Source: Acidimicrobiales bacterium
GTDB lineage: Bacteria; Actinomycetota; Acidimicrobiia; Acidimicrobiales; RAAP-2
Length of the DNA: 36,697 bases
Reading direction: 5' to 3'
Assembly: GCA_036511155.1 (NCBI GenBank)
Contig: DATCCR010000245.1
Coordinates: 1 to 36,697, forward strand
Shown here: positions 1 to 36,697 of the stretch, piece after piece
Numbering within the stretch: the stretch's first letter is position 1
Layout: each line of letters starts with the position of its first letter
Program-made: the position numbers and the translations under genes
The notes under the pieces: generated by a model
Database searches by the model: none
Told to the model about the DNA's origin: nothing
What the model saw: the letters and a program-made list of their open reading frames with translations, nothing else

Positions 1-239
1 CCGGTCAGGAGGGTCTCACCGGGACCGTGGGTCATGGTGGCCGGGTTGCCCTGGGGGGCGCCGGCGGGCGCGATGGCGGTGCCGGTGGCCGGCGTGGTGG
101 CCGTGCTCGACGAGCCGGAGGTGGCGGTGGTCGACGAGCCGGTGGCAGCCGAGGCGATGCCGGCGGCGCCGAGCATGGTGCCGGTGGCCAGGGCGCCGGT
201 GACGAGGACCCGTCGGAAGTGCTTCGGATTGCGGGACAT
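1..239 (-). CDS. secreted protein, N-terminal fragment (gene runs off the left edge)
   Basis: The minus-strand ATG at 239-237 has GAAGGAG about 7 nt upstream. My translation is MSRNPKHFRRVLVTGALATGTMLGAAGIASAATGSSTTATSGSSS..., giving an RR n-region, a hydrophobic core and an ASA cleavage-like site, then a Ser/Thr/Ala linker. It is absent from the ORF track because the window edge truncates it. Confidence 0.55.
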   Translation of the reverse strand, partial: MSRNPKHFRRVLVTGALATGTMLGAAGIASAATGSSTTATSGSSSTATTPATGTAIAPAGAPQGNPATMTHGPGETLLT

Positions 240-441
240 GGACTGCTCCTTCGTGTCGTGTCCTCGGGACGTTCCCGGGAACGACCCCACTGTGCGGGGG
301 CGGCGTGGGGACCCCCTTGGCCCTACCTGTGCCTCCGCCGTGGATCCGGGTCCGGGATGTCGGGCCGCGACTCGGGCGACACGGATCGGGGTCCGACCGG
401 GATTGCTAGGGTTTCCCCATCTCGTTTCGGGGGAGGAACCC

Positions 442-1476
442 ATGAAGGACATGAAGATCGGCATGCAGCTGGGGTACTGGGGTTCCGGGCCGCCTCCCAA
501 CGCCGTCGAACTGGTGGCCGAGGCCGAGCGCCTGGGCTACGACTCGATCTGGACCGCCGAGGCCTACGGCTCGGACGCCCTCACCCCGCTGGCCTGGTGG
601 GGCTCGCGGACGGAGCGGGTCCGCCTCGGCACGGCCCTGTGCCAGCTGTCCGCCCGCACGCCGACGGCCATGGGCATGGCCGCGCTCACCATGGACCACC
701 TCTCGGGCGGCCGGTTCGTCCTCGGGCTCGGCGTGTCCGGCCCCCAGGTCGTCGAGGGCTGGTACGGGCAGTCGTTCGAGAAGCCGTTGGCCCGCACCCG
801 CGACTACATCGACATCGTCCGCCAGGTCATCGCCCGCGAAGACGTCGTCACCAATGAAGGCCCCCACTACCCGCTCCCCTACCCGGGCGGCACCGGGCTC
901 GGCAAGGCGCTGAAGCCCATCACCCACCCGCTCCGCAACGAGATCCCGATCATCATGGGCGCCGAGGGCCCGAAGAACATCGCCCTCGCCGCGGAAATTG
1001 CCGAGGGTTGGTTCCCCATCTTCTTCTCACCCGGAGCGGTCGACGCCTACCAGCCGTTCCTCGACGAGGGCTTCGCCCGCGAGGGCGCCCGCCACACCGC
1101 CGAGGACTTCGAGGTCATCGCCTTTGCCGCCACCATCGTGGCCGACGACGTCGAGACGGCCGCCGACTTCATGCGCCCCATGCTGGCCCTCTACATCGGC
1201 GGCATGGGCGCCAAGACCATGAACTTCCACTTCGACGTCTTCTCCCGGATGGGCTACGAGGCCGAGGCCACCAAGATCCAGGAGCTCTTCCTCGAGGGAC
1301 GCAAGGACGAGGCGGCGGCGGCCGTCCCGACCAAGCTGGTCGAGGACACCGCCCTCATCGGCCCCAAGGAGAAGATCCGCGACGACATCGAGCGCTGGCG
1401 CGAGTCGATCGCCACCACCCTGCTGGTCTCGGGCGACGTCAAGACGCTCCAGACCATCGCCGAGCTGGCGCTCTAG
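442..1476 (+). CDS. LLM-class (luciferase-like) F420-dependent oxidoreductase
   Basis: This is part of ORF 34..1476. I place the start at ATG 442, with GGGAGGA 4 nt upstream (MKDMKIGMQLGYWGSG...). Family-typical blocks are AEAYGSDALTPLAWW, LSGGRFVLGLGVSGPQVVEGWYG, GAEGPKNIALAAEIAEGW and YIGGMGAKTMNFH. The 136 upstream codons are Gly/Ala/Arg-rich filler. Confidence 0.85.
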   Translation: MKDMKIGMQLGYWGSGPPPNAVELVAEAERLGYDSIWTAEAYGSDALTPLAWWGSRTERVRLGTALCQLSARTPTAMGMAALTMDHLSGGRFVLGLGVSGPQVVEGWYGQSFEKPLARTRDYIDIVRQVIAREDVVTNEGPHYPLPYPGGTGLGKALKPITHPLRNEIPIIMGAEGPKNIALAAEIAEGWFPIFFSPGAVDAYQPFLDEGFAREGARHTAEDFEVIAFAATIVADDVETAADFMRPMLALYIGGMGAKTMNFHFDVFSRMGYEAEATKIQELFLEGRKDEAAAAVPTKLVEDTALIGPKEKIRDDIERWRESIATTLLVSGDVKTLQTIAELAL

Positions 1477-1637
1477 CCCCGGCGGCGACGGTTCCGGGCC
1501 CTGCGGGACCCGGCCTGCCGCGGCATTTCCCCTGGTCAGACACACCCCGGTGTGGATCCGAGCGGGGAACCGCTCCGCTGGCTACCGTAAACAGCTGTAG
1601 CGGCGGCTGAATGCGATAGCGAACGCAGGTCCGAAGT

Positions 1638-2600
1638 ATGGGGGACATGAAAACGAGGGGATGTCGTCGCAGGCCATTGTCGGGTGCGGCCGCGTCCCTG
1701 GTGCTGGCCGCCGTGCTGGGCGCCGCAGCGATGGGAGCTGCTCCGGCCGGTGCCGCTCGGGCCAGCACCCACCCATCTGCCGGCGTGCGACCCGCCACTT
1801 CCCCCCGATGGTGGGTCCCCTCGCTCGGCAGCCAACCCTGGCAGTGGGAGCTCAGCAAGCCGCTCGACCTGTCGAAGCCCAAGACGATGGGCACGAACGG
1901 CAAGCTGCCCGACGGGAGCCCCGCTCCGGCGCCGGTCATCTACGACATCGACGGGATCATCAACCCCGCCTCGACGGTCAGCGCCCTCCACGCCTTGGGC
2001 AAGCACGTCGTCTGCTACGTCGAGGTCGGAGCGATCGGGAACTACTACTCCGCCGCCGACGAGGGGATCGCCACCTCGTACTACGACCAGCTCGTGGCTG
2101 CCGGCGAGGTCGGCTCCAGCGTGCCCGGCTGGCCCGAGCACTACATCGACATCCGCTCGCCGGCCACCGTGGCCATCATCGAGTCGATGATCCACGACCA
2201 GTGCGTGGCCAAGGGCTTCGATGCCGTGGAGACCGACATCGACGAGTCCTACCACTCGGCCAACGGGTTCGGTCTGACGCAGGCCGACGAGGAGCAGTTC
2301 ATGGCCACGCTGGCCGGCTACATGCACGGGCACGGCCTGGGCTGGTGGATCAAGAACCCCGACGACACCGGTGACAACTACGCCGCCGACATGCAGCCGC
2401 TGGCCGACGCCGTGCTGACCGAGCAGTGCAACCAGTACTCGTCGTGCAATCTGCTGAACTCCTACTTCGGCGCCAAGGCCGTCTTCAACGCGGAGTACCA
2501 CGTACGACCCAAGGCGTTCTGCGCCCACGACGCCGCGCTGGGCATCAACGGGGCCCAGTTCAACCTCAACCTGACCGGGGTGCGGAAGCCCTGCGCGTAG
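1638..2600 (+). CDS. secreted glycoside hydrolase, GH114-like (endo-alpha-1,4-polygalactosaminidase family TIM barrel)
   Basis: This is ORF 1638..2600. It has an N-terminal signal (RRRPLSGAAASLVLAAVLGAAAMGAAPAGAARA). The blocks WQWELS, VIYDIDG, HVVCYVEVGA, GWPEHYIDIR, KGFDAVETDIDESY, GFGLTQADE, GLGWWIKN, LTEQCNQYSSC and KAVFNAEY follow the GH114 pattern as I remember it. The overlapping minus ORF 1536..2660 is a shadow ORF. Confidence 0.75.
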   Translation: MGDMKTRGCRRRPLSGAAASLVLAAVLGAAAMGAAPAGAARASTHPSAGVRPATSPRWWVPSLGSQPWQWELSKPLDLSKPKTMGTNGKLPDGSPAPAPVIYDIDGIINPASTVSALHALGKHVVCYVEVGAIGNYYSAADEGIATSYYDQLVAAGEVGSSVPGWPEHYIDIRSPATVAIIESMIHDQCVAKGFDAVETDIDESYHSANGFGLTQADEEQFMATLAGYMHGHGLGWWIKNPDDTGDNYAADMQPLADAVLTEQCNQYSSCNLLNSYFGAKAVFNAEYHVRPKAFCAHDAALGINGAQFNLNLTGVRKPCA

Positions 2601-2683
2601 TTCGATTCGGCCTCGCATAACCGGTGTTAGAGGGCAGTCAGCGATCAAAGTCGTTCTCATCGCTCAACCCATGCTTCGAGTGG

Positions 2684-3028
2684 TCAACCGAGGCAGAATT
2701 CGTTGCCCTCAGGGTCGTGCATCACGGTCCAACTGGCACCATTTCCCTCGCATCGTTCGAACCGCGTGGCGCCAAGATTGACAAGGCGCTCGATCTCCGC
2801 ATCGCCGTTCTTGGACGCTAGGTCAACATGCATCCGGTTCTTCGACGTCTTGGGCTCTGGGACCTTCCAGAAGAGGATTCCGCGCACCCCACGTTCATCG
2901 GGTGCTGCCAGTGCTGCAAAGTCGTCTCGGACCTCGACCGGCACGTAGCCTGTGACCTCCGACCAGAACTGTGAGAGCCCGATCGGATCAACGCAATCGA
3001 AGGTCACGAACTTGATGAACGAAGCCAC
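2684..3028 (-). CDS. VOC family (glyoxalase-like domain) protein
   Basis: This lies in ORF 2684..3115. I prefer GTG 3028 as the start (GGGAGA 9 nt upstream), which gives (M)ASFIKFVTFDCVDP... as in family members. Further matching blocks are FWKVPEPKTSKNRMHVDL, ERLVNLGAT and VMHDPEGNEFCLG. The ATG at 3115 is an alternative start. Confidence 0.8.
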   Translation of the reverse strand: MASFIKFVTFDCVDPIGLSQFWSEVTGYVPVEVRDDFAALAAPDERGVRGILFWKVPEPKTSKNRMHVDLASKNGDAEIERLVNLGATRFERCEGNGASWTVMHDPEGNEFCLG

Positions 3029-3136
3029 GAATCCCAGTCTCCCACGCCGCAAGTGGACGCCAACATAATTCGAGCCTGAGTATGTTCGCTTGGCGCAAGC
3101 GTGGTGGCGTCTCACAGAGCCGGTGTTCGGGGACGG

Positions 3137-3559
3137 TCAGAGATGGCGAGCGAATAGCTCCCTTGCGGTGGCGGCTGCCACATCCATCTGTGCTCCCGGT
3201 TCAGTTGTCACCCATCCGGTGCAACTCCATTCGTCGGACGATCCGTCATGCTTGTTGAGCGTCACCACCGTGCGCACGTGGCCGTAACCATCATGCCGTG
3301 ACGACAAAGAGAGATCCTTTTCGAGTGACACGTACTCCTTCGTGCCGTCCCATCCCTTCCAGCTCGCGGCAAGGTCACCGAGGTAAGCGATGAGTTCGTC
3401 CATGCAGGTTGCGTAGTGGGCGCTAATGCGCTTCACCGCCCTAAGTCCGTCTAGTTCGAGCGTGGCTCGTAGGTACCAAAGTTCCCCGTCGTCGCCTCGC
3501 TGCGGCTCGTCGAGAATGAGCATCGCACCACCTGCCGAACCCAGCTGTACGGACTCCAT
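3137..3559 (-). CDS. hypothetical protein (small actinobacterial immunity-like family; I recall it as DUF6228-like, unverified)
   Basis: ORF 3137..3559 has balanced composition. The motifs LAASWKGWDGTKEYVSLEKDLSLSSRHDGYGHV and WSCTGWV resemble a family I recall from Streptomyces. It lies in the lower-GC island. Confidence 0.6.
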   Translation of the reverse strand: MESVQLGSAGGAMLILDEPQRGDDGELWYLRATLELDGLRAVKRISAHYATCMDELIAYLGDLAASWKGWDGTKEYVSLEKDLSLSSRHDGYGHVRTVVTLNKHDGSSDEWSCTGWVTTEPGAQMDVAAATARELFARHL

Positions 3560-3640
3560 CCACCGATCTTGCCATTACCGAGCAATGGCGGCTCAGGATA
3601 GTTACATGGTCACAGTCCCGGTGTTTGGGGGCACGCGATC

Positions 3641-3646
3641 TACGCT
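3641..3646 (+). promoter_or_regulatory. candidate -10 hexamer (TACGCT, TANNNT type) exactly 6 nt upstream of ATG 3653, the geometry of a leaderless mRNA
   Basis: Read directly from the sequence: TACGCT at 3641-3646, a 6-nt spacer, then ATG 3653. No Shine-Dalgarno sequence precedes this ATG. Confidence 0.35.
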
Positions 3647-3652
3647 TCGACG

Positions 3653-3898
3653 ATGGAATCAGAAGTTGTGACGGGCACGGTAAAGTTCTTCAACGCCGAG
3701 AAGGGCTGGGGTGGCATCGAGGCCGGGGCTGCGCCTGGAGATGTGTGGGTTCACATGGCGGTGATCGAAATGCCGGGCTTCCATGTCCTCAGTGCTGGTC
3801 AAGAGGTTGAGTTCCGCTACGAAGCTGCGCAACAGGACAGCTGGAGGTATCGGGCGACATGGGTTCGGCCGATTGCGGCGGAATCCCAGGTTGAATAG
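3653..3898 (+). CDS. cold-shock-domain (CSD) protein, atypical
   Basis: This is ORF 3653..3898. GTVKFFNAEKGWGGI and DVWVHMAVIE..GFHVLSAGQEVEF form a CspA-like OB fold with RNP1-like and RNP2-like motifs. The C-terminal part (YEAAQQDSWRYRATWVRP) is non-canonical. GTG 3668 is an alternative start. Confidence 0.75.
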   Translation: MESEVVTGTVKFFNAEKGWGGIEAGAAPGDVWVHMAVIEMPGFHVLSAGQEVEFRYEAAQQDSWRYRATWVRPIAAESQVE

Positions 3899-3943
3899 CA
3901 GAGTCGCCGGCTGGCTGGCCGAGCCGGCCATCTGGGGCAGGGG

Positions 3944-4204
3944 TCAGGATTCCGTCAGCTCGACGACGAGTGACGCAGACTCGCGTGAAAGGTCAACTCC
4001 GGGGTCCAAGTGAACATGGGACCCCGCCTGAGCATTGGCCACAGCCAGGCACCATCGGGCGAGGTCTCGAAGGCCGGCAGGATCGCCGCTGACCACCACC
4101 CCACTGCCATCGACGGCGACGGCAAGTTCACCACCCTCGGACGAACTGACAACGCCCTTGCTGGGGTCGTACTCCGGGACATTGATGGAGGTTTCGGTTC
4201 CCAT
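3944..4204 (-). CDS. Imm32-like immunity protein (short form)
   Basis: This is ORF 3944..4204. The C-terminal pattern GDPAGLRDLARWCLAVA...GSHVHLDPGVDL..ESASLVVEL matches the HxHLDPG....S.LVV signature I associate with Imm32 family proteins. The call is from recollection only. Confidence 0.5.
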   Translation of the reverse strand: MGTETSINVPEYDPSKGVVSSSEGGELAVAVDGSGVVVSGDPAGLRDLARWCLAVANAQAGSHVHLDPGVDLSRESASLVVELTES

Positions 4205-4256
4205 CTCCCCAGCCTCTCATCAGCCGGGCAGCGCCCCCCGGACCCGGCGTTGTGGG

Positions 4257-4634
4257 CTACCCCGCATTACCTTCACAGTTCGGATCTTCGAGCCTGCGCA
4301 TGGTCCGGGCCAGCTTCCATTCAGCACCTTGAGCCAGGCGATGCTGAGCGCCCAGATGGTCGGTTCGACGGGCCAGCACATTCTCACGAAGTGGCAGAGC
4401 GTGAGCGAAGCGACCGACCGCCTCCATCTGGTTGGCAATCATTTCCATCAGATTGACCGACCTCCACGAATCAGCCTTTCCTCCTCGGACCCGCCTGTCG
4501 AGCTTCGCCTGGAGTCGTGCAACGCCTTCGTCGGGATTCCCTACGATGCGTGGATACATCCGCTCCAGGCGGTCGGTCACGCCTCCAGTCCAGCGAGGTG
4601 GCGCAATCCATCGCTTCTCACCCTCGGCAGCCAT
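4257..4634 (-). CDS. hypothetical helical protein
   Basis: This lies in ORF 4257..4751. I place the start at ATG 4634 (GGAAGA upstream), giving MAAEGEKRWIAPPRW.... It sits directly upstream of the Imm32-like gene on the same strand. I recognise no family. Confidence 0.45.
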   Translation of the reverse strand: MAAEGEKRWIAPPRWTGGVTDRLERMYPRIVGNPDEGVARLQAKLDRRVRGGKADSWRSVNLMEMIANQMEAVGRFAHALPLRENVLARRTDHLGAQHRLAQGAEWKLARTMRRLEDPNCEGNAG

Positions 4635-4714
4635 TCTTCCAGCGTACGGTCTGCCGATCGTTGGCGTGCTGAGGCGGCGTGCCGTCCCCCGCACCCGGTG
4701 ATCTGGGGCACCCT

Positions 4715-4720
4715 TAGGAT
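4715..4720 (+). promoter_or_regulatory. candidate -10 hexamer (TAGGAT) exactly 6 nt upstream of GTG 4727, leaderless geometry
   Basis: TAGGAT lies at 4715-4720, followed by a 6-nt spacer and GTG 4727. This is the same arrangement as at 3641-3653. Confidence 0.3.
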
Positions 4721-4726
4721 CCAGGC

Positions 4727-5155
4727 GTGAGATCGAGACGCTCGTTGCCACCTTCCGACGAGTCGTACCACGTTGGGGACAAAGTCCTAGTCACTGGCGG
4801 TTACGACCAGGACGCCGAGTGGCTTCGAGGCGGGGCTGGATACAGCGGGACAATCAGGGATATCTCTGGCAAGCGGGCTGTTCTTGAACTCTCTGACGAG
4901 ATAGTTCTGACAACCAGTCGGAGCGATGGTTGGCCCGACTTCGGTGACGGTAGTCAATCGGAGATAGCGCGCGTCCCTGTTGCACGGGGTAGATGGCTTG
5001 TTCTGACACTTGCGTACGTCGGGGCAGAGTGGCGTAATCCAATCGCTCGGATACACGTCAACCTATGTGCGCAGCATCCCGACCTCAATCAGGTGCCGCC
5101 CGGCGGCGGAGTCGGGGCTTGGGTGGAATCTCATGCAACCCTTCGCCAAGGCTAG
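4727..5155 (+). CDS. hypothetical protein
   Basis: ORF 4727..5155 starts at a GTG and has protein-like composition (YHVGDKVLVTGGYDQDAEWLRGGAGYSGTIRDISGKRAVLELSDEIVL...). I recognise no family. Confidence 0.5.
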   Translation: MRSRRSLPPSDESYHVGDKVLVTGGYDQDAEWLRGGAGYSGTIRDISGKRAVLELSDEIVLTTSRSDGWPDFGDGSQSEIARVPVARGRWLVLTLAYVGAEWRNPIARIHVNLCAQHPDLNQVPPGGGVGAWVESHATLRQG

Positions 5156-5163
5156 GTAAAGAT

Positions 5164-5192
5164 GGTGCCCCCACCCGGTGTTCTGGGGCACC
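5164..5192 (+). terminator. hairpin 9 nt after the stop of the 4727..5155 gene
   Basis: GGTGCCCC (5164-5171) pairs with GGGGCACC (5185-5192), a perfect 8-bp stem with a 13-nt loop. There is no U-tract. The hairpin contains copy 3 of the 18-nt motif. Confidence 0.3.
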
Positions 5193-5373
5193 CCTTCCCG
5201 TGGACCGAAGCCCACTATCGGGTGCGCGCAATTGCGGGTCAGCTCCATAGTGCAATCGGATCGACCCGCGGGTTTCCATCGTCAATCTCCTTCAACGAGG
5301 ACAAGACGCCCGATGTCATCGCTATCGTTGGGCAAGTCCAGGCGGCCGGACGATCCGACAGAAGCGAGGCTCC

Positions 5374-5775
5374 ATGGCAGACGACCAAGAGTGGGAACCA
5401 GTCGAGATCGGAGGAAGGTCGGCAATCTCCAGTTCCCATGGGCGCGTCACCATCCAGTGGCGCCTTGTCGGTGGCTTCACTCGAGAGTGGGCATGGTGCT
5501 TCCGACCATCTGGCTCGAAGAAGGGATCGCCGGCATTCGTGACAGGAAGTGGAGATCCCCACGTGGACATGACGGAGATGGTGACCTGGCAGGTGCCCGA
5601 AGGTGATATTGCCGGTGCGGACTCCTTCGTAAGGAGCTCAGTCGAAGCCACCAACGACGCATACCGGCTTCAGCTCGTCAGACAGGGACAAGCGGAGTCG
5701 GAGCGCAGGGCGAGGGAGAAGGCTGAAGCGGAGCATCTCGCCGACCTGCAACGCAAGCTCGATGAGCTCGACTGA
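5374..5775 (+). CDS. hypothetical protein with C-terminal coiled coil
   Basis: ORF 5374..5775 has balanced composition and a charged helical tail (QAESERRAREKAEAEHLADLQRKLDELD). Confidence 0.5.
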   Translation: MADDQEWEPVEIGGRSAISSSHGRVTIQWRLVGGFTREWAWCFRPSGSKKGSPAFVTGSGDPHVDMTEMVTWQVPEGDIAGADSFVRSSVEATNDAYRLQLVRQGQAESERRAREKAEAEHLADLQRKLDELD

Positions 5776-5830
5776 CTTTCTGTCGGGCTGATCCCACGAG
5801 TGCCGCACCGACCCGGCGTTCGGTGACACC

Positions 5831-5983
5831 TCAGTAGGCGGCGCCGATTGCCAGGAGCAGGGCAGTGGGAAGCCCAACAGCAAGGGCAACCATGCCTGCA
5901 CGCAGCAGCGTTGAAGACCGATCCCGATCTTGTCTGAGGGAGATGACCACCCACATGACAACGGAAGCAAACGTGAGGGCCAT
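5831..5983 (-). CDS. possible 50-aa two-helix membrane peptide
   Basis: My own translation, below the ORF-track size cut-off: MALTFASVVMWVVISLRQDRDRSSTLLRAGMVALAVGLPTALLLAIGAAY. It shows two hydrophobic helices separated by a charged loop. The RBS is weak. Confidence 0.3.
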   Translation of the reverse strand: MALTFASVVMWVVISLRQDRDRSSTLLRAGMVALAVGLPTALLLAIGAAY

Positions 5984-6075
5984 GTCCCAGTTTTGTCGTC
6001 CCCGACGATTCCACGTAAGTCCTGCTCAAAGTACCCGGATGACATTCCCGTTTTGGGCACCTAGAGGCTCCACCC

Positions 6076-6987
6076 CTAGGTGGAGGCACCGGCACGGAGC
6101 TGCGGGAGGAGCGCTCTGACCGTGTTCGAGGGGACTGCGAAGCCGATGTTCTGGGCGGTGGTGGATCCCGACGAGGCGGCGACCGCCGTGTTGATTCCCA
6201 CGACTTGACCCGACGCGGTCACGAGTGGTCCACCCGAGTTGCCGGAGCTGATAGCGGCGTCGGTCTGCAGCATGTCAGTCAATACGGTGCTCGCACCGCC
6301 TGCCGTCTTGGTCGCCATCTGACGGCCCTTCGCCGAGATGATCCCCTCGGTCACGGTGGGGCCGCCCGAAAGCGCGAGCGCATAGCCAATGGCGAGGACG
6401 TTGTCGCCGACCAAGGTCGAGTCAGAGTTGGCGAAGTCGGCCTGGACGAGGTTCTCCACGCCCTCGATTTTCAGCAGCGCCAGGTCGCGTTGGGGAGACG
6501 CGCCGAGGATGGTTGCCGTGTACTTGGAGGCTGAGTCGTTCAGTGTGACCGTGATAGAGGTGGCACCGCTGACGACATGGTCGTTGGTGACCACCTCACC
6601 GTTGGAGGTGACGATGACCCCTGTTCCCACCGCCGTTACCAATCTGCCGGTGCCGCCAACACCGAAGAACGGAGACGGCTGGGTGGAGGAAGCGGAGATG
6701 GAGACCACGCTCGGCAGCACTCTGTGCAGAACACCTTGGACATCGGTAGCTCGGGTTCCATTGCTGCGGTCGATCACGGTGGTTCGCTGGACGACGGTCT
6801 CTCGGCCCCAGCCGGTCAGCCGGGCCACGCTCAGCGCCGCCGTCGCACCCACCAGGGCGGCCATAATCACCAATGCGACCCCTTGGCGGAAGGTCAAGCG
6901 CCGGGACCTGGACGACTCACCCGCCGACAGCCCGGATACCCGGTGAGGCCCCTCACGATCGGTTGGGTTTGGGCGCACCATTGCCAT
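6076..6987 (-). CDS. trypsin-like serine protease, S1C (HtrA-like catalytic domain, no PDZ seen), membrane-anchored
   Basis: This lies in ORF 6076..7092. I place the start at ATG 6987, with GGAGGG upstream. An N-terminal TM helix is present (GVALVIMAALVGATAALSV). The catalytic triad context is GTGVIVTSNGEVVTNDHVV, RDLALLKI and GNSGGPLV. Confidence 0.85.
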   Translation of the reverse strand: MAMVRPNPTDREGPHRVSGLSAGESSRSRRLTFRQGVALVIMAALVGATAALSVARLTGWGRETVVQRTTVIDRSNGTRATDVQGVLHRVLPSVVSISASSTQPSPFFGVGGTGRLVTAVGTGVIVTSNGEVVTNDHVVSGATSITVTLNDSASKYTATILGASPQRDLALLKIEGVENLVQADFANSDSTLVGDNVLAIGYALALSGGPTVTEGIISAKGRQMATKTAGGASTVLTDMLQTDAAISSGNSGGPLVTASGQVVGINTAVAASSGSTTAQNIGFAVPSNTVRALLPQLRAGAST

Positions 6988-7119
6988 CGAAGACCCTCCA
7001 GGTCCAGACTGGCAGGAGCACTTCGTGGAGGGTAGGGCCTTACGGCACTTGGCCACGCGCCCCGAAGTGCCGTTCGGGGGCAGCCCGGGCAAGTCGACTT
7101 TCCAGCCCGAATTGCCTCT

Positions 7120-8157
7120 CTAGGCTCCTGCATTTGACTCGCCGAACACCTCGGCGTCGGCCTTCTCGGGCTCCATGCCGGCCACGATCTTGGCGCTCAT
7201 CTTGACGGCCTTGACGGCGCTCGTCGCCCCCGTCTGCAGGATGATGGCGACGATCAGCAGGGCCACCGCCAGGTAGCGGAAGGTGTGGGACCCGATCATG
7301 AGGATGGCGATCCGTCCGAGCGCGTAAGGCGGCGAGCAGATGACCACGCCGATCGCCCCGCCCACCGCGGCCGCGCTCAGCTTGTCCCGGCGGGACTGCT
7401 CCGTACGCAGGCCGAGCAGGCGGGCCGGCAGGGCGACGTAGGCGAACATGAGCACGCCGCACATGATCCCCAGGCTGAAGGCGAACCAGAACTGACCCCA
7501 CCGGTCGACCACGATGGCGCTGAACCCGAGCAGGACCCCGATGACGAATCCCGAGGCCAGGATGTCCCGTCGGTGGGCGCGGGCCGTGGCGAACGCCGGG
7601 CGGATCTGGGGCGTCCCCTTCACCGAGATGGCGAAGGCGAACACGGCGTTCAAGAAGAAGCTGGCCGCGGTGATGGCCGCGATCACCAGGATCACCCCGG
7701 TGGCCACCGCCGGGCTCTTCCACTGGTGGAAGCCCTTGCCGTGGAGCACATGGGCCTTCAGGTCGACCATGGCGATCCAGATCCACATGGCCGGGAGGAT
7801 CTGCACGAGGGTGAGGCGCCAGTTGGTGAACAGGGTCTTCACCCCCTGGAAGAGCATGGCGAACCCGCCGACCAGCAGGGCCAGCGGCGCCAACCACCGG
7901 CTCCGGCGGCTGAGAGCGAGGACGGCGGCCTCGACGGTGTCGTCGTCGCCGCGACGGACGGCCTCGACCAGGTTGGTGAAGAGGACGCCGATCTGCCGGC
8001 GACGGTTGCCCCGCTTCTGGGTGCCTCCGGCATCCGGGTCCGGCACGCCTCCGGCACCAGGTTCGGGCGCGCCACCGGGCCCCGGAGGGACGGGCGTCCC
8101 GGCCGGGACGGGCCCCGCCCCCGGCGGTGCCTGGGGCTCGACGTCCATCAGGCCCAC
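7120..8157 (-). CDS. integral membrane protein, unknown function, Pro/Gly-rich N-terminus
   Basis: ORF 7120..8157 has about 6-7 hydrophobic helices ([51 protein letters not shown], ...). ORFs 7040..8170 and 7514..8224 are shadow ORFs. Confidence 0.7.
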
Positions 8158-8283
8158 CCCTGGCCGGCACCCCGGATGCGCAGGGACGACGCGACTCGCC
8201 GGCGTCCTACGGGGCTTCCCATGAGGCCAGGCTACCCAACGCCCCGTACCGGTCCCCGCCCTCGGGCTGGCACACTGTCAGGC

Positions 8284-9963
<1,680 letters not shown>

Positions 9964-9976
9964 GCCGGGGCCGCTG

Positions 9977-11041
9977 ATGTCGACACTCGGTCCGGTGCCG
10001 GGTCAACCCCGGCACGCCTTCGCCTCCGACAACTGGGCCGGGGTCCATCCCGAGGTCCTCGAGGCCGTCGCCCGGGCGAACGTCGGCCACGCCCCCGCCT
10101 ACGGGGCCGACGCCGTGACCGAAGAGGCGCTGGCCCTGTTCCGCTCCCATTTCGGGCCCGACGCCGAGGTCTGCTTCTGCTTCAACGGGACCGGCGCCAA
10201 CGTCGTCGGTCTACAGACGCTGCTGAGGCCGTTCGAGGCGGTGGTCTGCGCGGAGGGCGCCCACATCGACGTCGACGAGTGCGGCGCCCCCGAGCGCTTC
10301 CTCGGCTCGAAGCTGCTCACCGTGCCCACGCGGGACGGGAAGCTCACGCCGGCGTCGGCTGCGTCGAGGGTGCGTGGCGTCGGCGACGAGCACCATGTGC
10401 AGGCCCGGGTCGTCTCCATCACCCAGAGCACGGAGATCGGCACCGTGTACACCGTCGACGAGATCTCGGCACTGGCCGACTGGGCTCATTCGGAGGGGAT
10501 GCTGCTCCACCTCGACGGGGCCCGGATCGCCAACGCCGCGGTGTCGTTGGGGGTTGACTTCGGGGCGTTCGGGCCGGAGGCGGGCGTGGACGTCCTCTCC
10601 TTCGGGGGCACGAAGAACGGTGCCCTCGGAGCGGAAGCGGTCATCACGTTCCGTCCCGAGTCGTCGACCTCGCTGCGGTTCATCCGGAAGCAGTCGATGC
10701 AGCTGTCGTCCAAGATGCGCTTCGTGGCCGCCCAGTTCGTGGCACTCCTCACCGATGACCTGTGGAAGCGGAACGCCTCGAATGCCAACGCCATGGCCGC
10801 TCGACTCGGGGCCCGTGCCTCGGCACTACCCGGGGTCACCTTGACCCAACCGGTGCAGGCCAACGCCGTGTTCGCCGTGGTGCCGCCGGCGGTGACCGAG
10901 GCGTTGCAGGCCGAGTGGCCGTACTACGTGTGGGACGAGCGCACGGGGGTCGTGCGGTGGATGGCGTCGTTCGACACCACCGTGTCCGACGTCGACGGGT
11001 TCGTGGAGCGGCTGACCCAGGAGTTGGCCGAGTTGAGGTGA
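9977..11041 (+). CDS. threonine aldolase family / beta-eliminating-lyase PLP enzyme
   Basis: This lies in ORF 9914..11041, with the start at ATG 9977 (MSTLGPVPGQPRHAFASDNWAGVHPEVLEAV). Family blocks are FNGTGANVVGL, ITQSTEIGTVYT, LHLDGARIANA and SFGGTKNG. The TGA stop at 11039-11041 lies inside the pentanucleotide repeat. Confidence 0.85.
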   Translation: MSTLGPVPGQPRHAFASDNWAGVHPEVLEAVARANVGHAPAYGADAVTEEALALFRSHFGPDAEVCFCFNGTGANVVGLQTLLRPFEAVVCAEGAHIDVDECGAPERFLGSKLLTVPTRDGKLTPASAASRVRGVGDEHHVQARVVSITQSTEIGTVYTVDEISALADWAHSEGMLLHLDGARIANAAVSLGVDFGAFGPEAGVDVLSFGGTKNGALGAEAVITFRPESSTSLRFIRKQSMQLSSKMRFVAAQFVALLTDDLWKRNASNANAMAARLGARASALPGVTLTQPVQANAVFAVVPPAVTEALQAEWPYYVWDERTGVVRWMASFDTTVSDVDGFVERLTQELAELR

Positions 11042-11069
11042 GGTGAGGTGAGGTGAGGTGAGGTGAGGT
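11035..11069 (+). repeat. (GAGGT)7 pentanucleotide microsatellite
   Basis: Read directly: seven perfect GAGGT units lie at 11035-11069. Each junction creates a TGA, so stops occur in all three plus-strand frames. Confidence 0.95.
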
Positions 11070-11072
11070 GAG

Positions 11073-11095
11073 GGGCTGGGCTGGGCTGGGCTGGG
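11073..11095 (+). repeat. (GGGCT)4GGG microsatellite, canonical G-quadruplex motif
   Basis: Read directly: five G3 tracts are separated by 2-nt CT loops. Confidence 0.9.
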
Positions 11096-11186
11096 ATGCG
11101 ACCGGGGATGGGACCGGGTATGGGACCGGGGGGCCAACGTCCGATCAGGCCGGGGCTGGATCTCGGACCGGGGCCCCGACGTCCGA

Positions 11187-11990
11187 TCAGGCCGGGGGGC
11201 GTCCAGGTCCGGGCGGGCCGGCGAACGCCTGGGCCACCGAGATCCAGTCCTCGGCCAGTGCACCTTCGACCACCAGGTCGGTGTCGGCCACGTTCCGGCG
11301 CTGGGTGACGACCAGACAGAAGTCGAGCGCCGTACCGGTGACCGAGGAGACGGGCCCTTCGTCGGTCGGGTCCCCGATCTCCCACCGCCACTCGCCGCCG
11401 TCCGGGGAGGTTACGACGACGTCGATGCGCCCAGGCGGGACGTCCTTCCCTCGCACCAGGTAGGAGAACGGGCGGGCCCGCACCCCGAGGTGCGCAATGT
11501 GCTGGAGCCGTGCCGTCGGCGGACGGTCGACGCCCAATGCGTCGTAGATGTCCTGGCCGTGGGCCCACGTCTCCATCAACCGTGCCGAGATGAACGAGAG
11601 CGTGCCCATCGGCGGCCCGTACCAGGGGACCCGGGCCGAGGGGTCGGCGGCCGCGAACGCCTCGATCATGGCCCGGTGCGCACCGTCCCACCAGGACAGC
11701 AGCTCGTCGCCACCCATGGACCTGCCACGGGAGAGATGGACCTCCATCGGGTCGCCGGTGGCAGCCAGGACGTCCTCGACCGATCGGGCGAAGGCGTCCG
11801 GATCGACCATGGCCATCCGGCCGGCGTCGTCGAAGTAGGCGAGGTGGCTGATCTGGTCGCGGATCGCCCAGCCCTCCGCTGGGGTGGCCAGGTCCCACCT
11901 CGGGTCGCCGTCTGTCATTCCGTCGACCGCCGCTCGCAGGTCGGCGTACTCGGCGTCGAGGTCGTCCAGGAGCCCGGGCAGCGTCGTCAT
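11187..11990 (-). CDS. TIGR03084-type / maleylpyruvate-isomerase (DinB-like, mycothiol-dependent) family protein
   Basis: This is ORF 11187..11990. The N-terminal DinB-like pattern is LLDDLDAEYADLRAAV..WDLATPAEGWAIRDQISHLAYFD. Later blocks are ARLMETWAHGQDI and a C-terminal beta domain. It converges on the aldolase gene. Confidence 0.8.
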   Translation of the reverse strand: MTTLPGLLDDLDAEYADLRAAVDGMTDGDPRWDLATPAEGWAIRDQISHLAYFDDAGRMAMVDPDAFARSVEDVLAATGDPMEVHLSRGRSMGGDELLSWWDGAHRAMIEAFAAADPSARVPWYGPPMGTLSFISARLMETWAHGQDIYDALGVDRPPTARLQHIAHLGVRARPFSYLVRGKDVPPGRIDVVVTSPDGGEWRWEIGDPTDEGPVSSVTGTALDFCLVVTQRRNVADTDLVVEGALAEDWISVAQAFAGPPGPGRPPA

Positions 11991-12044
11991 GCCACGAGGC
12001 TACGACACGTCGTCGCAACGGGCCGATCAACCGCTGTGGTCCGA

Positions 12045-12341
12045 TCATCCACCCGTTTCCAGCCAGGTCCGCTCCATCGACACCACCTCGATCTCGGGAT
12101 CCGACCAGATGAAGCGTTCCACCGAGTCGAGCACGTCGGTCACCTGCCCCGGCGTGCCCGACACAGCGGCGAACCCGAGTTCGCAGCGCTGCCACTGGTC
12201 CTGGTGGTCGACTTCGGCGGCGGCCACCCCGAAGCGGGACCGGCTGCCGTCGACGAGACGCCTGACCACCGCCCGCCTGTCCTTCAGGGAATGGCTTGCG
12301 GGGATGCGGAAATCGACGGCGAGGGCGCAGGCGTGGAGCAC
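12045..12341 (-). CDS. DUF503 family protein (YlxP-like)
   Basis: This lies in ORF 12045..12434. I place the start at GTG 12341, giving (M)LHACALAVDFRIPASHSLKDRRAVVRRLVD.... This matches the DUF503 N-terminal pattern (hydrophobic strand, then HSLK-E/D-KR). The start is uncertain. Confidence 0.6.
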   Translation of the reverse strand: MLHACALAVDFRIPASHSLKDRRAVVRRLVDGSRSRFGVAAAEVDHQDQWQRCELGFAAVSGTPGQVTDVLDSVERFIWSDPEIEVVSMERTWLETGG

Positions 12342-12435
12342 CCGACCAGACTGCCCGACGGGTGCGACGGCCGCGTGCTGACCCAAGTGTTCGGGACGAG
12401 ACGACCGGGCGTCGGGACCCACCGCCTCCCGCACG

Positions 12436-12479
12436 CGACAGAACCCGCCGCGCTCGGGTGGGCGGGGCGGGTTCTGTCG
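12436..12479 (-). terminator. long hairpin downstream of the 12579..13463 gene
   Basis: CGACAGAACCCGCC (12436-12449) pairs perfectly with GGCGGGTTCTGTCG (12466-12479), a 14-bp stem with a 16-nt loop. There is no U-tract, which is common for high-GC actinobacterial terminators. Confidence 0.4.
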
Positions 12480-12541
12480 GACGCCGGGACGACAGGTCGA
12501 TCGGGCTTGGGGGGGAGGGCGCCGGACCTGTGCGATGTCCC

Positions 12542-12576
12542 GGGGATCTGGGGGATCTGGGGGGATCTGGGGGGGG
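12542..12576 (+). repeat. (GGGGATCT)3 + G8 tandem repeat, G-quadruplex motif
   Basis: Read directly: G-runs of 4, 5, 6 and 8 nt are separated by ATCT loops. The repeat ends 2 nt before the stop codon (12579-12581) of the minus-strand gene. Confidence 0.9.
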
Positions 12577-12578
12577 CG

Positions 12579-13463
12579 TCAGGCCAAGGTTGACCCTGAC
12601 GACGAGCCGCTGGACGTGGTCGAGCTGCTGGACGAACCCGACGACGAGGTGCCTCTGGACCAAGACGGTGCCCAGCCGCCTGGGCCGCCAGGACCGTGGG
12701 TGCCGCCCGGTCCTCCGGACCCGCCCGGTCCTCCGATGCCGACCTGGGTGGCCGTCACCGTGTTGTTGGTATCCGTGCCGAACACGGCCACGTGCGCACC
12801 GACTGTCACGTCGGCGATCGAGGCCGCCGTCTTGCCGAACTCCATGAACGAGGTGGACGAACCGACGTCGACAGTCACCTTCGTCCCGTCGGGGGTGGTC
12901 AGGGTGAAGATGTTCGTGCCCACCGAGGCGACCGTGCCCACAGCGGCCGGCGGGGTCCCGCCGAAGCCCATGTGGCCACCGGGTCCGTCGCCGTCACCGG
13001 GGCCACCGGCACCGGCGATGGCCACCTTGGTGGCGGCAACCGTGTTGGAGGCTTCCGTGCCGAAGACGGCCACGTGGTCACCGACCTTCACGTCGGCGAT
13101 CGACGGCGTGGTGACAGCGTGGTCCACGTAGGTGGTCGTGCCGCTCACGTCGACCGTCACCTTCGCCCCGTCATGGGTGGTCAGGGTGAACGTGTTCGTG
13201 CCCACCGAGGCGACCGTCCCGAAGGCGGTCGGCGGGGTCCCGCCGAAGCCCATGTGGCCACCGGGTCCGTCTGCATGGCTGGCCGGTGGTGTGGTCGAGG
13301 AACTCGATCCCGTGGCCGCACCGGCGATGGCGCCCCCACCGACCGCCAGTCCCAACGCCACGGCGGCCGCATAGGTGACACGAACGCCCCTACGGCGCTT
13401 GCTCGACGTGGAGAAGGGATCGGTCTCGTTGGCCGGGGTCGACCCGTCGTCGTGGTTGTTCAT
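12579..13463 (-). CDS. secreted repeat protein with two DUF5666-like modules and a Gly/Pro/Ser tail
   Basis: This lies in ORF 12579..13526, with the start at ATG 13463 (AAGAGGAG upstream). A signal/TM segment is present (RRRGVRVTYAAAVALGLAVGGGAIAGAA). Two roughly 94-aa modules each begin DGPGGHMGFGGTPP.A.GTVASVGTN.FTLTT.DG.KVTVDV. The DUF5666 label is from recollection. Confidence 0.7.
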   Translation of the reverse strand: MNNHDDGSTPANETDPFSTSSKRRRGVRVTYAAAVALGLAVGGGAIAGAATGSSSSTTPPASHADGPGGHMGFGGTPPTAFGTVASVGTNTFTLTTHDGAKVTVDVSGTTTYVDHAVTTPSIADVKVGDHVAVFGTEASNTVAATKVAIAGAGGPGDGDGPGGHMGFGGTPPAAVGTVASVGTNIFTLTTPDGTKVTVDVGSSTSFMEFGKTAASIADVTVGAHVAVFGTDTNNTVTATQVGIGGPGGSGGPGGTHGPGGPGGWAPSWSRGTSSSGSSSSSTTSSGSSSGSTLA

Positions 13464-13678
13464 GTCGTGCTCCTCTTGATTGCCGGGAGATGTCTGCGAG
13501 GGTTGTCGTTGGACGATCATCAGCATCGGCCACGTACCTGTGAGCAGCCTGTGAGCCGGGCGAGCGACACCTTGGAATCCAGGCCTATCCCGGTCCGTCC
13601 TGGACCGGTCGGTCGCCGGGGCTCTCGGTCATACTGCCTGGTCAGCGGCCCGTCACAGCCCTCTGGAACACTGGGTCC

Positions 13679-15220
13679 ATGACGGCGACCATGGCCCATG
13701 GCACCCCGATCGAACGGTCGAGCGACCGGCCCTCGCCGGGTGGCGCCCACCAGGGCCCGGACACCTCGGCGAAGGCCACCATCGCTCCGATCGACGCCGG
13801 GAAGTCCCGGGTCGGACTGCCCGTCGAGCAGGCCACCGAGCTGCTGGCCGGCATGGTCACCCGGCTCGACCCCTCCCGGCTGACCGGGTCCGACGCCGCC
13901 CACCTGTACGGGCTGATCGCCGGCCTGGACCGCCTGTCCATGGCCGCCAAGACCCTGCTGGCGCCCCGCATCGACGAGTCGGGGGTCTGGCGCGACTCGG
14001 GCCACCGCTCACCGGCGGCCCTGCTGGCCGAACTCGAGGGCGTGCCCACCGGCCAGGCCCGGAACACCCTCGAGGTGGGCCAGCGCCTCCGCCAGCTGCC
14101 CGGGACGGAGGACGCCCTGCGCAGCGGCACGCTGTCCGGGCCCAAGGTGGCCGAGCTGTCGGGCGCCGCGGTCCTCGACCCGGCGGGCGAGTCGGCACTG
14201 CTCGAAGGTGCGGCCGGGCAGCCACTGCAGTTCGTCAAGGAGCGGTGTCAGCGGTCCCGGGCGACCTCGGTCCACAACGACCCGATGGCCGCCGTCCGGC
14301 GCATCCACGCGTCCCGCAACTTCTCCTGGTGGACGGATCCGGAGGGTGCCTTCTGCTACCAGGGGCGCGACACCGCCGACCGCGGCGCCAAGATCCTCCA
14401 GCAGTTGGAGTACACCGCGAGCCGGCTCCGGAGAGCCGACGACCGGACCACCCCCTCGACCGGGTCGGACGGCCCGCCGGCCACGACCGAGCGGAACCGG
14501 CGGGCCGACGCGTTCTTCTCGTTGATGACCGGTGACACGTCGTCCCGCTCCACCACCGTCACCCGTTCGGGGTCCCCGCCCGACGGCGACACCGACCCGG
14601 GCCCACCGGAGGACCAGATCTCGGCCCCGCTCGAGTTCGGTGCTGACCCGGTCGACCGGCCACCGCATCTCCGTCCCGCGGCCGCCGTCGACCCACCGGG
14701 GGGCTCGCCACCCCCCGACGACGTGATCGACCGGCCTCCCTCGTGCTCGATCATGGTCCGGGTGGACCTCGATGCCCTCCTGCGCGGCACCGCACGGCCC
14801 GGTGAGGTCTGCGAGATCGACAACCAGGGCCCCGTCCCGGTGGCGATGGCCCGGGACATGGCCAACGACTCGTTCCTCCGCTTCGTCTTCCACCAGGCGG
14901 GTGACATCCGGGCCATCTCGCACTTCGGGCGGACGATCAACCGCCACCTGCGCACGGCGCTGGCCCACCGGGACCGGTGCTGTGTGGTCCCCGGGTGCGG
15001 CGTGTCCTACGGCCTGGAGATCGACCACATCCAGGAGTTCGCCCGGGGCGGACCGACCGAGCTGGCGAACCTCGCCCTCTTGTGCCATCACCATCACTAC
15101 CTGAAGACGTATGAAGGGTGGACCCTCGAGCGGATGGGCACCGAGGCCGACGGAACGCCCGAGTGGTCGTTCACCCCGATGCCGCCCTTCGGGCAGGAGC
15201 CGGACCCACCGGGTGGATGA
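13679..15220 (+). CDS. DUF222 + HNH endonuclease (13E12-repeat-type protein)
   Basis: This is ORF 13679..15220. It has an N-terminal DUF222-like helical region and a C-terminal HNH domain: HRDRCCVVPGCGVSYGLEIDHIQEFARGGPTELANLALLCHHHHYLKTYEGW. Confidence 0.9.
   Translation: MTATMAHGTPIERSSDRPSPGGAHQGPDTSAKATIAPIDAGKSRVGLPVEQATELLAGMVTRLDPSRLTGSDAAHLYGLIAGLDRLSMAAKTLLAPRIDESGVWRDSGHRSPAALLAELEGVPTGQARNTLEVGQRLRQLPGTEDALRSGTLSGPKVAELSGAAVLDPAGESALLEGAAGQPLQFVKERCQRSRATSVHNDPMAAVRRIHASRNFSWWTDPEGAFCYQGRDTADRGAKILQQLEYTASRLRRADDRTTPSTGSDGPPATTERNRRADAFFSLMTGDTSSRSTTVTRSGSPPDGDTDPGPPEDQISAPLEFGADPVDRPPHLRPAAAVDPPGGSPPPDDVIDRPPSCSIMVRVDLDALLRGTARPGEVCEIDNQGPVPVAMARDMANDSFLRFVFHQAGDIRAISHFGRTINRHLRTALAHRDRCCVVPGCGVSYGLEIDHIQEFARGGPTELANLALLCHHHHYLKTYEGWTLERMGTEADGTPEWSFTPMPPFGQEPDPPGG
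15068..15220 (+). repeat. direct repeat copy 1 (3' end of the HNH gene); the partner is at 18771..18923
   Basis: I aligned the two copies by eye at an offset of 3703 nt and counted 149/153 identical positions. The mismatches are at 15113 and three in the last 10 nt. Confidence 0.9.
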
Positions 15221-15669
15221 CGACGGGCTCCAGCCGGTAGCGATCGAAGGTGCTCGTTGGAATGCCGGACTGCCACGCCGAGACGGCGATTGCTCGGGGA
15301 CACCCTCGGGCCGACTCCTTACATGGGGCCGTGGACTTGCAAACTTGACCATGGCAATGACGATGGAGGGCGCGGAAGAAGCTGCAGGGTGCCTGCTCGA
15401 AAGGAGACTTTGGACTCTGGAGACTGCGCTCCGTTTCGCGCACACTCATGGTGATGGATCCGGAAGGGTTCCGAAGGAGGCGCCTATGCGATGTATGCAC
15501 GAAGGGCCATCTTGAGAGCGGATGGCAGAGGATTGACTGGGAGAGATCCCAGTAGGCCCAGGTAGACCAAGGCAAGCAGCTCGAAGTGGGAGCGTTGCAA
15601 CGGCACCGGACAAGGAAGTCCAGCTGGTTGCCATTTTCTCGAGTGAACCGTTCTCGGAGTACAAGCAAG

Positions 15670-15711
15670 AAAAGCGCCCGGTCCCCGCTACCGCGTGGGA
15701 CGGGCGCTTTT
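15670..15711. terminator. bidirectional intrinsic terminator
   Basis: AAAAGCGCCCG (15670-15680) pairs with CGGGCGCTTTT (15701-15711), an 11-bp stem extended by 4 more bp after a 1-nt bulge, with an 11-nt loop. An A-tract lies 5' and a T-tract 3'. On the minus strand the hairpin is followed by TTTTCTTGCTTGT. Confidence 0.55.
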
Positions 15712-15901
15712 GCGTAAGTGAAATCCCACTGATGGGTTCGACTGCGGTTCGAACTGCCGGGTGCTCCAACCATCCGTTCGTGAGCGTTTGGCGTTCGGCA
15801 AGCGCCCGTTGCCGGATAGGGCGCCCCGAGTCGGCGGCATGGGTACCGAGCACCGAAGTGCCATGTTTCACATTCTCAAATTTGGCCGCCGATGTGCTCC
15901 T

Positions 15902-16741
15902 TCAACTGCGATTGCGGGCGGTGAGTAGTAGGTACTCCCAGTCCATGACCGTCGTGTCGGTGCCATAGTCGAAGCGTCGGGCGAGGTCGGCGAGGTCGCG
16001 GTCCAGCGCATCAATCCGATCAGGGTCGTCGGCGATTCCCCGGTAGGCGGCGATCGTCGGGCCATAGTGAGTCTTGAAGTACTCGCGGAATGTCTCGGGG
16101 TCGTCGAAACGATCTACTCTGACGTTGTCCCGGCGGGTCGCAACGTCAGTGACTCGGTCGCCGAGCAACGTGCGCACATGGTCCTCGTCGCCCCACAGCG
16201 GAGGCGGCAGAGCCCCCTGAGGCGGCGGTGGCGCGTACGGCTTCATCGTGGCGAGCATGTGACCGAGGAACCCCTCCGGAGTCCAGCTGAGTAGGCCGAC
16301 GGTACCGCCGGGGCGGCAGACCCGGATCAGTTCGTCGGCAGTGGCTTGGTGATGGGGGGCGAACATGACACCGACACAAGATAGGACCACGTCGAATTCG
16401 CCGTCGGCGAACGGCAATGCTTCGGCGTCCGCCTCGCGCCACTCCACCTCCACGCCGTGCTGGGCGGCCCTATTTCGCCCCGTCTCGAGCAGTTCGGGTG
16501 TGAGGTCACAGGCCACGACGCTCGCTCCGGTCAGGGCTGCGGGAATGGTGGCGTTGCCTGTCCCAGCGGCCACGTCCAATACCCGGGCCCCGGGCCCAAC
16601 CCCGCATGCCTCGACCAGGACGGCACCCAGGTCCGGAATGATCTCAGCGGCCACGCTGGGGTAATCGCCCAGGGCCCACATGGCCCGGTGTTTGGCCTTG
16701 AGGGCCTTGTCTGCCTCGACGGTGTCGCTCAGTGCAGTCAT
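15902..16741 (-). CDS. class I SAM-dependent methyltransferase
   Basis: This lies in ORF 15902..16846, with the start at ATG 16741 (GGAAGAGAG upstream). Motif I is VLDVAAGTGNATIPAA, followed by an acidic post-I residue (VACDL) and then EFDVVLSCVGVMF. Confidence 0.85.
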   Translation of the reverse strand: MTALSDTVEADKALKAKHRAMWALGDYPSVAAEIIPDLGAVLVEACGVGPGARVLDVAAGTGNATIPAALTGASVVACDLTPELLETGRNRAAQHGVEVEWREADAEALPFADGEFDVVLSCVGVMFAPHHQATADELIRVCRPGGTVGLLSWTPEGFLGHMLATMKPYAPPPPQGALPPPLWGDEDHVRTLLGDRVTDVATRRDNVRVDRFDDPETFREYFKTHYGPTIAAYRGIADDPDRIDALDRDLADLARRFDYGTDTTVMDWEYLLLTARNRS

Positions 16742-16851
16742 CGCATCTCTCTTCCTATGGCCGCGTACAGCACTTCGGGATGGACGATGAGCCGAACACA
16801 AGTCGTGAGCTGGCCCGATCGCCGGGGGGCTGATCCTCATCGTCACCGCCC

Positions 16852-17598
16852 TTGAATCAAAGCTATGGAAGAGCCGGTCCTCGGGCTAGTACAAGATCTG
16901 GACTGATAGCGTGCGCAGGCGTGGGGTCCGGGTACTACCAGTTCTGCCCCGTCGCCAAGGCGATGGAGCTGCTCGACGAGCGTTGGACCCTGCTCATCGT
17001 CCGCGAGCTGGTGAGCGGGAGCCAGCAATTCAACGAGCTGCGCCGCGGTCTGCCCCGAATGTCGCCGTCATTGCTGTCCAAACGGCTGCAACAGCTGGCA
17101 CGGGCTGGGATCATCGAGAGGAGGGTCGACGGGAGCGACGTACGGTACGTCCTGACGCCCGCGGGTCAGGAGCTCCAACCGGTGGTCGAGGCGCTGGGCA
17201 TTTGGGGTGTCCGTTGGATCGGCGAACTCGGCGACGAGGACCTCGATCCGAAACTCCTCTTGTGGGACATGCACCGCAACATCGACCACGCCGCCGTCCC
17301 CGGTGGGCGGACCGTGGTCCGGTTCAATTTCCCGGACGCACCAGCAAAGGCCCGTGATTGGTGGATGGTGATTACCGTCGATGACGCCGACGTGTGCGAT
17401 GTGGACCCCGGTCACCCAGTGGCCGTGACAGTGACCGCCAGCCTGCGCCGCATGGTCGAGGTCTGGCGCGGCGACTCAGAGTGGTCCGACGCCCTTCGTT
17501 CCGGCGAAATCGAAGTGAGCGGTCCCGATGCACTTCGCCGGGCCCTGCCGCTGTGGTTCACGCTCTCGGTGTTCGCTTCAGTCCCTCGGCCTGTGTAG
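16852..17598 (+). CDS. HxlR-family winged-helix transcriptional regulator with C-terminal extension
   Basis: This is ORF 16852..17598. CPVAKAMELLDERWTLLIVRELVSGSQQFNELRRGLPRMSPSLLSKRLQQLARAGIIERR is the HxlR signature. GTG 16921 is an alternative start. The gene is divergent from the methyltransferase. Confidence 0.8.
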   Translation: MNQSYGRAGPRASTRSGLIACAGVGSGYYQFCPVAKAMELLDERWTLLIVRELVSGSQQFNELRRGLPRMSPSLLSKRLQQLARAGIIERRVDGSDVRYVLTPAGQELQPVVEALGIWGVRWIGELGDEDLDPKLLLWDMHRNIDHAAVPGGRTVVRFNFPDAPAKARDWWMVITVDDADVCDVDPGHPVAVTVTASLRRMVEVWRGDSEWSDALRSGEIEVSGPDALRRALPLWFTLSVFASVPRPV

Positions 17599-17697
17599 TT
17601 GCTCAACGGCGCCGATCGCCCAGCCCAAGAGCTCTCCGCTCTGAGATCCTTTCGCCGCAGTTCGCGATACTCATTACCAAACACGGATGGCGCTTGA

Positions 17698-18026
17698 GTG
17701 CTCCGTAGGATGACGAGCTCAGCCATCGAAGGACGAACAAGGGGTCAACACCAATCAGCCCCAGGACGAGACACTCCCCGATGCGCTGGGTATCCCACCC
17801 GCACCGTTCAGCGACACCCCATAAGGGGTCTCATTAGCAACTTGCGGGCAATCTGGCCCTGCTCTGCACCCACCACCACCGGCTCAAGACCTACGAGGGA
17901 TGGATCCTGGAACGGCACGGGCCGAGCGACGAGGATCCCCAGTGGTCCTTCACGCCCCAGCCGGTCTTCGGCCAGGAGCCCGACCTCGGCCACGACCGAC
18001 CGCCCGAGACCACACCCCGGGAGTGA
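17698..18026 (+). pseudogene. degraded 3' fragment of a second DUF222-HNH gene
   Basis: My translation of 17850-18026 is NLALLCTHHHRLKTYEGWILERHGPSDEDPQWSFTPQPVFGQEPD...*, which parallels the end of the intact gene. Upstream, in a different frame, AIEGRT....RDTPRC.GYP parallels ISHFGRT....RDRCCVVPGC. At least one frameshift and an in-frame TAG are present. Confidence 0.6.
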
Positions 18027-18214
18027 GGGGGCTAGAGCTCGCCGGTCTCTTCGAGCCGAGTCCCGCCTCCGCGAACCGGAGATCACGGCATCAAGGCTAC
18101 CGAGGTGTTCGCCAAGGGACCTGAGCCTCTGATCAACGACGGAGTTCTTCGTATCTCGGCTGAGCCGATACTGGACGCGCTGCACCTCATCGGGAGGTGA
18201 CAAGGGGTCAGTAT

Positions 18215-18634
18215 TCAGCCGGTGGCGACACCGCCCTTGTTCTTCCTGAAGAGCTGGCTGACCCACTGACGAGTTGTCCCAAATGCCTCTGCTACCTCGT
18301 TGGCAGTCCGGCCCTCCTCTTTGAGAGCGATCACAGCGGACCGTCTAACCTCTCGCCTGCTCTCCTCGTAGGCCTCCAGCAATGTGCTTATCCGCCTGCT
18401 CCAGGCCGCTGAGTCATGTCGGGCGAACGCCTCGGTCACCGTCATGCCGGCCTCTTGGTCCGCTATCGCAGCCGCGGTCTCTTCGTTGAAGCCCAGGATG
18501 CCTTCGATGAGCCGTATCCCCGCCTCGACGTGACTGATCTCGTCCTCGACAAATTGCTCTTTTGCCGCCATTGGGGGGATTTTACTCAGTGGATCGCCCT
18601 TTGCCGAAACCGCATCGGTGGCCATCATGGTCAT
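18215..18634 (-). CDS. helix-turn-helix protein (sigma-70 region-4-like / HTH_23-like C-terminus)
   Basis: This lies in ORF 18215..18772. I place the start at ATG 18634 (MTMMATDAV...). The C-terminal HTH is ALKEEGRTANEVAEAFGTTRQWVSQLFRK. Confidence 0.55.
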   Translation of the reverse strand: MTMMATDAVSAKGDPLSKIPPMAAKEQFVEDEISHVEAGIRLIEGILGFNEETAAAIADQEAGMTVTEAFARHDSAAWSRRISTLLEAYEESRREVRRSAVIALKEEGRTANEVAEAFGTTRQWVSQLFRKNKGGVATG

Positions 18635-18770
18635 CCTGGCCCTGCCTAGTTCCTCAGTCGCCGGTGCCCCCGCTTGCTCCAGTAGTACCTCGTGACCATC
18701 CGCAGCGCGACTTGCCCGGATGTGCAGGTGTGGGGGGCCGCAGGTGGGGTCTGATTGGCGATTTGCGAGC

Positions 18771-18923
18771 AACCTCGCCCTCTTGTGCCATCACCATCAC
18801 TACCTGAAGACGTACGAAGGGTGGACCCTCGAGCGGATGGGCACCGAGGCCGACGGAACGCCCGAGTGGTCGTTCACCCCGATGCCGCCCTTCGGGCAGG
18901 AGCCGGACCCACCCGGGGGCTGA
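18771..18923 (+). pseudogene. orphan 3' fragment of the DUF222-HNH gene (direct repeat copy 2)
   Basis: It encodes NLALLCHHHHYLKTYEGWTLERMGTEADGTPEWSFTPMPPFGQEPDPPGG*, identical at the protein level to the last 50 residues of the 13679..15220 product. Similarity stops abruptly upstream of 18771. Confidence 0.85.
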
Positions 18924-19351
18924 TCCCGGGTGACCGCCGGGCACCGTGCATTTCGACAGTTCGTCCTCGACGGGACTGCGCGTGCGGTGGGCCGGTCGGT
19001 GTTCGACCCCGGAGCGAGTATGGTGAATACACGCATCGAGGGCTGTTTGCGCGATGCCGAACGAATCGACTGCTGGCAGTCAACGCTGACTGCGGCGTCG
19101 ATCGTGTCGTTGCTTGCGTCTTCGGACCGGCAGCTGGTGCGACAGGAACCCCTGTGAACTCTCCGAGGTTCTGCGCCACTGACTGCGGTCGAGCGCCGAT
19201 GCCGACACGTTCACCACTCGGCGCGTTCAGGAGCCACCCGTACTGCCGGCGTCCCATCGACGCCTAGGAACGGGCGACCGGGGATCGTTGGGCCGCATCT
19301 GGTCCTACCCGTCCACAGGACGAGTCGAACTCAACAACAAGGAACACACAG

Positions 19352-19549
19352 ATGAATCACCACATGGAAATCACACGCGCGATCGAGCGGAGCCGCGCAC
19401 GGACGGAGCAGGCAGAACGCCAGCTCCGGAAGCTTCGCGGCGAACCACTCGCTGCACCGCTCGCCGAACTGGACAGCCTGCTCGTCTACGAGCTGGGCCT
19501 GGAAGCACGCCTCTCCGAGATCCTCGACCGGACCGCAGTCCTGCGGTAG
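19352..19549 (+). CDS. small hypothetical coiled-coil protein
   Basis: ORF 19352..19549 has AAGGAA 7 nt upstream of its ATG. The product is charged and helical (ERSRARTEQAERQLRKLRGE...). Confidence 0.35.
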   Translation: MNHHMEITRAIERSRARTEQAERQLRKLRGEPLAAPLAELDSLLVYELGLEARLSEILDRTAVLR

Positions 19550-19740
19550 CTCCACCCAACGCACGGGGCCACCTGGCACTCCGGCGCCACCCCACCGTTG
19601 TCGGGAACCTCACGCCGCACGGTCGGATGCACGGTCGGATGCCGGGGCTGATCGGATCCGTTCCCGGTACCTCCGTGCATGGGCGTCGCCCGGCCCGCCT
19701 GCGGCTACGTTGAGACGGAAATCGACCGGGAGGAGTGCAG

Positions 19741-20412
19741 GTGCGGCAGGTCATCGGGGAGATACTGCCCTTCGCCGTCATCGTGATGGTGTCGCCGATC
19801 AACATCGTCGCCGCCATCCTGCTGCTCTTTTCGAAGCGGCCGCTCGCCAATGCGTCGTGCTATCTCGGCGGGTTCGTAGCCGGTGTGGCGGTCGTCGTGG
19901 GCGGGATCACCGCCCTGGCCGGCGCCATCCACCTGGACCCCGGTAGTGACCGGTCGAGAGGGGCGTCGGCGCTGCTGCTGGCTCTCGGCGTCTGGCTGAT
20001 CATCCGAGCCGTGCAGAAGTTCCGTGGCCGGGCGGGCCAGGACGGCAAACCCTCGCTGCCCGGATGGATGGACGGGATCGCCGGGTTCGGCCCCGGCCGG
20101 TCGCTCGCCGTCGGGGCCGGCATCGGTGCGGGCAACCCCAAGAACATCGCGGTCGCCATGGGTACCGCGGTGGCGGTGTCGTCCTCCGGGCTCCCGGTCG
20201 GGCAACAGGTGGTCGTCCTGGCAATCTACGTCGTGCTGGCATCGCTCGGTGTCGCCGCCCCGATCGTCGCCATGCTCGTCCTGGGCGACCGCTCCGACGC
20301 GGTCCTGGACGGTTGGAGGTCGTGGCTCACCCGGAACAACGCCGCCATGATGGCCGTCATCTACCTGTTCCTCGGCGTCTACCTGATCGGCCAGAACCTC
20401 GGGGGCGCCTGA
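19741..20412 (+). CDS. GAP family membrane protein (Sap/DUF2910-like)
   Basis: This lies in ORF 19735..20412. I prefer GTG 19741 as the start, with GGGAGGAG 5 nt upstream. It has six hydrophobic helices. ILPFAVIVMVSPINIVAAILLLFS and GAGNPKNIAVAMG resemble the family as I recall it. Confidence 0.65.
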   Translation: MRQVIGEILPFAVIVMVSPINIVAAILLLFSKRPLANASCYLGGFVAGVAVVVGGITALAGAIHLDPGSDRSRGASALLLALGVWLIIRAVQKFRGRAGQDGKPSLPGWMDGIAGFGPGRSLAVGAGIGAGNPKNIAVAMGTAVAVSSSGLPVGQQVVVLAIYVVLASLGVAAPIVAMLVLGDRSDAVLDGWRSWLTRNNAAMMAVIYLFLGVYLIGQNLGGA

Positions 20413-20422
20413 CCCCGCCCCT

Positions 20423-20890
20423 TCAGCCCCGGCGGTGCCTCGACAGCAGCGCATCGACGTCGGACCACCCGAAGCCGACCGACTCGCCGAGTATCCGCCG
20501 GGTGGCCGGGTCGACCAGGACCAGGAACGGGTAGCCCGTGACCCGGTAGTCGGTCCAGGCGGGATCGCTCATCACGACCTCCGTCCTGGCCAGGGCGGCG
20601 ACCTCCGAGGCCTCGACCGCACCGGGACCCTTGGTCACCACCACGACATCGACCCCCGCCGGCGGCTCCGACAGTCCCGTCCAGAACAGGTCGCACCCGT
20701 CGCAGTTGGTGGTCAGGAAGACCAGGAGGACGGGACGGGAGCCAGCAGCCAGCTCGATGAGGACCGGGGTGCCGTCCGGCCGCACCCCGGACACGTCGGT
20801 GGCCGGCCATGTCGGAGGGGCGTCGTCGACGCCGGACGGAACGGGACGGAGCCCGGCCACGAACTCCGGGTCGGACAGGGGACCGGTCAC
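20423..20890 (-). CDS. thioredoxin-fold (TlpA/redoxin-like) protein with CDGC motif
   Basis: ORF 20423..20890 starts at GTG with GGAGGTG upstream. VLLVFLTTNCDGCDLFW gives the CxxC context, and GYPFLVLVD follows later. Confidence 0.65.
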   Translation of the reverse strand: MTGPLSDPEFVAGLRPVPSGVDDAPPTWPATDVSGVRPDGTPVLIELAAGSRPVLLVFLTTNCDGCDLFWTGLSEPPAGVDVVVVTKGPGAVEASEVAALARTEVVMSDPAWTDYRVTGYPFLVLVDPATRRILGESVGFGWSDVDALLSRHRRG

Positions 20891-20927
20891 GACGTCACCT
20901 CCGGTCGGAGCGCGGCGCCGGAGGGGC

Positions 20928-21203
20928 TCAGGCCGGATCGGACTCGAGGACCTCGAGGACCTCGACGCCCTTGCCGTTCCCGCACCAGCGGCAGGTGACC
21001 TCCTCGACCGTCTCGTCGAGCACCTCTTCGTCCTCGATCGTCAGGTCCCCGCCCACCGAGAAGTGGTGGAACGCACTGGTGCGGCGGGTGGTCACGACGT
21101 TGAACCGGGTCAGGTTGCCGCAGGCCGCACAGCGGTAACGGACGACATCCCCCGTGGTGGGTTCGGAACGGGCGGTGGCAGTGGCTGCTGAGTCGGTTGG
21201 CAC
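20928..21203 (-). CDS. small zinc-ribbon protein (two CxxC pairs)
   Basis: This is the C-terminal part of ORF 20928..21614, with the only plausible start at GTG 21203. The sequence RYRCAACGNLTRFNVVTTRRTSAFHHFSVGGDLTIEDEEVLDETVEEVTCRWCGNG carries the two CxxC pairs. The upstream part of the ORF is shadow-like and overlaps the divergent gene. Confidence 0.5.
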   Translation of the reverse strand: MPTDSAATATARSEPTTGDVVRYRCAACGNLTRFNVVTTRRTSAFHHFSVGGDLTIEDEEVLDETVEEVTCRWCGNGKGVEVLEVLESDPA

Positions 21204-21299
21204 GCCACCAACGGTAGTCGCGACGTGGGTCCCCCCGTCCTCCACCGGTCGACCCGACCGGACTTCCGCCACCGAACACCTGTTCGCTACAGTGGGCCC

Positions 21300-22880
21300 A
21301 TGGCACTCGCCGTCCAGGGGTCCTTCGACGACCTCGGCACCCCGCTCAGCCAGGTCACGTTCGTGGTCCTCGACGTCGAGACCACCGGGGGTTCGCCGGC
21401 CTCGGCGTCCTTGACCGAGGTGGCGGCCGCCCGGTACCGGGGCGGCGAGCTGCTCGCCACCTACCAGACGTTCGTCCGTCCCGACGAGCGGATCCCGCCC
21501 TACATCACGGCCCTCACCGGCATCAGCGACGCCATGGTGGCCGACGCCCCTCGCATCGGCGAGATGCTCCCCTCGTTCCTCGAGTTCCTGGGCGGCGGCG
21601 TCGTCGTCGGTCACAACGTCCGCTTCGACCTCTCATTCCTCAACCACGCCCTCGAGTCGACCGGCCGGGTGCGGCTGGCCAACGCAACCGTCGACACCCT
21701 GGCGCTGGCCCGCCGGCTGGTGCGCGACATGGTCGCGAACTGCAAGCTCGGCACCCTGGCGGCCACGCTGCGGCTCCCCCACCAGCCGAGCCACCGGGCC
21801 CTCACGGACGTCCTGGCCACCGGCGACCTCCTCCACGCCCTGCTCGAGCGGGCCGGCTCCTACGGCATCGTCGGGCTGGAGGAGCTGCTCGACCTGCCGA
21901 GGATGGTGGGCCACCCCCAGGCGGCCAAGCTCAAGCTCACCAATCGCCTCCCCCACAAGCCGGGCGTCTACTGGTTCTGCGACGCAGCCGGTCACGTGCT
22001 CTACGTCGGCAAGGCCACCGACCTGCACAGCCGGGTCCGCTCCTACTTCTCGGGCGACACCCGCAACAAGGTCGGTCGGCTGCTCCGCCAGATGGACGCC
22101 GTGCACCACCGTGTGTGCCCCGGTCCGCTGACCGCCGCCGTCCTCGAGGGACGGCTCATCCGCTGTTGGGCGCCGCCGTTCAACGCCCAGGGGAAGGTCA
22201 AGCGGCGGGACCCGGGGACAGCGGTCCGGGATGCGTTGCCTGCGACGATCCCCGCCGCCGATGGGACGAAGCCGGCGCGAAAGCGCCCGAGCCGACGCCG
22301 GCGTACGTGGACGGCCGAAGACCTGTCGGGTGACCCGGTCGAGCTGCTGGAGCCGTTCGCCGAAAAGGTAGCCCAGTTGTCGCGGCTGCAACGCTACGAA
22401 GATGCCGCCCGGGTGAGGGACGAGGCCGATCGGGTCCGGCGCCTGCTCGTCCGCCACCGGCTGGTGGAGTCGCTCCGGCGGGCGGGGCGCACGGTGCTGC
22501 TGGTCGGCGGCGAGGGGACGGTCGAGCTCGACGGCGGCCTGCTGGTGGAGACCGGCTCCTTGTTCGACGGCGGCGGTGGTCTCGACCCGGCGTTCACCGT
22601 CAGCGCCGACGGCCACGACAACGAGCGGATCATCGTGGCCCAGTGGCTACGGGCCAACGCCGACAAGGTCCGGGTGCTGGAGTCCGACGGGCCCGAGGGG
22701 ATGGCCATGCCGGCGGACCGGGTCCCGAGGCTGGGCGAACTCTGCGCGGCGTTCGCCACCGGCGCGTCGGGCGCAGCGCACACGCCGACCCCGCCGACCC
22801 CGCCGATCCCGCCGATCCGAGGGACCCGCCTCAACTCCCGGGCTGCGACTCCTGCTCGGCCACGGACGCCTCGTTCGTGA
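21300..22880 (+). CDS. DEDD 3'-5' exonuclease (DnaQ-like) fused to GIY-YIG/UVR (UvrC-N/Cho-like) nuclease
   Basis: This lies in ORF 21225..22880, with the start at ATG 21300 (MALAVQGSF). The Exo motifs are FVVLDVETTG, VVVGHNVRFDLSFL and HRALTDVLATGDL. The GIY-YIG motif is PGVYWFCDAAGHVLYVGKATDLHSRVRSYF. A UVR-like helix follows (LQRYEDAARVRDEADRVRRL). The 3' end overlaps trpD by 50 nt in convergent orientation. Confidence 0.85.
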   Translation: MALAVQGSFDDLGTPLSQVTFVVLDVETTGGSPASASLTEVAAARYRGGELLATYQTFVRPDERIPPYITALTGISDAMVADAPRIGEMLPSFLEFLGGGVVVGHNVRFDLSFLNHALESTGRVRLANATVDTLALARRLVRDMVANCKLGTLAATLRLPHQPSHRALTDVLATGDLLHALLERAGSYGIVGLEELLDLPRMVGHPQAAKLKLTNRLPHKPGVYWFCDAAGHVLYVGKATDLHSRVRSYFSGDTRNKVGRLLRQMDAVHHRVCPGPLTAAVLEGRLIRCWAPPFNAQGKVKRRDPGTAVRDALPATIPAADGTKPARKRPSRRRRTWTAEDLSGDPVELLEPFAEKVAQLSRLQRYEDAARVRDEADRVRRLLVRHRLVESLRRAGRTVLLVGGEGTVELDGGLLVETGSLFDGGGGLDPAFTVSADGHDNERIIVAQWLRANADKVRVLESDGPEGMAMPADRVPRLGELCAAFATGASGAAHTPTPPTPPIPPIRGTRLNSRAATPARPRTPRS

Positions 22881-24000
22881 CCCGGACGAAGTCGTCGAGC
22901 ACGCCGGCGGCACGACCGGAGTCGACGAGCGACGAGGCCAGCGTGATGCCGGCAGCCAGGTCGGAGGACCGACCGATCACCACCAGGGCGGCGGCCGCGT
23001 TGAGCAGGGCGATATCCCGGTGGGGCGACGGGTCGCCGGCCACGACGCGGCGGATGGCGTCGGCGTTGACCGAGGCGTCTCCGCCGCGGAGGTCGTCGAG
23101 CGACGCCCGGGCCAGCCCGAGGTCGGAAGGATCGATCCGGTAGACCGACACCGACACGGTGCCGTCGCCGGTCGGGTCACCCCCTCCGCCTGAAGCATCC
23201 GGTTCCGGAGTACGGATGAGCTCGTGCACGGTCGACGGGCCGGTGGTCGAGAGCTCGTCGAGGCCGTCGTCGCCGTGGACGACCATGGCCCGGCGGGTCC
23301 CGTTGGCGGCCAGCACACCCAGCATCTTGTCGGCCATGGACGCATCGCTGACGCCGACCACCTGGAACTTGGCCCGGGCCGGATTGGCCAGCGGCCCGAG
23401 GAAGTTGAACACGGTGGGGATCCCGAGCTCACGGCGCACCGGCCCGGCGAACCGCATGGCCGGGTGGAACCGGGGGGCGAAGCAGAACCCGAGCCCGACC
23501 TCGTCGATGGAGCGGGCCACACCGGCGGGTCCCAGGTCGGCCACCGCGCCCAGGGCCTCGAGCACGTCGGCGGCGCCCACCGCGGACGACGAGGCCCGCC
23601 CGCCGTGCTTGCACACCTTGGCCCCCGAGGCCGCCACCACCAGCGAGGCGATGGTCGAGACGTTGATCGACTTCAGCCGGTCGCCCCCGGTGCCGCAGGT
23701 GTCGACCACGTCGATCCCGGCGGGCAGCGGCAACGGCACGGCGTGGGCCACCATGGCCCGGACGAAGCCGGTCATTTCCGCGACGGACTCGCCCTTCGAA
23801 CGCAGCGCCACTGCCAGCCCGGCGATCTGGGCCGGCGTGGCCTCGCCCGAGAGGACCTGGCCGAGCACGACCTCCGCCTCGCCGGCCGACAGCGACGCAC
23901 CCGAGAGCAGCCGCGTCAGCACCCCGGGCCAGGAGCCCAGCGCGTCGAAGGAGCCCGGGGCCGGCGAGGCGGACCCGCCGTCAGCAGGAGCGGCCGCCAC
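22831..24000 (-). CDS. trpD: anthranilate phosphoribosyltransferase
   Basis: This is ORF 22831..24000. Matching blocks are VDTCGTGGDRLKSINVSTIASLVVAASGAKVCKHGGRASSSAVGAADVLEALG and FNFLGPLANPA. Confidence 0.93.
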   Translation of the reverse strand: MAAAPADGGSASPAPGSFDALGSWPGVLTRLLSGASLSAGEAEVVLGQVLSGEATPAQIAGLAVALRSKGESVAEMTGFVRAMVAHAVPLPLPAGIDVVDTCGTGGDRLKSINVSTIASLVVAASGAKVCKHGGRASSSAVGAADVLEALGAVADLGPAGVARSIDEVGLGFCFAPRFHPAMRFAGPVRRELGIPTVFNFLGPLANPARAKFQVVGVSDASMADKMLGVLAANGTRRAMVVHGDDGLDELSTTGPSTVHELIRTPEPDASGGGGDPTGDGTVSVSVYRIDPSDLGLARASLDDLRGGDASVNADAIRRVVAGDPSPHRDIALLNAAAALVVIGRSSDLAAGITLASSLVDSGRAAGVLDDFVRVTNEASVAEQESQPGS

Positions 24001-24003
24001 GGC

Positions 24004-25185
24004 TCAGTCCCACCACAGGTCGTGGTTCAGCACGCCGCGTCCGATCAGCCCGAGCTGGACCTGCGAGGTGCCCTCGACGATGGTCAGCTGCTTGGCGTCC
24101 CGGTACCAGAGCTCGGTCGGGTGGTCCTCCATGTAGCCGGCCGCCCCGAGGAGCTGGACGGCCAGCCCGGAGGCCCGCACGGCGAGTTCGGTGGCGTGGT
24201 ACTTGGCCATGGACAGGTAGGGCACGTACTCCTTGGTGAACTTGCCCTGGTCGGCCAGCCACGCCGAACGGTAGGTGAGGAGCCGGGCGGCCTCGATGTC
24301 GACCGCCACCTTGGCGATCTCCCACTGGATGCCCTGGAAGTCGGCGATGGTGTGCCCGAAGGCCTGGCGTTCCTTCACGTACTCGGTGGCGTACATCAGG
24401 GCGCCCTCGGCCAGGCCGATGCCCCGTGCGGCCACGATCGGACGCATGGCGTTGAGGCCCAGCATGGCCAGGCGGAAGCCGCCGACCTCGCCGATCACGT
24501 TCTCTTTCGGCACGTGGACCTGGTCGAGCAGGAGCTCGCCCGTGTCGACGCCCCGCACCCCCATCTTGCGGTCCGTGCTCCCGACCGACACCCCGTCCCA
24601 CGTGCGTTCCACGATGAAGGCGGTGATGGAGTCGTGCGCCCGGGACCCGGGGTCGCCGGTCTTGGCGAACACCGTGTACCAGTCGGCCTGGACCACGCCG
24701 GACATCCAGCACTTGGTGCCGGACAGGATCCAGTCGCCCTCGTGGCCCGGCCGGGTGTCGGCCACGGCACGGGTGCGCATCCCGGCCACATCGCTACCGG
24801 CCTGGGGTTCCGACAGGCCGAAGGCACAGCGCAGCTCGCCGGTGGCGATGCCGGGCAGGTAGCGCTGCCGCTGGTCGTCGTTGCCGGCGATGAGGATCGG
24901 GCCGGTCGGGAGCCTGGTCAGCAGCAGCATCAGGGCCGCCGTGTTCGAGTACTTGGCCACCTCCTCGATGGCGATGGTCAGGCCGAGGATACCGGCACCG
25001 GAGCCGCCCAACTCCGTGGGCAGACACAGGCCGAGCAGGTCGGCGTCCCGGAAGGCGTCGAAGAGGTCCTGGGGGTACTCACCGGTCGTGTCGATCTCCC
25101 GAGCCCGGGGCTTGATCCTGTCCTGGGCCAGGCGACGGACGGAGTCCTGCAGGGCGGCGAGTTCGGGCGAGAGGTCGAAGTCCAC
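24004..25185 (-). CDS. acyl-CoA dehydrogenase
   Basis: This lies in ORF 24004..25425. I prefer GTG 25185 as the start, giving (M)DFDLSPELAALQDSVRRLA.... ACAD blocks are GLSEPQAGSD, WMSG, AFGHTIADFQGIQWEIA and IVEGTSQVQ. The gene ends 3 nt before the trpD start. Confidence 0.9.
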   Translation of the reverse strand: MDFDLSPELAALQDSVRRLAQDRIKPRAREIDTTGEYPQDLFDAFRDADLLGLCLPTELGGSGAGILGLTIAIEEVAKYSNTAALMLLLTRLPTGPILIAGNDDQRQRYLPGIATGELRCAFGLSEPQAGSDVAGMRTRAVADTRPGHEGDWILSGTKCWMSGVVQADWYTVFAKTGDPGSRAHDSITAFIVERTWDGVSVGSTDRKMGVRGVDTGELLLDQVHVPKENVIGEVGGFRLAMLGLNAMRPIVAARGIGLAEGALMYATEYVKERQAFGHTIADFQGIQWEIAKVAVDIEAARLLTYRSAWLADQGKFTKEYVPYLSMAKYHATELAVRASGLAVQLLGAAGYMEDHPTELWYRDAKQLTIVEGTSQVQLGLIGRGVLNHDLWWD

Positions 25186-25262
25186 GAGGATCGAGGCTAC
25201 CCGAGGGCGCACGATCGGCCGGTCGGCACAGGCCCGCGGACGGGGCCCGCGGACCGGGCGCG

Positions 25263-26873
25263 TCACGCCTCCAGCACCACCGGCCCTTCGCCCGACGCCC
25301 GCGGCCATCCCTGGGCCACGAAGTGGTCGGCCCACCGCCCCCGCCCGGTCGACCGCAACCGCTCCAGGTACCAGGGCACGTCGACCCGGCTGTGCCAGGG
25401 CCCGCCGCCGGTCAGCACCGTCCACAGCGGGTCGACCCCTGCCGGTGAACGGGCCAGGGCGTCACTGCCCCAGTCGGCCAGCAGGGCCAGGGCGTGCTCG
25501 ACCACATCGGGGCGGTCGGCCACCAGGTCGTGCTGCTCGTAGGGGTCGGCGACCACGTCGAACAGCTGCACCTCGGGGAAGCCGTGGAAGGCGTCGTGGT
25601 AGGTGCGGATGCAGATCCACCGGTCGAAGCGGACGGCGCGCTGGGCCGTCCACGCCCCGTGGGAGAGGACGAGGTGGTCCCGTCCCGTGGGCCGGCCGTC
25701 GAGGAGCTCAGCGGCGAACGACCGTCCATCCCACCGCTCCGGGACGCGTGCGCCGGCCAGCTCCAGCACGGTGGCCATGACGTCGATCTGGTAGTGGAAC
25801 CCGCTGTCGACCGAACCGGCCCCGGGCGAATCGGCTCCGGGTGGGCCGGTATCTACCGAGTCGGCACCGACTGGGCCGGCACCCGCCGAGCCGGCCGCGA
25901 CCGAATCGGCACCGACCGGGCCGGCGGCGGCGCCCCGCGGCTCGAGACCGGGCCACACCAGCACGAACGGCAGCCGGGTGGTGATCTGGTCGGCCGTCTG
26001 GTGGTCGCAGTAGATGCCGAGCTCGCCGAGGTTCTCGCCGTGGTCGGCCGAGACCATGACAGCCGTCTCGGAGGTGAGGCCGAGGTCGTCGACGACCCCG
26101 AGCAGACGGCCGATCTGGTGGTCGGCGTACCGCACCCCGGTGTCGTAGCCGTCGTAGACCCGGCGTACGTCGTCCATCGACGAGGCCTGGAGCGGTTGGC
26201 GTGGGTAGCGGTCCCACACGTCCCGGGGGCCGAAGCCGGCCAGCTCCTGGGCCGAGTGGGGTCCGGGGAGCGACCAGTGGGCGGCCCGGACCTCCTCGGT
26301 CAGCCACGCCGGGACCGGGTCGTCGTCGAACGGATCGCCGAACGAGGCCGGCGTGCGGTAGGGCGTGTGGGGGTCCCACAGGTGGACGTGGAGGAACCAG
26401 TCCTCGCCGGGCCCGTTGCGGAGGAGCCAGTCCTCGGCGGCGGCGGCCACCTGGTCGGCCGTCTCGAGGCCCCGGGTGCCGAGGTTGACGCACTCGTTGA
26501 ACCCGGCGTCGAAGTGGTACGCCGAGTGGCGCTCGGCGAAGGTGCTGATCGACGCCGTCCACATCCCGAGATCGCGCAGCGGGGCCATCCAGCTGTGCGC
26601 GGCGGCCTGGGTGCGGAAGCCACGGCGCGTGCCCTCGGGGAAGAGGTCGGTGGCCGGGCCCCCGTGGTTGACGGCTCCGTTGCGGATGCCGAACTGTCCG
26701 GTCGACAGGGCCGAGCGCGACGGCAGGCACGGGGTGTCCGAGGCGTGCACGTTGTCGAACCGCACGCCGCGGGCGGCCAGTCCGTCGATGACCGGGCTGG
26801 TGGGCCGGCCGTACCCGTAGCAGCCCAGGTGGTCGGGCCGCAGGGTGTCGACGTCGATGTAGATCAGGCGCAT
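25263..26873 (-). CDS. sulfatase-fold (alkaline phosphatase superfamily) protein with canonical Cys-type CxPxR motif and no signal peptide
   Basis: This lies in ORF 25263..26954, with the start at ATG 26873 (MRLIYIDVDTLRPDHLGCYGY). The formylglycine motif is DTPCLPSRSALSTGQ (Cys codon 26727-26729). Metal and active-site blocks are HVHLWDPHTPY and SADHGENLGE. A Gly/Ala/Pro/Asp/Ser repeat insertion is encoded at about 25800-25935. Confidence 0.85.
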   Translation of the reverse strand: MRLIYIDVDTLRPDHLGCYGYGRPTSPVIDGLAARGVRFDNVHASDTPCLPSRSALSTGQFGIRNGAVNHGGPATDLFPEGTRRGFRTQAAAHSWMAPLRDLGMWTASISTFAERHSAYHFDAGFNECVNLGTRGLETADQVAAAAEDWLLRNGPGEDWFLHVHLWDPHTPYRTPASFGDPFDDDPVPAWLTEEVRAAHWSLPGPHSAQELAGFGPRDVWDRYPRQPLQASSMDDVRRVYDGYDTGVRYADHQIGRLLGVVDDLGLTSETAVMVSADHGENLGELGIYCDHQTADQITTRLPFVLVWPGLEPRGAAAGPVGADSVAAGSAGAGPVGADSVDTGPPGADSPGAGSVDSGFHYQIDVMATVLELAGARVPERWDGRSFAAELLDGRPTGRDHLVLSHGAWTAQRAVRFDRWICIRTYHDAFHGFPEVQLFDVVADPYEQHDLVADRPDVVEHALALLADWGSDALARSPAGVDPLWTVLTGGGPWHSRVDVPWYLERLRSTGRGRWADHFVAQGWPRASGEGPVVLEA

Positions 26874-27003
26874 GGCACGTTCCGTGGTGGGGTGGTGGTG
26901 AGCGTAGCGGGGGCCGTGCCGCCGGGGCCGGTTCCTCGGGGACGTCCGGCGCACCGAACCGGTTCGCAGCCACGGAGGTGGGACGCCCGGCGCCGGGCGG
27001 GCG

Positions 27004-28950
27004 TCAGTGGATGACCGCCTGGGTGATGACCGCCGGCCGGGTGCCGTGGATCCCGACGGGACGGCCCGGCATCGACAGCCACGACTCGGTGGCGAAGACC
27101 ATCAGGAAGAGGTGCCAGACGGGCCAGAGGAAGACCCAGCCGATGTGGCGTCCCTGGTGGAAGCCGAGGGTGAGTACGGCCTGGAGGGCCATGAAGACGA
27201 TTTCGGCGATGACGTAGCCGCCCAGGAAGATGAGGATCACGTCCCGCTGCGTCCCCTCGAACATGGCGGTCAGCAGGAGGTAGAGCGGCAGCAGCAGGCG
27301 GGCCGGCGCGAACGTGCACTTCACGAACTGCTGGGTCTGGTTGAACCACACCTTGGGGGTGGCCACCCCGGCCCGGTAGGGGCCGTGGCGCGACTGGTTG
27401 TGGTGGACGGCCCGGCCCCAGCGCACCCGCTGCTCGCGGATCTCGGCGTAGGTCGGGGGCACGTCCTCGTAGACGACGATCTTGGTGTCCATCCACGTGC
27501 GGTAGCCGAGGCGGCTGGCCCGCAGGGTGAAGTCGCCGTCCTCGCCGTTCATCCCGACGGTGAACCCGCCGAGTCCGACCGCCACGTCGCGCCGGAACGC
27601 GGTGAACACGCCGGGCACCACGTTGACCCCGTCCACCGTCTGGATGGTCCGGTGGTTGAGGCCGAACTGCTTGAGCTCCTCGAACAGCCGCAGGTGCGGG
27701 AAGACCGAGCGGTGACCGGCCCGGGGGAAGCACATGGGCTCGACCAGGCCGATCTGGGGGTCCTCGAACCAGCGGGGCGTGTAGTACAGCGACCACTCGC
27801 CGACGATGGTGTCGGCGTCGATGCGCACCACGATGTCGGTGGCCGTGAGGGCGAGGGCGGCGTTGAGCGACTCGGACTTCCCGCCGTGGCGCCCGTCGTG
27901 GACCTCGCCGGTGGCGTGGGCGAAGGCGGCCATGGTGGCCAGGGCCAGATCCCTGGTGCCGTCGGACGACCCGTCGTTCATGACGATCACCCGCACCGGT
28001 CCGCCGTAGCGCCCGGCGGCCACGTCGATGGCGGTCAGGGTCGCCTCGATGACCTCCTCCTCGTTGTAGGCGGGGATGATCACGTCGATCGGCGGACGGT
28101 CGTCCGTGACCGGCGGGTCGGGACGGACGGTGAACCCGTTGACGATGGCCAGCAGCATCGTTCGGACCACGAACGTGCCGGCGGCGAAGGGAACCGGCAG
28201 CACGAGAGCCAGGGCCGGCCGGAACGCCGGGTCCGCCAGGTGGAAGATCCACAGCAGCCCGGCCATGCAGATGGCCATGGAGGCCACCGTCACGCCGAGC
28301 AGCGTCGCCGCGTCGGAGAACCGCGGCCGCTTGGCGAAGGGCACCCTGCTCGGCATGGGCAGGGCGTAGTTGAGGTACTGCATGCGGGTCATGGCCAGGA
28401 TGGCCACGCCCACCGCCACGAAGTTGCCGAGCAGGGTGGTCGGGGCGACCGGCACCCCGATGAGGACCTCGACCACCACCAGGGTCGCATCCATGAAGGC
28501 CATCACGAACAGGTAGATGAGGGCCTGGAAGGCGACCAGACCCTTGCGCCAGATGTTGCCCCGGCCGAGCACGGCCAGGCAGACGATGGTGGCGACGGTC
28601 AGGAAGCGCAGGCCCAGGGTGAAGCCGGCCAGGTAGCCGCTGACCTCGGCCGGCGACCGCACCACCGAGCTGCAGACGCGGGTCACCAGATCCGCGTACA
28701 TCTGGTCGGGACTCCAACTCCCCCGGAGCGAGTGGTAGGCGACCATCAGGGTGAGGAACAGGAGGCCGAAGGCCGGTACCAGCCAGTACGACGGCAGCTT
28801 GGGTTTCGGCAGCAGCACCAGTGCCATGCCGTCGCCCTGGTCGTCGGGGTAGCGCATGACGAGCGGGTAGGCCAGGAAGGCCAGCAGCACCGCGTCGGTG
28901 CCGAGCAGCAGCGCCAGCGGCTGGATCCCGGTGAGGAGGTCGAAGTGCAT
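27004..28950 (-). CDS. processive family-2 glycosyltransferase (polysaccharide synthase-like) with long multi-TM N-terminal extension
   Basis: This is ORF 27004..28950. The GT2 motifs are VIIPAYNEE, NDGSSDG, GKSESLN, IDADT, GEDGDFT and QRVRW. About 7 hydrophobic helices precede the catalytic domain and about 4 follow it. The overlapping ORFs 27007..28962 (+) and 26864..28717 (-) are shadow ORFs. Confidence 0.85.
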   Translation of the reverse strand: MHFDLLTGIQPLALLLGTDAVLLAFLAYPLVMRYPDDQGDGMALVLLPKPKLPSYWLVPAFGLLFLTLMVAYHSLRGSWSPDQMYADLVTRVCSSVVRSPAEVSGYLAGFTLGLRFLTVATIVCLAVLGRGNIWRKGLVAFQALIYLFVMAFMDATLVVVEVLIGVPVAPTTLLGNFVAVGVAILAMTRMQYLNYALPMPSRVPFAKRPRFSDAATLLGVTVASMAICMAGLLWIFHLADPAFRPALALVLPVPFAAGTFVVRTMLLAIVNGFTVRPDPPVTDDRPPIDVIIPAYNEEEVIEATLTAIDVAAGRYGGPVRVIVMNDGSSDGTRDLALATMAAFAHATGEVHDGRHGGKSESLNAALALTATDIVVRIDADTIVGEWSLYYTPRWFEDPQIGLVEPMCFPRAGHRSVFPHLRLFEELKQFGLNHRTIQTVDGVNVVPGVFTAFRRDVAVGLGGFTVGMNGEDGDFTLRASRLGYRTWMDTKIVVYEDVPPTYAEIREQRVRWGRAVHHNQSRHGPYRAGVATPKVWFNQTQQFVKCTFAPARLLLPLYLLLTAMFEGTQRDVILIFLGGYVIAEIVFMALQAVLTLGFHQGRHIGWVFLWPVWHLFLMVFATESWLSMPGRPVGIHGTRPAVITQAVIH

Positions 28951-29055
28951 CGGTGGTCGTAGCCCCTGTCGTGCTGTGCGTATCGGGTCATCCGGTGGCG
29001 CCGTGCGACGCCCGTGTCCCGGTGCCTCACCCTACCAAGAACATCACTCTCCGTG

Positions 29056-29071
29056 AAAGTGCGTGCACTTT
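29056..29071. promoter_or_regulatory. perfect 7-2-7 inverted repeat AAAGTGC-GT-GCACTTT in the divergent GT2 / sulfatase-MFP intergenic region (candidate operator)
   Basis: Read directly. The repeat is flanked by CGTGAA (29052-29057) and GCGTGAA (29072-29078). It sits in the locally AT-richer core of the 279-nt intergenic region. Confidence 0.3.
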
Positions 29072-29229
29072 GCGTGAACATTGAGTACGATTGCCGTGGG
29101 GCAGGGTGCGCAGTGGTCCGGACGGGGCTCGTCGGCGTTCCTGCAGAGCGGAAGGGCAGGAGCCATGGGACTGGAACGACGACGCCACGCGGGGATGACC
29201 GCACCGACGGGACAAGGGGGAGTCGCCCG

Positions 29230-32076
29230 GTGAATCTCCTCATCTGTTCCCTCGACACCCTCCGGGCCGACCATCTGAGCTGTCTGGGCAACGACCGCCA
29301 GCTGACGCCCAACCTCGACCGCATCGCCGCAGAAGGCGCCCTCTTCCGCCAGACCTACGCCACCGACATCCCGACCCAGCCGTCGCACACGGCCCTCTTC
29401 ACCGGCAAGTTCGGGATCAACTCCGGCATCGTCTCCCACTTCCACCCGGCGGCCTACCTGCCCGAGGAGACGCTGTGGCTCCCTTCCGAGCTGCGGCGCC
29501 AGGGCTACGTGACGGGGGCGGTGGACCATCTGTTCGCCATGAAGGACTGGTTCATCCGCGGCTACGACGACTACATGCCTCCTCCCGGACGGTCCCGCTC
29601 ACCGGGGTCGGTCATCAACGGCATCGGACTGCCGTGGATCAGCGAGCACAAGGAGCGGGACTTCTTCCTGTTCCTCCACTTCTGGGATGCCCACATCCCC
29701 TACGTGCCGCCGTCGCCGTTCAAGGAGCGCTACACGCACGGCACGTCGGGGCGGATCGACCCGGACATCACGGCCAAGCTCGAGGGGCGACCCAGCTACC
29801 CCCTGTTCAAGCAGAACCTGTACGACTTCCTCGACGCCATGCCGAACCTGGAGTACATCGCCGACCTGTACGACGCCGAGGTGGCCTACCTCGACTTCGA
29901 GATCGGGCGCATCTTCCAGCACCTCGAGCAGGAGGGCCTGCTGGACGACACCATGGTCGTCCTGTTCGGCGACCACGGCGAGAACATGACCGAGCACGAC
30001 GCCTGGTTCGACCACGCCGGCCTGTACGACTCGGTCACCCACGTGCCGCTGCTGATGTGGGCGCCGGGAAGGATCCCGGTGTGCGACACGGGCGCCATGG
30101 TCACCCTGACCGACGTGTTGCCGACCATCCTGGAGGCGCTCGGCATGCCCGAGCCCGAGGGGATCGACGGACGATCGCTCTTCCCCCTGATGCGGGGCGA
30201 GTCCACGACCCACCGCGACGCCGTCATGCTGAGCGAGGCCACCTGGCAGGCCGCCCGGGCCGTGCGCACCCCGGAGTGGAAGTACATCAAGTTCCTGCAG
30301 TCCACCATCTACGGCCGCGACGGCGTCGAGCTCTACGACCTGGCCAACGACCCCCACGAGCAGGTCAACGTGGCCGACCAGCACCCCGAGGTGGTGGACG
30401 AGCTGGGCAAGCGCCTCAACCACTGGGTCTCGGCCCAGCTCGGTGGCCGCCCCGACCCGATGCTCTCGGTGCTCGATGCCGGCCTGCCGGCAGTGGCCCG
30501 GCTCAACGACGTCATCGCCGGGCAGAGCAGACCCCGAAACGACGTGCCCACCCCGATCGATCCCGGCCCCGGACTCGTCCCGGCCGGGGTTGCGGCCGCA
30601 GTAGCCGGGGCTGTGGCCGCCTCCGACCACCTCGATCCCGGCAGCACCTCCGGCCCGTCCGGAGGCCCGGCGGTCGGGTCGGCGGACCCGGCCTCCGCTC
30701 CCCCCGTCGCCCTTCCCACCGCGCCCCCCGGGGACGGAGGGAAGTTCGCACCGGCCAACCCGCACAAGCGACGGCTGCGCGGGGCCCGTGGCGTCGTCGT
30801 CGGCGTCTTGGTGCTCGGCTCCGCCGTGCTCCTCGGCACGGCCGTCAACGGCCTGCTGCTGGCCAGCCCGCTGTCGGCCACCGGGGTGGTCCAGCCCACT
30901 CTGGACGCCCAGCTCAACATGCCCGGCACCGGTCCGATCATCTCGCTCCCGGTCCACGTGGGCGAGATGGTCCGCGCCGGCCAGGTGCTGGCCAGTCAGG
31001 ACACCAGCGCCCTCGACGCCCGGCTCGCCGCCGACCAGTCCAAGCTGGCGGCCGACCAGGCGACCCTGTCCGCTCAGCAGGCCGGCGGCCAACCGGCTCA
31101 GGTCCAGCAGCTCCAGGACCAGGTGGCGGCGGCCCAGACGGCGTGGTCGTCGGCCCAGCAGAGGATGGGGGGGACCCAGTCGACCACCGCCGCCGCCGTG
31201 TCCTCGGCCCAGGCCCAGGTGGCCACCGAGCAGGCGCTGCTGACGTCCGACCAGCAGACCTACCAGGACGACATCCCGGCCTGCACCTCGGCCACGCCCC
31301 CCTCCTACTGCGCGGCCGACCAACGCCAGGTGCAGGTCGACCAAGGCACGCTGACCGCTGACCGGAACACACTGGCCGAGGCCGTGGCCAACCAGCAGTC
31401 CCAGGCCACCGGGGCCCAGAACGCCGTCGACCAGGCTGCGGCCGCCGTCACCACCGCCCAGGCCGCCCTGGCCGCCGGAAGCGCCCCGGCCACTCCGGAG
31501 CAGATCGCCGCTACTCGTGCATCGATCCAGCAGGACCAGGCAGCCATCGCCGCCGACCAGGCCAAACTGGCCCAGGCCGTGGTGGTGGCCCCGTTCGACG
31601 GCGTGGTGTCGGCTGTCAACGGCTCCGTCGGCGAAGTGGTCTCGAGCCAGGGCGTCAAGCAGGCCTCGGCGTCGGCCGCGCTCAGCCAGGGCCAGACCAC
31701 CGGCATCCAGCTGTTCCCCCAGGGGCCGCAGTCGGGCTCGGGTGGACCGTCCCCGGCCTACGCCGCCCTCATCACCCTCGACTCGGTGCAGAACCAGATG
31801 GTCGTCCAGGTCCCCGAGACCTCCATCAACGACGTCCACATCGGACAGAAGGCCAGCGCCACGCTGCCGGCCGTGCCCGGGACCACCCTCGACGTCGAGG
31901 TCAGCCGGATCGAGCGCACCCCGGTCACCCAGAACGGCCAGACCTACTTCCGGGTCGACCTGGTGACCACGGCGAAAGGGCCCCACACCCTGGCCTACGA
32001 CCCGAACGACCCGTCGCTGACGTCGATCCCGACGCCGGGCAAGCTGGCCGGGTTCACCGTCGACGTGTCGTTCTGA
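29230..32076 (+). CDS. fusion protein: sulfatase-fold domain (Thr in nucleophile position) + single TM helix + HlyD/membrane-fusion-protein-type coiled-coil adaptor domain
   Basis: This lies in ORF 29014..32076, with the start at GTG 29230 (AAGGGGGAG about 10 nt upstream), giving (M)NLLICSLDTLRADHLSCLG. The N-terminal domain is paralogous to 25263..26873 (FGDHGENM, LHFWDAHIPY), but its nucleophile motif is DIPTQPSHTALFTG. A Pro/Ala linker follows, then KRRLRGARG and a TM helix (VVVGVLVLGSAVLLGTAVNGLLL). The MFP pattern comes next: GPIISLPVHVGEMVRAGQVLASQD, a long Q/A coiled coil, VVAPFDGVVSAVNG, and a C-terminal beta barrel. Confidence 0.8.
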   Translation: MNLLICSLDTLRADHLSCLGNDRQLTPNLDRIAAEGALFRQTYATDIPTQPSHTALFTGKFGINSGIVSHFHPAAYLPEETLWLPSELRRQGYVTGAVDHLFAMKDWFIRGYDDYMPPPGRSRSPGSVINGIGLPWISEHKERDFFLFLHFWDAHIPYVPPSPFKERYTHGTSGRIDPDITAKLEGRPSYPLFKQNLYDFLDAMPNLEYIADLYDAEVAYLDFEIGRIFQHLEQEGLLDDTMVVLFGDHGENMTEHDAWFDHAGLYDSVTHVPLLMWAPGRIPVCDTGAMVTLTDVLPTILEALGMPEPEGIDGRSLFPLMRGESTTHRDAVMLSEATWQAARAVRTPEWKYIKFLQSTIYGRDGVELYDLANDPHEQVNVADQHPEVVDELGKRLNHWVSAQLGGRPDPMLSVLDAGLPAVARLNDVIAGQSRPRNDVPTPIDPGPGLVPAGVAAAVAGAVAASDHLDPGSTSGPSGGPAVGSADPASAPPVALPTAPPGDGGKFAPANPHKRRLRGARGVVVGVLVLGSAVLLGTAVNGLLLASPLSATGVVQPTLDAQLNMPGTGPIISLPVHVGEMVRAGQVLASQDTSALDARLAADQSKLAADQATLSAQQAGGQPAQVQQLQDQVAAAQTAWSSAQQRMGGTQSTTAAAVSSAQAQVATEQALLTSDQQTYQDDIPACTSATPPSYCAADQRQVQVDQGTLTADRNTLAEAVANQQSQATGAQNAVDQAAAAVTTAQAALAAGSAPATPEQIAATRASIQQDQAAIAADQAKLAQAVVVAPFDGVVSAVNGSVGEVVSSQGVKQASASAALSQGQTTGIQLFPQGPQSGSGGPSPAYAALITLDSVQNQMVVQVPETSINDVHIGQKASATLPAVPGTTLDVEVSRIERTPVTQNGQTYFRVDLVTTAKGPHTLAYDPNDPSLTSIPTPGKLAGFTVDVSF

Positions 32077-32433
32077 GGCTCCCGGCGAGGCGGCCCCGGT
32101 CGGCGTGACGGGCAGGGGCGCGCCGGGGACGGGCCGGGCTCCGGGCCGACGGGCCGGCGGGCCGGCGGGCGGCCGGTGTCCTCCGAACCCTCGGCGCCCC
32201 CGACGACCACGCCCCCGGCCGGCACGGGGAGATGACCAGGCACCCGTGCTCCCGCTTCAGGTCCGGCGGAACCGGCGGGAACGCCCCGACCGCCGCTCGT
32301 GCGTCATCGGTCCGACCGGGACCCAGCGTCTGACCACGCGTGCCATGCCTCGAGGATGTGGCGGAAGCCGAGTCGGACCAGGAGAGGGTGACGGCCCCGG
32401 CTGGTACGGGGGATGGGTCGACAGGTGACTCGT

Positions 32434-32481
32434 CCATGTCGTCGACCGGCCATGTCGTCGACCGGCCATGTCGTCGACCGG
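32434..32481. repeat. 16-nt perfect tandem repeat x3 (CCATGTCGTCGACCGG)
   Basis: Read directly: units lie at 32434-32449, 32450-32465 and 32466-32481. Each contains a minus-strand ATG and a GTCGAC palindrome. Confidence 0.95.
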
Positions 32482-32483
32482 CG

Positions 32484-33035
32484 ACCATGGCCCGGGTGGC
32501 CCAGCGTCGGATCACCAGGGTCTCCCCTCCCCCGCCTCCGCCGACGGACTCGAGGCCCACCGGCCGGCGGAGATCGACGGCCGGATCGTCCGGCTCGATG
32601 CCGAGGCGGAGCCGTTCGTGGCCCGCCGCCCGGCCCCGGTCGGCCGACACCTCCAGCAGCCTCCGGCCGACGCCCCGGCCGGGCCGGGACGCCACGACCC
32701 CGACGGAGCGCCCGGGGACCTCCGGGGCGATGAAGGCGTAGCCGGGGTCGTCGGCCGTGGAGCATCGGATCCAAGTGGCGCCGATCGGCGATCCCGACTC
32801 GGCCACGACACCGACGTCGCCCGTCCGGGGCCAGCCGTCGACGTAGTGGGCGAACCGCGGTGGACCAGGATCTCGGCCCGGCCGGGGACGGGGCCACCCG
32901 ACCGCCACGCCGCCTCGCCGCCGCCTCGCCCAACAAGTCGGTCAGGAAGTCGGCGTCGGCGGAACGGGCCGTTCGCCACCGGATCCCGTCGCCCCGCCGG
33001 TGGTCCGCCGCGCCACCGCACCCACCTACCGCCAC
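32484..33035 (-). pseudogene. GNAT family N-acetyltransferase, reading frame broken (N-terminal about 40 codons in a different frame from the core)
   Basis: The core lies in the frame of ORF 32054..32908: FAHYVDGWPRTGDVGVVAE, GATWIR, VVASRPGRGVGRRLLEV (the acetyl-CoA motif A) and LRLGIEPDDPAV. The N-terminal strand/helix (IRWRTARSADADFLTDLLGEAAA) lies in the frame of ORF 32304..33035. The break coincides with the 11-nt tandem duplication at 32909-32930. The 3' limit is uncertain, because the core frame stays open to 32054. Confidence 0.5.
32909..32930. repeat. 11-nt perfect tandem duplication (GCCGCCTCGCC x2)
   Basis: Read directly: copies lie at 32909-32919 and 32920-32930. Confidence 0.95.
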
Positions 33036-33060
33036 CGCGGGTCCCCGAAGGACCGACCCG

Positions 33061-34227
33061 TCAGGAGCCGACGAACGGGAACCCGAAGTACGGCGTCTGG
33101 CCCATGGTGGTGAAGGCGCTCAAGCCGAGCTGACCCGGGGTGTCGGCCAGGGTCCAGTCGGAGGTGGACTTCGAGTCGTAGTAGAGGACGGCCTTGAGGC
33201 CGGGGAAGGTGACCGGAAGCACCGAGGTGAGCTGGGCCAGGTAGGTGCCCTGGTCGATGGTGGCGCCGGTCTCGCCCAGCATGAGGGGCTTGCCGTGGGT
33301 GATCCAGTTGGCGTAGAAGGGCAGGAACTGGGTGGTGAGCATGGCCGGGTCCTGCCTGCGGTCGTAGCCGTCCCAGCCGATCCAGTCCACGTAGGAGTCA
33401 CCCGGGTAGTAGGCCGAGCCGAACGTGGCCCCGTTGATCGAGGGGCACCACACGAAGGCCACGTTGGCCGCCCCCCGGTTCTGGAAGATGGTCCAGATGT
33501 GCTGCCAGGCCTGGATGTAGCCGGTCGCCCCGAGCGTGCCCAGGCAGCCGGCGGTGCGGGGCAGGCTGACGAGGTTCATCTCCCAGAACCAGCGCAGGAA
33601 CACCGGGCGGCCGTAGGCCTTGAGCGTGTCGGCGTAGCTGGTGATGAGCGTGTCCTGGCTGCCGTTGACGATCGAGGCGTCCGACGTGCAGGTCCAGTCG
33701 ACCACCGGGGTGGCGCCGGTCGCCGCCAGGGCGGCGAGGACAGAGGACTTTACCGGTGCGGACCAGGGCTGGTACACGTGGATCAGCCCGAGGGGTCGGC
33801 CGAGCGTCCCGTCGAAGTTGCCGATCTGGGCCAGCTCCTGGCGCACGTCGGCCTGGGCCTGGGACTCGGCCTCGTGGGGGGCCACGAAGGCGCCGAGGTA
33901 GGCGCTCGTCCTGGGCACGGCCGGCTTCGACAGGGTCGACGACGTGGCGGCGTGCGGGGGGGCCGGGCCACTGGCCGCGGTGGCCGACTGGGTGGCGGCC
34001 ACGGTGGCCAGCGTGCCCACGGTGACCAGACCGGCGACGAGCCCACGGGCCCGGCGCGAGGTCAGCACGCCGGTCCAACGGGCGGACCGGCGGGTGCCGG
34101 CCCCATGGGCGGTACGGCGGGCGGCGTGGGCCCGAGGGCGGCGGGCGGCTCCCGGGGCGGTCTCCATTGCGGTCCTCTCGTGCTGCTCATGCTCCGATGT
34201 CGGGTGCGGCGGCGTCTCGTGGTCCAT
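33061..34227 (-). CDS. secreted glycoside hydrolase family 26 (beta-mannanase-like)
   Basis: This lies in ORF 33061..34248. I prefer ATG 34227 as the start (MDHETPPHP...). An Arg-rich n-region and TM/signal segment are present (RRARGLVAGLVTVGTLATVAATQSATA). GH26-like blocks are YLGAFV, GRPLGLIHVYQPW, GRPVFLRWFWEMN (acid/base Glu) and KPLMLGETG (nucleophile Glu). Confidence 0.8.
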   Translation of the reverse strand: MDHETPPHPTSEHEQHERTAMETAPGAARRPRAHAARRTAHGAGTRRSARWTGVLTSRRARGLVAGLVTVGTLATVAATQSATAASGPAPPHAATSSTLSKPAVPRTSAYLGAFVAPHEAESQAQADVRQELAQIGNFDGTLGRPLGLIHVYQPWSAPVKSSVLAALAATGATPVVDWTCTSDASIVNGSQDTLITSYADTLKAYGRPVFLRWFWEMNLVSLPRTAGCLGTLGATGYIQAWQHIWTIFQNRGAANVAFVWCPSINGATFGSAYYPGDSYVDWIGWDGYDRRQDPAMLTTQFLPFYANWITHGKPLMLGETGATIDQGTYLAQLTSVLPVTFPGLKAVLYYDSKSTSDWTLADTPGQLGLSAFTTMGQTPYFGFPFVGS

Positions 34228-34263
34228 GTCACTCGTGGTCCATGTCACTCGTGGTCCATGTCA
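34216..34263 (-). repeat. 16-nt tandem repeat x3; on the minus strand each unit reads TGA-C-ATG-GAC-CAC-GAG (a stop-start cassette)
   Basis: Read directly. Plus-strand CAT occurs at 34225, 34241 and 34257. Plus-strand TCA occurs at 34229, 34245 and 34261. The period is exactly 16 nt. Confidence 0.95.
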
Positions 34264-36697
34264 GATGATCCCGGCGACCGGTGCGGGGGGCTGCGACACG
34301 GCACCGAGGAACGGGGCGTCGCCGAAGGCGAACACGCCGCCGTCGGCCCCGACCATCCAGTAGCCCTTGCCGTCGCCCGTCGGGGCCATGCCGACGATGG
34401 GCGCCCCGAGGTTCACGTAGCGGAGGCTTCCCTCGAATGCGGCATCGCCGAAGGGGAACACGGCGCCGTGGCGGGTGACCATCCAGTACCCGCCGCCGTC
34501 GCCGGTAGCCGCCAGGCCGACCACGGGGTCGAGCGTGATCCGTCCGCCCGTCGAGCCGTGGAAAGCGGCGTCGCCGTAGGCGAACACGCCACCGTCGGCG
34601 GCCACCAGCCAGTAGCCCCGGCCGTCCGACGGCGTGGCCATGCCGACGATGGGCTGGGACAGGGAGATGGCCCCGGTCGAGCCGTAGAAGCCGGCGTCGC
34701 CGAAGGCGAAGATGCCGCCGTCGGAGGCGACCTCCCAGTAGCCGAGACCGTCCGGGGTGGGCGCCAGGCCCACGATCGGCCGGTTGAGCTGCTTGCCCCC
34801 CATGGAGCCCTCGAAGCTGGCCGCGCCGAAGGCGAAGATGCCGCCGTCGGAGGCGACCATCCAGTAGCCGTCGTGCAGCGGCGTGTAGGCCGCCCCCACC
34901 ACCGGGGCGACCAGCGGCTTGCCGGTCATCGACCCGAAGAAGGCGTTGGTCGTCCCATGGGCCGACGGCACCGACCCCATCGGCCAGATCGAGCCGTCAG
35001 CACCGAACACCGCGTACCCCGACGACGGGCCGACGAGCGCCAGGGCGGCCGGCGGGCCGGCCACGAACGTGTAGTTGGCGGCGTGGAGGGTGCCCGGGGT
35101 GCACGTGATGTCGTAGCTGCCCTGGAACGACGTGGCCGATGCGGTGGACGTGCAGGCGGCGGCGCCGGTGACGACGGACGCCCCGTCGGAATCGACGAAG
35201 CCGGTCAGGTGGTAGGTCAGAGCGGGCAGGGCCGAGCCCACGGTGCCGCTCTGCGGGTCGGGCACGACGGTCAGGACCGCCGGTGCCACGTCGAACGTCG
35301 TCGTGGCCGAGGCCGGGTAGTAGAAGAACGACCCGGCCTGGCTCGAGGTCACCGTGCACGGCCCGGCCCCGATCAGGAACAGTCGGACCAGCGCGCCGGT
35401 GCACGAACCCTGGGCGGCGTTGGTCACGCCGAGGCCGGAGTCGACCGTCGGGGCGATGTTGACCGACTGGTCGCCGTAGGTGACCGGCGGCAGGCTCGGG
35501 TAGGTGATCGACTGCTGGGCCCGGGTCACCAGGAAGGCGGCCGAGCCGTCCGGACCCGAGAACAGCCCGGTGGCCAGCGTGCCCGGCGCCAAGGTGGTCA
35601 TGGCCGCCGGGGCCGCGGCGTTGACGCCGGGGGTGCCGTCGCCCAGCTGGCCGAAGTAGTCGCCGCCCCACATCCACGGCACGCCGTTGGAGGTCAGCGC
35701 GTACGACGCCGTCTGCCCGGCCGAGATCTGTACGAAGGTGGTGGTCGGCGGCAGGCCGAGGGGCTGGACGGGCACACTGCTGTCGACGGGCAGGGTGGCC
35801 ACCAGGGCCGACGACAGCTGGCCGAAGACGTCCGACCCCCAGGCGAAGACGAGGCCCGAGGTGGTCAGGGCCAGACTGTGGGACCCGCCGGCGGCGACCG
35901 ACGCCACCGGGGCCCCGGCCGGCATCGAGACCTGCTGCGGGGTGGCGGCGTCGGCGGTGGTGCCGGTACCGAGCTGACCCGAGGCGTCGAACCCCCAGGA
36001 GTAGACGCTGCCGTCGGCGGCCACGGCCAGGCTGTGGGCGGTGCCGGCGGCCAGAGCGGAGAAGGTGACCCCGGCGGGCGCGGCGACGGGGGTCGGGGTC
36101 GTGCGGCTCGTGGTCGTGCCGTCTCCGAGTTGGCCGCGGGTGTTCGCTCCCCAGGCGTAGACCTGGCCGGTCGAGGTGAGGGCCAGGCTGTGATCGCCGC
36201 CGGCCGCTATGGCCGTGAAGGTCACGCCGGCGGGCGCGGTGACGGGAGTGGGCACGTCCACCGGGATGGTCGTGCCGTTCCCGAGCTGGCCGAACAGGTC
36301 GGCACCCCAGGCGTAGACCTGGCCGGTCGAGGTCAGGGCCAGGGCGTGGGCGCCGCCGGCCGCCACCGCGGTGACCACGACGGGTGGACCTCCCGATGGC
36401 GTCGCCACGTCGACCGGCACCGGCGCCGTCGACCCCACCTTCGCCCCGTCACCCAGCTGGCCGAGCGAGCCCGCGCCCCACGAGTACACCCGGCCCGACG
36501 TGGTGAGCCCGACGCTGAACGCGCCCCCGGTGGCCATCGTCGCGAAGCTCTGGCCGACGGGCGCCGTCACCTGGACGGGGAGGGTCACCCCGGTGGCCGA
36601 CCCGCCACCCAGGACGCCGTTGCCCACCTGGCCGGCGTCGTTGCCACCCCATCCGTAGAGCGCCCGGGACGGCAGCGTGGGGGCGGCGAGCAGTCGG
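34261..36697 (-). CDS. large multi-domain protein (5' end outside the window): RCC1-type beta-propeller repeats + MBG-like Ig domains + six C-terminal GYW-type repeats
   Basis: ORF 34261..36627 continues without a stop to the window edge, where the upstream codons read ...SRALYGWGGNDAGQVGNG. At least 6 RCC1 repeats are present (GQVYAWGA..FGQLGNGT, HSLALTS). The MBG-like segment is LPALTYHLTGFVDSDGASVVTGAAACTSTAS..SFQGSYDITCTPGTLHAANYTF. The last part holds six repeats of about 41 aa with the consensus GYWxVxxDGGxFxFGDAxFxGSxxxxxLxxPIVGxAxTxDG. Confidence 0.85.
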   Translation of the reverse strand, partial: RLLAAPTLPSRALYGWGGNDAGQVGNGVLGGGSATGVTLPVQVTAPVGQSFATMATGGAFSVGLTTSGRVYSWGAGSLGQLGDGAKVGSTAPVPVDVATPSGGPPVVVTAVAAGGAHALALTSTGQVYAWGADLFGQLGNGTTIPVDVPTPVTAPAGVTFTAIAAGGDHSLALTSTGQVYAWGANTRGQLGDGTTTSRTTPTPVAAPAGVTFSALAAGTAHSLAVAADGSVYSWGFDASGQLGTGTTADAATPQQVSMPAGAPVASVAAGGSHSLALTTSGLVFAWGSDVFGQLSSALVATLPVDSSVPVQPLGLPPTTTFVQISAGQTASYALTSNGVPWMWGGDYFGQLGDGTPGVNAAAPAAMTTLAPGTLATGLFSGPDGSAAFLVTRAQQSITYPSLPPVTYGDQSVNIAPTVDSGLGVTNAAQGSCTGALVRLFLIGAGPCTVTSSQAGSFFYYPASATTTFDVAPAVLTVVPDPQSGTVGSALPALTYHLTGFVDSDGASVVTGAAACTSTASATSFQGSYDITCTPGTLHAANYTFVAGPPAALALVGPSSGYAVFGADGSIWPMGSVPSAHGTTNAFFGSMTGKPLVAPVVGAAYTPLHDGYWMVASDGGIFAFGAASFEGSMGGKQLNRPIVGLAPTPDGLGYWEVASDGGIFAFGDAGFYGSTGAISLSQPIVGMATPSDGRGYWLVAADGGVFAYGDAAFHGSTGGRITLDPVVGLAATGDGGGYWMVTRHGAVFPFGDAAFEGSLRYVNLGAPIVGMAPTGDGKGYWMVGADGGVFAFGDAPFLGAVSQPPAPVAGII

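What the first reader, a model, noticed from the sequence alone, without database searches (positions are those of the whole stretch)
25263..32076. Divergent polysaccharide-synthase-like locus: multi-TM GT2 + two cytoplasmic sulfatase-fold paralogs, one fused to an HlyD-type adaptor
On the minus strand, a GT2 (27004-28950) carries every processive-synthase motif (NDGSSDG, GKSESLN, IDADT, GEDGDFT, QRVRW) and an unusually long N-terminal block of about 300 aa with about 7 hydrophobic helices. A sulfatase-fold gene (25263-26873) follows 130 nt downstream. On the plus strand, divergent across a shared 279-nt intergenic region, a second sulfatase-fold domain is fused to a TM helix and an HlyD/MFP coiled-coil domain (29230-32076). 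The window contains no ABC, RND or MFS pump, no Wzx/Wzy and no lipid-carrier GT. Two precedents from established knowledge are relevant. Processive synthases can work with HlyD-like adaptors, as in cyanobacterial extracellular cellulose export. Alkaline-phosphatase-superfamily enzymes can decorate a nascent polymer, as with BcsG and phosphoethanolamine cellulose. My inference is a synthase-dependent machine that makes a phospho- or sulfo-ester-modified exopolysaccharide. I do not recognise this composition from the characterised actinobacterial systems (CslA/GlxA, MatAB). GH26 (33061-34227) and GH114 (1638-2600) in the same window fit a glycan theme.
Basis: partly seen in the sequence, partly recalled or inferred. 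Interest (0 to 1): 0.75.

Follow-up and report, generated by a model that had tools for sequence, protein, structure and literature searches.

The report
Sulfur-linked polysaccharide synthase with fused adaptor
This locus encodes an uncharacterised actinobacterial machine, a membrane polysaccharide synthase paired with an efflux-type adaptor protein that carries an altered sulfatase-like enzyme on its cytoplasmic end, and relatives of the synthase sit next to sulfoquinovose- and sulfate-activation genes, which suggests a sulfur-bearing secreted glycan of a kind not yet described.

Summary
The GT2 (27004-28950, -) folds like the hyaluronan, cellulose and chitin synthases. The plus-strand gene (29230-32076) is a conserved fusion: sulfatase-fold domain, disordered linker, one TM helix, then a full HlyD-type adaptor. 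In 65 related loci the invariant core is GT2 plus adaptor (56 within 1 kb). Secreted GH26-like glycanases join in 24 loci, and the two sulfatase-fold genes in 25 and 20. No pump is present. Two corrections apply. First, both sulfatase-fold proteins are cytoplasmic, so the BcsG analogy (periplasmic decoration) fails. Second, the fused domain carries Thr-x-Pro-Ser-His where sulfatases carry Cys-x-Pro-x-Arg, so it is not a canonical sulfatase. One new observation emerged: 21 of about 66 relatives' loci carry a UDP-sulfoquinovose synthase homologue and/or CysH or CysD-CysN(C), often in the same operon, and 13 of 16 alphaproteobacterial relatives carry SqdB (seen with a BcsB-like gene in Ruegeria). 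None of these genes is in this window. My best reading is a synthase-dependent exporter of a sulfur-bearing (sulfoquinovose-containing or sulfated) beta-glycan. This is a new variant of a known kind, and the role of the sulfatase-fold pair is unresolved.

The parts
25263..26873 (-). Cytoplasmic Cys-type sulfatase-fold enzyme ('sulf1'), 536 aa. It has no signal peptide and an intact C-L-P-S-R formylglycine motif.
   Evidence: PF00884 E 1e-32. CxPxR is present in 110 of 120 family members and in the alignment. It co-occurs with apT in 20 loci and never occurs there without it. The family also occurs in unrelated contexts in other phyla.
25812..25925 (-). In-frame 15/30-nt tandem-repeat expansion that inserts about 35-45 Gly/Ala/Asp/Ser-rich residues into a loop of sulf1. 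It is specific to this lineage.
   Evidence: TRF rows. The insertion is absent from or shorter in homologues (alignment).
27004..28950 (-). Membrane-integrated processive-type GT2 synthase, 648 aa. Layout: N-terminal 7-8 helix block (aa 1-285, with the invariant D37-G39-D40-G41 motif), GT-A domain (aa 286-522, ending in QRVRW), C-terminal helices (aa 523-626).
   Evidence: Pfam. AF2 pLDDT 91, pTM 0.90. The top Foldseek hits are HAS, PcManGT, BcsA and chitin synthases. Invariant columns are listed. The family stays about 648 aa long down to 31% identity.
29044..29080 (.). Conserved operator-like palindromes in the divergent promoter region (TCAC-N5-GTGA and AAGTGC-GT-GCACTT).
   Evidence: This is a conserved block in the alignment of 11 orthologous intergenic regions. 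AAGTGCNNGCACTT occurs once in the window, against 0 expected.
29165..29233 (+). Leader uORF of 22 codons. It is opened by a conserved GGGCAGG-N-ATG block, and its TGA stop overlaps the GTG start of the fusion gene (GTGA).
   Evidence: In 11 of 12 close loci a uORF of 18-78 codons starts at the conserved ATG and ends 4 nt into the fusion gene. The peptide sequence is not conserved.
29230..30504 (+). Cytoplasmic Thr-type sulfatase-fold domain ('apT', aa 1-425) of the fusion protein. D9, T49, H53 and D248-H249 are invariant. T-Q-P-S-H replaces C-x-P-x-R.
   Evidence: PF00884 and SGSH_C. Invariant columns. TxPxH occurs in 96 of 98 relatives. T49 aligns with the formylglycine position and H53 with the Arg of 7oz8. 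The fold is closest to S1 carbohydrate sulfatases.
30505..30858 (+). Disordered Pro/Ala/Gly-rich linker (aa 426-520), then an Arg/Lys-rich stretch and a single TM helix (aa 521-543).
   Evidence: AF2 gives pLDDT below 50 for residues 424-522 and a helix at 521-543. The alignment is variable and gap-rich here, and KRRLRGARG precedes the helix.
30859..32076 (+). Extracytoplasmic HlyD/MFP adaptor. It has lipoyl-like strands, a very long alpha-hairpin (aa 593-781) with a largely conserved Cys pair at the tip, and a beta-barrel.
   Evidence: HlyD_3 27.8 bits > 22.2. NCBIfam RND_mfp and type_I_hlyD partial hits. AF2 secondary structure. PDB sequence hits to RND/MacA-type MFPs. The gene is adjacent to the GT2 in 56 of 65 loci.
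33061..34248 (-). Secreted or membrane-anchored GH26-like glycanase with an Arg-rich N-terminus followed by a hydrophobic helix. Both catalytic Glu are kept (FWEMN, LGETG).
   Evidence: PF02156 30.5 bits > 20.2. The best PDB match is the C. thermocellum Endoglucanase H GH26 module, E 1e-17. GH26-like genes lie within 10 kb of the GT2 in 24 of 65 loci, in several gene orders.
34261..36627 (-). RCC1-repeat beta-propeller protein with an MBG domain and C-terminal repeats. It is a frequent neighbour in the close clades and its role is unknown.
   Evidence: Pfam. It is present in 13 of 65 loci.

Best explanation
The locus encodes a synthase-dependent glycan secretion module.

Shown:
- A multi-TM GT2 of the hyaluronan/cellulose/chitin-synthase fold.
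- A dedicated HlyD-type membrane-fusion protein encoded divergently from it.
- A secreted GH26-like glycanase nearby, and no transporter.

Inferred mechanism: the GT2 polymerises a UDP-sugar at the cytoplasmic face and threads the chain through its own channel. An oligomer of the adaptor, anchored by one TM helix beside the synthase, acts as co-polymerase and as a conduit through the thick wall of a monoderm cell. This would resemble the roles of Alg44 and of the cyanobacterial HlyD-like protein. The GH26 enzymes would trim or release the polymer.

Inferred from family-wide gene neighbourhoods, not from this window: the sugar carries sulfur. Relatives of this GT2 sit in operons with a UDP-sulfoquinovose synthase homologue plus APS reductase. 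In Acidimicrobiales they sit with CysD and CysN-APS kinase (PAPS synthesis). The product is therefore probably an anionic sulfoquinovose-containing or O-sulfated beta-glycan.

Speculative: in this lineage a Thr-nucleophile derivative of a carbohydrate-sulfatase scaffold has been fused to the adaptor's cytoplasmic N-terminus, and a Cys-type paralog follows the synthase. Both work in the cytoplasm, tethered next to the GT domain. They may transfer or edit a sulfuryl or phosphoryl group on the donor or on the nascent chain before translocation.
For: Synthase type:
- All GT2 motifs are present.
- The Foldseek top 30 consists of HAS, BcsA, PcManGT and chitin synthases.

Adaptor:
- HlyD_3 scores above threshold, and the model shows the lipoyl, hairpin and barrel architecture.

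Coupling:
- The MFP lies within 1 kb of the GT2 in 56 of 65 non-redundant loci, and within 10 kb in 62 of 65. This holds in divergent, upstream and downstream arrangements across Acidimicrobiales, Streptosporangiaceae, Solirubrobacteraceae, Actinospica, Streptacidiphilus and Kitasatospora.
- No pump was found among the window ORFs scanned or in the Pfam-labelled neighbourhoods.

Hydrolase:
- GH26-like genes occur in 24 of 65 loci, with both catalytic Glu kept.

Sulfatase-fold genes:
- The order apT->MFP->GT2 appears as separate adjacent genes in more distant clades, and apT and MFP are fused in about 90 protein clusters. This is a Rosetta-stone link.
- The apT catalytic set is invariant.

Sulfur link:
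- SqdB homologues match SQD1 at E 7e-96 and carry the Y-H-x-T-K motif. They lie within 10 kb in 13 actinobacterial loci, including L013, a 71%-identical orthologue with the same fusion. They also occur in 13 of 16 alphaproteobacterial relatives. In the one such operon I dissected, they sit with BcsB-like and Sel1 genes.
- CysH, CysD or CysN(C) genes occur in further loci, including the run cysD-cysNC-GH26-MFP-GT2 in L037.
- In total, 21 of about 66 loci carry a sulfur gene, in about 10 distinct gene orders.
Against: - This window contains no SqdB, CysH, CysD, CysN or sulfotransferase gene. In its closest relatives the flanks are collinear housekeeping genes, so synteny there says little about function.
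- Only 2 of about 13 close-clade loci show a sulfur gene within 10 kb.
- Two Acidimicrobiales cases (L090, L092) place cysDNC between the GT2 and the rpo/rps operons. That could be a housekeeping copy inherited in place.
- No canonical sulfotransferase was found in any cluster.
- The sulf1 family is widespread in unrelated contexts.
- The polymer, the donor specificity and the oligomeric state of the adaptor are all untested.
- The GT2 scores far below every curated NCBIfam synthase cut-off.
- The cytoplasmic location rests on the absence of a signal peptide and on the positive-inside rule, not on experiment.
Confidence: 0.6

Rival explanations
1. The GT2 makes a glycolipid rather than a polymer, for example a sulfoquinovosyl or oligoglycosyl lipid. 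The MFP would help move that lipid to the cell surface.
For: The only well-known bacterial use of UDP-sulfoquinovose is the sulfolipid SQDG (PMC13436972). The GT2 gives a weak Pfam GT21 hit (ceramide glucosyltransferase type; 22.4 bits, cut-off 21.7). A SfLAP (sulfolipid-addressing protein family) gene lies at 19735-20412.
Against: The nearest folds are channel-forming polymer synthases, and QRVRW is conserved. Secreted GH26 glycanases with intact catalytic Glu accompany the GT2 in 24 loci. In the one alphaproteobacterial operon dissected, the SqdB-linked relative sits with BcsB-like and Sel1-repeat proteins, which are typical polysaccharide-secretion parts. SfLAP is syntenic only in the close clade.
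Confidence: 0.12
2. The sulfatase-fold enzymes decorate the exported polymer with phosphoethanolamine, phosphoglycerol or sulfate in the way BcsG does, acting after translocation.
For: Alkaline-phosphatase-superfamily enzymes do decorate nascent cellulose (PMC8892547). The apT metal and nucleophile set (Asp, Thr, Asp-His) resembles that of the phospho-transferases LtaS and EptA (from memory).
Against: BcsG's catalytic domain is periplasmic, sits behind five TM helices and uses Ser278. Here both proteins start directly with the first strand of the fold. The fused one is N-terminal to a TM helix that is preceded by KRRLRGARG. The stand-alone apT proteins of other clades have no TM helix at all. 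By sequence and fold, apT is closest to S1 carbohydrate sulfatases, not to LtaS or EptA.
Confidence: 0.07
3. GT2+MFP is an exopolysaccharide system, but the sulfatase-fold genes and the sulfur-activation genes are neighbours for another reason: shared regulation, sulfur scavenging or inherited gene order. The polymer would be an ordinary neutral beta-glucan or beta-mannan.
For: The sulf1 family occurs alone in many other contexts. Two thirds of the family's loci show no sulfur gene within 10 kb. The GH26 enzyme is closest to a lichenase-type GH26 that acts on neutral glucans (substrate from memory). cysDNC next to rpoBC in L090 and L092 looks like a housekeeping copy.
Against: The apT gene lies in the GT2 cluster in all 25 loci where I found it. 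The order apT-MFP-GT2 and the fusion itself argue for a physical coupling. SqdB lies inside the MFP-GT2 operon in several independent arrangements and in a second phylum. The chance that a single-copy gene lies within 10 kb is below 1% per locus.
Confidence: 0.18
4. The fused sulfatase-fold domain is a cytoplasmic sensor or regulator of the synthase, a functional analogue of the PilZ domain of Alg44. It would bind a sulfated or phosphorylated ligand such as PAPS, PAP or a UDP-sugar rather than modify the product.
For: The architecture of cytoplasmic domain, TM helix and MFP-like domain is that of Alg44 (from memory; the co-polymerase role is cited). The locus has no PilZ or GGDEF domain, so another control input is plausible. 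The formylglycine machinery cannot act on Thr (from memory).
Against: The whole metal-binding and nucleophile set is invariant over sequences down to 48% identity, which is the pattern of an active enzyme. A catalytically standard paralog (sulf1) travels with it.
Confidence: 0.08

Closest known systems
Thermosynechococcus vulcanus extracellular cellulose system (BcsA homologue + HlyD-like protein + BcsZ-like endoglucanase + TolC-like; Maeda et al. 2018, as summarised in PMC8892547)
   Same: A processive GT2 synthase is partnered with an HlyD-type adaptor in place of BcsB, together with a glycoside hydrolase (for the known system; here).
   Different: Here there is no TolC-like partner, and none is expected in a monoderm actinobacterium. 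The GT2 has a 285-aa N-terminal TM block and no PilZ domain. The hydrolase is GH26-like. The adaptor carries a cytoplasmic enzyme domain. I did not test sequence relatedness to the cyanobacterial proteins.
Alg8-Alg44 of alginate synthesis (Pseudomonas)
   Same: A GT2 synthase works with a co-polymerase built as cytoplasmic domain, single TM helix and periplasmic MFP-like domain (architecture from memory; co-polymerase role).
   Different: The cytoplasmic module here is a sulfatase-fold enzyme domain, not a c-di-GMP-binding PilZ domain. There is no AlgK/AlgE-type outer-membrane part. The proteins are not recognisably homologous at the family level.
BgsA-BgsB mixed-linkage beta-glucan synthase of Sinorhizobium meliloti (from memory; I could not retrieve the paper)
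   Same: A GT2 and an HlyD-family protein form a two-gene core. The GH26 enzyme here is closest to a lichenase-type GH26.
   Different: A tblastn search of the GT2 against 72,556 plasmids, which to my knowledge include pSymB, gave no Sinorhizobium hit at E <= 1e-10. The GT2 is therefore not a close BgsA relative. There is no c-di-GMP-binding tail.
BcsG phosphoethanolamine transferase of E. coli-type cellulose systems
   Same: An alkaline-phosphatase-superfamily enzyme is physically associated with a polysaccharide synthase complex.
   Different: BcsG is periplasmic, is anchored by five N-terminal TM helices and uses Ser278 with Zn. The enzymes here are cytoplasmic, belong to the PF00884 S1-sulfatase scaffold and use Thr (apT) or Cys/formylglycine (sulf1).
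SqdB/SQD1-dependent sulfoquinovose pathways (SQDG sulfolipid; Sulfolobus N-glycan via Agl3)
   Same: Relatives of this GT2 are encoded next to SqdB homologues with the SQD1-type Y-x-x-x-K catalytic motif and next to sulfite-supplying CysH (enzyme chemistry in PMC4388408).
   Different: The known sulfoquinovosyl transferases are SqdX/SQD2 and SqdD; from memory these are GT4 and GT8 enzymes. They act on diacylglycerol. Here the partner is a multi-TM GT2 with an adaptor and glycanases. This window itself has no sqdB.

Membership tests
Membrane-integrated processive GT2 synthases (BcsA / HAS / PgaC / chitin synthase type) | GT-A domain with the D, DxD, (T/G)ED and Q(R/Q)xRW motifs | tested here: met
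   NDGSSDG, IDADT, GEDGD and QRVRW are read in the translation. D326, D378, D380, E470, D471, Q507, R508, R510 and W511 are invariant in 39 sequences.
Membrane-integrated processive GT2 synthases (BcsA / HAS / PgaC / chitin synthase type) | Overall fold with TM helices packed against the GT domain | tested here: met
   AF2 pLDDT 91. The best Foldseek PDB hits are 8smm (HAS), 6yv7, 7sp7, 5ej1 (BcsA) and chitin synthases, E 1e-13 to 1e-9. TM-scores are modest (0.4-0.68) because the N-terminal block has no counterpart.
Membrane-integrated processive GT2 synthases (BcsA / HAS / PgaC / chitin synthase type) | Processive polymerisation coupled to translocation | not testable with these tools
   This needs an in vitro reconstitution.
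PNAG synthase PgaC/IcaA (NCBIfam TIGR03937) | Score above the curated equivalog cut-off | tested here: not met
   101.6 bits against a cut-off of 422.3. This is the best of all curated synthase models but falls far short.
Cellulose synthase BcsA | Family model score and a C-terminal PilZ domain | tested here: not met
   TIGR03030 scores 36.5 bits against 699. There is no PilZ hit in Pfam.
HlyD / membrane-fusion protein (MFP) family | N-terminal TM anchor, lipoyl-like domain, alpha-helical hairpin and beta-barrel | tested here: met
   HlyD_3 27.8 bits > 22.2. The AF2 model has a TM helix at 521-543, strands at 549-589, a hairpin at 593-781 and a barrel at 784-947. There are partial NCBIfam RND_mfp and HlyD hits.
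HlyD / membrane-fusion protein (MFP) family | Functional partner is an ABC, RND or MFS transporter encoded nearby | tested here: not met
   No such gene was found among the window ORFs scanned or in the Pfam-labelled neighbourhoods. The constant neighbour is the GT2.
Type I (S1, formylglycine-dependent) sulfatases | C/S-x-P-x-R motif that is converted to formylglycine | tested here: met
   This row is for sulf1 (25263-26873) only: C-L-P-S-R, conserved in 110 of 120 relatives. Activity and the maturation enzyme were not tested, and no FGE gene was seen in the window.
Type I (S1, formylglycine-dependent) sulfatases | C/S-x-P-x-R motif, tested in the fused domain (29230-30504) | tested here: not met
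   T-Q-P-S-H is invariant. Thr aligns with the formylglycine residue and His with the Arg of solved sulfatases. The sulfate-binding Lys position is also replaced. The fold is nevertheless S1-sulfatase-like.
BcsG-type polymer-decorating phosphoethanolamine transferases | Periplasmic catalytic domain behind N-terminal TM helices, with a Ser nucleophile | tested here: not met
   There is no N-terminal TM helix or signal peptide, and the domain lies on the N-in side of the single TM helix. The BcsG features are taken from PMC8892547.
Alg44-type co-polymerase | Cytoplasmic domain, one TM helix and an MFP-like extracytoplasmic domain, encoded beside a GT2 synthase | tested here: met
   Architecture. 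Adjacency.
Alg44-type co-polymerase | Cytoplasmic PilZ domain that binds c-di-GMP | tested here: not met
   There is no PilZ hit. The cytoplasmic domain is PF00884.
GH26 glycoside hydrolases | Family model above threshold and two catalytic glutamates | tested here: met
   PF02156 30.5 bits > 20.2. The PDB hit 2vi0 has E 1e-17, with the query's E in FWEMN and LGETG aligned to the two Glu of HEAN and AEFA.
UDP-sulfoquinovose-dependent glycan pathway | An SqdB/SQD1 homologue encoded with the glycosyltransferase | tested here: inconclusive
   It is absent from this window. It is present within 10 kb in 13 actinobacterial relatives, including the 71%-identical L013, and in 13 of 16 alphaproteobacterial relatives. 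The rest of this genome could not be searched.

The most novel reading that the evidence does not exclude
Actinomycetota, and separately some roseobacter-type and rhizobial Alphaproteobacteria, make a secreted sulfoquinovose-containing (C-sulfonated) or O-sulfated polysaccharide with a synthase-dependent machine of GT2 + MFP (or GT2 + BcsB-like). In Acidimicrobiales, two cytoplasmic sulfatase-scaffold enzymes deliver or edit the sulfuryl group: one has a Thr nucleophile and is tethered to the adaptor, the other is of the formylglycine type. No canonical sulfotransferase is involved. The sulfatase fold would then be working in biosynthesis at the cytoplasmic face of a synthase.
Probability: 0.3. 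Interest if true: 0.88.

Novelty: new variant of a known kind. Interest (0 to 1): 0.72.

Why it matters
If the reading holds, four things follow.

1. **A new exopolysaccharide pathway.** Synthase-dependent exopolysaccharide secretion is poorly mapped in Actinomycetota. This would add a widespread GT2+adaptor module to the short list of CslA/GlxA and MatAB. Cultured carriers (Streptacidiphilus, Kitasatospora, Actinospica) make it directly testable.

2. **A role for adaptors in monoderm cells.** It would give a concrete case in which an efflux-type adaptor serves a glycan synthase in a cell without an outer membrane. That bears on what MFPs do in Gram-positive envelopes.

3. **A new sink for sulfoquinovose.** The link to UDP-sulfoquinovose synthase and PAPS synthesis points to sulfur-bearing bacterial glycans made by heterotrophs in peat and soil and by marine roseobacters. 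A 2026 review treats sulfoquinovose essentially as a phototroph sulfolipid headgroup and does not use the word polysaccharide (PMC13436972). A polymeric sink or source would change that budget.

4. **A new chemistry for the sulfatase fold.** The enzyme here is a Thr-for-formylglycine variant of the carbohydrate-sulfatase scaffold. It is cytoplasmic and physically tethered to a synthase complex. It is a candidate for a new activity in a very well-studied fold.

Tried and rejected
- **rRNA operons in the low-GC stretches.** I suspected that the low-GC, ORF-poor stretches (2600-7100 and 15000-19700) were rRNA operons. Rfam and ARAGORN found nothing.
- **Close BgsA relative.** I tested for this with tblastn against the plasmid collection. 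There was no Sinorhizobium hit.
- **Hidden gene in the 1-kb spacer (32076-33061).** I looked for a conserved gene such as a sulfotransferase. Only the gene ends are conserved in blastn and tblastx against eight orthologous spacers. A weak GNAT signal remains.
- **Riboswitch in the divergent intergenic region.** Rfam at E <= 1 gave only a spurious miRNA hit, and the sigma-70 consensus scan found nothing.
- **Canonical sulfotransferases.** I looked for them in the clusters that carry cysD-cysNC by Pfam-scanning the unassigned neighbours. None was found. Not every ORF of every locus was scanned.
- **N-terminal TM block of the GT2.** It has no Pfam match even at E 0.1.
- **General role for sulf1 from other phyla.** Its contexts there are heterogeneous.
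- **GH114 as part of the system.** I rejected this. It is 23 kb away and does not lie within 10 kb of the GT2 in any related locus.
- **Failed and limited tools.** Five paper look-ups failed with time-outs (four searches; one retrieval), so the BgsAB and Alg44 comparisons rest partly on memory.


Full report

Yes. The three ORFs are present at the stated coordinates. Their third-position GC is 0.91-0.95, typical of genuine genes in this roughly 70% GC sequence.

- **GT2 (27004-28950, -, 648 aa).** It matches Glyco_tranf_2_3, Glyco_trans_2_3 and Glycos_transf_2 at residues 286-573.
- **Sulfatase gene (25263-26873, -).** It begins 130 nt downstream of the GT2 and matches PF00884 (E 1e-32).
- **Plus-strand gene (29230-32076).** It lies 279 nt from the GT2 start. 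It has PF00884 and SGSH_C at the N-terminus. Scanned alone, its C-terminal part matches HlyD_3 above Pfam's gathering score (27.8 vs 22.2 bits).
- **Start codon.** The start at 29230, rather than the upstream GTG at 29014, is supported because every homologue begins MN[LV]...
- **No pump.** I found no membrane pump among the window ORFs I scanned. The only ABC protein is a soluble ABC-F.

**2. What the parts are**

*The GT2.* An AlphaFold2 model built on 39 homologues is confident (pLDDT 91, pTM 0.90). It has seven to eight helices in residues 9-274, a GT-A domain, and then interface and TM helices to residue 626. Foldseek against the PDB returns hyaluronan synthases, the minimal cellulose-synthase-like PcManGT, BcsA and chitin synthases as best matches. 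These are the membrane-embedded, channel-forming polymer synthases. No curated NCBIfam synthase model comes close to its cut-off. The best is PgaC, at 102 bits against 422. So it is of that kind but belongs to none of the named families. The N-terminal block has no Pfam match. It carries an invariant D37-x-G39-D40-G41 motif.

*The fusion protein.* The family alignment and the AF2 model give this layout:
- a very strongly conserved sulfatase-fold domain (aa 1-425);
- a variable, disordered Pro/Ala/Gly linker of about 100 aa;
- a basic stretch (KRRLRGARG) and one TM helix (521-543);
- a canonical adaptor with lipoyl-like strands, an alpha-hairpin of about 2 x 90 residues and a beta-barrel.

A largely conserved Cys pair sits at the hairpin tip. 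By the positive-inside rule, and because MFP domains are extracytoplasmic, the enzyme domain is cytoplasmic. This is an inference, not a demonstration.

*The two sulfatase-fold proteins differ.* They are paralogs (33% identity) but not equivalent.
- The stand-alone one ('sulf1') keeps the C-L-P-S-R formylglycine motif, as do 110 of 120 relatives.
- The fused one ('apT') has an invariant T-Q-P-S-H, as do 96 of 98 relatives.
- In HMMER alignments to solved sulfatases, the Thr falls on the formylglycine residue and the His on the Arg. The sulfate-binding Lys position is also replaced.
- By fold, apT is still closest to S1 carbohydrate sulfatases, not to LtaS or EptA.
- Its metal and nucleophile set (D9, T49, D248-H249) is invariant, which is the pattern of an active enzyme with a changed chemistry.

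*The GH26-like protein (33061-34248).* It has an Arg-rich N-terminus followed by a hydrophobic helix. It keeps both catalytic glutamates. Its closest solved relative is the GH26 module of C. thermocellum Endoglucanase H (E 1e-17). From memory, that module is a beta-1,3-1,4-glucanase.

**3.

I collected 84 loci from GTDB species representatives with the GT2 profile, plus metagenome contigs. I scanned all six-frame ORFs with my own HMMs for the GT2, apT and MFP parts, and with phmmer for sulf1, GH26 and RCC1.

Of 65 non-redundant loci whose GT2 matches full length, N-terminal block included:

| Feature near the GT2 | Loci (of 65) |
|---|---|
| MFP gene within 1 kb | 56 |
| MFP gene within 10 kb | 62 |
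| apT within 10 kb | 25 |
| sulf1 within 10 kb (never without apT) | 20 |
| GH26-like gene within 10 kb | 24 |
| RCC1 propeller within 10 kb | 13 |

The family spans Acidimicrobiales, Streptosporangiaceae, Solirubrobacteraceae and Pseudonocardiaceae. It also includes the cultured Actinospica acidithermotolerans, Kitasatospora sp. MAP5-34 and two Streptacidiphilus strains.

The gene order varies:
- divergent fusion|GT2->sulf1 in the close clade;
- apT->MFP->GT2 as separate adjacent genes at 45-58% GT2 identity;
- apT and MFP as overlapping split genes in L001;
- MFP->GT2 or GT2->MFP alone in the distant clades.

The fusion itself is a family of about 90 protein clusters. Many share their longest contig with a GT2 cluster. 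One genome carries two paralogous loci (contig 1220995: P0025 and P0072 with P0147 and P0193).

The genes are syntenic, the GT2's structural relatives are processive synthases, and the MFP does not keep company with a transporter.

One caveat applies. In the closest relatives even the flanking housekeeping genes (TrpD, acyl-CoA dehydrogenase, SfLAP) are collinear. Only the rearranged, more distant loci carry functional weight.

**4. An unexpected link to sulfur**

An all-against-all clustering of the neighbouring ORFs brought up sulfate-activation genes. Follow-up gave these results.

- **Streptacidiphilus and Kitasatospora.** The order is MFP <- SqdB-like | CysH -> CysD -> CysN -> ABC importer -> GT2.
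- **L033 and L057.** The order is GT2 -> SqdB-like -> (propeller) -> CysH.
- **Actinospica and L061.** The order is SqdB-like -> MFP -> GT2, with cysH-D-N divergent.
- **Identity of the SqdB-like proteins.** They match plant SQD1 over their full length (E 7e-96). Their best NCBIfam hit is UDP-sulfoquinovose synthase, although at 321 bits it is below the 575-bit cut-off. All carry Y-H-[LM]-T-K. [quoted passage not shown] CysH supplies the sulfite.
- **Acidimicrobiaceae (L036-38, L073).** The run is cysD -> cysN-APS kinase fusion -> 1450-aa double-GH26 protein -> MFP -> GT2 ... apT -> sulf1. L090, L092 and L009 also have cysD/N/C beside the cluster.
- **L013.** This is a 71%-identical orthologue of the window's GT2 with the same fusion and sulf1. 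It has an SqdB homologue 1.3 kb after sulf1.
- **Overall count.** 21 of about 66 actinobacterial loci carry at least one of these genes within 10 kb, in about ten different arrangements. A single-copy gene would be that close by chance in under 1% of loci.
- **Alphaproteobacteria.** The next-closest GT2s in the database lack the first ~110 aa. 13 of 16 of them have SqdB within about 3 kb. In Ruegeria atlantica the operon reads hybrid kinase -> SqdB -> BcsB-like -> GT2 -> Sel1-repeat protein. That looks like a Bcs-type secretion system built around a sulfoquinovose supply.
- **A complementary pattern.** Within 10 kb of the GT2, CysH appears only in loci without apT. APS kinase, which makes PAPS, is documented only in apT-bearing loci: the cysN-kinase fusion of L036-38 and L073, and kinase genes in L090 and L092. 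The CysN of L055 has no kinase domain. From memory, actinobacteria assimilate sulfate through APS and use PAPS for sulfotransferases. No canonical sulfotransferase turned up in these clusters.

This window has none of the sulfur genes. For this locus the link is therefore an inference from orthology.

**5. How it most likely works**

*Shown:* the synthase-type GT2, the adaptor, the secreted GH26 enzyme, the absence of a pump, the conserved pairing, and the altered catalytic residues in apT.

*Inferred:*
- The GT2 polymerises and translocates a glycan.
- The adaptor acts as co-polymerase and wall-spanning conduit, as Alg44 does and as the HlyD-like protein does in Thermosynechococcus. There, BcsB and BcsC are replaced by an HlyD-like and TolC-like pair alongside a BcsZ homologue (PMC8892547).
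- The GH26 enzymes trim or release the chain.
- From the family-wide sulfur linkage, the product is probably anionic and sulfur-bearing: sulfoquinovose-containing where SqdB is present, and possibly O-sulfated where PAPS synthesis and apT/sulf1 are present.

*Speculative:* apT, held on a flexible 100-aa tether at the cytoplasmic mouth of the synthase, and sulf1 transfer or edit a sulfuryl or phosphoryl group on the donor or nascent chain before export.

My estimates: about 0.8 that this is a GT2+MFP glycan exporter, about 0.45 that its product carries sulfur, and no more than 0.25 for any specific role of apT.

**6. Rivals**

I considered four alternatives; they are argued in their own sections.
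- A glycolipid synthase with a lipid exporter.
- A neutral beta-glycan system with unrelated sulfur and sulfatase neighbours.
- apT as a PilZ-like regulatory domain.

**7. Comparison with known systems, and novelty**

The system works like the synthase-dependent systems that use an MFP-type co-polymerase (Alg8/Alg44, the cyanobacterial cellulose system, and BgsAB from memory). It fails the membership tests for PgaC, BcsA, BcsG and Alg44, and apT fails the test for canonical sulfatases.

Full-text searches for sulfoquinovose together with exopolysaccharide, polysaccharide, HlyD, cellulose synthase or the carrier genera found no description of such a system. A 2026 review of sulfoquinovose cycling treats it as a phototroph sulfolipid headgroup and never mentions polysaccharides. 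The searched library is incomplete, so this is absence of evidence only.

I class the locus as a new variant of a known kind. It has two unusual features: the sulfatase-fold-to-adaptor fusion and the sulfur-pathway linkage.

**8. Provenance**

The nearest named relatives are Acidimicrobiaceae and Acidimicrobiales MAGs, for example palsa_738 at 91% GT2 identity.

Noticed in passing
window 29165-29233 (and L005-L014, L021): A conserved block (CTGCAGAGCGGAAGGGCAGG-N-ATG) about 65 nt upstream of the fusion gene opens a uORF of 18-78 codons. Its peptide is not conserved. In 11 of 12 close loci it ends in the TGA that overlaps the fusion start codon ([A/G]TGA). This suggests translational coupling or leader control.
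   Followed up: partly
window 29044-29080: Overlapping palindromes (TCAC-N5-GTGA; AAGTGC-GT-GCACTT) form a conserved block in the divergent GT2/fusion promoter region. The second palindrome is unique in the window (0 expected). It may be an operator, but no regulator gene was identified.
   Followed up: partly
window 25812-25925: An in-frame 15/30-nt tandem-repeat expansion inserts about 35-45 residues (GPVGADSV-like) into a loop of the stand-alone sulfatase. The 97%-identical relative has a shorter version, and others have none.
   Followed up: partly
window 32076-33061: This spacer has very high GC (76%) and is not conserved in orthologous loci. It contains a perfect 16-nt x 3.1 tandem repeat (32434-32482). 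An ORF (32054-32908, -) gives a sub-threshold GNAT hit (E 0.003) in the position where L088 has a 157-aa GNAT acetyltransferase.
   Followed up: partly
window 2600-7100 and 15000-19700: Two stretches have lower GC (60-66% against about 71%) and few long ORFs. They contain no rRNA, tRNA or Rfam match. They hold a trypsin-like protease (6076-7092), a methyltransferase (15902-16846), an HxlR regulator (16852-17598) and an HTH_23 protein. They may be acquired DNA.
   Followed up: partly
L080 1922-10441 (Ruegeria atlantica CECT 4292); similar in L070-L084: In Ruegeria atlantica the operon reads hybrid histidine kinase -> SqdB homologue -> BcsB-like protein -> 611-aa GT2 -> Sel1-repeat protein. SqdB lies within about 3 kb of the GT2 in 13 of 16 such alphaproteobacterial loci. 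This looks like a Bcs-type secretion system with its own UDP-sulfoquinovose supply. I found no description of it.
   Followed up: partly
window 28828-28845 (GT2 residues 36-41): The motif D-D-Q-G-D-G lies in the loop after the first TM helix of the GT2. D37, G39, D40 and G41 are invariant in 39 sequences down to 35% identity. Its function and its side of the membrane are unknown.
   Followed up: no
window ~31285-31320 (fusion residues ~686-697); alignment A2 columns ~790-806: A Cys pair (C-TSATPPSY-C) sits at the tip of the adaptor's long alpha-hairpin. It is present in most but not all aligned fusion proteins. A similarly placed pair occurs in the Streptacidiphilus and Acidimicrobiaceae stand-alone adaptors. 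It is probably a disulfide, which fits an extracytoplasmic location.
   Followed up: no
window 19735-20412: This gene belongs to the SfLAP family (sulfolipid-1-addressing protein, PF11139, E 5e-39) and lies 5 kb from the locus. It is syntenic only in the close clade, so it is probably unrelated, but it is notable given the sulfur theme.
   Followed up: partly
window 13679-15220: A DUF222 + HNH endonuclease gene of the kind that is often mobile in Actinomycetota. A homologue sits next to a sulf1 relative in L086.
   Followed up: no
L001 6793-9544; contig of 1,220,995 bp (P0025/P0072, P0147/P0193): In L001 the sulfatase-fold and adaptor parts are two genes that overlap by 8 nt instead of one fusion, and a second apT copy lies beside sulf1. 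One MAG carries two paralogous GT2+fusion loci (GT2s 80% and 55% identical to the window's GT2; fusions 67% and 48% identical to the window's fusion).
   Followed up: no
L003 13854-15770: In a 56%-identity locus without sulfatase-fold genes, the order is GT2 -> MFP followed by a 638-aa Acyl_transf_3/GDSL protein. This hints that other lineages O-acylate the same kind of polymer.
   Followed up: no

Follow-up and report, generated by a model that had tools for sequence, protein, structure and literature searches.

A single gene in the 36,697-nt stretch of DNA from an Acidimicrobiales bacterium analysed here (the window) encodes a protein of 948 aa in which a Thr-type sulfatase-fold domain, a linker, a single TM helix and an MFP ectodomain follow one another in that order. 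This combination of a sulfatase fold with an MFP is a conserved but undescribed design. We consider it probable that the fusion protein is the MFP partner of a GT2 synthase encoded divergently from it, and that its predicted cytoplasmic enzyme couples precursor chemistry to polymer synthesis and export. The proposed partnership is based on the presence of GT2 in 28 of 28 fused loci, the lack of a pump gene, loci in which the parts are separate genes, and a parallel set of SQD1 fusions.

Occurrence of the Fusion Protein

29230..32076, + strand: fusion gene, 948 aa, GTG start (Pfam, Shine-Dalgarno sequence, homolog N-termini, GC3)

The window protein has no exact database record, and a relative at 98% identity was used in its place. 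The fusion architecture was found in ~65 full-length protein clusters (90% identity) and in 28 species-representative Acidimicrobiales genomes, the hosts being uncultured members of the order from peat, permafrost-mire and soil metagenomes. The preliminary description of this DNA had been unable to place the architecture in a described family. We found no curated family for the fusion protein, every NCBIfam match being under its cut-off, and no literature report of a sulfatase-HlyD fusion; the number of clusters and genomes shows, however, that it is not an orphan. The claim is further weakened by the JGI pipeline, which labels members as 'arylsulfatase A-like enzyme/multidrug efflux pump subunit AcrA', although this annotation is automatic.

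Frameshift-like fragmentation in some long-read MAG loci (L061, L069, and L071) could suggest that two neighboring genes were wrongly joined during assembly or gene calling. We give this explanation practically no weight, given the ~65 full-length clusters and the uninterrupted full-length ORFs (895–1015 aa) of 24 fused loci, which stem from independent studies and assemblers; the 98%-identical relative was called as one 952-aa protein on 24 contigs by an independent gene caller. A 938-aa ORF at another locus (L051), considered as a double fusion of Thr-type and Cys-type sulfatases, was rejected as an out-of-frame, Arg-rich read-through.

Start Codon and Upstream Region

29165..29233, + strand: uORF, 22 codons, its TGA overlapping the GTG of the fusion gene (GTGA)
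29040..29170, no strand assigned: conserved non-coding block between the divergent GT2 and fusion genes

The stop-to-stop frame of the fusion gene is 28963..32076. In-frame upstream of 29230, GC3 was 0.70 and GC2 0.67, and from 29230 onward they were 0.92 and 0.47; this jump in GC3 indicates that the coding signal starts at the GTG at 29230. The Shine-Dalgarno sequence AAGGGGGAG is located 7 nt 5' of this codon. Most homologs have the N-terminus M/V-N-[LV]-I-x-C-S-L-D-T-L-R-A-D at the same position, aligned residue 1 is encoded by ATG, GTG or TTG in 67 of 71 related loci, and an in-frame stop is found <20 codons 5' of the aligned start in 16 of the 71. The in-frame peptide upstream of 29230 is without a hydrophobic core (on the Kyte-Doolittle scale, the highest mean over 12 residues is 1.54). 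The protein had been described as having no N-terminal signal peptide, a claim that depended on the true start not lying upstream of 29230. Both points hold: an upstream start with a hidden signal peptide is excluded by the GC3 jump, the N-terminal sequences of the homologs and the stop codons shortly upstream.

The ATG at 29165 is also conserved. It is preceded by a conserved Shine-Dalgarno-like block, GAAGGGCAGG, and opens a separate coupled ORF in a frame different from that of the fusion gene. Of 29 fused loci, 23 show this arrangement, and their uORFs range in length over 18–145 codons. From its sequence context, the uORF at 29165..29233 is a conserved reading frame predicted to be translationally coupled to the fusion gene.

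The non-coding block contains the elements CAC-N5-GTG, GTGCAC, CGTGA, and a -10-like TACGAT (29086-29091). Rfam gave no match at gathering score across the window, and a search of the intergenic region at E up to 5 returned one spurious miRNA match and nothing else. For the conserved block, RNAalifold returned an energy of -1.24 kcal/mol with 3 pairs and without covariation. A riboswitch or structured leader in the block was rejected on the Rfam and RNAalifold results. A sigma-70 promoter scan, which is uninformative for Actinobacteria, found none in the intergenic region, and a tRNA scan of the whole window found none.

The MFP Ectodomain

30862..32073, + strand: extracytoplasmic MFP with lipoyl halves, alpha-hairpin and beta-barrel
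31006-31572, + strand: MFP alpha-hairpin, residues 593-781, arms of ~90 residues each
31282-31311, + strand: Cys pair C685 and C694 at the hairpin tip

Pfam HlyD_3 matched the fusion protein at E 2e-4 only. The NCBIfam models RND_mfp (E 8e-15) and type_I_hlyD (E 8e-10) matched better, both under the curated cut-off. The AlphaFold model of residues 511-948 reached a pLDDT of 83.8, and Foldseek with this model retrieved EmrA (E 3e-15), followed by MacA, an EmrAB-TolC adaptor, Spr0693 and MexA (to 5e-12, probability 1.00). A TM anchor, a lipoyl domain, an alpha-helical hairpin and a beta-barrel are all present. As modelled, this part is a true MFP, in agreement with the HlyD/MFP domain first proposed. 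In 59 of 65 full-length homologs the ectodomain has exactly two Cys; these are almost invariant and sit at the tip of the hairpin.

Membrane Topology

30520..30762, + strand: Pro/Gly/Ala-rich disordered linker, residues 431-511 (pLDDT <35, low conservation)
30763..30861, + strand: positive flank HKRRLRGARG (30763-30792) and single TM helix

The only strong hydrophobic helix of the protein comprises residues 522-544 (nt 30793-30861, Kyte-Doolittle 2.37). It follows the basic flank directly, as had been noted for a helix at about 30790-30865 after KRRLRGARG. The sum of K and R is higher in the N-terminal than in the C-terminal TM flank in 65 of 65 full-length homologs (mean 5.3 vs. 0.02). Stand-alone Thr-type orthologs (440-543 aa) lack signal peptides and TM helices, and those of loci L026, L027, L028, and L058 retain a C-terminal TM anchor alone. 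No N-terminal TM helix or multi-TM domain with external catalysis, as in LtaS, EptA and NPP enzymes, was seen in the fusion protein. We predict that the enzyme domain is cytoplasmic and the MFP extracytoplasmic, the orientation originally deduced from the positive-inside rule, because four independent lines of evidence coincide: the missing signal peptide, the positive-inside rule, the soluble orthologs, and the ectodomain Cys pair.

The topology could be reversed or more complex, either with a second TM segment in the linker or with an exported sulfatase-fold domain; we regard this as very unlikely. Linker residues 446-464 form a weakly hydrophobic Ala/Gly/Val stretch (Kyte-Doolittle 1.59), the equivalent stretch scores 1.96-2.26 in 7 of 65 homologs, and the closest relatives outside the family bear signal peptides. 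However, most homologs have no such stretch or a weak one, it is modelled as disorder, and the linker as a whole shows 28% mean pairwise identity and 0 invariant columns; a second TM helix was dropped as an assignment for this non-conserved, low-complexity sequence. Neither the missing signal peptide, which extends to the soluble orthologs, nor the uniform charge bias, nor the position of the Cys pair fits a reversed protein.

The Sulfatase-Fold Domain

29230..30519, + strand: alkaline-phosphatase-superfamily (sulfatase-fold) domain, residues 1-430, predicted cytoplasmic
29254-29271, + strand: residue D9 in DTLRAD
29365-29406, + strand: residues T49 and H53 in DIPTQPSHTALFTG
29968-30015, + strand: residues D248 and H249 in GDHGENMTEHDAWFDH

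The cytoplasmic enzyme domain had been put at about 470 aa. Its fold was recovered, and its size was not, since the folded part ends after ~430 aa and the linker (431-511) follows. Pfam identified Sulfatase (PF00884, E 3e-40) and SGSH_C (E 9e-19). In a PDB sequence search, S1 sulfatases and phosphonate monoester hydrolases were closest (E 3e-32 to 1e-12), and Foldseek with the full-length AlphaFold model found S1 sulfatases again (E ~1e-17) and nothing else. That model has a pLDDT of 60.8, with residues 11-49, 154-199, and 250-271 below 50; it is weak around the active site, so that the active-site geometry is not readable from it.

Thr49-Gln-Pro-Ser-His53 aligns to the (C/S)xPxR of 7oz8 and 6pt6, and does not conform to the formylglycine motif. 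The TQPSH motif is kept in nearly all homologs retaining the region, positions 1, 3, and 5 being invariant and position 2 being Gln, Thr or Pro. Compared with the sulfate binders of 7oz8, Lys is replaced by His100, His by Phe102, and Lys by Asp261/His262, a departure from the S1 set. With a Thr in the place of formylglycine and the sulfate-binding residues changed, the domain is of sulfatase fold but is predicted not to be a sulfatase; of the original assignment to a sulfatase-fold domain, the fold stands and a sulfatase identity does not. The Asp/Thr/Asp-His metal site is retained. An Asp/Glu-Thr-Asp-His set provides the metal site and nucleophile of LtaS, EptA/MCR-1 and NPP, and D9, T49, D248, and H249 reproduce this pattern. 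These four residues are invariant among homologs, as are H70, H72, H100, H150, D153, H155, H256, D257, D261, and H262. PF00884, the Foldseek result and the invariance of D9, D248, and H249 together place the domain in the S1 fold with divalent-metal ligands. NCBIfam matches to LtaS/EptA/BcsG/OpgB-type transferases were partial and weak (E 6e-6 to 9e-5).

The N domain shows 69% mean pairwise identity with 154 of 430 columns invariant, against 46% and 32 of 403 in the MFP part. Its nearest relatives outside the clade are exported, signal-peptide-bearing proteins that keep the same Thr-type metal-site pattern; since they are exported, a cytoplasmic substrate is not transferable from them. The Thr-type sulfatase-like subfamily occurs widely and, to our knowledge, no activity has been assigned to it.

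The canonical sulfatase residues are lost (Thr49 stands for Cys, His53 for Arg, His100 for Lys, Phe102 for His, Asp261/His262 for Lys), which raises the question of a non-catalytic pseudo-enzyme, a ligand sensor or scaffold that would regulate the synthase. A comparable case is Alg44, an MFP-like co-polymerase whose cytoplasmic PilZ domain has such a regulatory role. We consider this rather unlikely: D9, T49, D248, and H249 and the His/Asp cluster are invariant, the metal-site pattern is kept even in distant exported relatives, and the N domain is far more conserved than the MFP part. These features favor a catalytic domain.

Gene Neighborhood and the Probable GT2 Partner

27004..28950, - strand: processive membrane GT2 synthase, 648 aa, ~9 TM segments, divergent from the fusion gene
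25263..26873, - strand: Cys-type sulfatase paralog (C49-L-P-S-R53), lying 3' of GT2 and transcribed in the same direction; found in 26 of 28 fused loci
33061..34248, - strand: GH26-like hydrolase with N-terminal anchor or signal, in 24 of 28 fused loci
34261..36627, - strand: RCC1-repeat beta-propeller protein with MBG domain, syntenic in 23 of 28 fused loci

The window GT2 carries DAD (378), GED (469), and QRVRW (507), corresponding to the DxD, GED and QxxRW motifs of processive synthases. Every one of the 28 fused loci has GT2 within 10 kb, and in 24 of them it is directly divergent at ≥70% identity; in L017 and L018 it is ~9 kb away and not adjacent. The Cys-type paralog has no signal peptide and no TM helix. 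The closest solved relative of the GH26-like hydrolase is the Clostridium thermocellum lichenase Lic26A, with both catalytic Glu aligned, and a lichenase-type GH26 in the cluster suggests a beta-glucan-like polymer. The RCC1-repeat frame is open past 36627 to the window end; the protein of a close relative has 892 aa.

Among 43 unfused loci, a separate MFP-like gene was found in 28 and a GT2-like gene in 34. Where unfused loci were inspected closely, the MFP gene lies 9–12 nt upstream of GT2 on the same strand. In one of them (L036), 9 nt separate the end of a 483-aa MFP gene from the GT2 gene that follows, and the locus also contains Thr-type and Cys-type sulfatase-fold genes as well as GH26 genes. 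Parts that are fused in some loci and separate neighbors in others form a Rosetta-stone pattern for the synthase partnership.

The best structural matches of the MFP are pump adaptors (EmrA, MacA, Spr0693, MexA), and the RND_mfp, HlyD and DevB models match below threshold, as would be expected if it served an ABC, MFS or RND transporter encoded elsewhere and its adjacency to GT2 were incidental. This appears improbable to us. No ABC, MFS or RND transporter gene that could partner the MFP was found in the cluster, either in the window or in the related loci, and none adjoins the fusion gene in the window or the 28 fused loci; the sole ABC-type ORF in the window (7138..9963) is ~19 kb away. The position where a pump gene would stand is occupied by the GT2 synthase. 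The unfused MFP genes just upstream of GT2 and the SQD1-MFP fusions beside the same GT2 family also speak against a conventional transporter.

Sister Fusions With an SQD1-Like Domain

In four proteins (P0194, P0268, P0269, and P0270), an SQD1-like (UDP-sulfoquinovose-synthase-like) domain is followed by a TM helix and an MFP of the same clade as the window MFP. The GT2 beside these fusions is 36% identical to the window GT2 over 604 aa. The overall design and the GT2 family partner are the same, but an SDR-fold homolog of UDP-sulfoquinovose synthase stands in place of the cytoplasmic sulfatase fold, and the hairpin is shorter and without the Cys pair. The SQD1-MFP loci showed no sulfatase-fold genes. 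A 347-aa gene adjoining one SQD1-MFP fusion was considered as a GH26 and found not to be GH26-like. The occurrence of these fusions beside the same GT2 family suggests that MFPs of this clade tether cytoplasmic sugar-precursor enzymes to the synthase, and a second, independent fusion on the same MFP/GT2 chassis argues that the tethering is functional. This second fusion also points to an anionic, sulfur-containing polymer; judged by the sister systems, the polymer of the window system may bear an anionic sulfo group.

Proposed Role

GT2 and the fusion protein would constitute a synthase-dependent exopolysaccharide system of a monoderm actinobacterium, with the MFP acting as a co-polymerase or export adaptor of GT2. 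The MFP part probably oligomerises outside the cell over the synthase exit, where it would contact GT2. We estimate that the hairpin arms of ~90 residues would measure ~13 nm if fully helical; their tip is probably disulfide-locked. Monoderms have no TolC-like outer partner for a long hairpin, and the MFP may guide the nascent chain across the cell wall. On the inner side, the flexible linker of ~80 residues would hold the N domain beside the cytoplasmic catalytic domain of GT2. The N domain would be a metal-dependent, Thr-nucleophile enzyme, probably working with the co-encoded soluble Cys-type paralog, and would be expected to act on a sugar precursor, a primer or a polymerisation by-product, either transferring or hydrolysing a phospho- or sulfo-ester. 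Precursor chemistry would thereby be linked physically to polymer synthesis and export. The coupling of substrate modification to export, already raised in the preliminary description, is plausible, and it is strengthened by the invariant GT2 pairing and the SQD1-like sister fusions.

A broader reading, which we put forward tentatively and consider doubtful as a whole, is that the actinobacterial MFP clade is a docking platform of a new monoderm class of synthase-dependent secretion, making an anionic glycan by cytoplasmic sulfo or phospho chemistry. A Thr-type sulfatase-fold enzyme or a UDP-sulfoquinovose synthase would then be tethered interchangeably to one GT2 family, the glycan would be sulfo-modified, sulfated or phosphorylated, and the N domain would act on the donor or the nascent chain. 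In the sister lineages, the product might be the first bacterial exopolysaccharide to contain sulfoquinovose.

Gram-negative bacteria have well-described synthase-dependent exopolysaccharide systems and Actinobacteria poorly described ones; the present case suggests a way in which a GT2 synthase and an MFP conduit could be combined in a monoderm. We know of no alkaline-phosphatase-superfamily envelope enzyme that acts in the cytoplasm. A context-rich, tractable member could open up the Thr-type sulfatase-like subfamily, and the extracellular polymers of these uncultured hosts could matter for carbon and sulfur cycling.

Comparison With Known Systems

LtaS, EptA/MCR-1, BcsG and OpgB resemble the N domain in their PF00884-type fold, Thr nucleophile and Asp/Glu-Asp-His metal site, and resemble the fusion protein in their functional association with cell-envelope glycopolymers. 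Their topology is opposite: they have an N-terminal multi-TM region, catalysis outside and outer-leaflet lipid donors, whereas the N domain is predicted to be cytoplasmic. S1 sulfatases and phosphonate monoester hydrolases, the closest solved relatives, share the SGSH_C subdomain, but the S1 signature Cys/Ser-x-Pro-x-Arg is Thr-Gln-Pro-Ser-His in the N domain, which also has other residues in place of the Lys, His, and Lys sulfate binders; glycan-acting S1 sulfatases are secreted, unlike the predicted location here. EmrA, MacA, HlyD and Spr0693 have the same fold as the MFP part (N-terminal TM, lipoyl domain, long alpha-hairpin, beta-barrel). The fusion protein differs from them in having no pump gene, ~510 cytoplasmic residues instead of a short tail, and a hairpin-tip Cys pair.

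Classical MFPs had been said to have only a short cytoplasmic tail. Alg44 is a described exception: a PilZ domain in the cytoplasm is joined by a TM helix to a periplasmic part resembling an MFP, and the protein is the partner of the GT2 Alg8 (PMC4436075, PMC8892547). Likened by architecture, the fusion/GT2 pair matches Alg44-Alg8 in its cytoplasmic domain, one TM helix, MFP-like part and adjacent processive GT2. The cytoplasmic domain of Alg44 is, however, a c-di-GMP-binding PilZ receptor of ~100 aa and that of the fusion protein a 430-aa metalloenzyme fold, with no PilZ match in Pfam or NCBIfam; Alg44 works with AlgK, AlgX, and AlgE in a diderm, and the host of the fusion protein is a monoderm.

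In Sinorhizobium, the HlyD-type MFP BgsB acts with the GT2 BgsA in making mixed-linkage beta-glucan (PMC13438883), and in a cyanobacterial cellulose system an HlyD-like protein partners the GT2 cellulose synthase and TolC (PMC8892547); in each case the MFP is needed for the polymer to be made. Compared by description, both have an HlyD-type MFP beside a GT2, as in the window, and the lichenase-type GH26 of the window cluster would suit a mixed-linkage glucan such as BgsB-BgsA makes. A tblastn search with the window GT2 against a plasmid collection gave no Sinorhizobium record among the 40 matches listed or the organisms counted. BgsB and the cyanobacterial protein have no described cytoplasmic enzyme domain and dock to TolC in diderms, whereas the present system is monoderm, has no outer-membrane partner and carries a large fused enzyme domain. 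By these analogies, the closest known designs appear to be Alg44–Alg8 and BgsB–BgsA, and the added principle would be an adaptor that bears a fused enzyme at its cytoplasmic end.

The fusion gene and its product

In the high-GC window (~70% G+C), the frame of the fusion gene is open from 28963 to 32076, and its coding signal starts at a GTG at 29230: in-frame GC3/GC2 is 0.70/0.67 over 28963-29229 vs. 0.92/0.47 from 29230 on. A Shine-Dalgarno sequence (AAGGGGGAG) lies 7 nt 5' of this GTG. Most related clusters with an intact N-terminus carry M/V-N-[LV]-I-x-C-S-L-D-T-L-R-A-D at fusion residue 1, and ATG, GTG or TTG occupies the position aligned with the fusion start in 67 of 71 related loci. An in-frame stop was found <20 codons 5' of the aligned start in 16 of the 71, which leaves no space for a signal peptide there. 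The preliminary description of a protein encoded at 29230-32076 was correct in coordinates and content, and the absence of a signal peptide that it had noted is borne out by the start at 29230, the close upstream stops and the homolog N-termini. The 948-aa product consists of five parts, the last being a membrane fusion protein (MFP, a HlyD/EmrA/MacA-type adaptor):

Residues 1-430, sulfatase-fold domain (Pfam Sulfatase E 3e-40, SGSH_C E 9e-19)
Residues 431-511, Pro/Gly/Ala-rich linker, non-conserved and disordered in the model
30763-30792 (+), charged flank HKRRLRGARG
30793-30861 (+), single TM helix, Kyte-Doolittle 2.37
Residues 545-948, MFP part

The Pfam match of the C-terminal part to HlyD_3 was marginal (E 2e-4). 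NCBIfam matched residues 527-805 to RND_mfp (E 8e-15) and type_I_hlyD (E 8e-10), all below the curated cut-offs. An AlphaFold model of residues 511-948 (70 sequences, pLDDT 83.8) contains the TM helix, a split lipoyl domain, a hairpin with ~90-residue arms and a beta-barrel. Foldseek against the PDB returned EmrA (E 3e-15), MacA, the EmrAB-TolC adaptor, the Gram-positive adaptor Spr0693, MexA and AcrA, all at probability 1.00. Evidence from outside Pfam (NCBIfam, AlphaFold, Foldseek) is firm for the predicted identity of this part as an MFP.

Topology

Four independent lines concur with the sequence-rule topology of the preliminary description, with the enzyme domain inside and the MFP outside; the first is the absence of a signal peptide. 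The underlying observation stood with one adjustment, the folded part of the hydrolase-fold domain being ~430 aa and not 470 aa. K+R residues in the 15 positions before the helix outnumbered those in the 15 after it in 65 of 65 full-length homologs (mean 5.3 vs. 0.02). Stand-alone orthologous proteins in related loci, which like the fusion carry Thr at the formylglycine position (Thr-type), are 440-543 aa long and lack both a signal peptide and a TM helix. In four loci (L026, L027, L028, and L058), the Thr-type protein retains the charged flank and the TM helix alone as a C-terminal anchor, and these proteins look like tail-anchored versions of the fusion without the MFP part. They are encoded at about 10001-11580 in each locus, are 505-527 aa long and end right after the TM helix. 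Exactly two Cys occur in the ectodomain of 59 of the 65 homologs. Located at the hairpin tip, the two are almost invariant (C685 and C694 in the window protein), an arrangement that fits an extracellular disulfide.

An Ala/Gly/Val-rich stretch of the linker (residues 446-464) has a Kyte-Doolittle value of 1.59, and its equivalent reaches 1.96-2.26 in 7 of 65 homologs. It was rejected as a second TM helix because it is low-complexity, non-conserved and missing from most members.

Active site of the sulfatase-fold domain

Among solved proteins, the best phmmer matches were to S1 carbohydrate sulfatases and phosphonate monoester hydrolases (E 3e-32 to 1e-12), and Foldseek matched the enzyme domain to the same group at E about 1e-17. 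In HMMER alignments, Thr49 occupies the formylglycine (Cys/Ser) position, His53 replaces the Arg of CxPxR, His100 and Phe102 replace Lys and His, and Asp261/His262 take the place of the catalytic Lys. The metal ligands D9, D248, and H249 are retained, as is His155. These active-site residues are invariant across the family, together with a cluster of other His/Asp residues. By its residues, the domain is predicted to be of the sulfatase fold and not a sulfatase. LtaS, EptA/MCR-1, and NPP use Asp/Glu-Thr-Asp-His as their metal and nucleophile residues, and on this ground phosphoryl-type transfer appears more likely than sulfate hydrolysis. Phospho- or sulfo-ester chemistry, by transfer or by hydrolysis, are all candidates for the Thr-type domain.

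Mean pairwise identity is 69% in the enzyme domain (154/430 columns invariant) and 46% in the MFP part (32/403). The stronger constraint on the enzyme domain argues for a predicted active enzyme. Beyond the family, the closest relatives show 26-37% identity, and TPR repeats are fused to many of them. They have the Thr, His and Asp-His pattern in common with the family, but begin with signal peptides, and on this basis the Acidimicrobiales clade is predicted to be a cytoplasmic branch of a normally exported, uncharacterised Thr-type subfamily.

Gene neighbourhood and fusion/fission pattern

The fusion gene is accompanied in the window by four genes:

27004..28950 (-), GT2 processive synthase, 648 aa, about nine TM segments, divergent from the fusion gene
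25263..26873 (-), sulfatase paralog with Cys at the formylglycine position (Cys-type), on the GT2 strand about 130 nt downstream of GT2
33061..34248 (-), GH26-like hydrolase with an N-terminal anchor
34261..36627 (-), RCC1-repeat beta-propeller protein with an MBG domain, reading frame still open where the window ends

The GT2 motifs DAD, GED, and QRVRW are those of processive synthases, and its top family matches were PgaC/IcaA, NodC, and CelA, all below cut-off. The Cys-type paralog has a canonical C49-L-P-S-R53, its catalytic Lys is replaced by Asp, and it is cytoplasmic, having neither a signal peptide nor a TM helix. The window ORFs covered by the Pfam scan include no gene for a formylglycine-generating enzyme. 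The nearest solved relative of the GH26 protein is the C. thermocellum lichenase Lic26A, a mixed-linkage beta-glucanase (E 1e-17), and mannanases matched at 1e-4 or worse; both catalytic Glu align (WEMN with HEAN, GETG with AEFA). The GH26 type suggests a beta-glucan-like polymer. Multi-domain Ig-like + GH26 proteins are present in related loci. The RCC1-repeat protein has C-terminal GYW..DGG.F.FG repeats.

A GT2 gene lies ≤10 kb from the fusion gene in all 28 fused loci (those with the Thr-type domain joined to the MFP), and in 24 it is directly divergent and ≥70% identical. The Cys-type sulfatase was found in 26 of the 28, GH26 in 24, and the RCC1-repeat protein, syntenic with the cluster, in 23. 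In neither the window nor the fused loci did the cluster yield an ABC, MFS or RND transporter gene. The 43 loci with an unfused Thr-type gene contain a GT2-like gene (34), a separate MFP-like gene (28), GH26 (31) and the Cys-type paralog (30). One such locus (L036) has the following gene order:

1420-aa Ig-like + GH26 protein, 483-aa MFP, 659-aa GT2, GH26-like protein, 440-aa Thr-type protein, 480-aa Cys-type protein

Here GT2 starts 9 nt after the MFP gene. On the cytoplasmic side the stand-alone MFP extends for about 60 residues; it has a single TM helix and shares the Cys pair at the hairpin tip. The fusion/fission pattern ties the MFP, GT2 and the two sulfatase-fold proteins together as one predicted system.

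The interval between the fusion gene and GH26 (32077-33060, about 1 kb, 76.5% G+C) holds no confident gene. Its sole match was a weak GNAT hit (E 0.003) and its spacing varies among relatives; a 126-aa ORF was called in the matching region on the contig of a 98%-identical relative. Elsewhere in the window, G+C falls to 0.60-0.65 at about 2000-7000 and 15000-19500 (0.70-0.74 in the remainder), with weaker GC3. These stretches, which hold a glyoxalase-like gene, DUF6228, a trypsin-like protease, a methyltransferase and an HxlR regulator, may be acquired islands. Other genes encode a GH114 glycoside hydrolase at 1620-2600 (+), DUF222 + HNH endonuclease at 13544-15220 and a Sap/SfLAP (sulfolipid-1-addressing protein family) membrane protein at 19735-20412 (+), the last also syntenic on the closest relative's contig.

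Intergenic block and upstream ORF

The divergent GT2/fusion intergenic region contains a conserved non-coding block at about 29040-29170. Its motifs are CAC-N5-GTG, GTGCAC, and CGTGA, and TACGAT at 29086-29091 resembles a -10 element. The block probably serves as an operator and promoter; it matched no Rfam family, and a search for covarying RNA structure in it was negative. The block is followed by a short ORF:

29165..29233 (+), uORF with a conserved Shine-Dalgarno-like GAAGGGCAGG-ATG, encoding MGLERRRHAGMTAPTGQGGVAR

Its TGA overlaps the GTG start of the fusion gene, and since the two frames differ, the uORF does not extend the protein. The same uORF start was found in 23 of 29 fused loci including the window (the others, given as ranges, being L001-L016, L019, L031-L035, L061, and L062), with ORF lengths of 18-145 codons. 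The six exceptions are three divergent loci without the motif (L017, L018, and L022), two frameshift-like assemblies (L069 and L071), and L012, whose upstream ATG shares the frame of the main ORF. The uORF peptide shows no conservation, but each of these ORFs terminates in an ATGA or GTGA overlap. Preservation of the frame despite many indels indicates putative translational coupling to the fusion gene.

SQD1-MFP fusions

The MFP part alone was searched against 1.84 billion representative proteins. Most of the 363 clusters retrieved at E ≤1e-10 were stand-alone MFPs, 430-560 aa long. One 800-aa protein (P0194; locus L075, 8001-10403) has an N-terminal SDR domain ahead of the MFP. This domain matched Arabidopsis SQD1 (1qrr) across its entire length (E 3e-115), and against the NCBIfam model for UDP-sulfoquinovose synthase it reached E 4e-104, short of the equivalog cut-off; in sequence it is unmistakably SQD1-like. 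A basic disordered linker and a TM helix separate it from the MFP. The adjoining GT2 is 36% identical to the window GT2 over 604 aa, TM regions included. Three further SQD1-MFP fusions were found: P0268, 84% identical; P0269, 67% identical (L076, 10001-12496), in an NCBI assembly with the same neighbours; and P0270, 945 aa (L077, 1650-4487), located 3 nt 5' of a GT2 gene.

Of 71 loci, only L031, a sulfatase-MFP fusion locus, has an SQD1-like gene within 10 kb (3595-4881 (-), NF041015 E 7e-95). It lies on the GT2 strand, 3' of GT2, the Cys-type sulfatase and an unknown 384-aa ORF. From the recurrent SQD1-MFP fusions beside GT2, this MFP clade would repeatedly anchor a sugar-precursor enzyme of the cytoplasm to one and the same synthase family. 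A putative sulfo-sugar theme emerges, and through the SQD1 link the polymer may be anionic and sulfur-bearing. Sulfoquinovose is found in sulfolipids and Sulfolobus N-glycans (PMC4388408), and our literature search found no report of it as a building block of bacterial exopolysaccharides. A sulfoquinovose-containing exopolysaccharide system is possible for the SQD1-MFP + GT2 loci.

Distribution and comparison with known systems

The protein search yielded about 85 related clusters at 90% identity, 65 of them full length, the most distant at 45% identity across 100% of the query; members with a named source are Acidimicrobiales MAGs. A locus scan with one genome per species gave the 71 related loci, nearly all in MAGs of Acidimicrobiales or Acidimicrobiaceae; the isolate names of these MAGs indicate palsa, bog, peat (SPRUCE) and a large survey series (MFD). 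In the 98%-identical relative, gene order is unchanged on 24 metagenome contigs, and an independent gene caller predicted one 952-aa protein. The preliminary description had been unable to place the architecture in a described family, and its interpretation is supported in part. It agrees with the lack of any NCBIfam model above its cut-off for the fusion protein and of any literature found on the sulfatase-HlyD combination, but the 65 full-length clusters form a populated group whose members JGI auto-names 'arylsulfatase A-like enzyme/multidrug efflux pump subunit AcrA'.

By its predicted parts, the system is of the MFP-assisted, synthase-dependent exopolysaccharide type, with an unprecedented cytoplasmic enzyme module, and is conserved in one uncultured lineage. 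The linker would keep the Thr-type enzyme beside the cytoplasmic face of the synthase, where it could act on a precursor, a primer or a by-product; the Cys-type paralog probably takes part. We infer that the MFP part most likely assembles on GT2 as an extracytoplasmic conduit or co-polymerase, by analogy with three known systems: Alg44-Alg8, in which Alg44 has a PilZ domain in the cytoplasm, followed by a TM helix and a part resembling an MFP (PMC4436075, PMC8892547); BgsB-BgsA-TolC, an analogue of the MFP + GT2 pairing (PMC13438883); and the cyanobacterial HlyD-like protein that accompanies cellulose synthase (PMC8892547).
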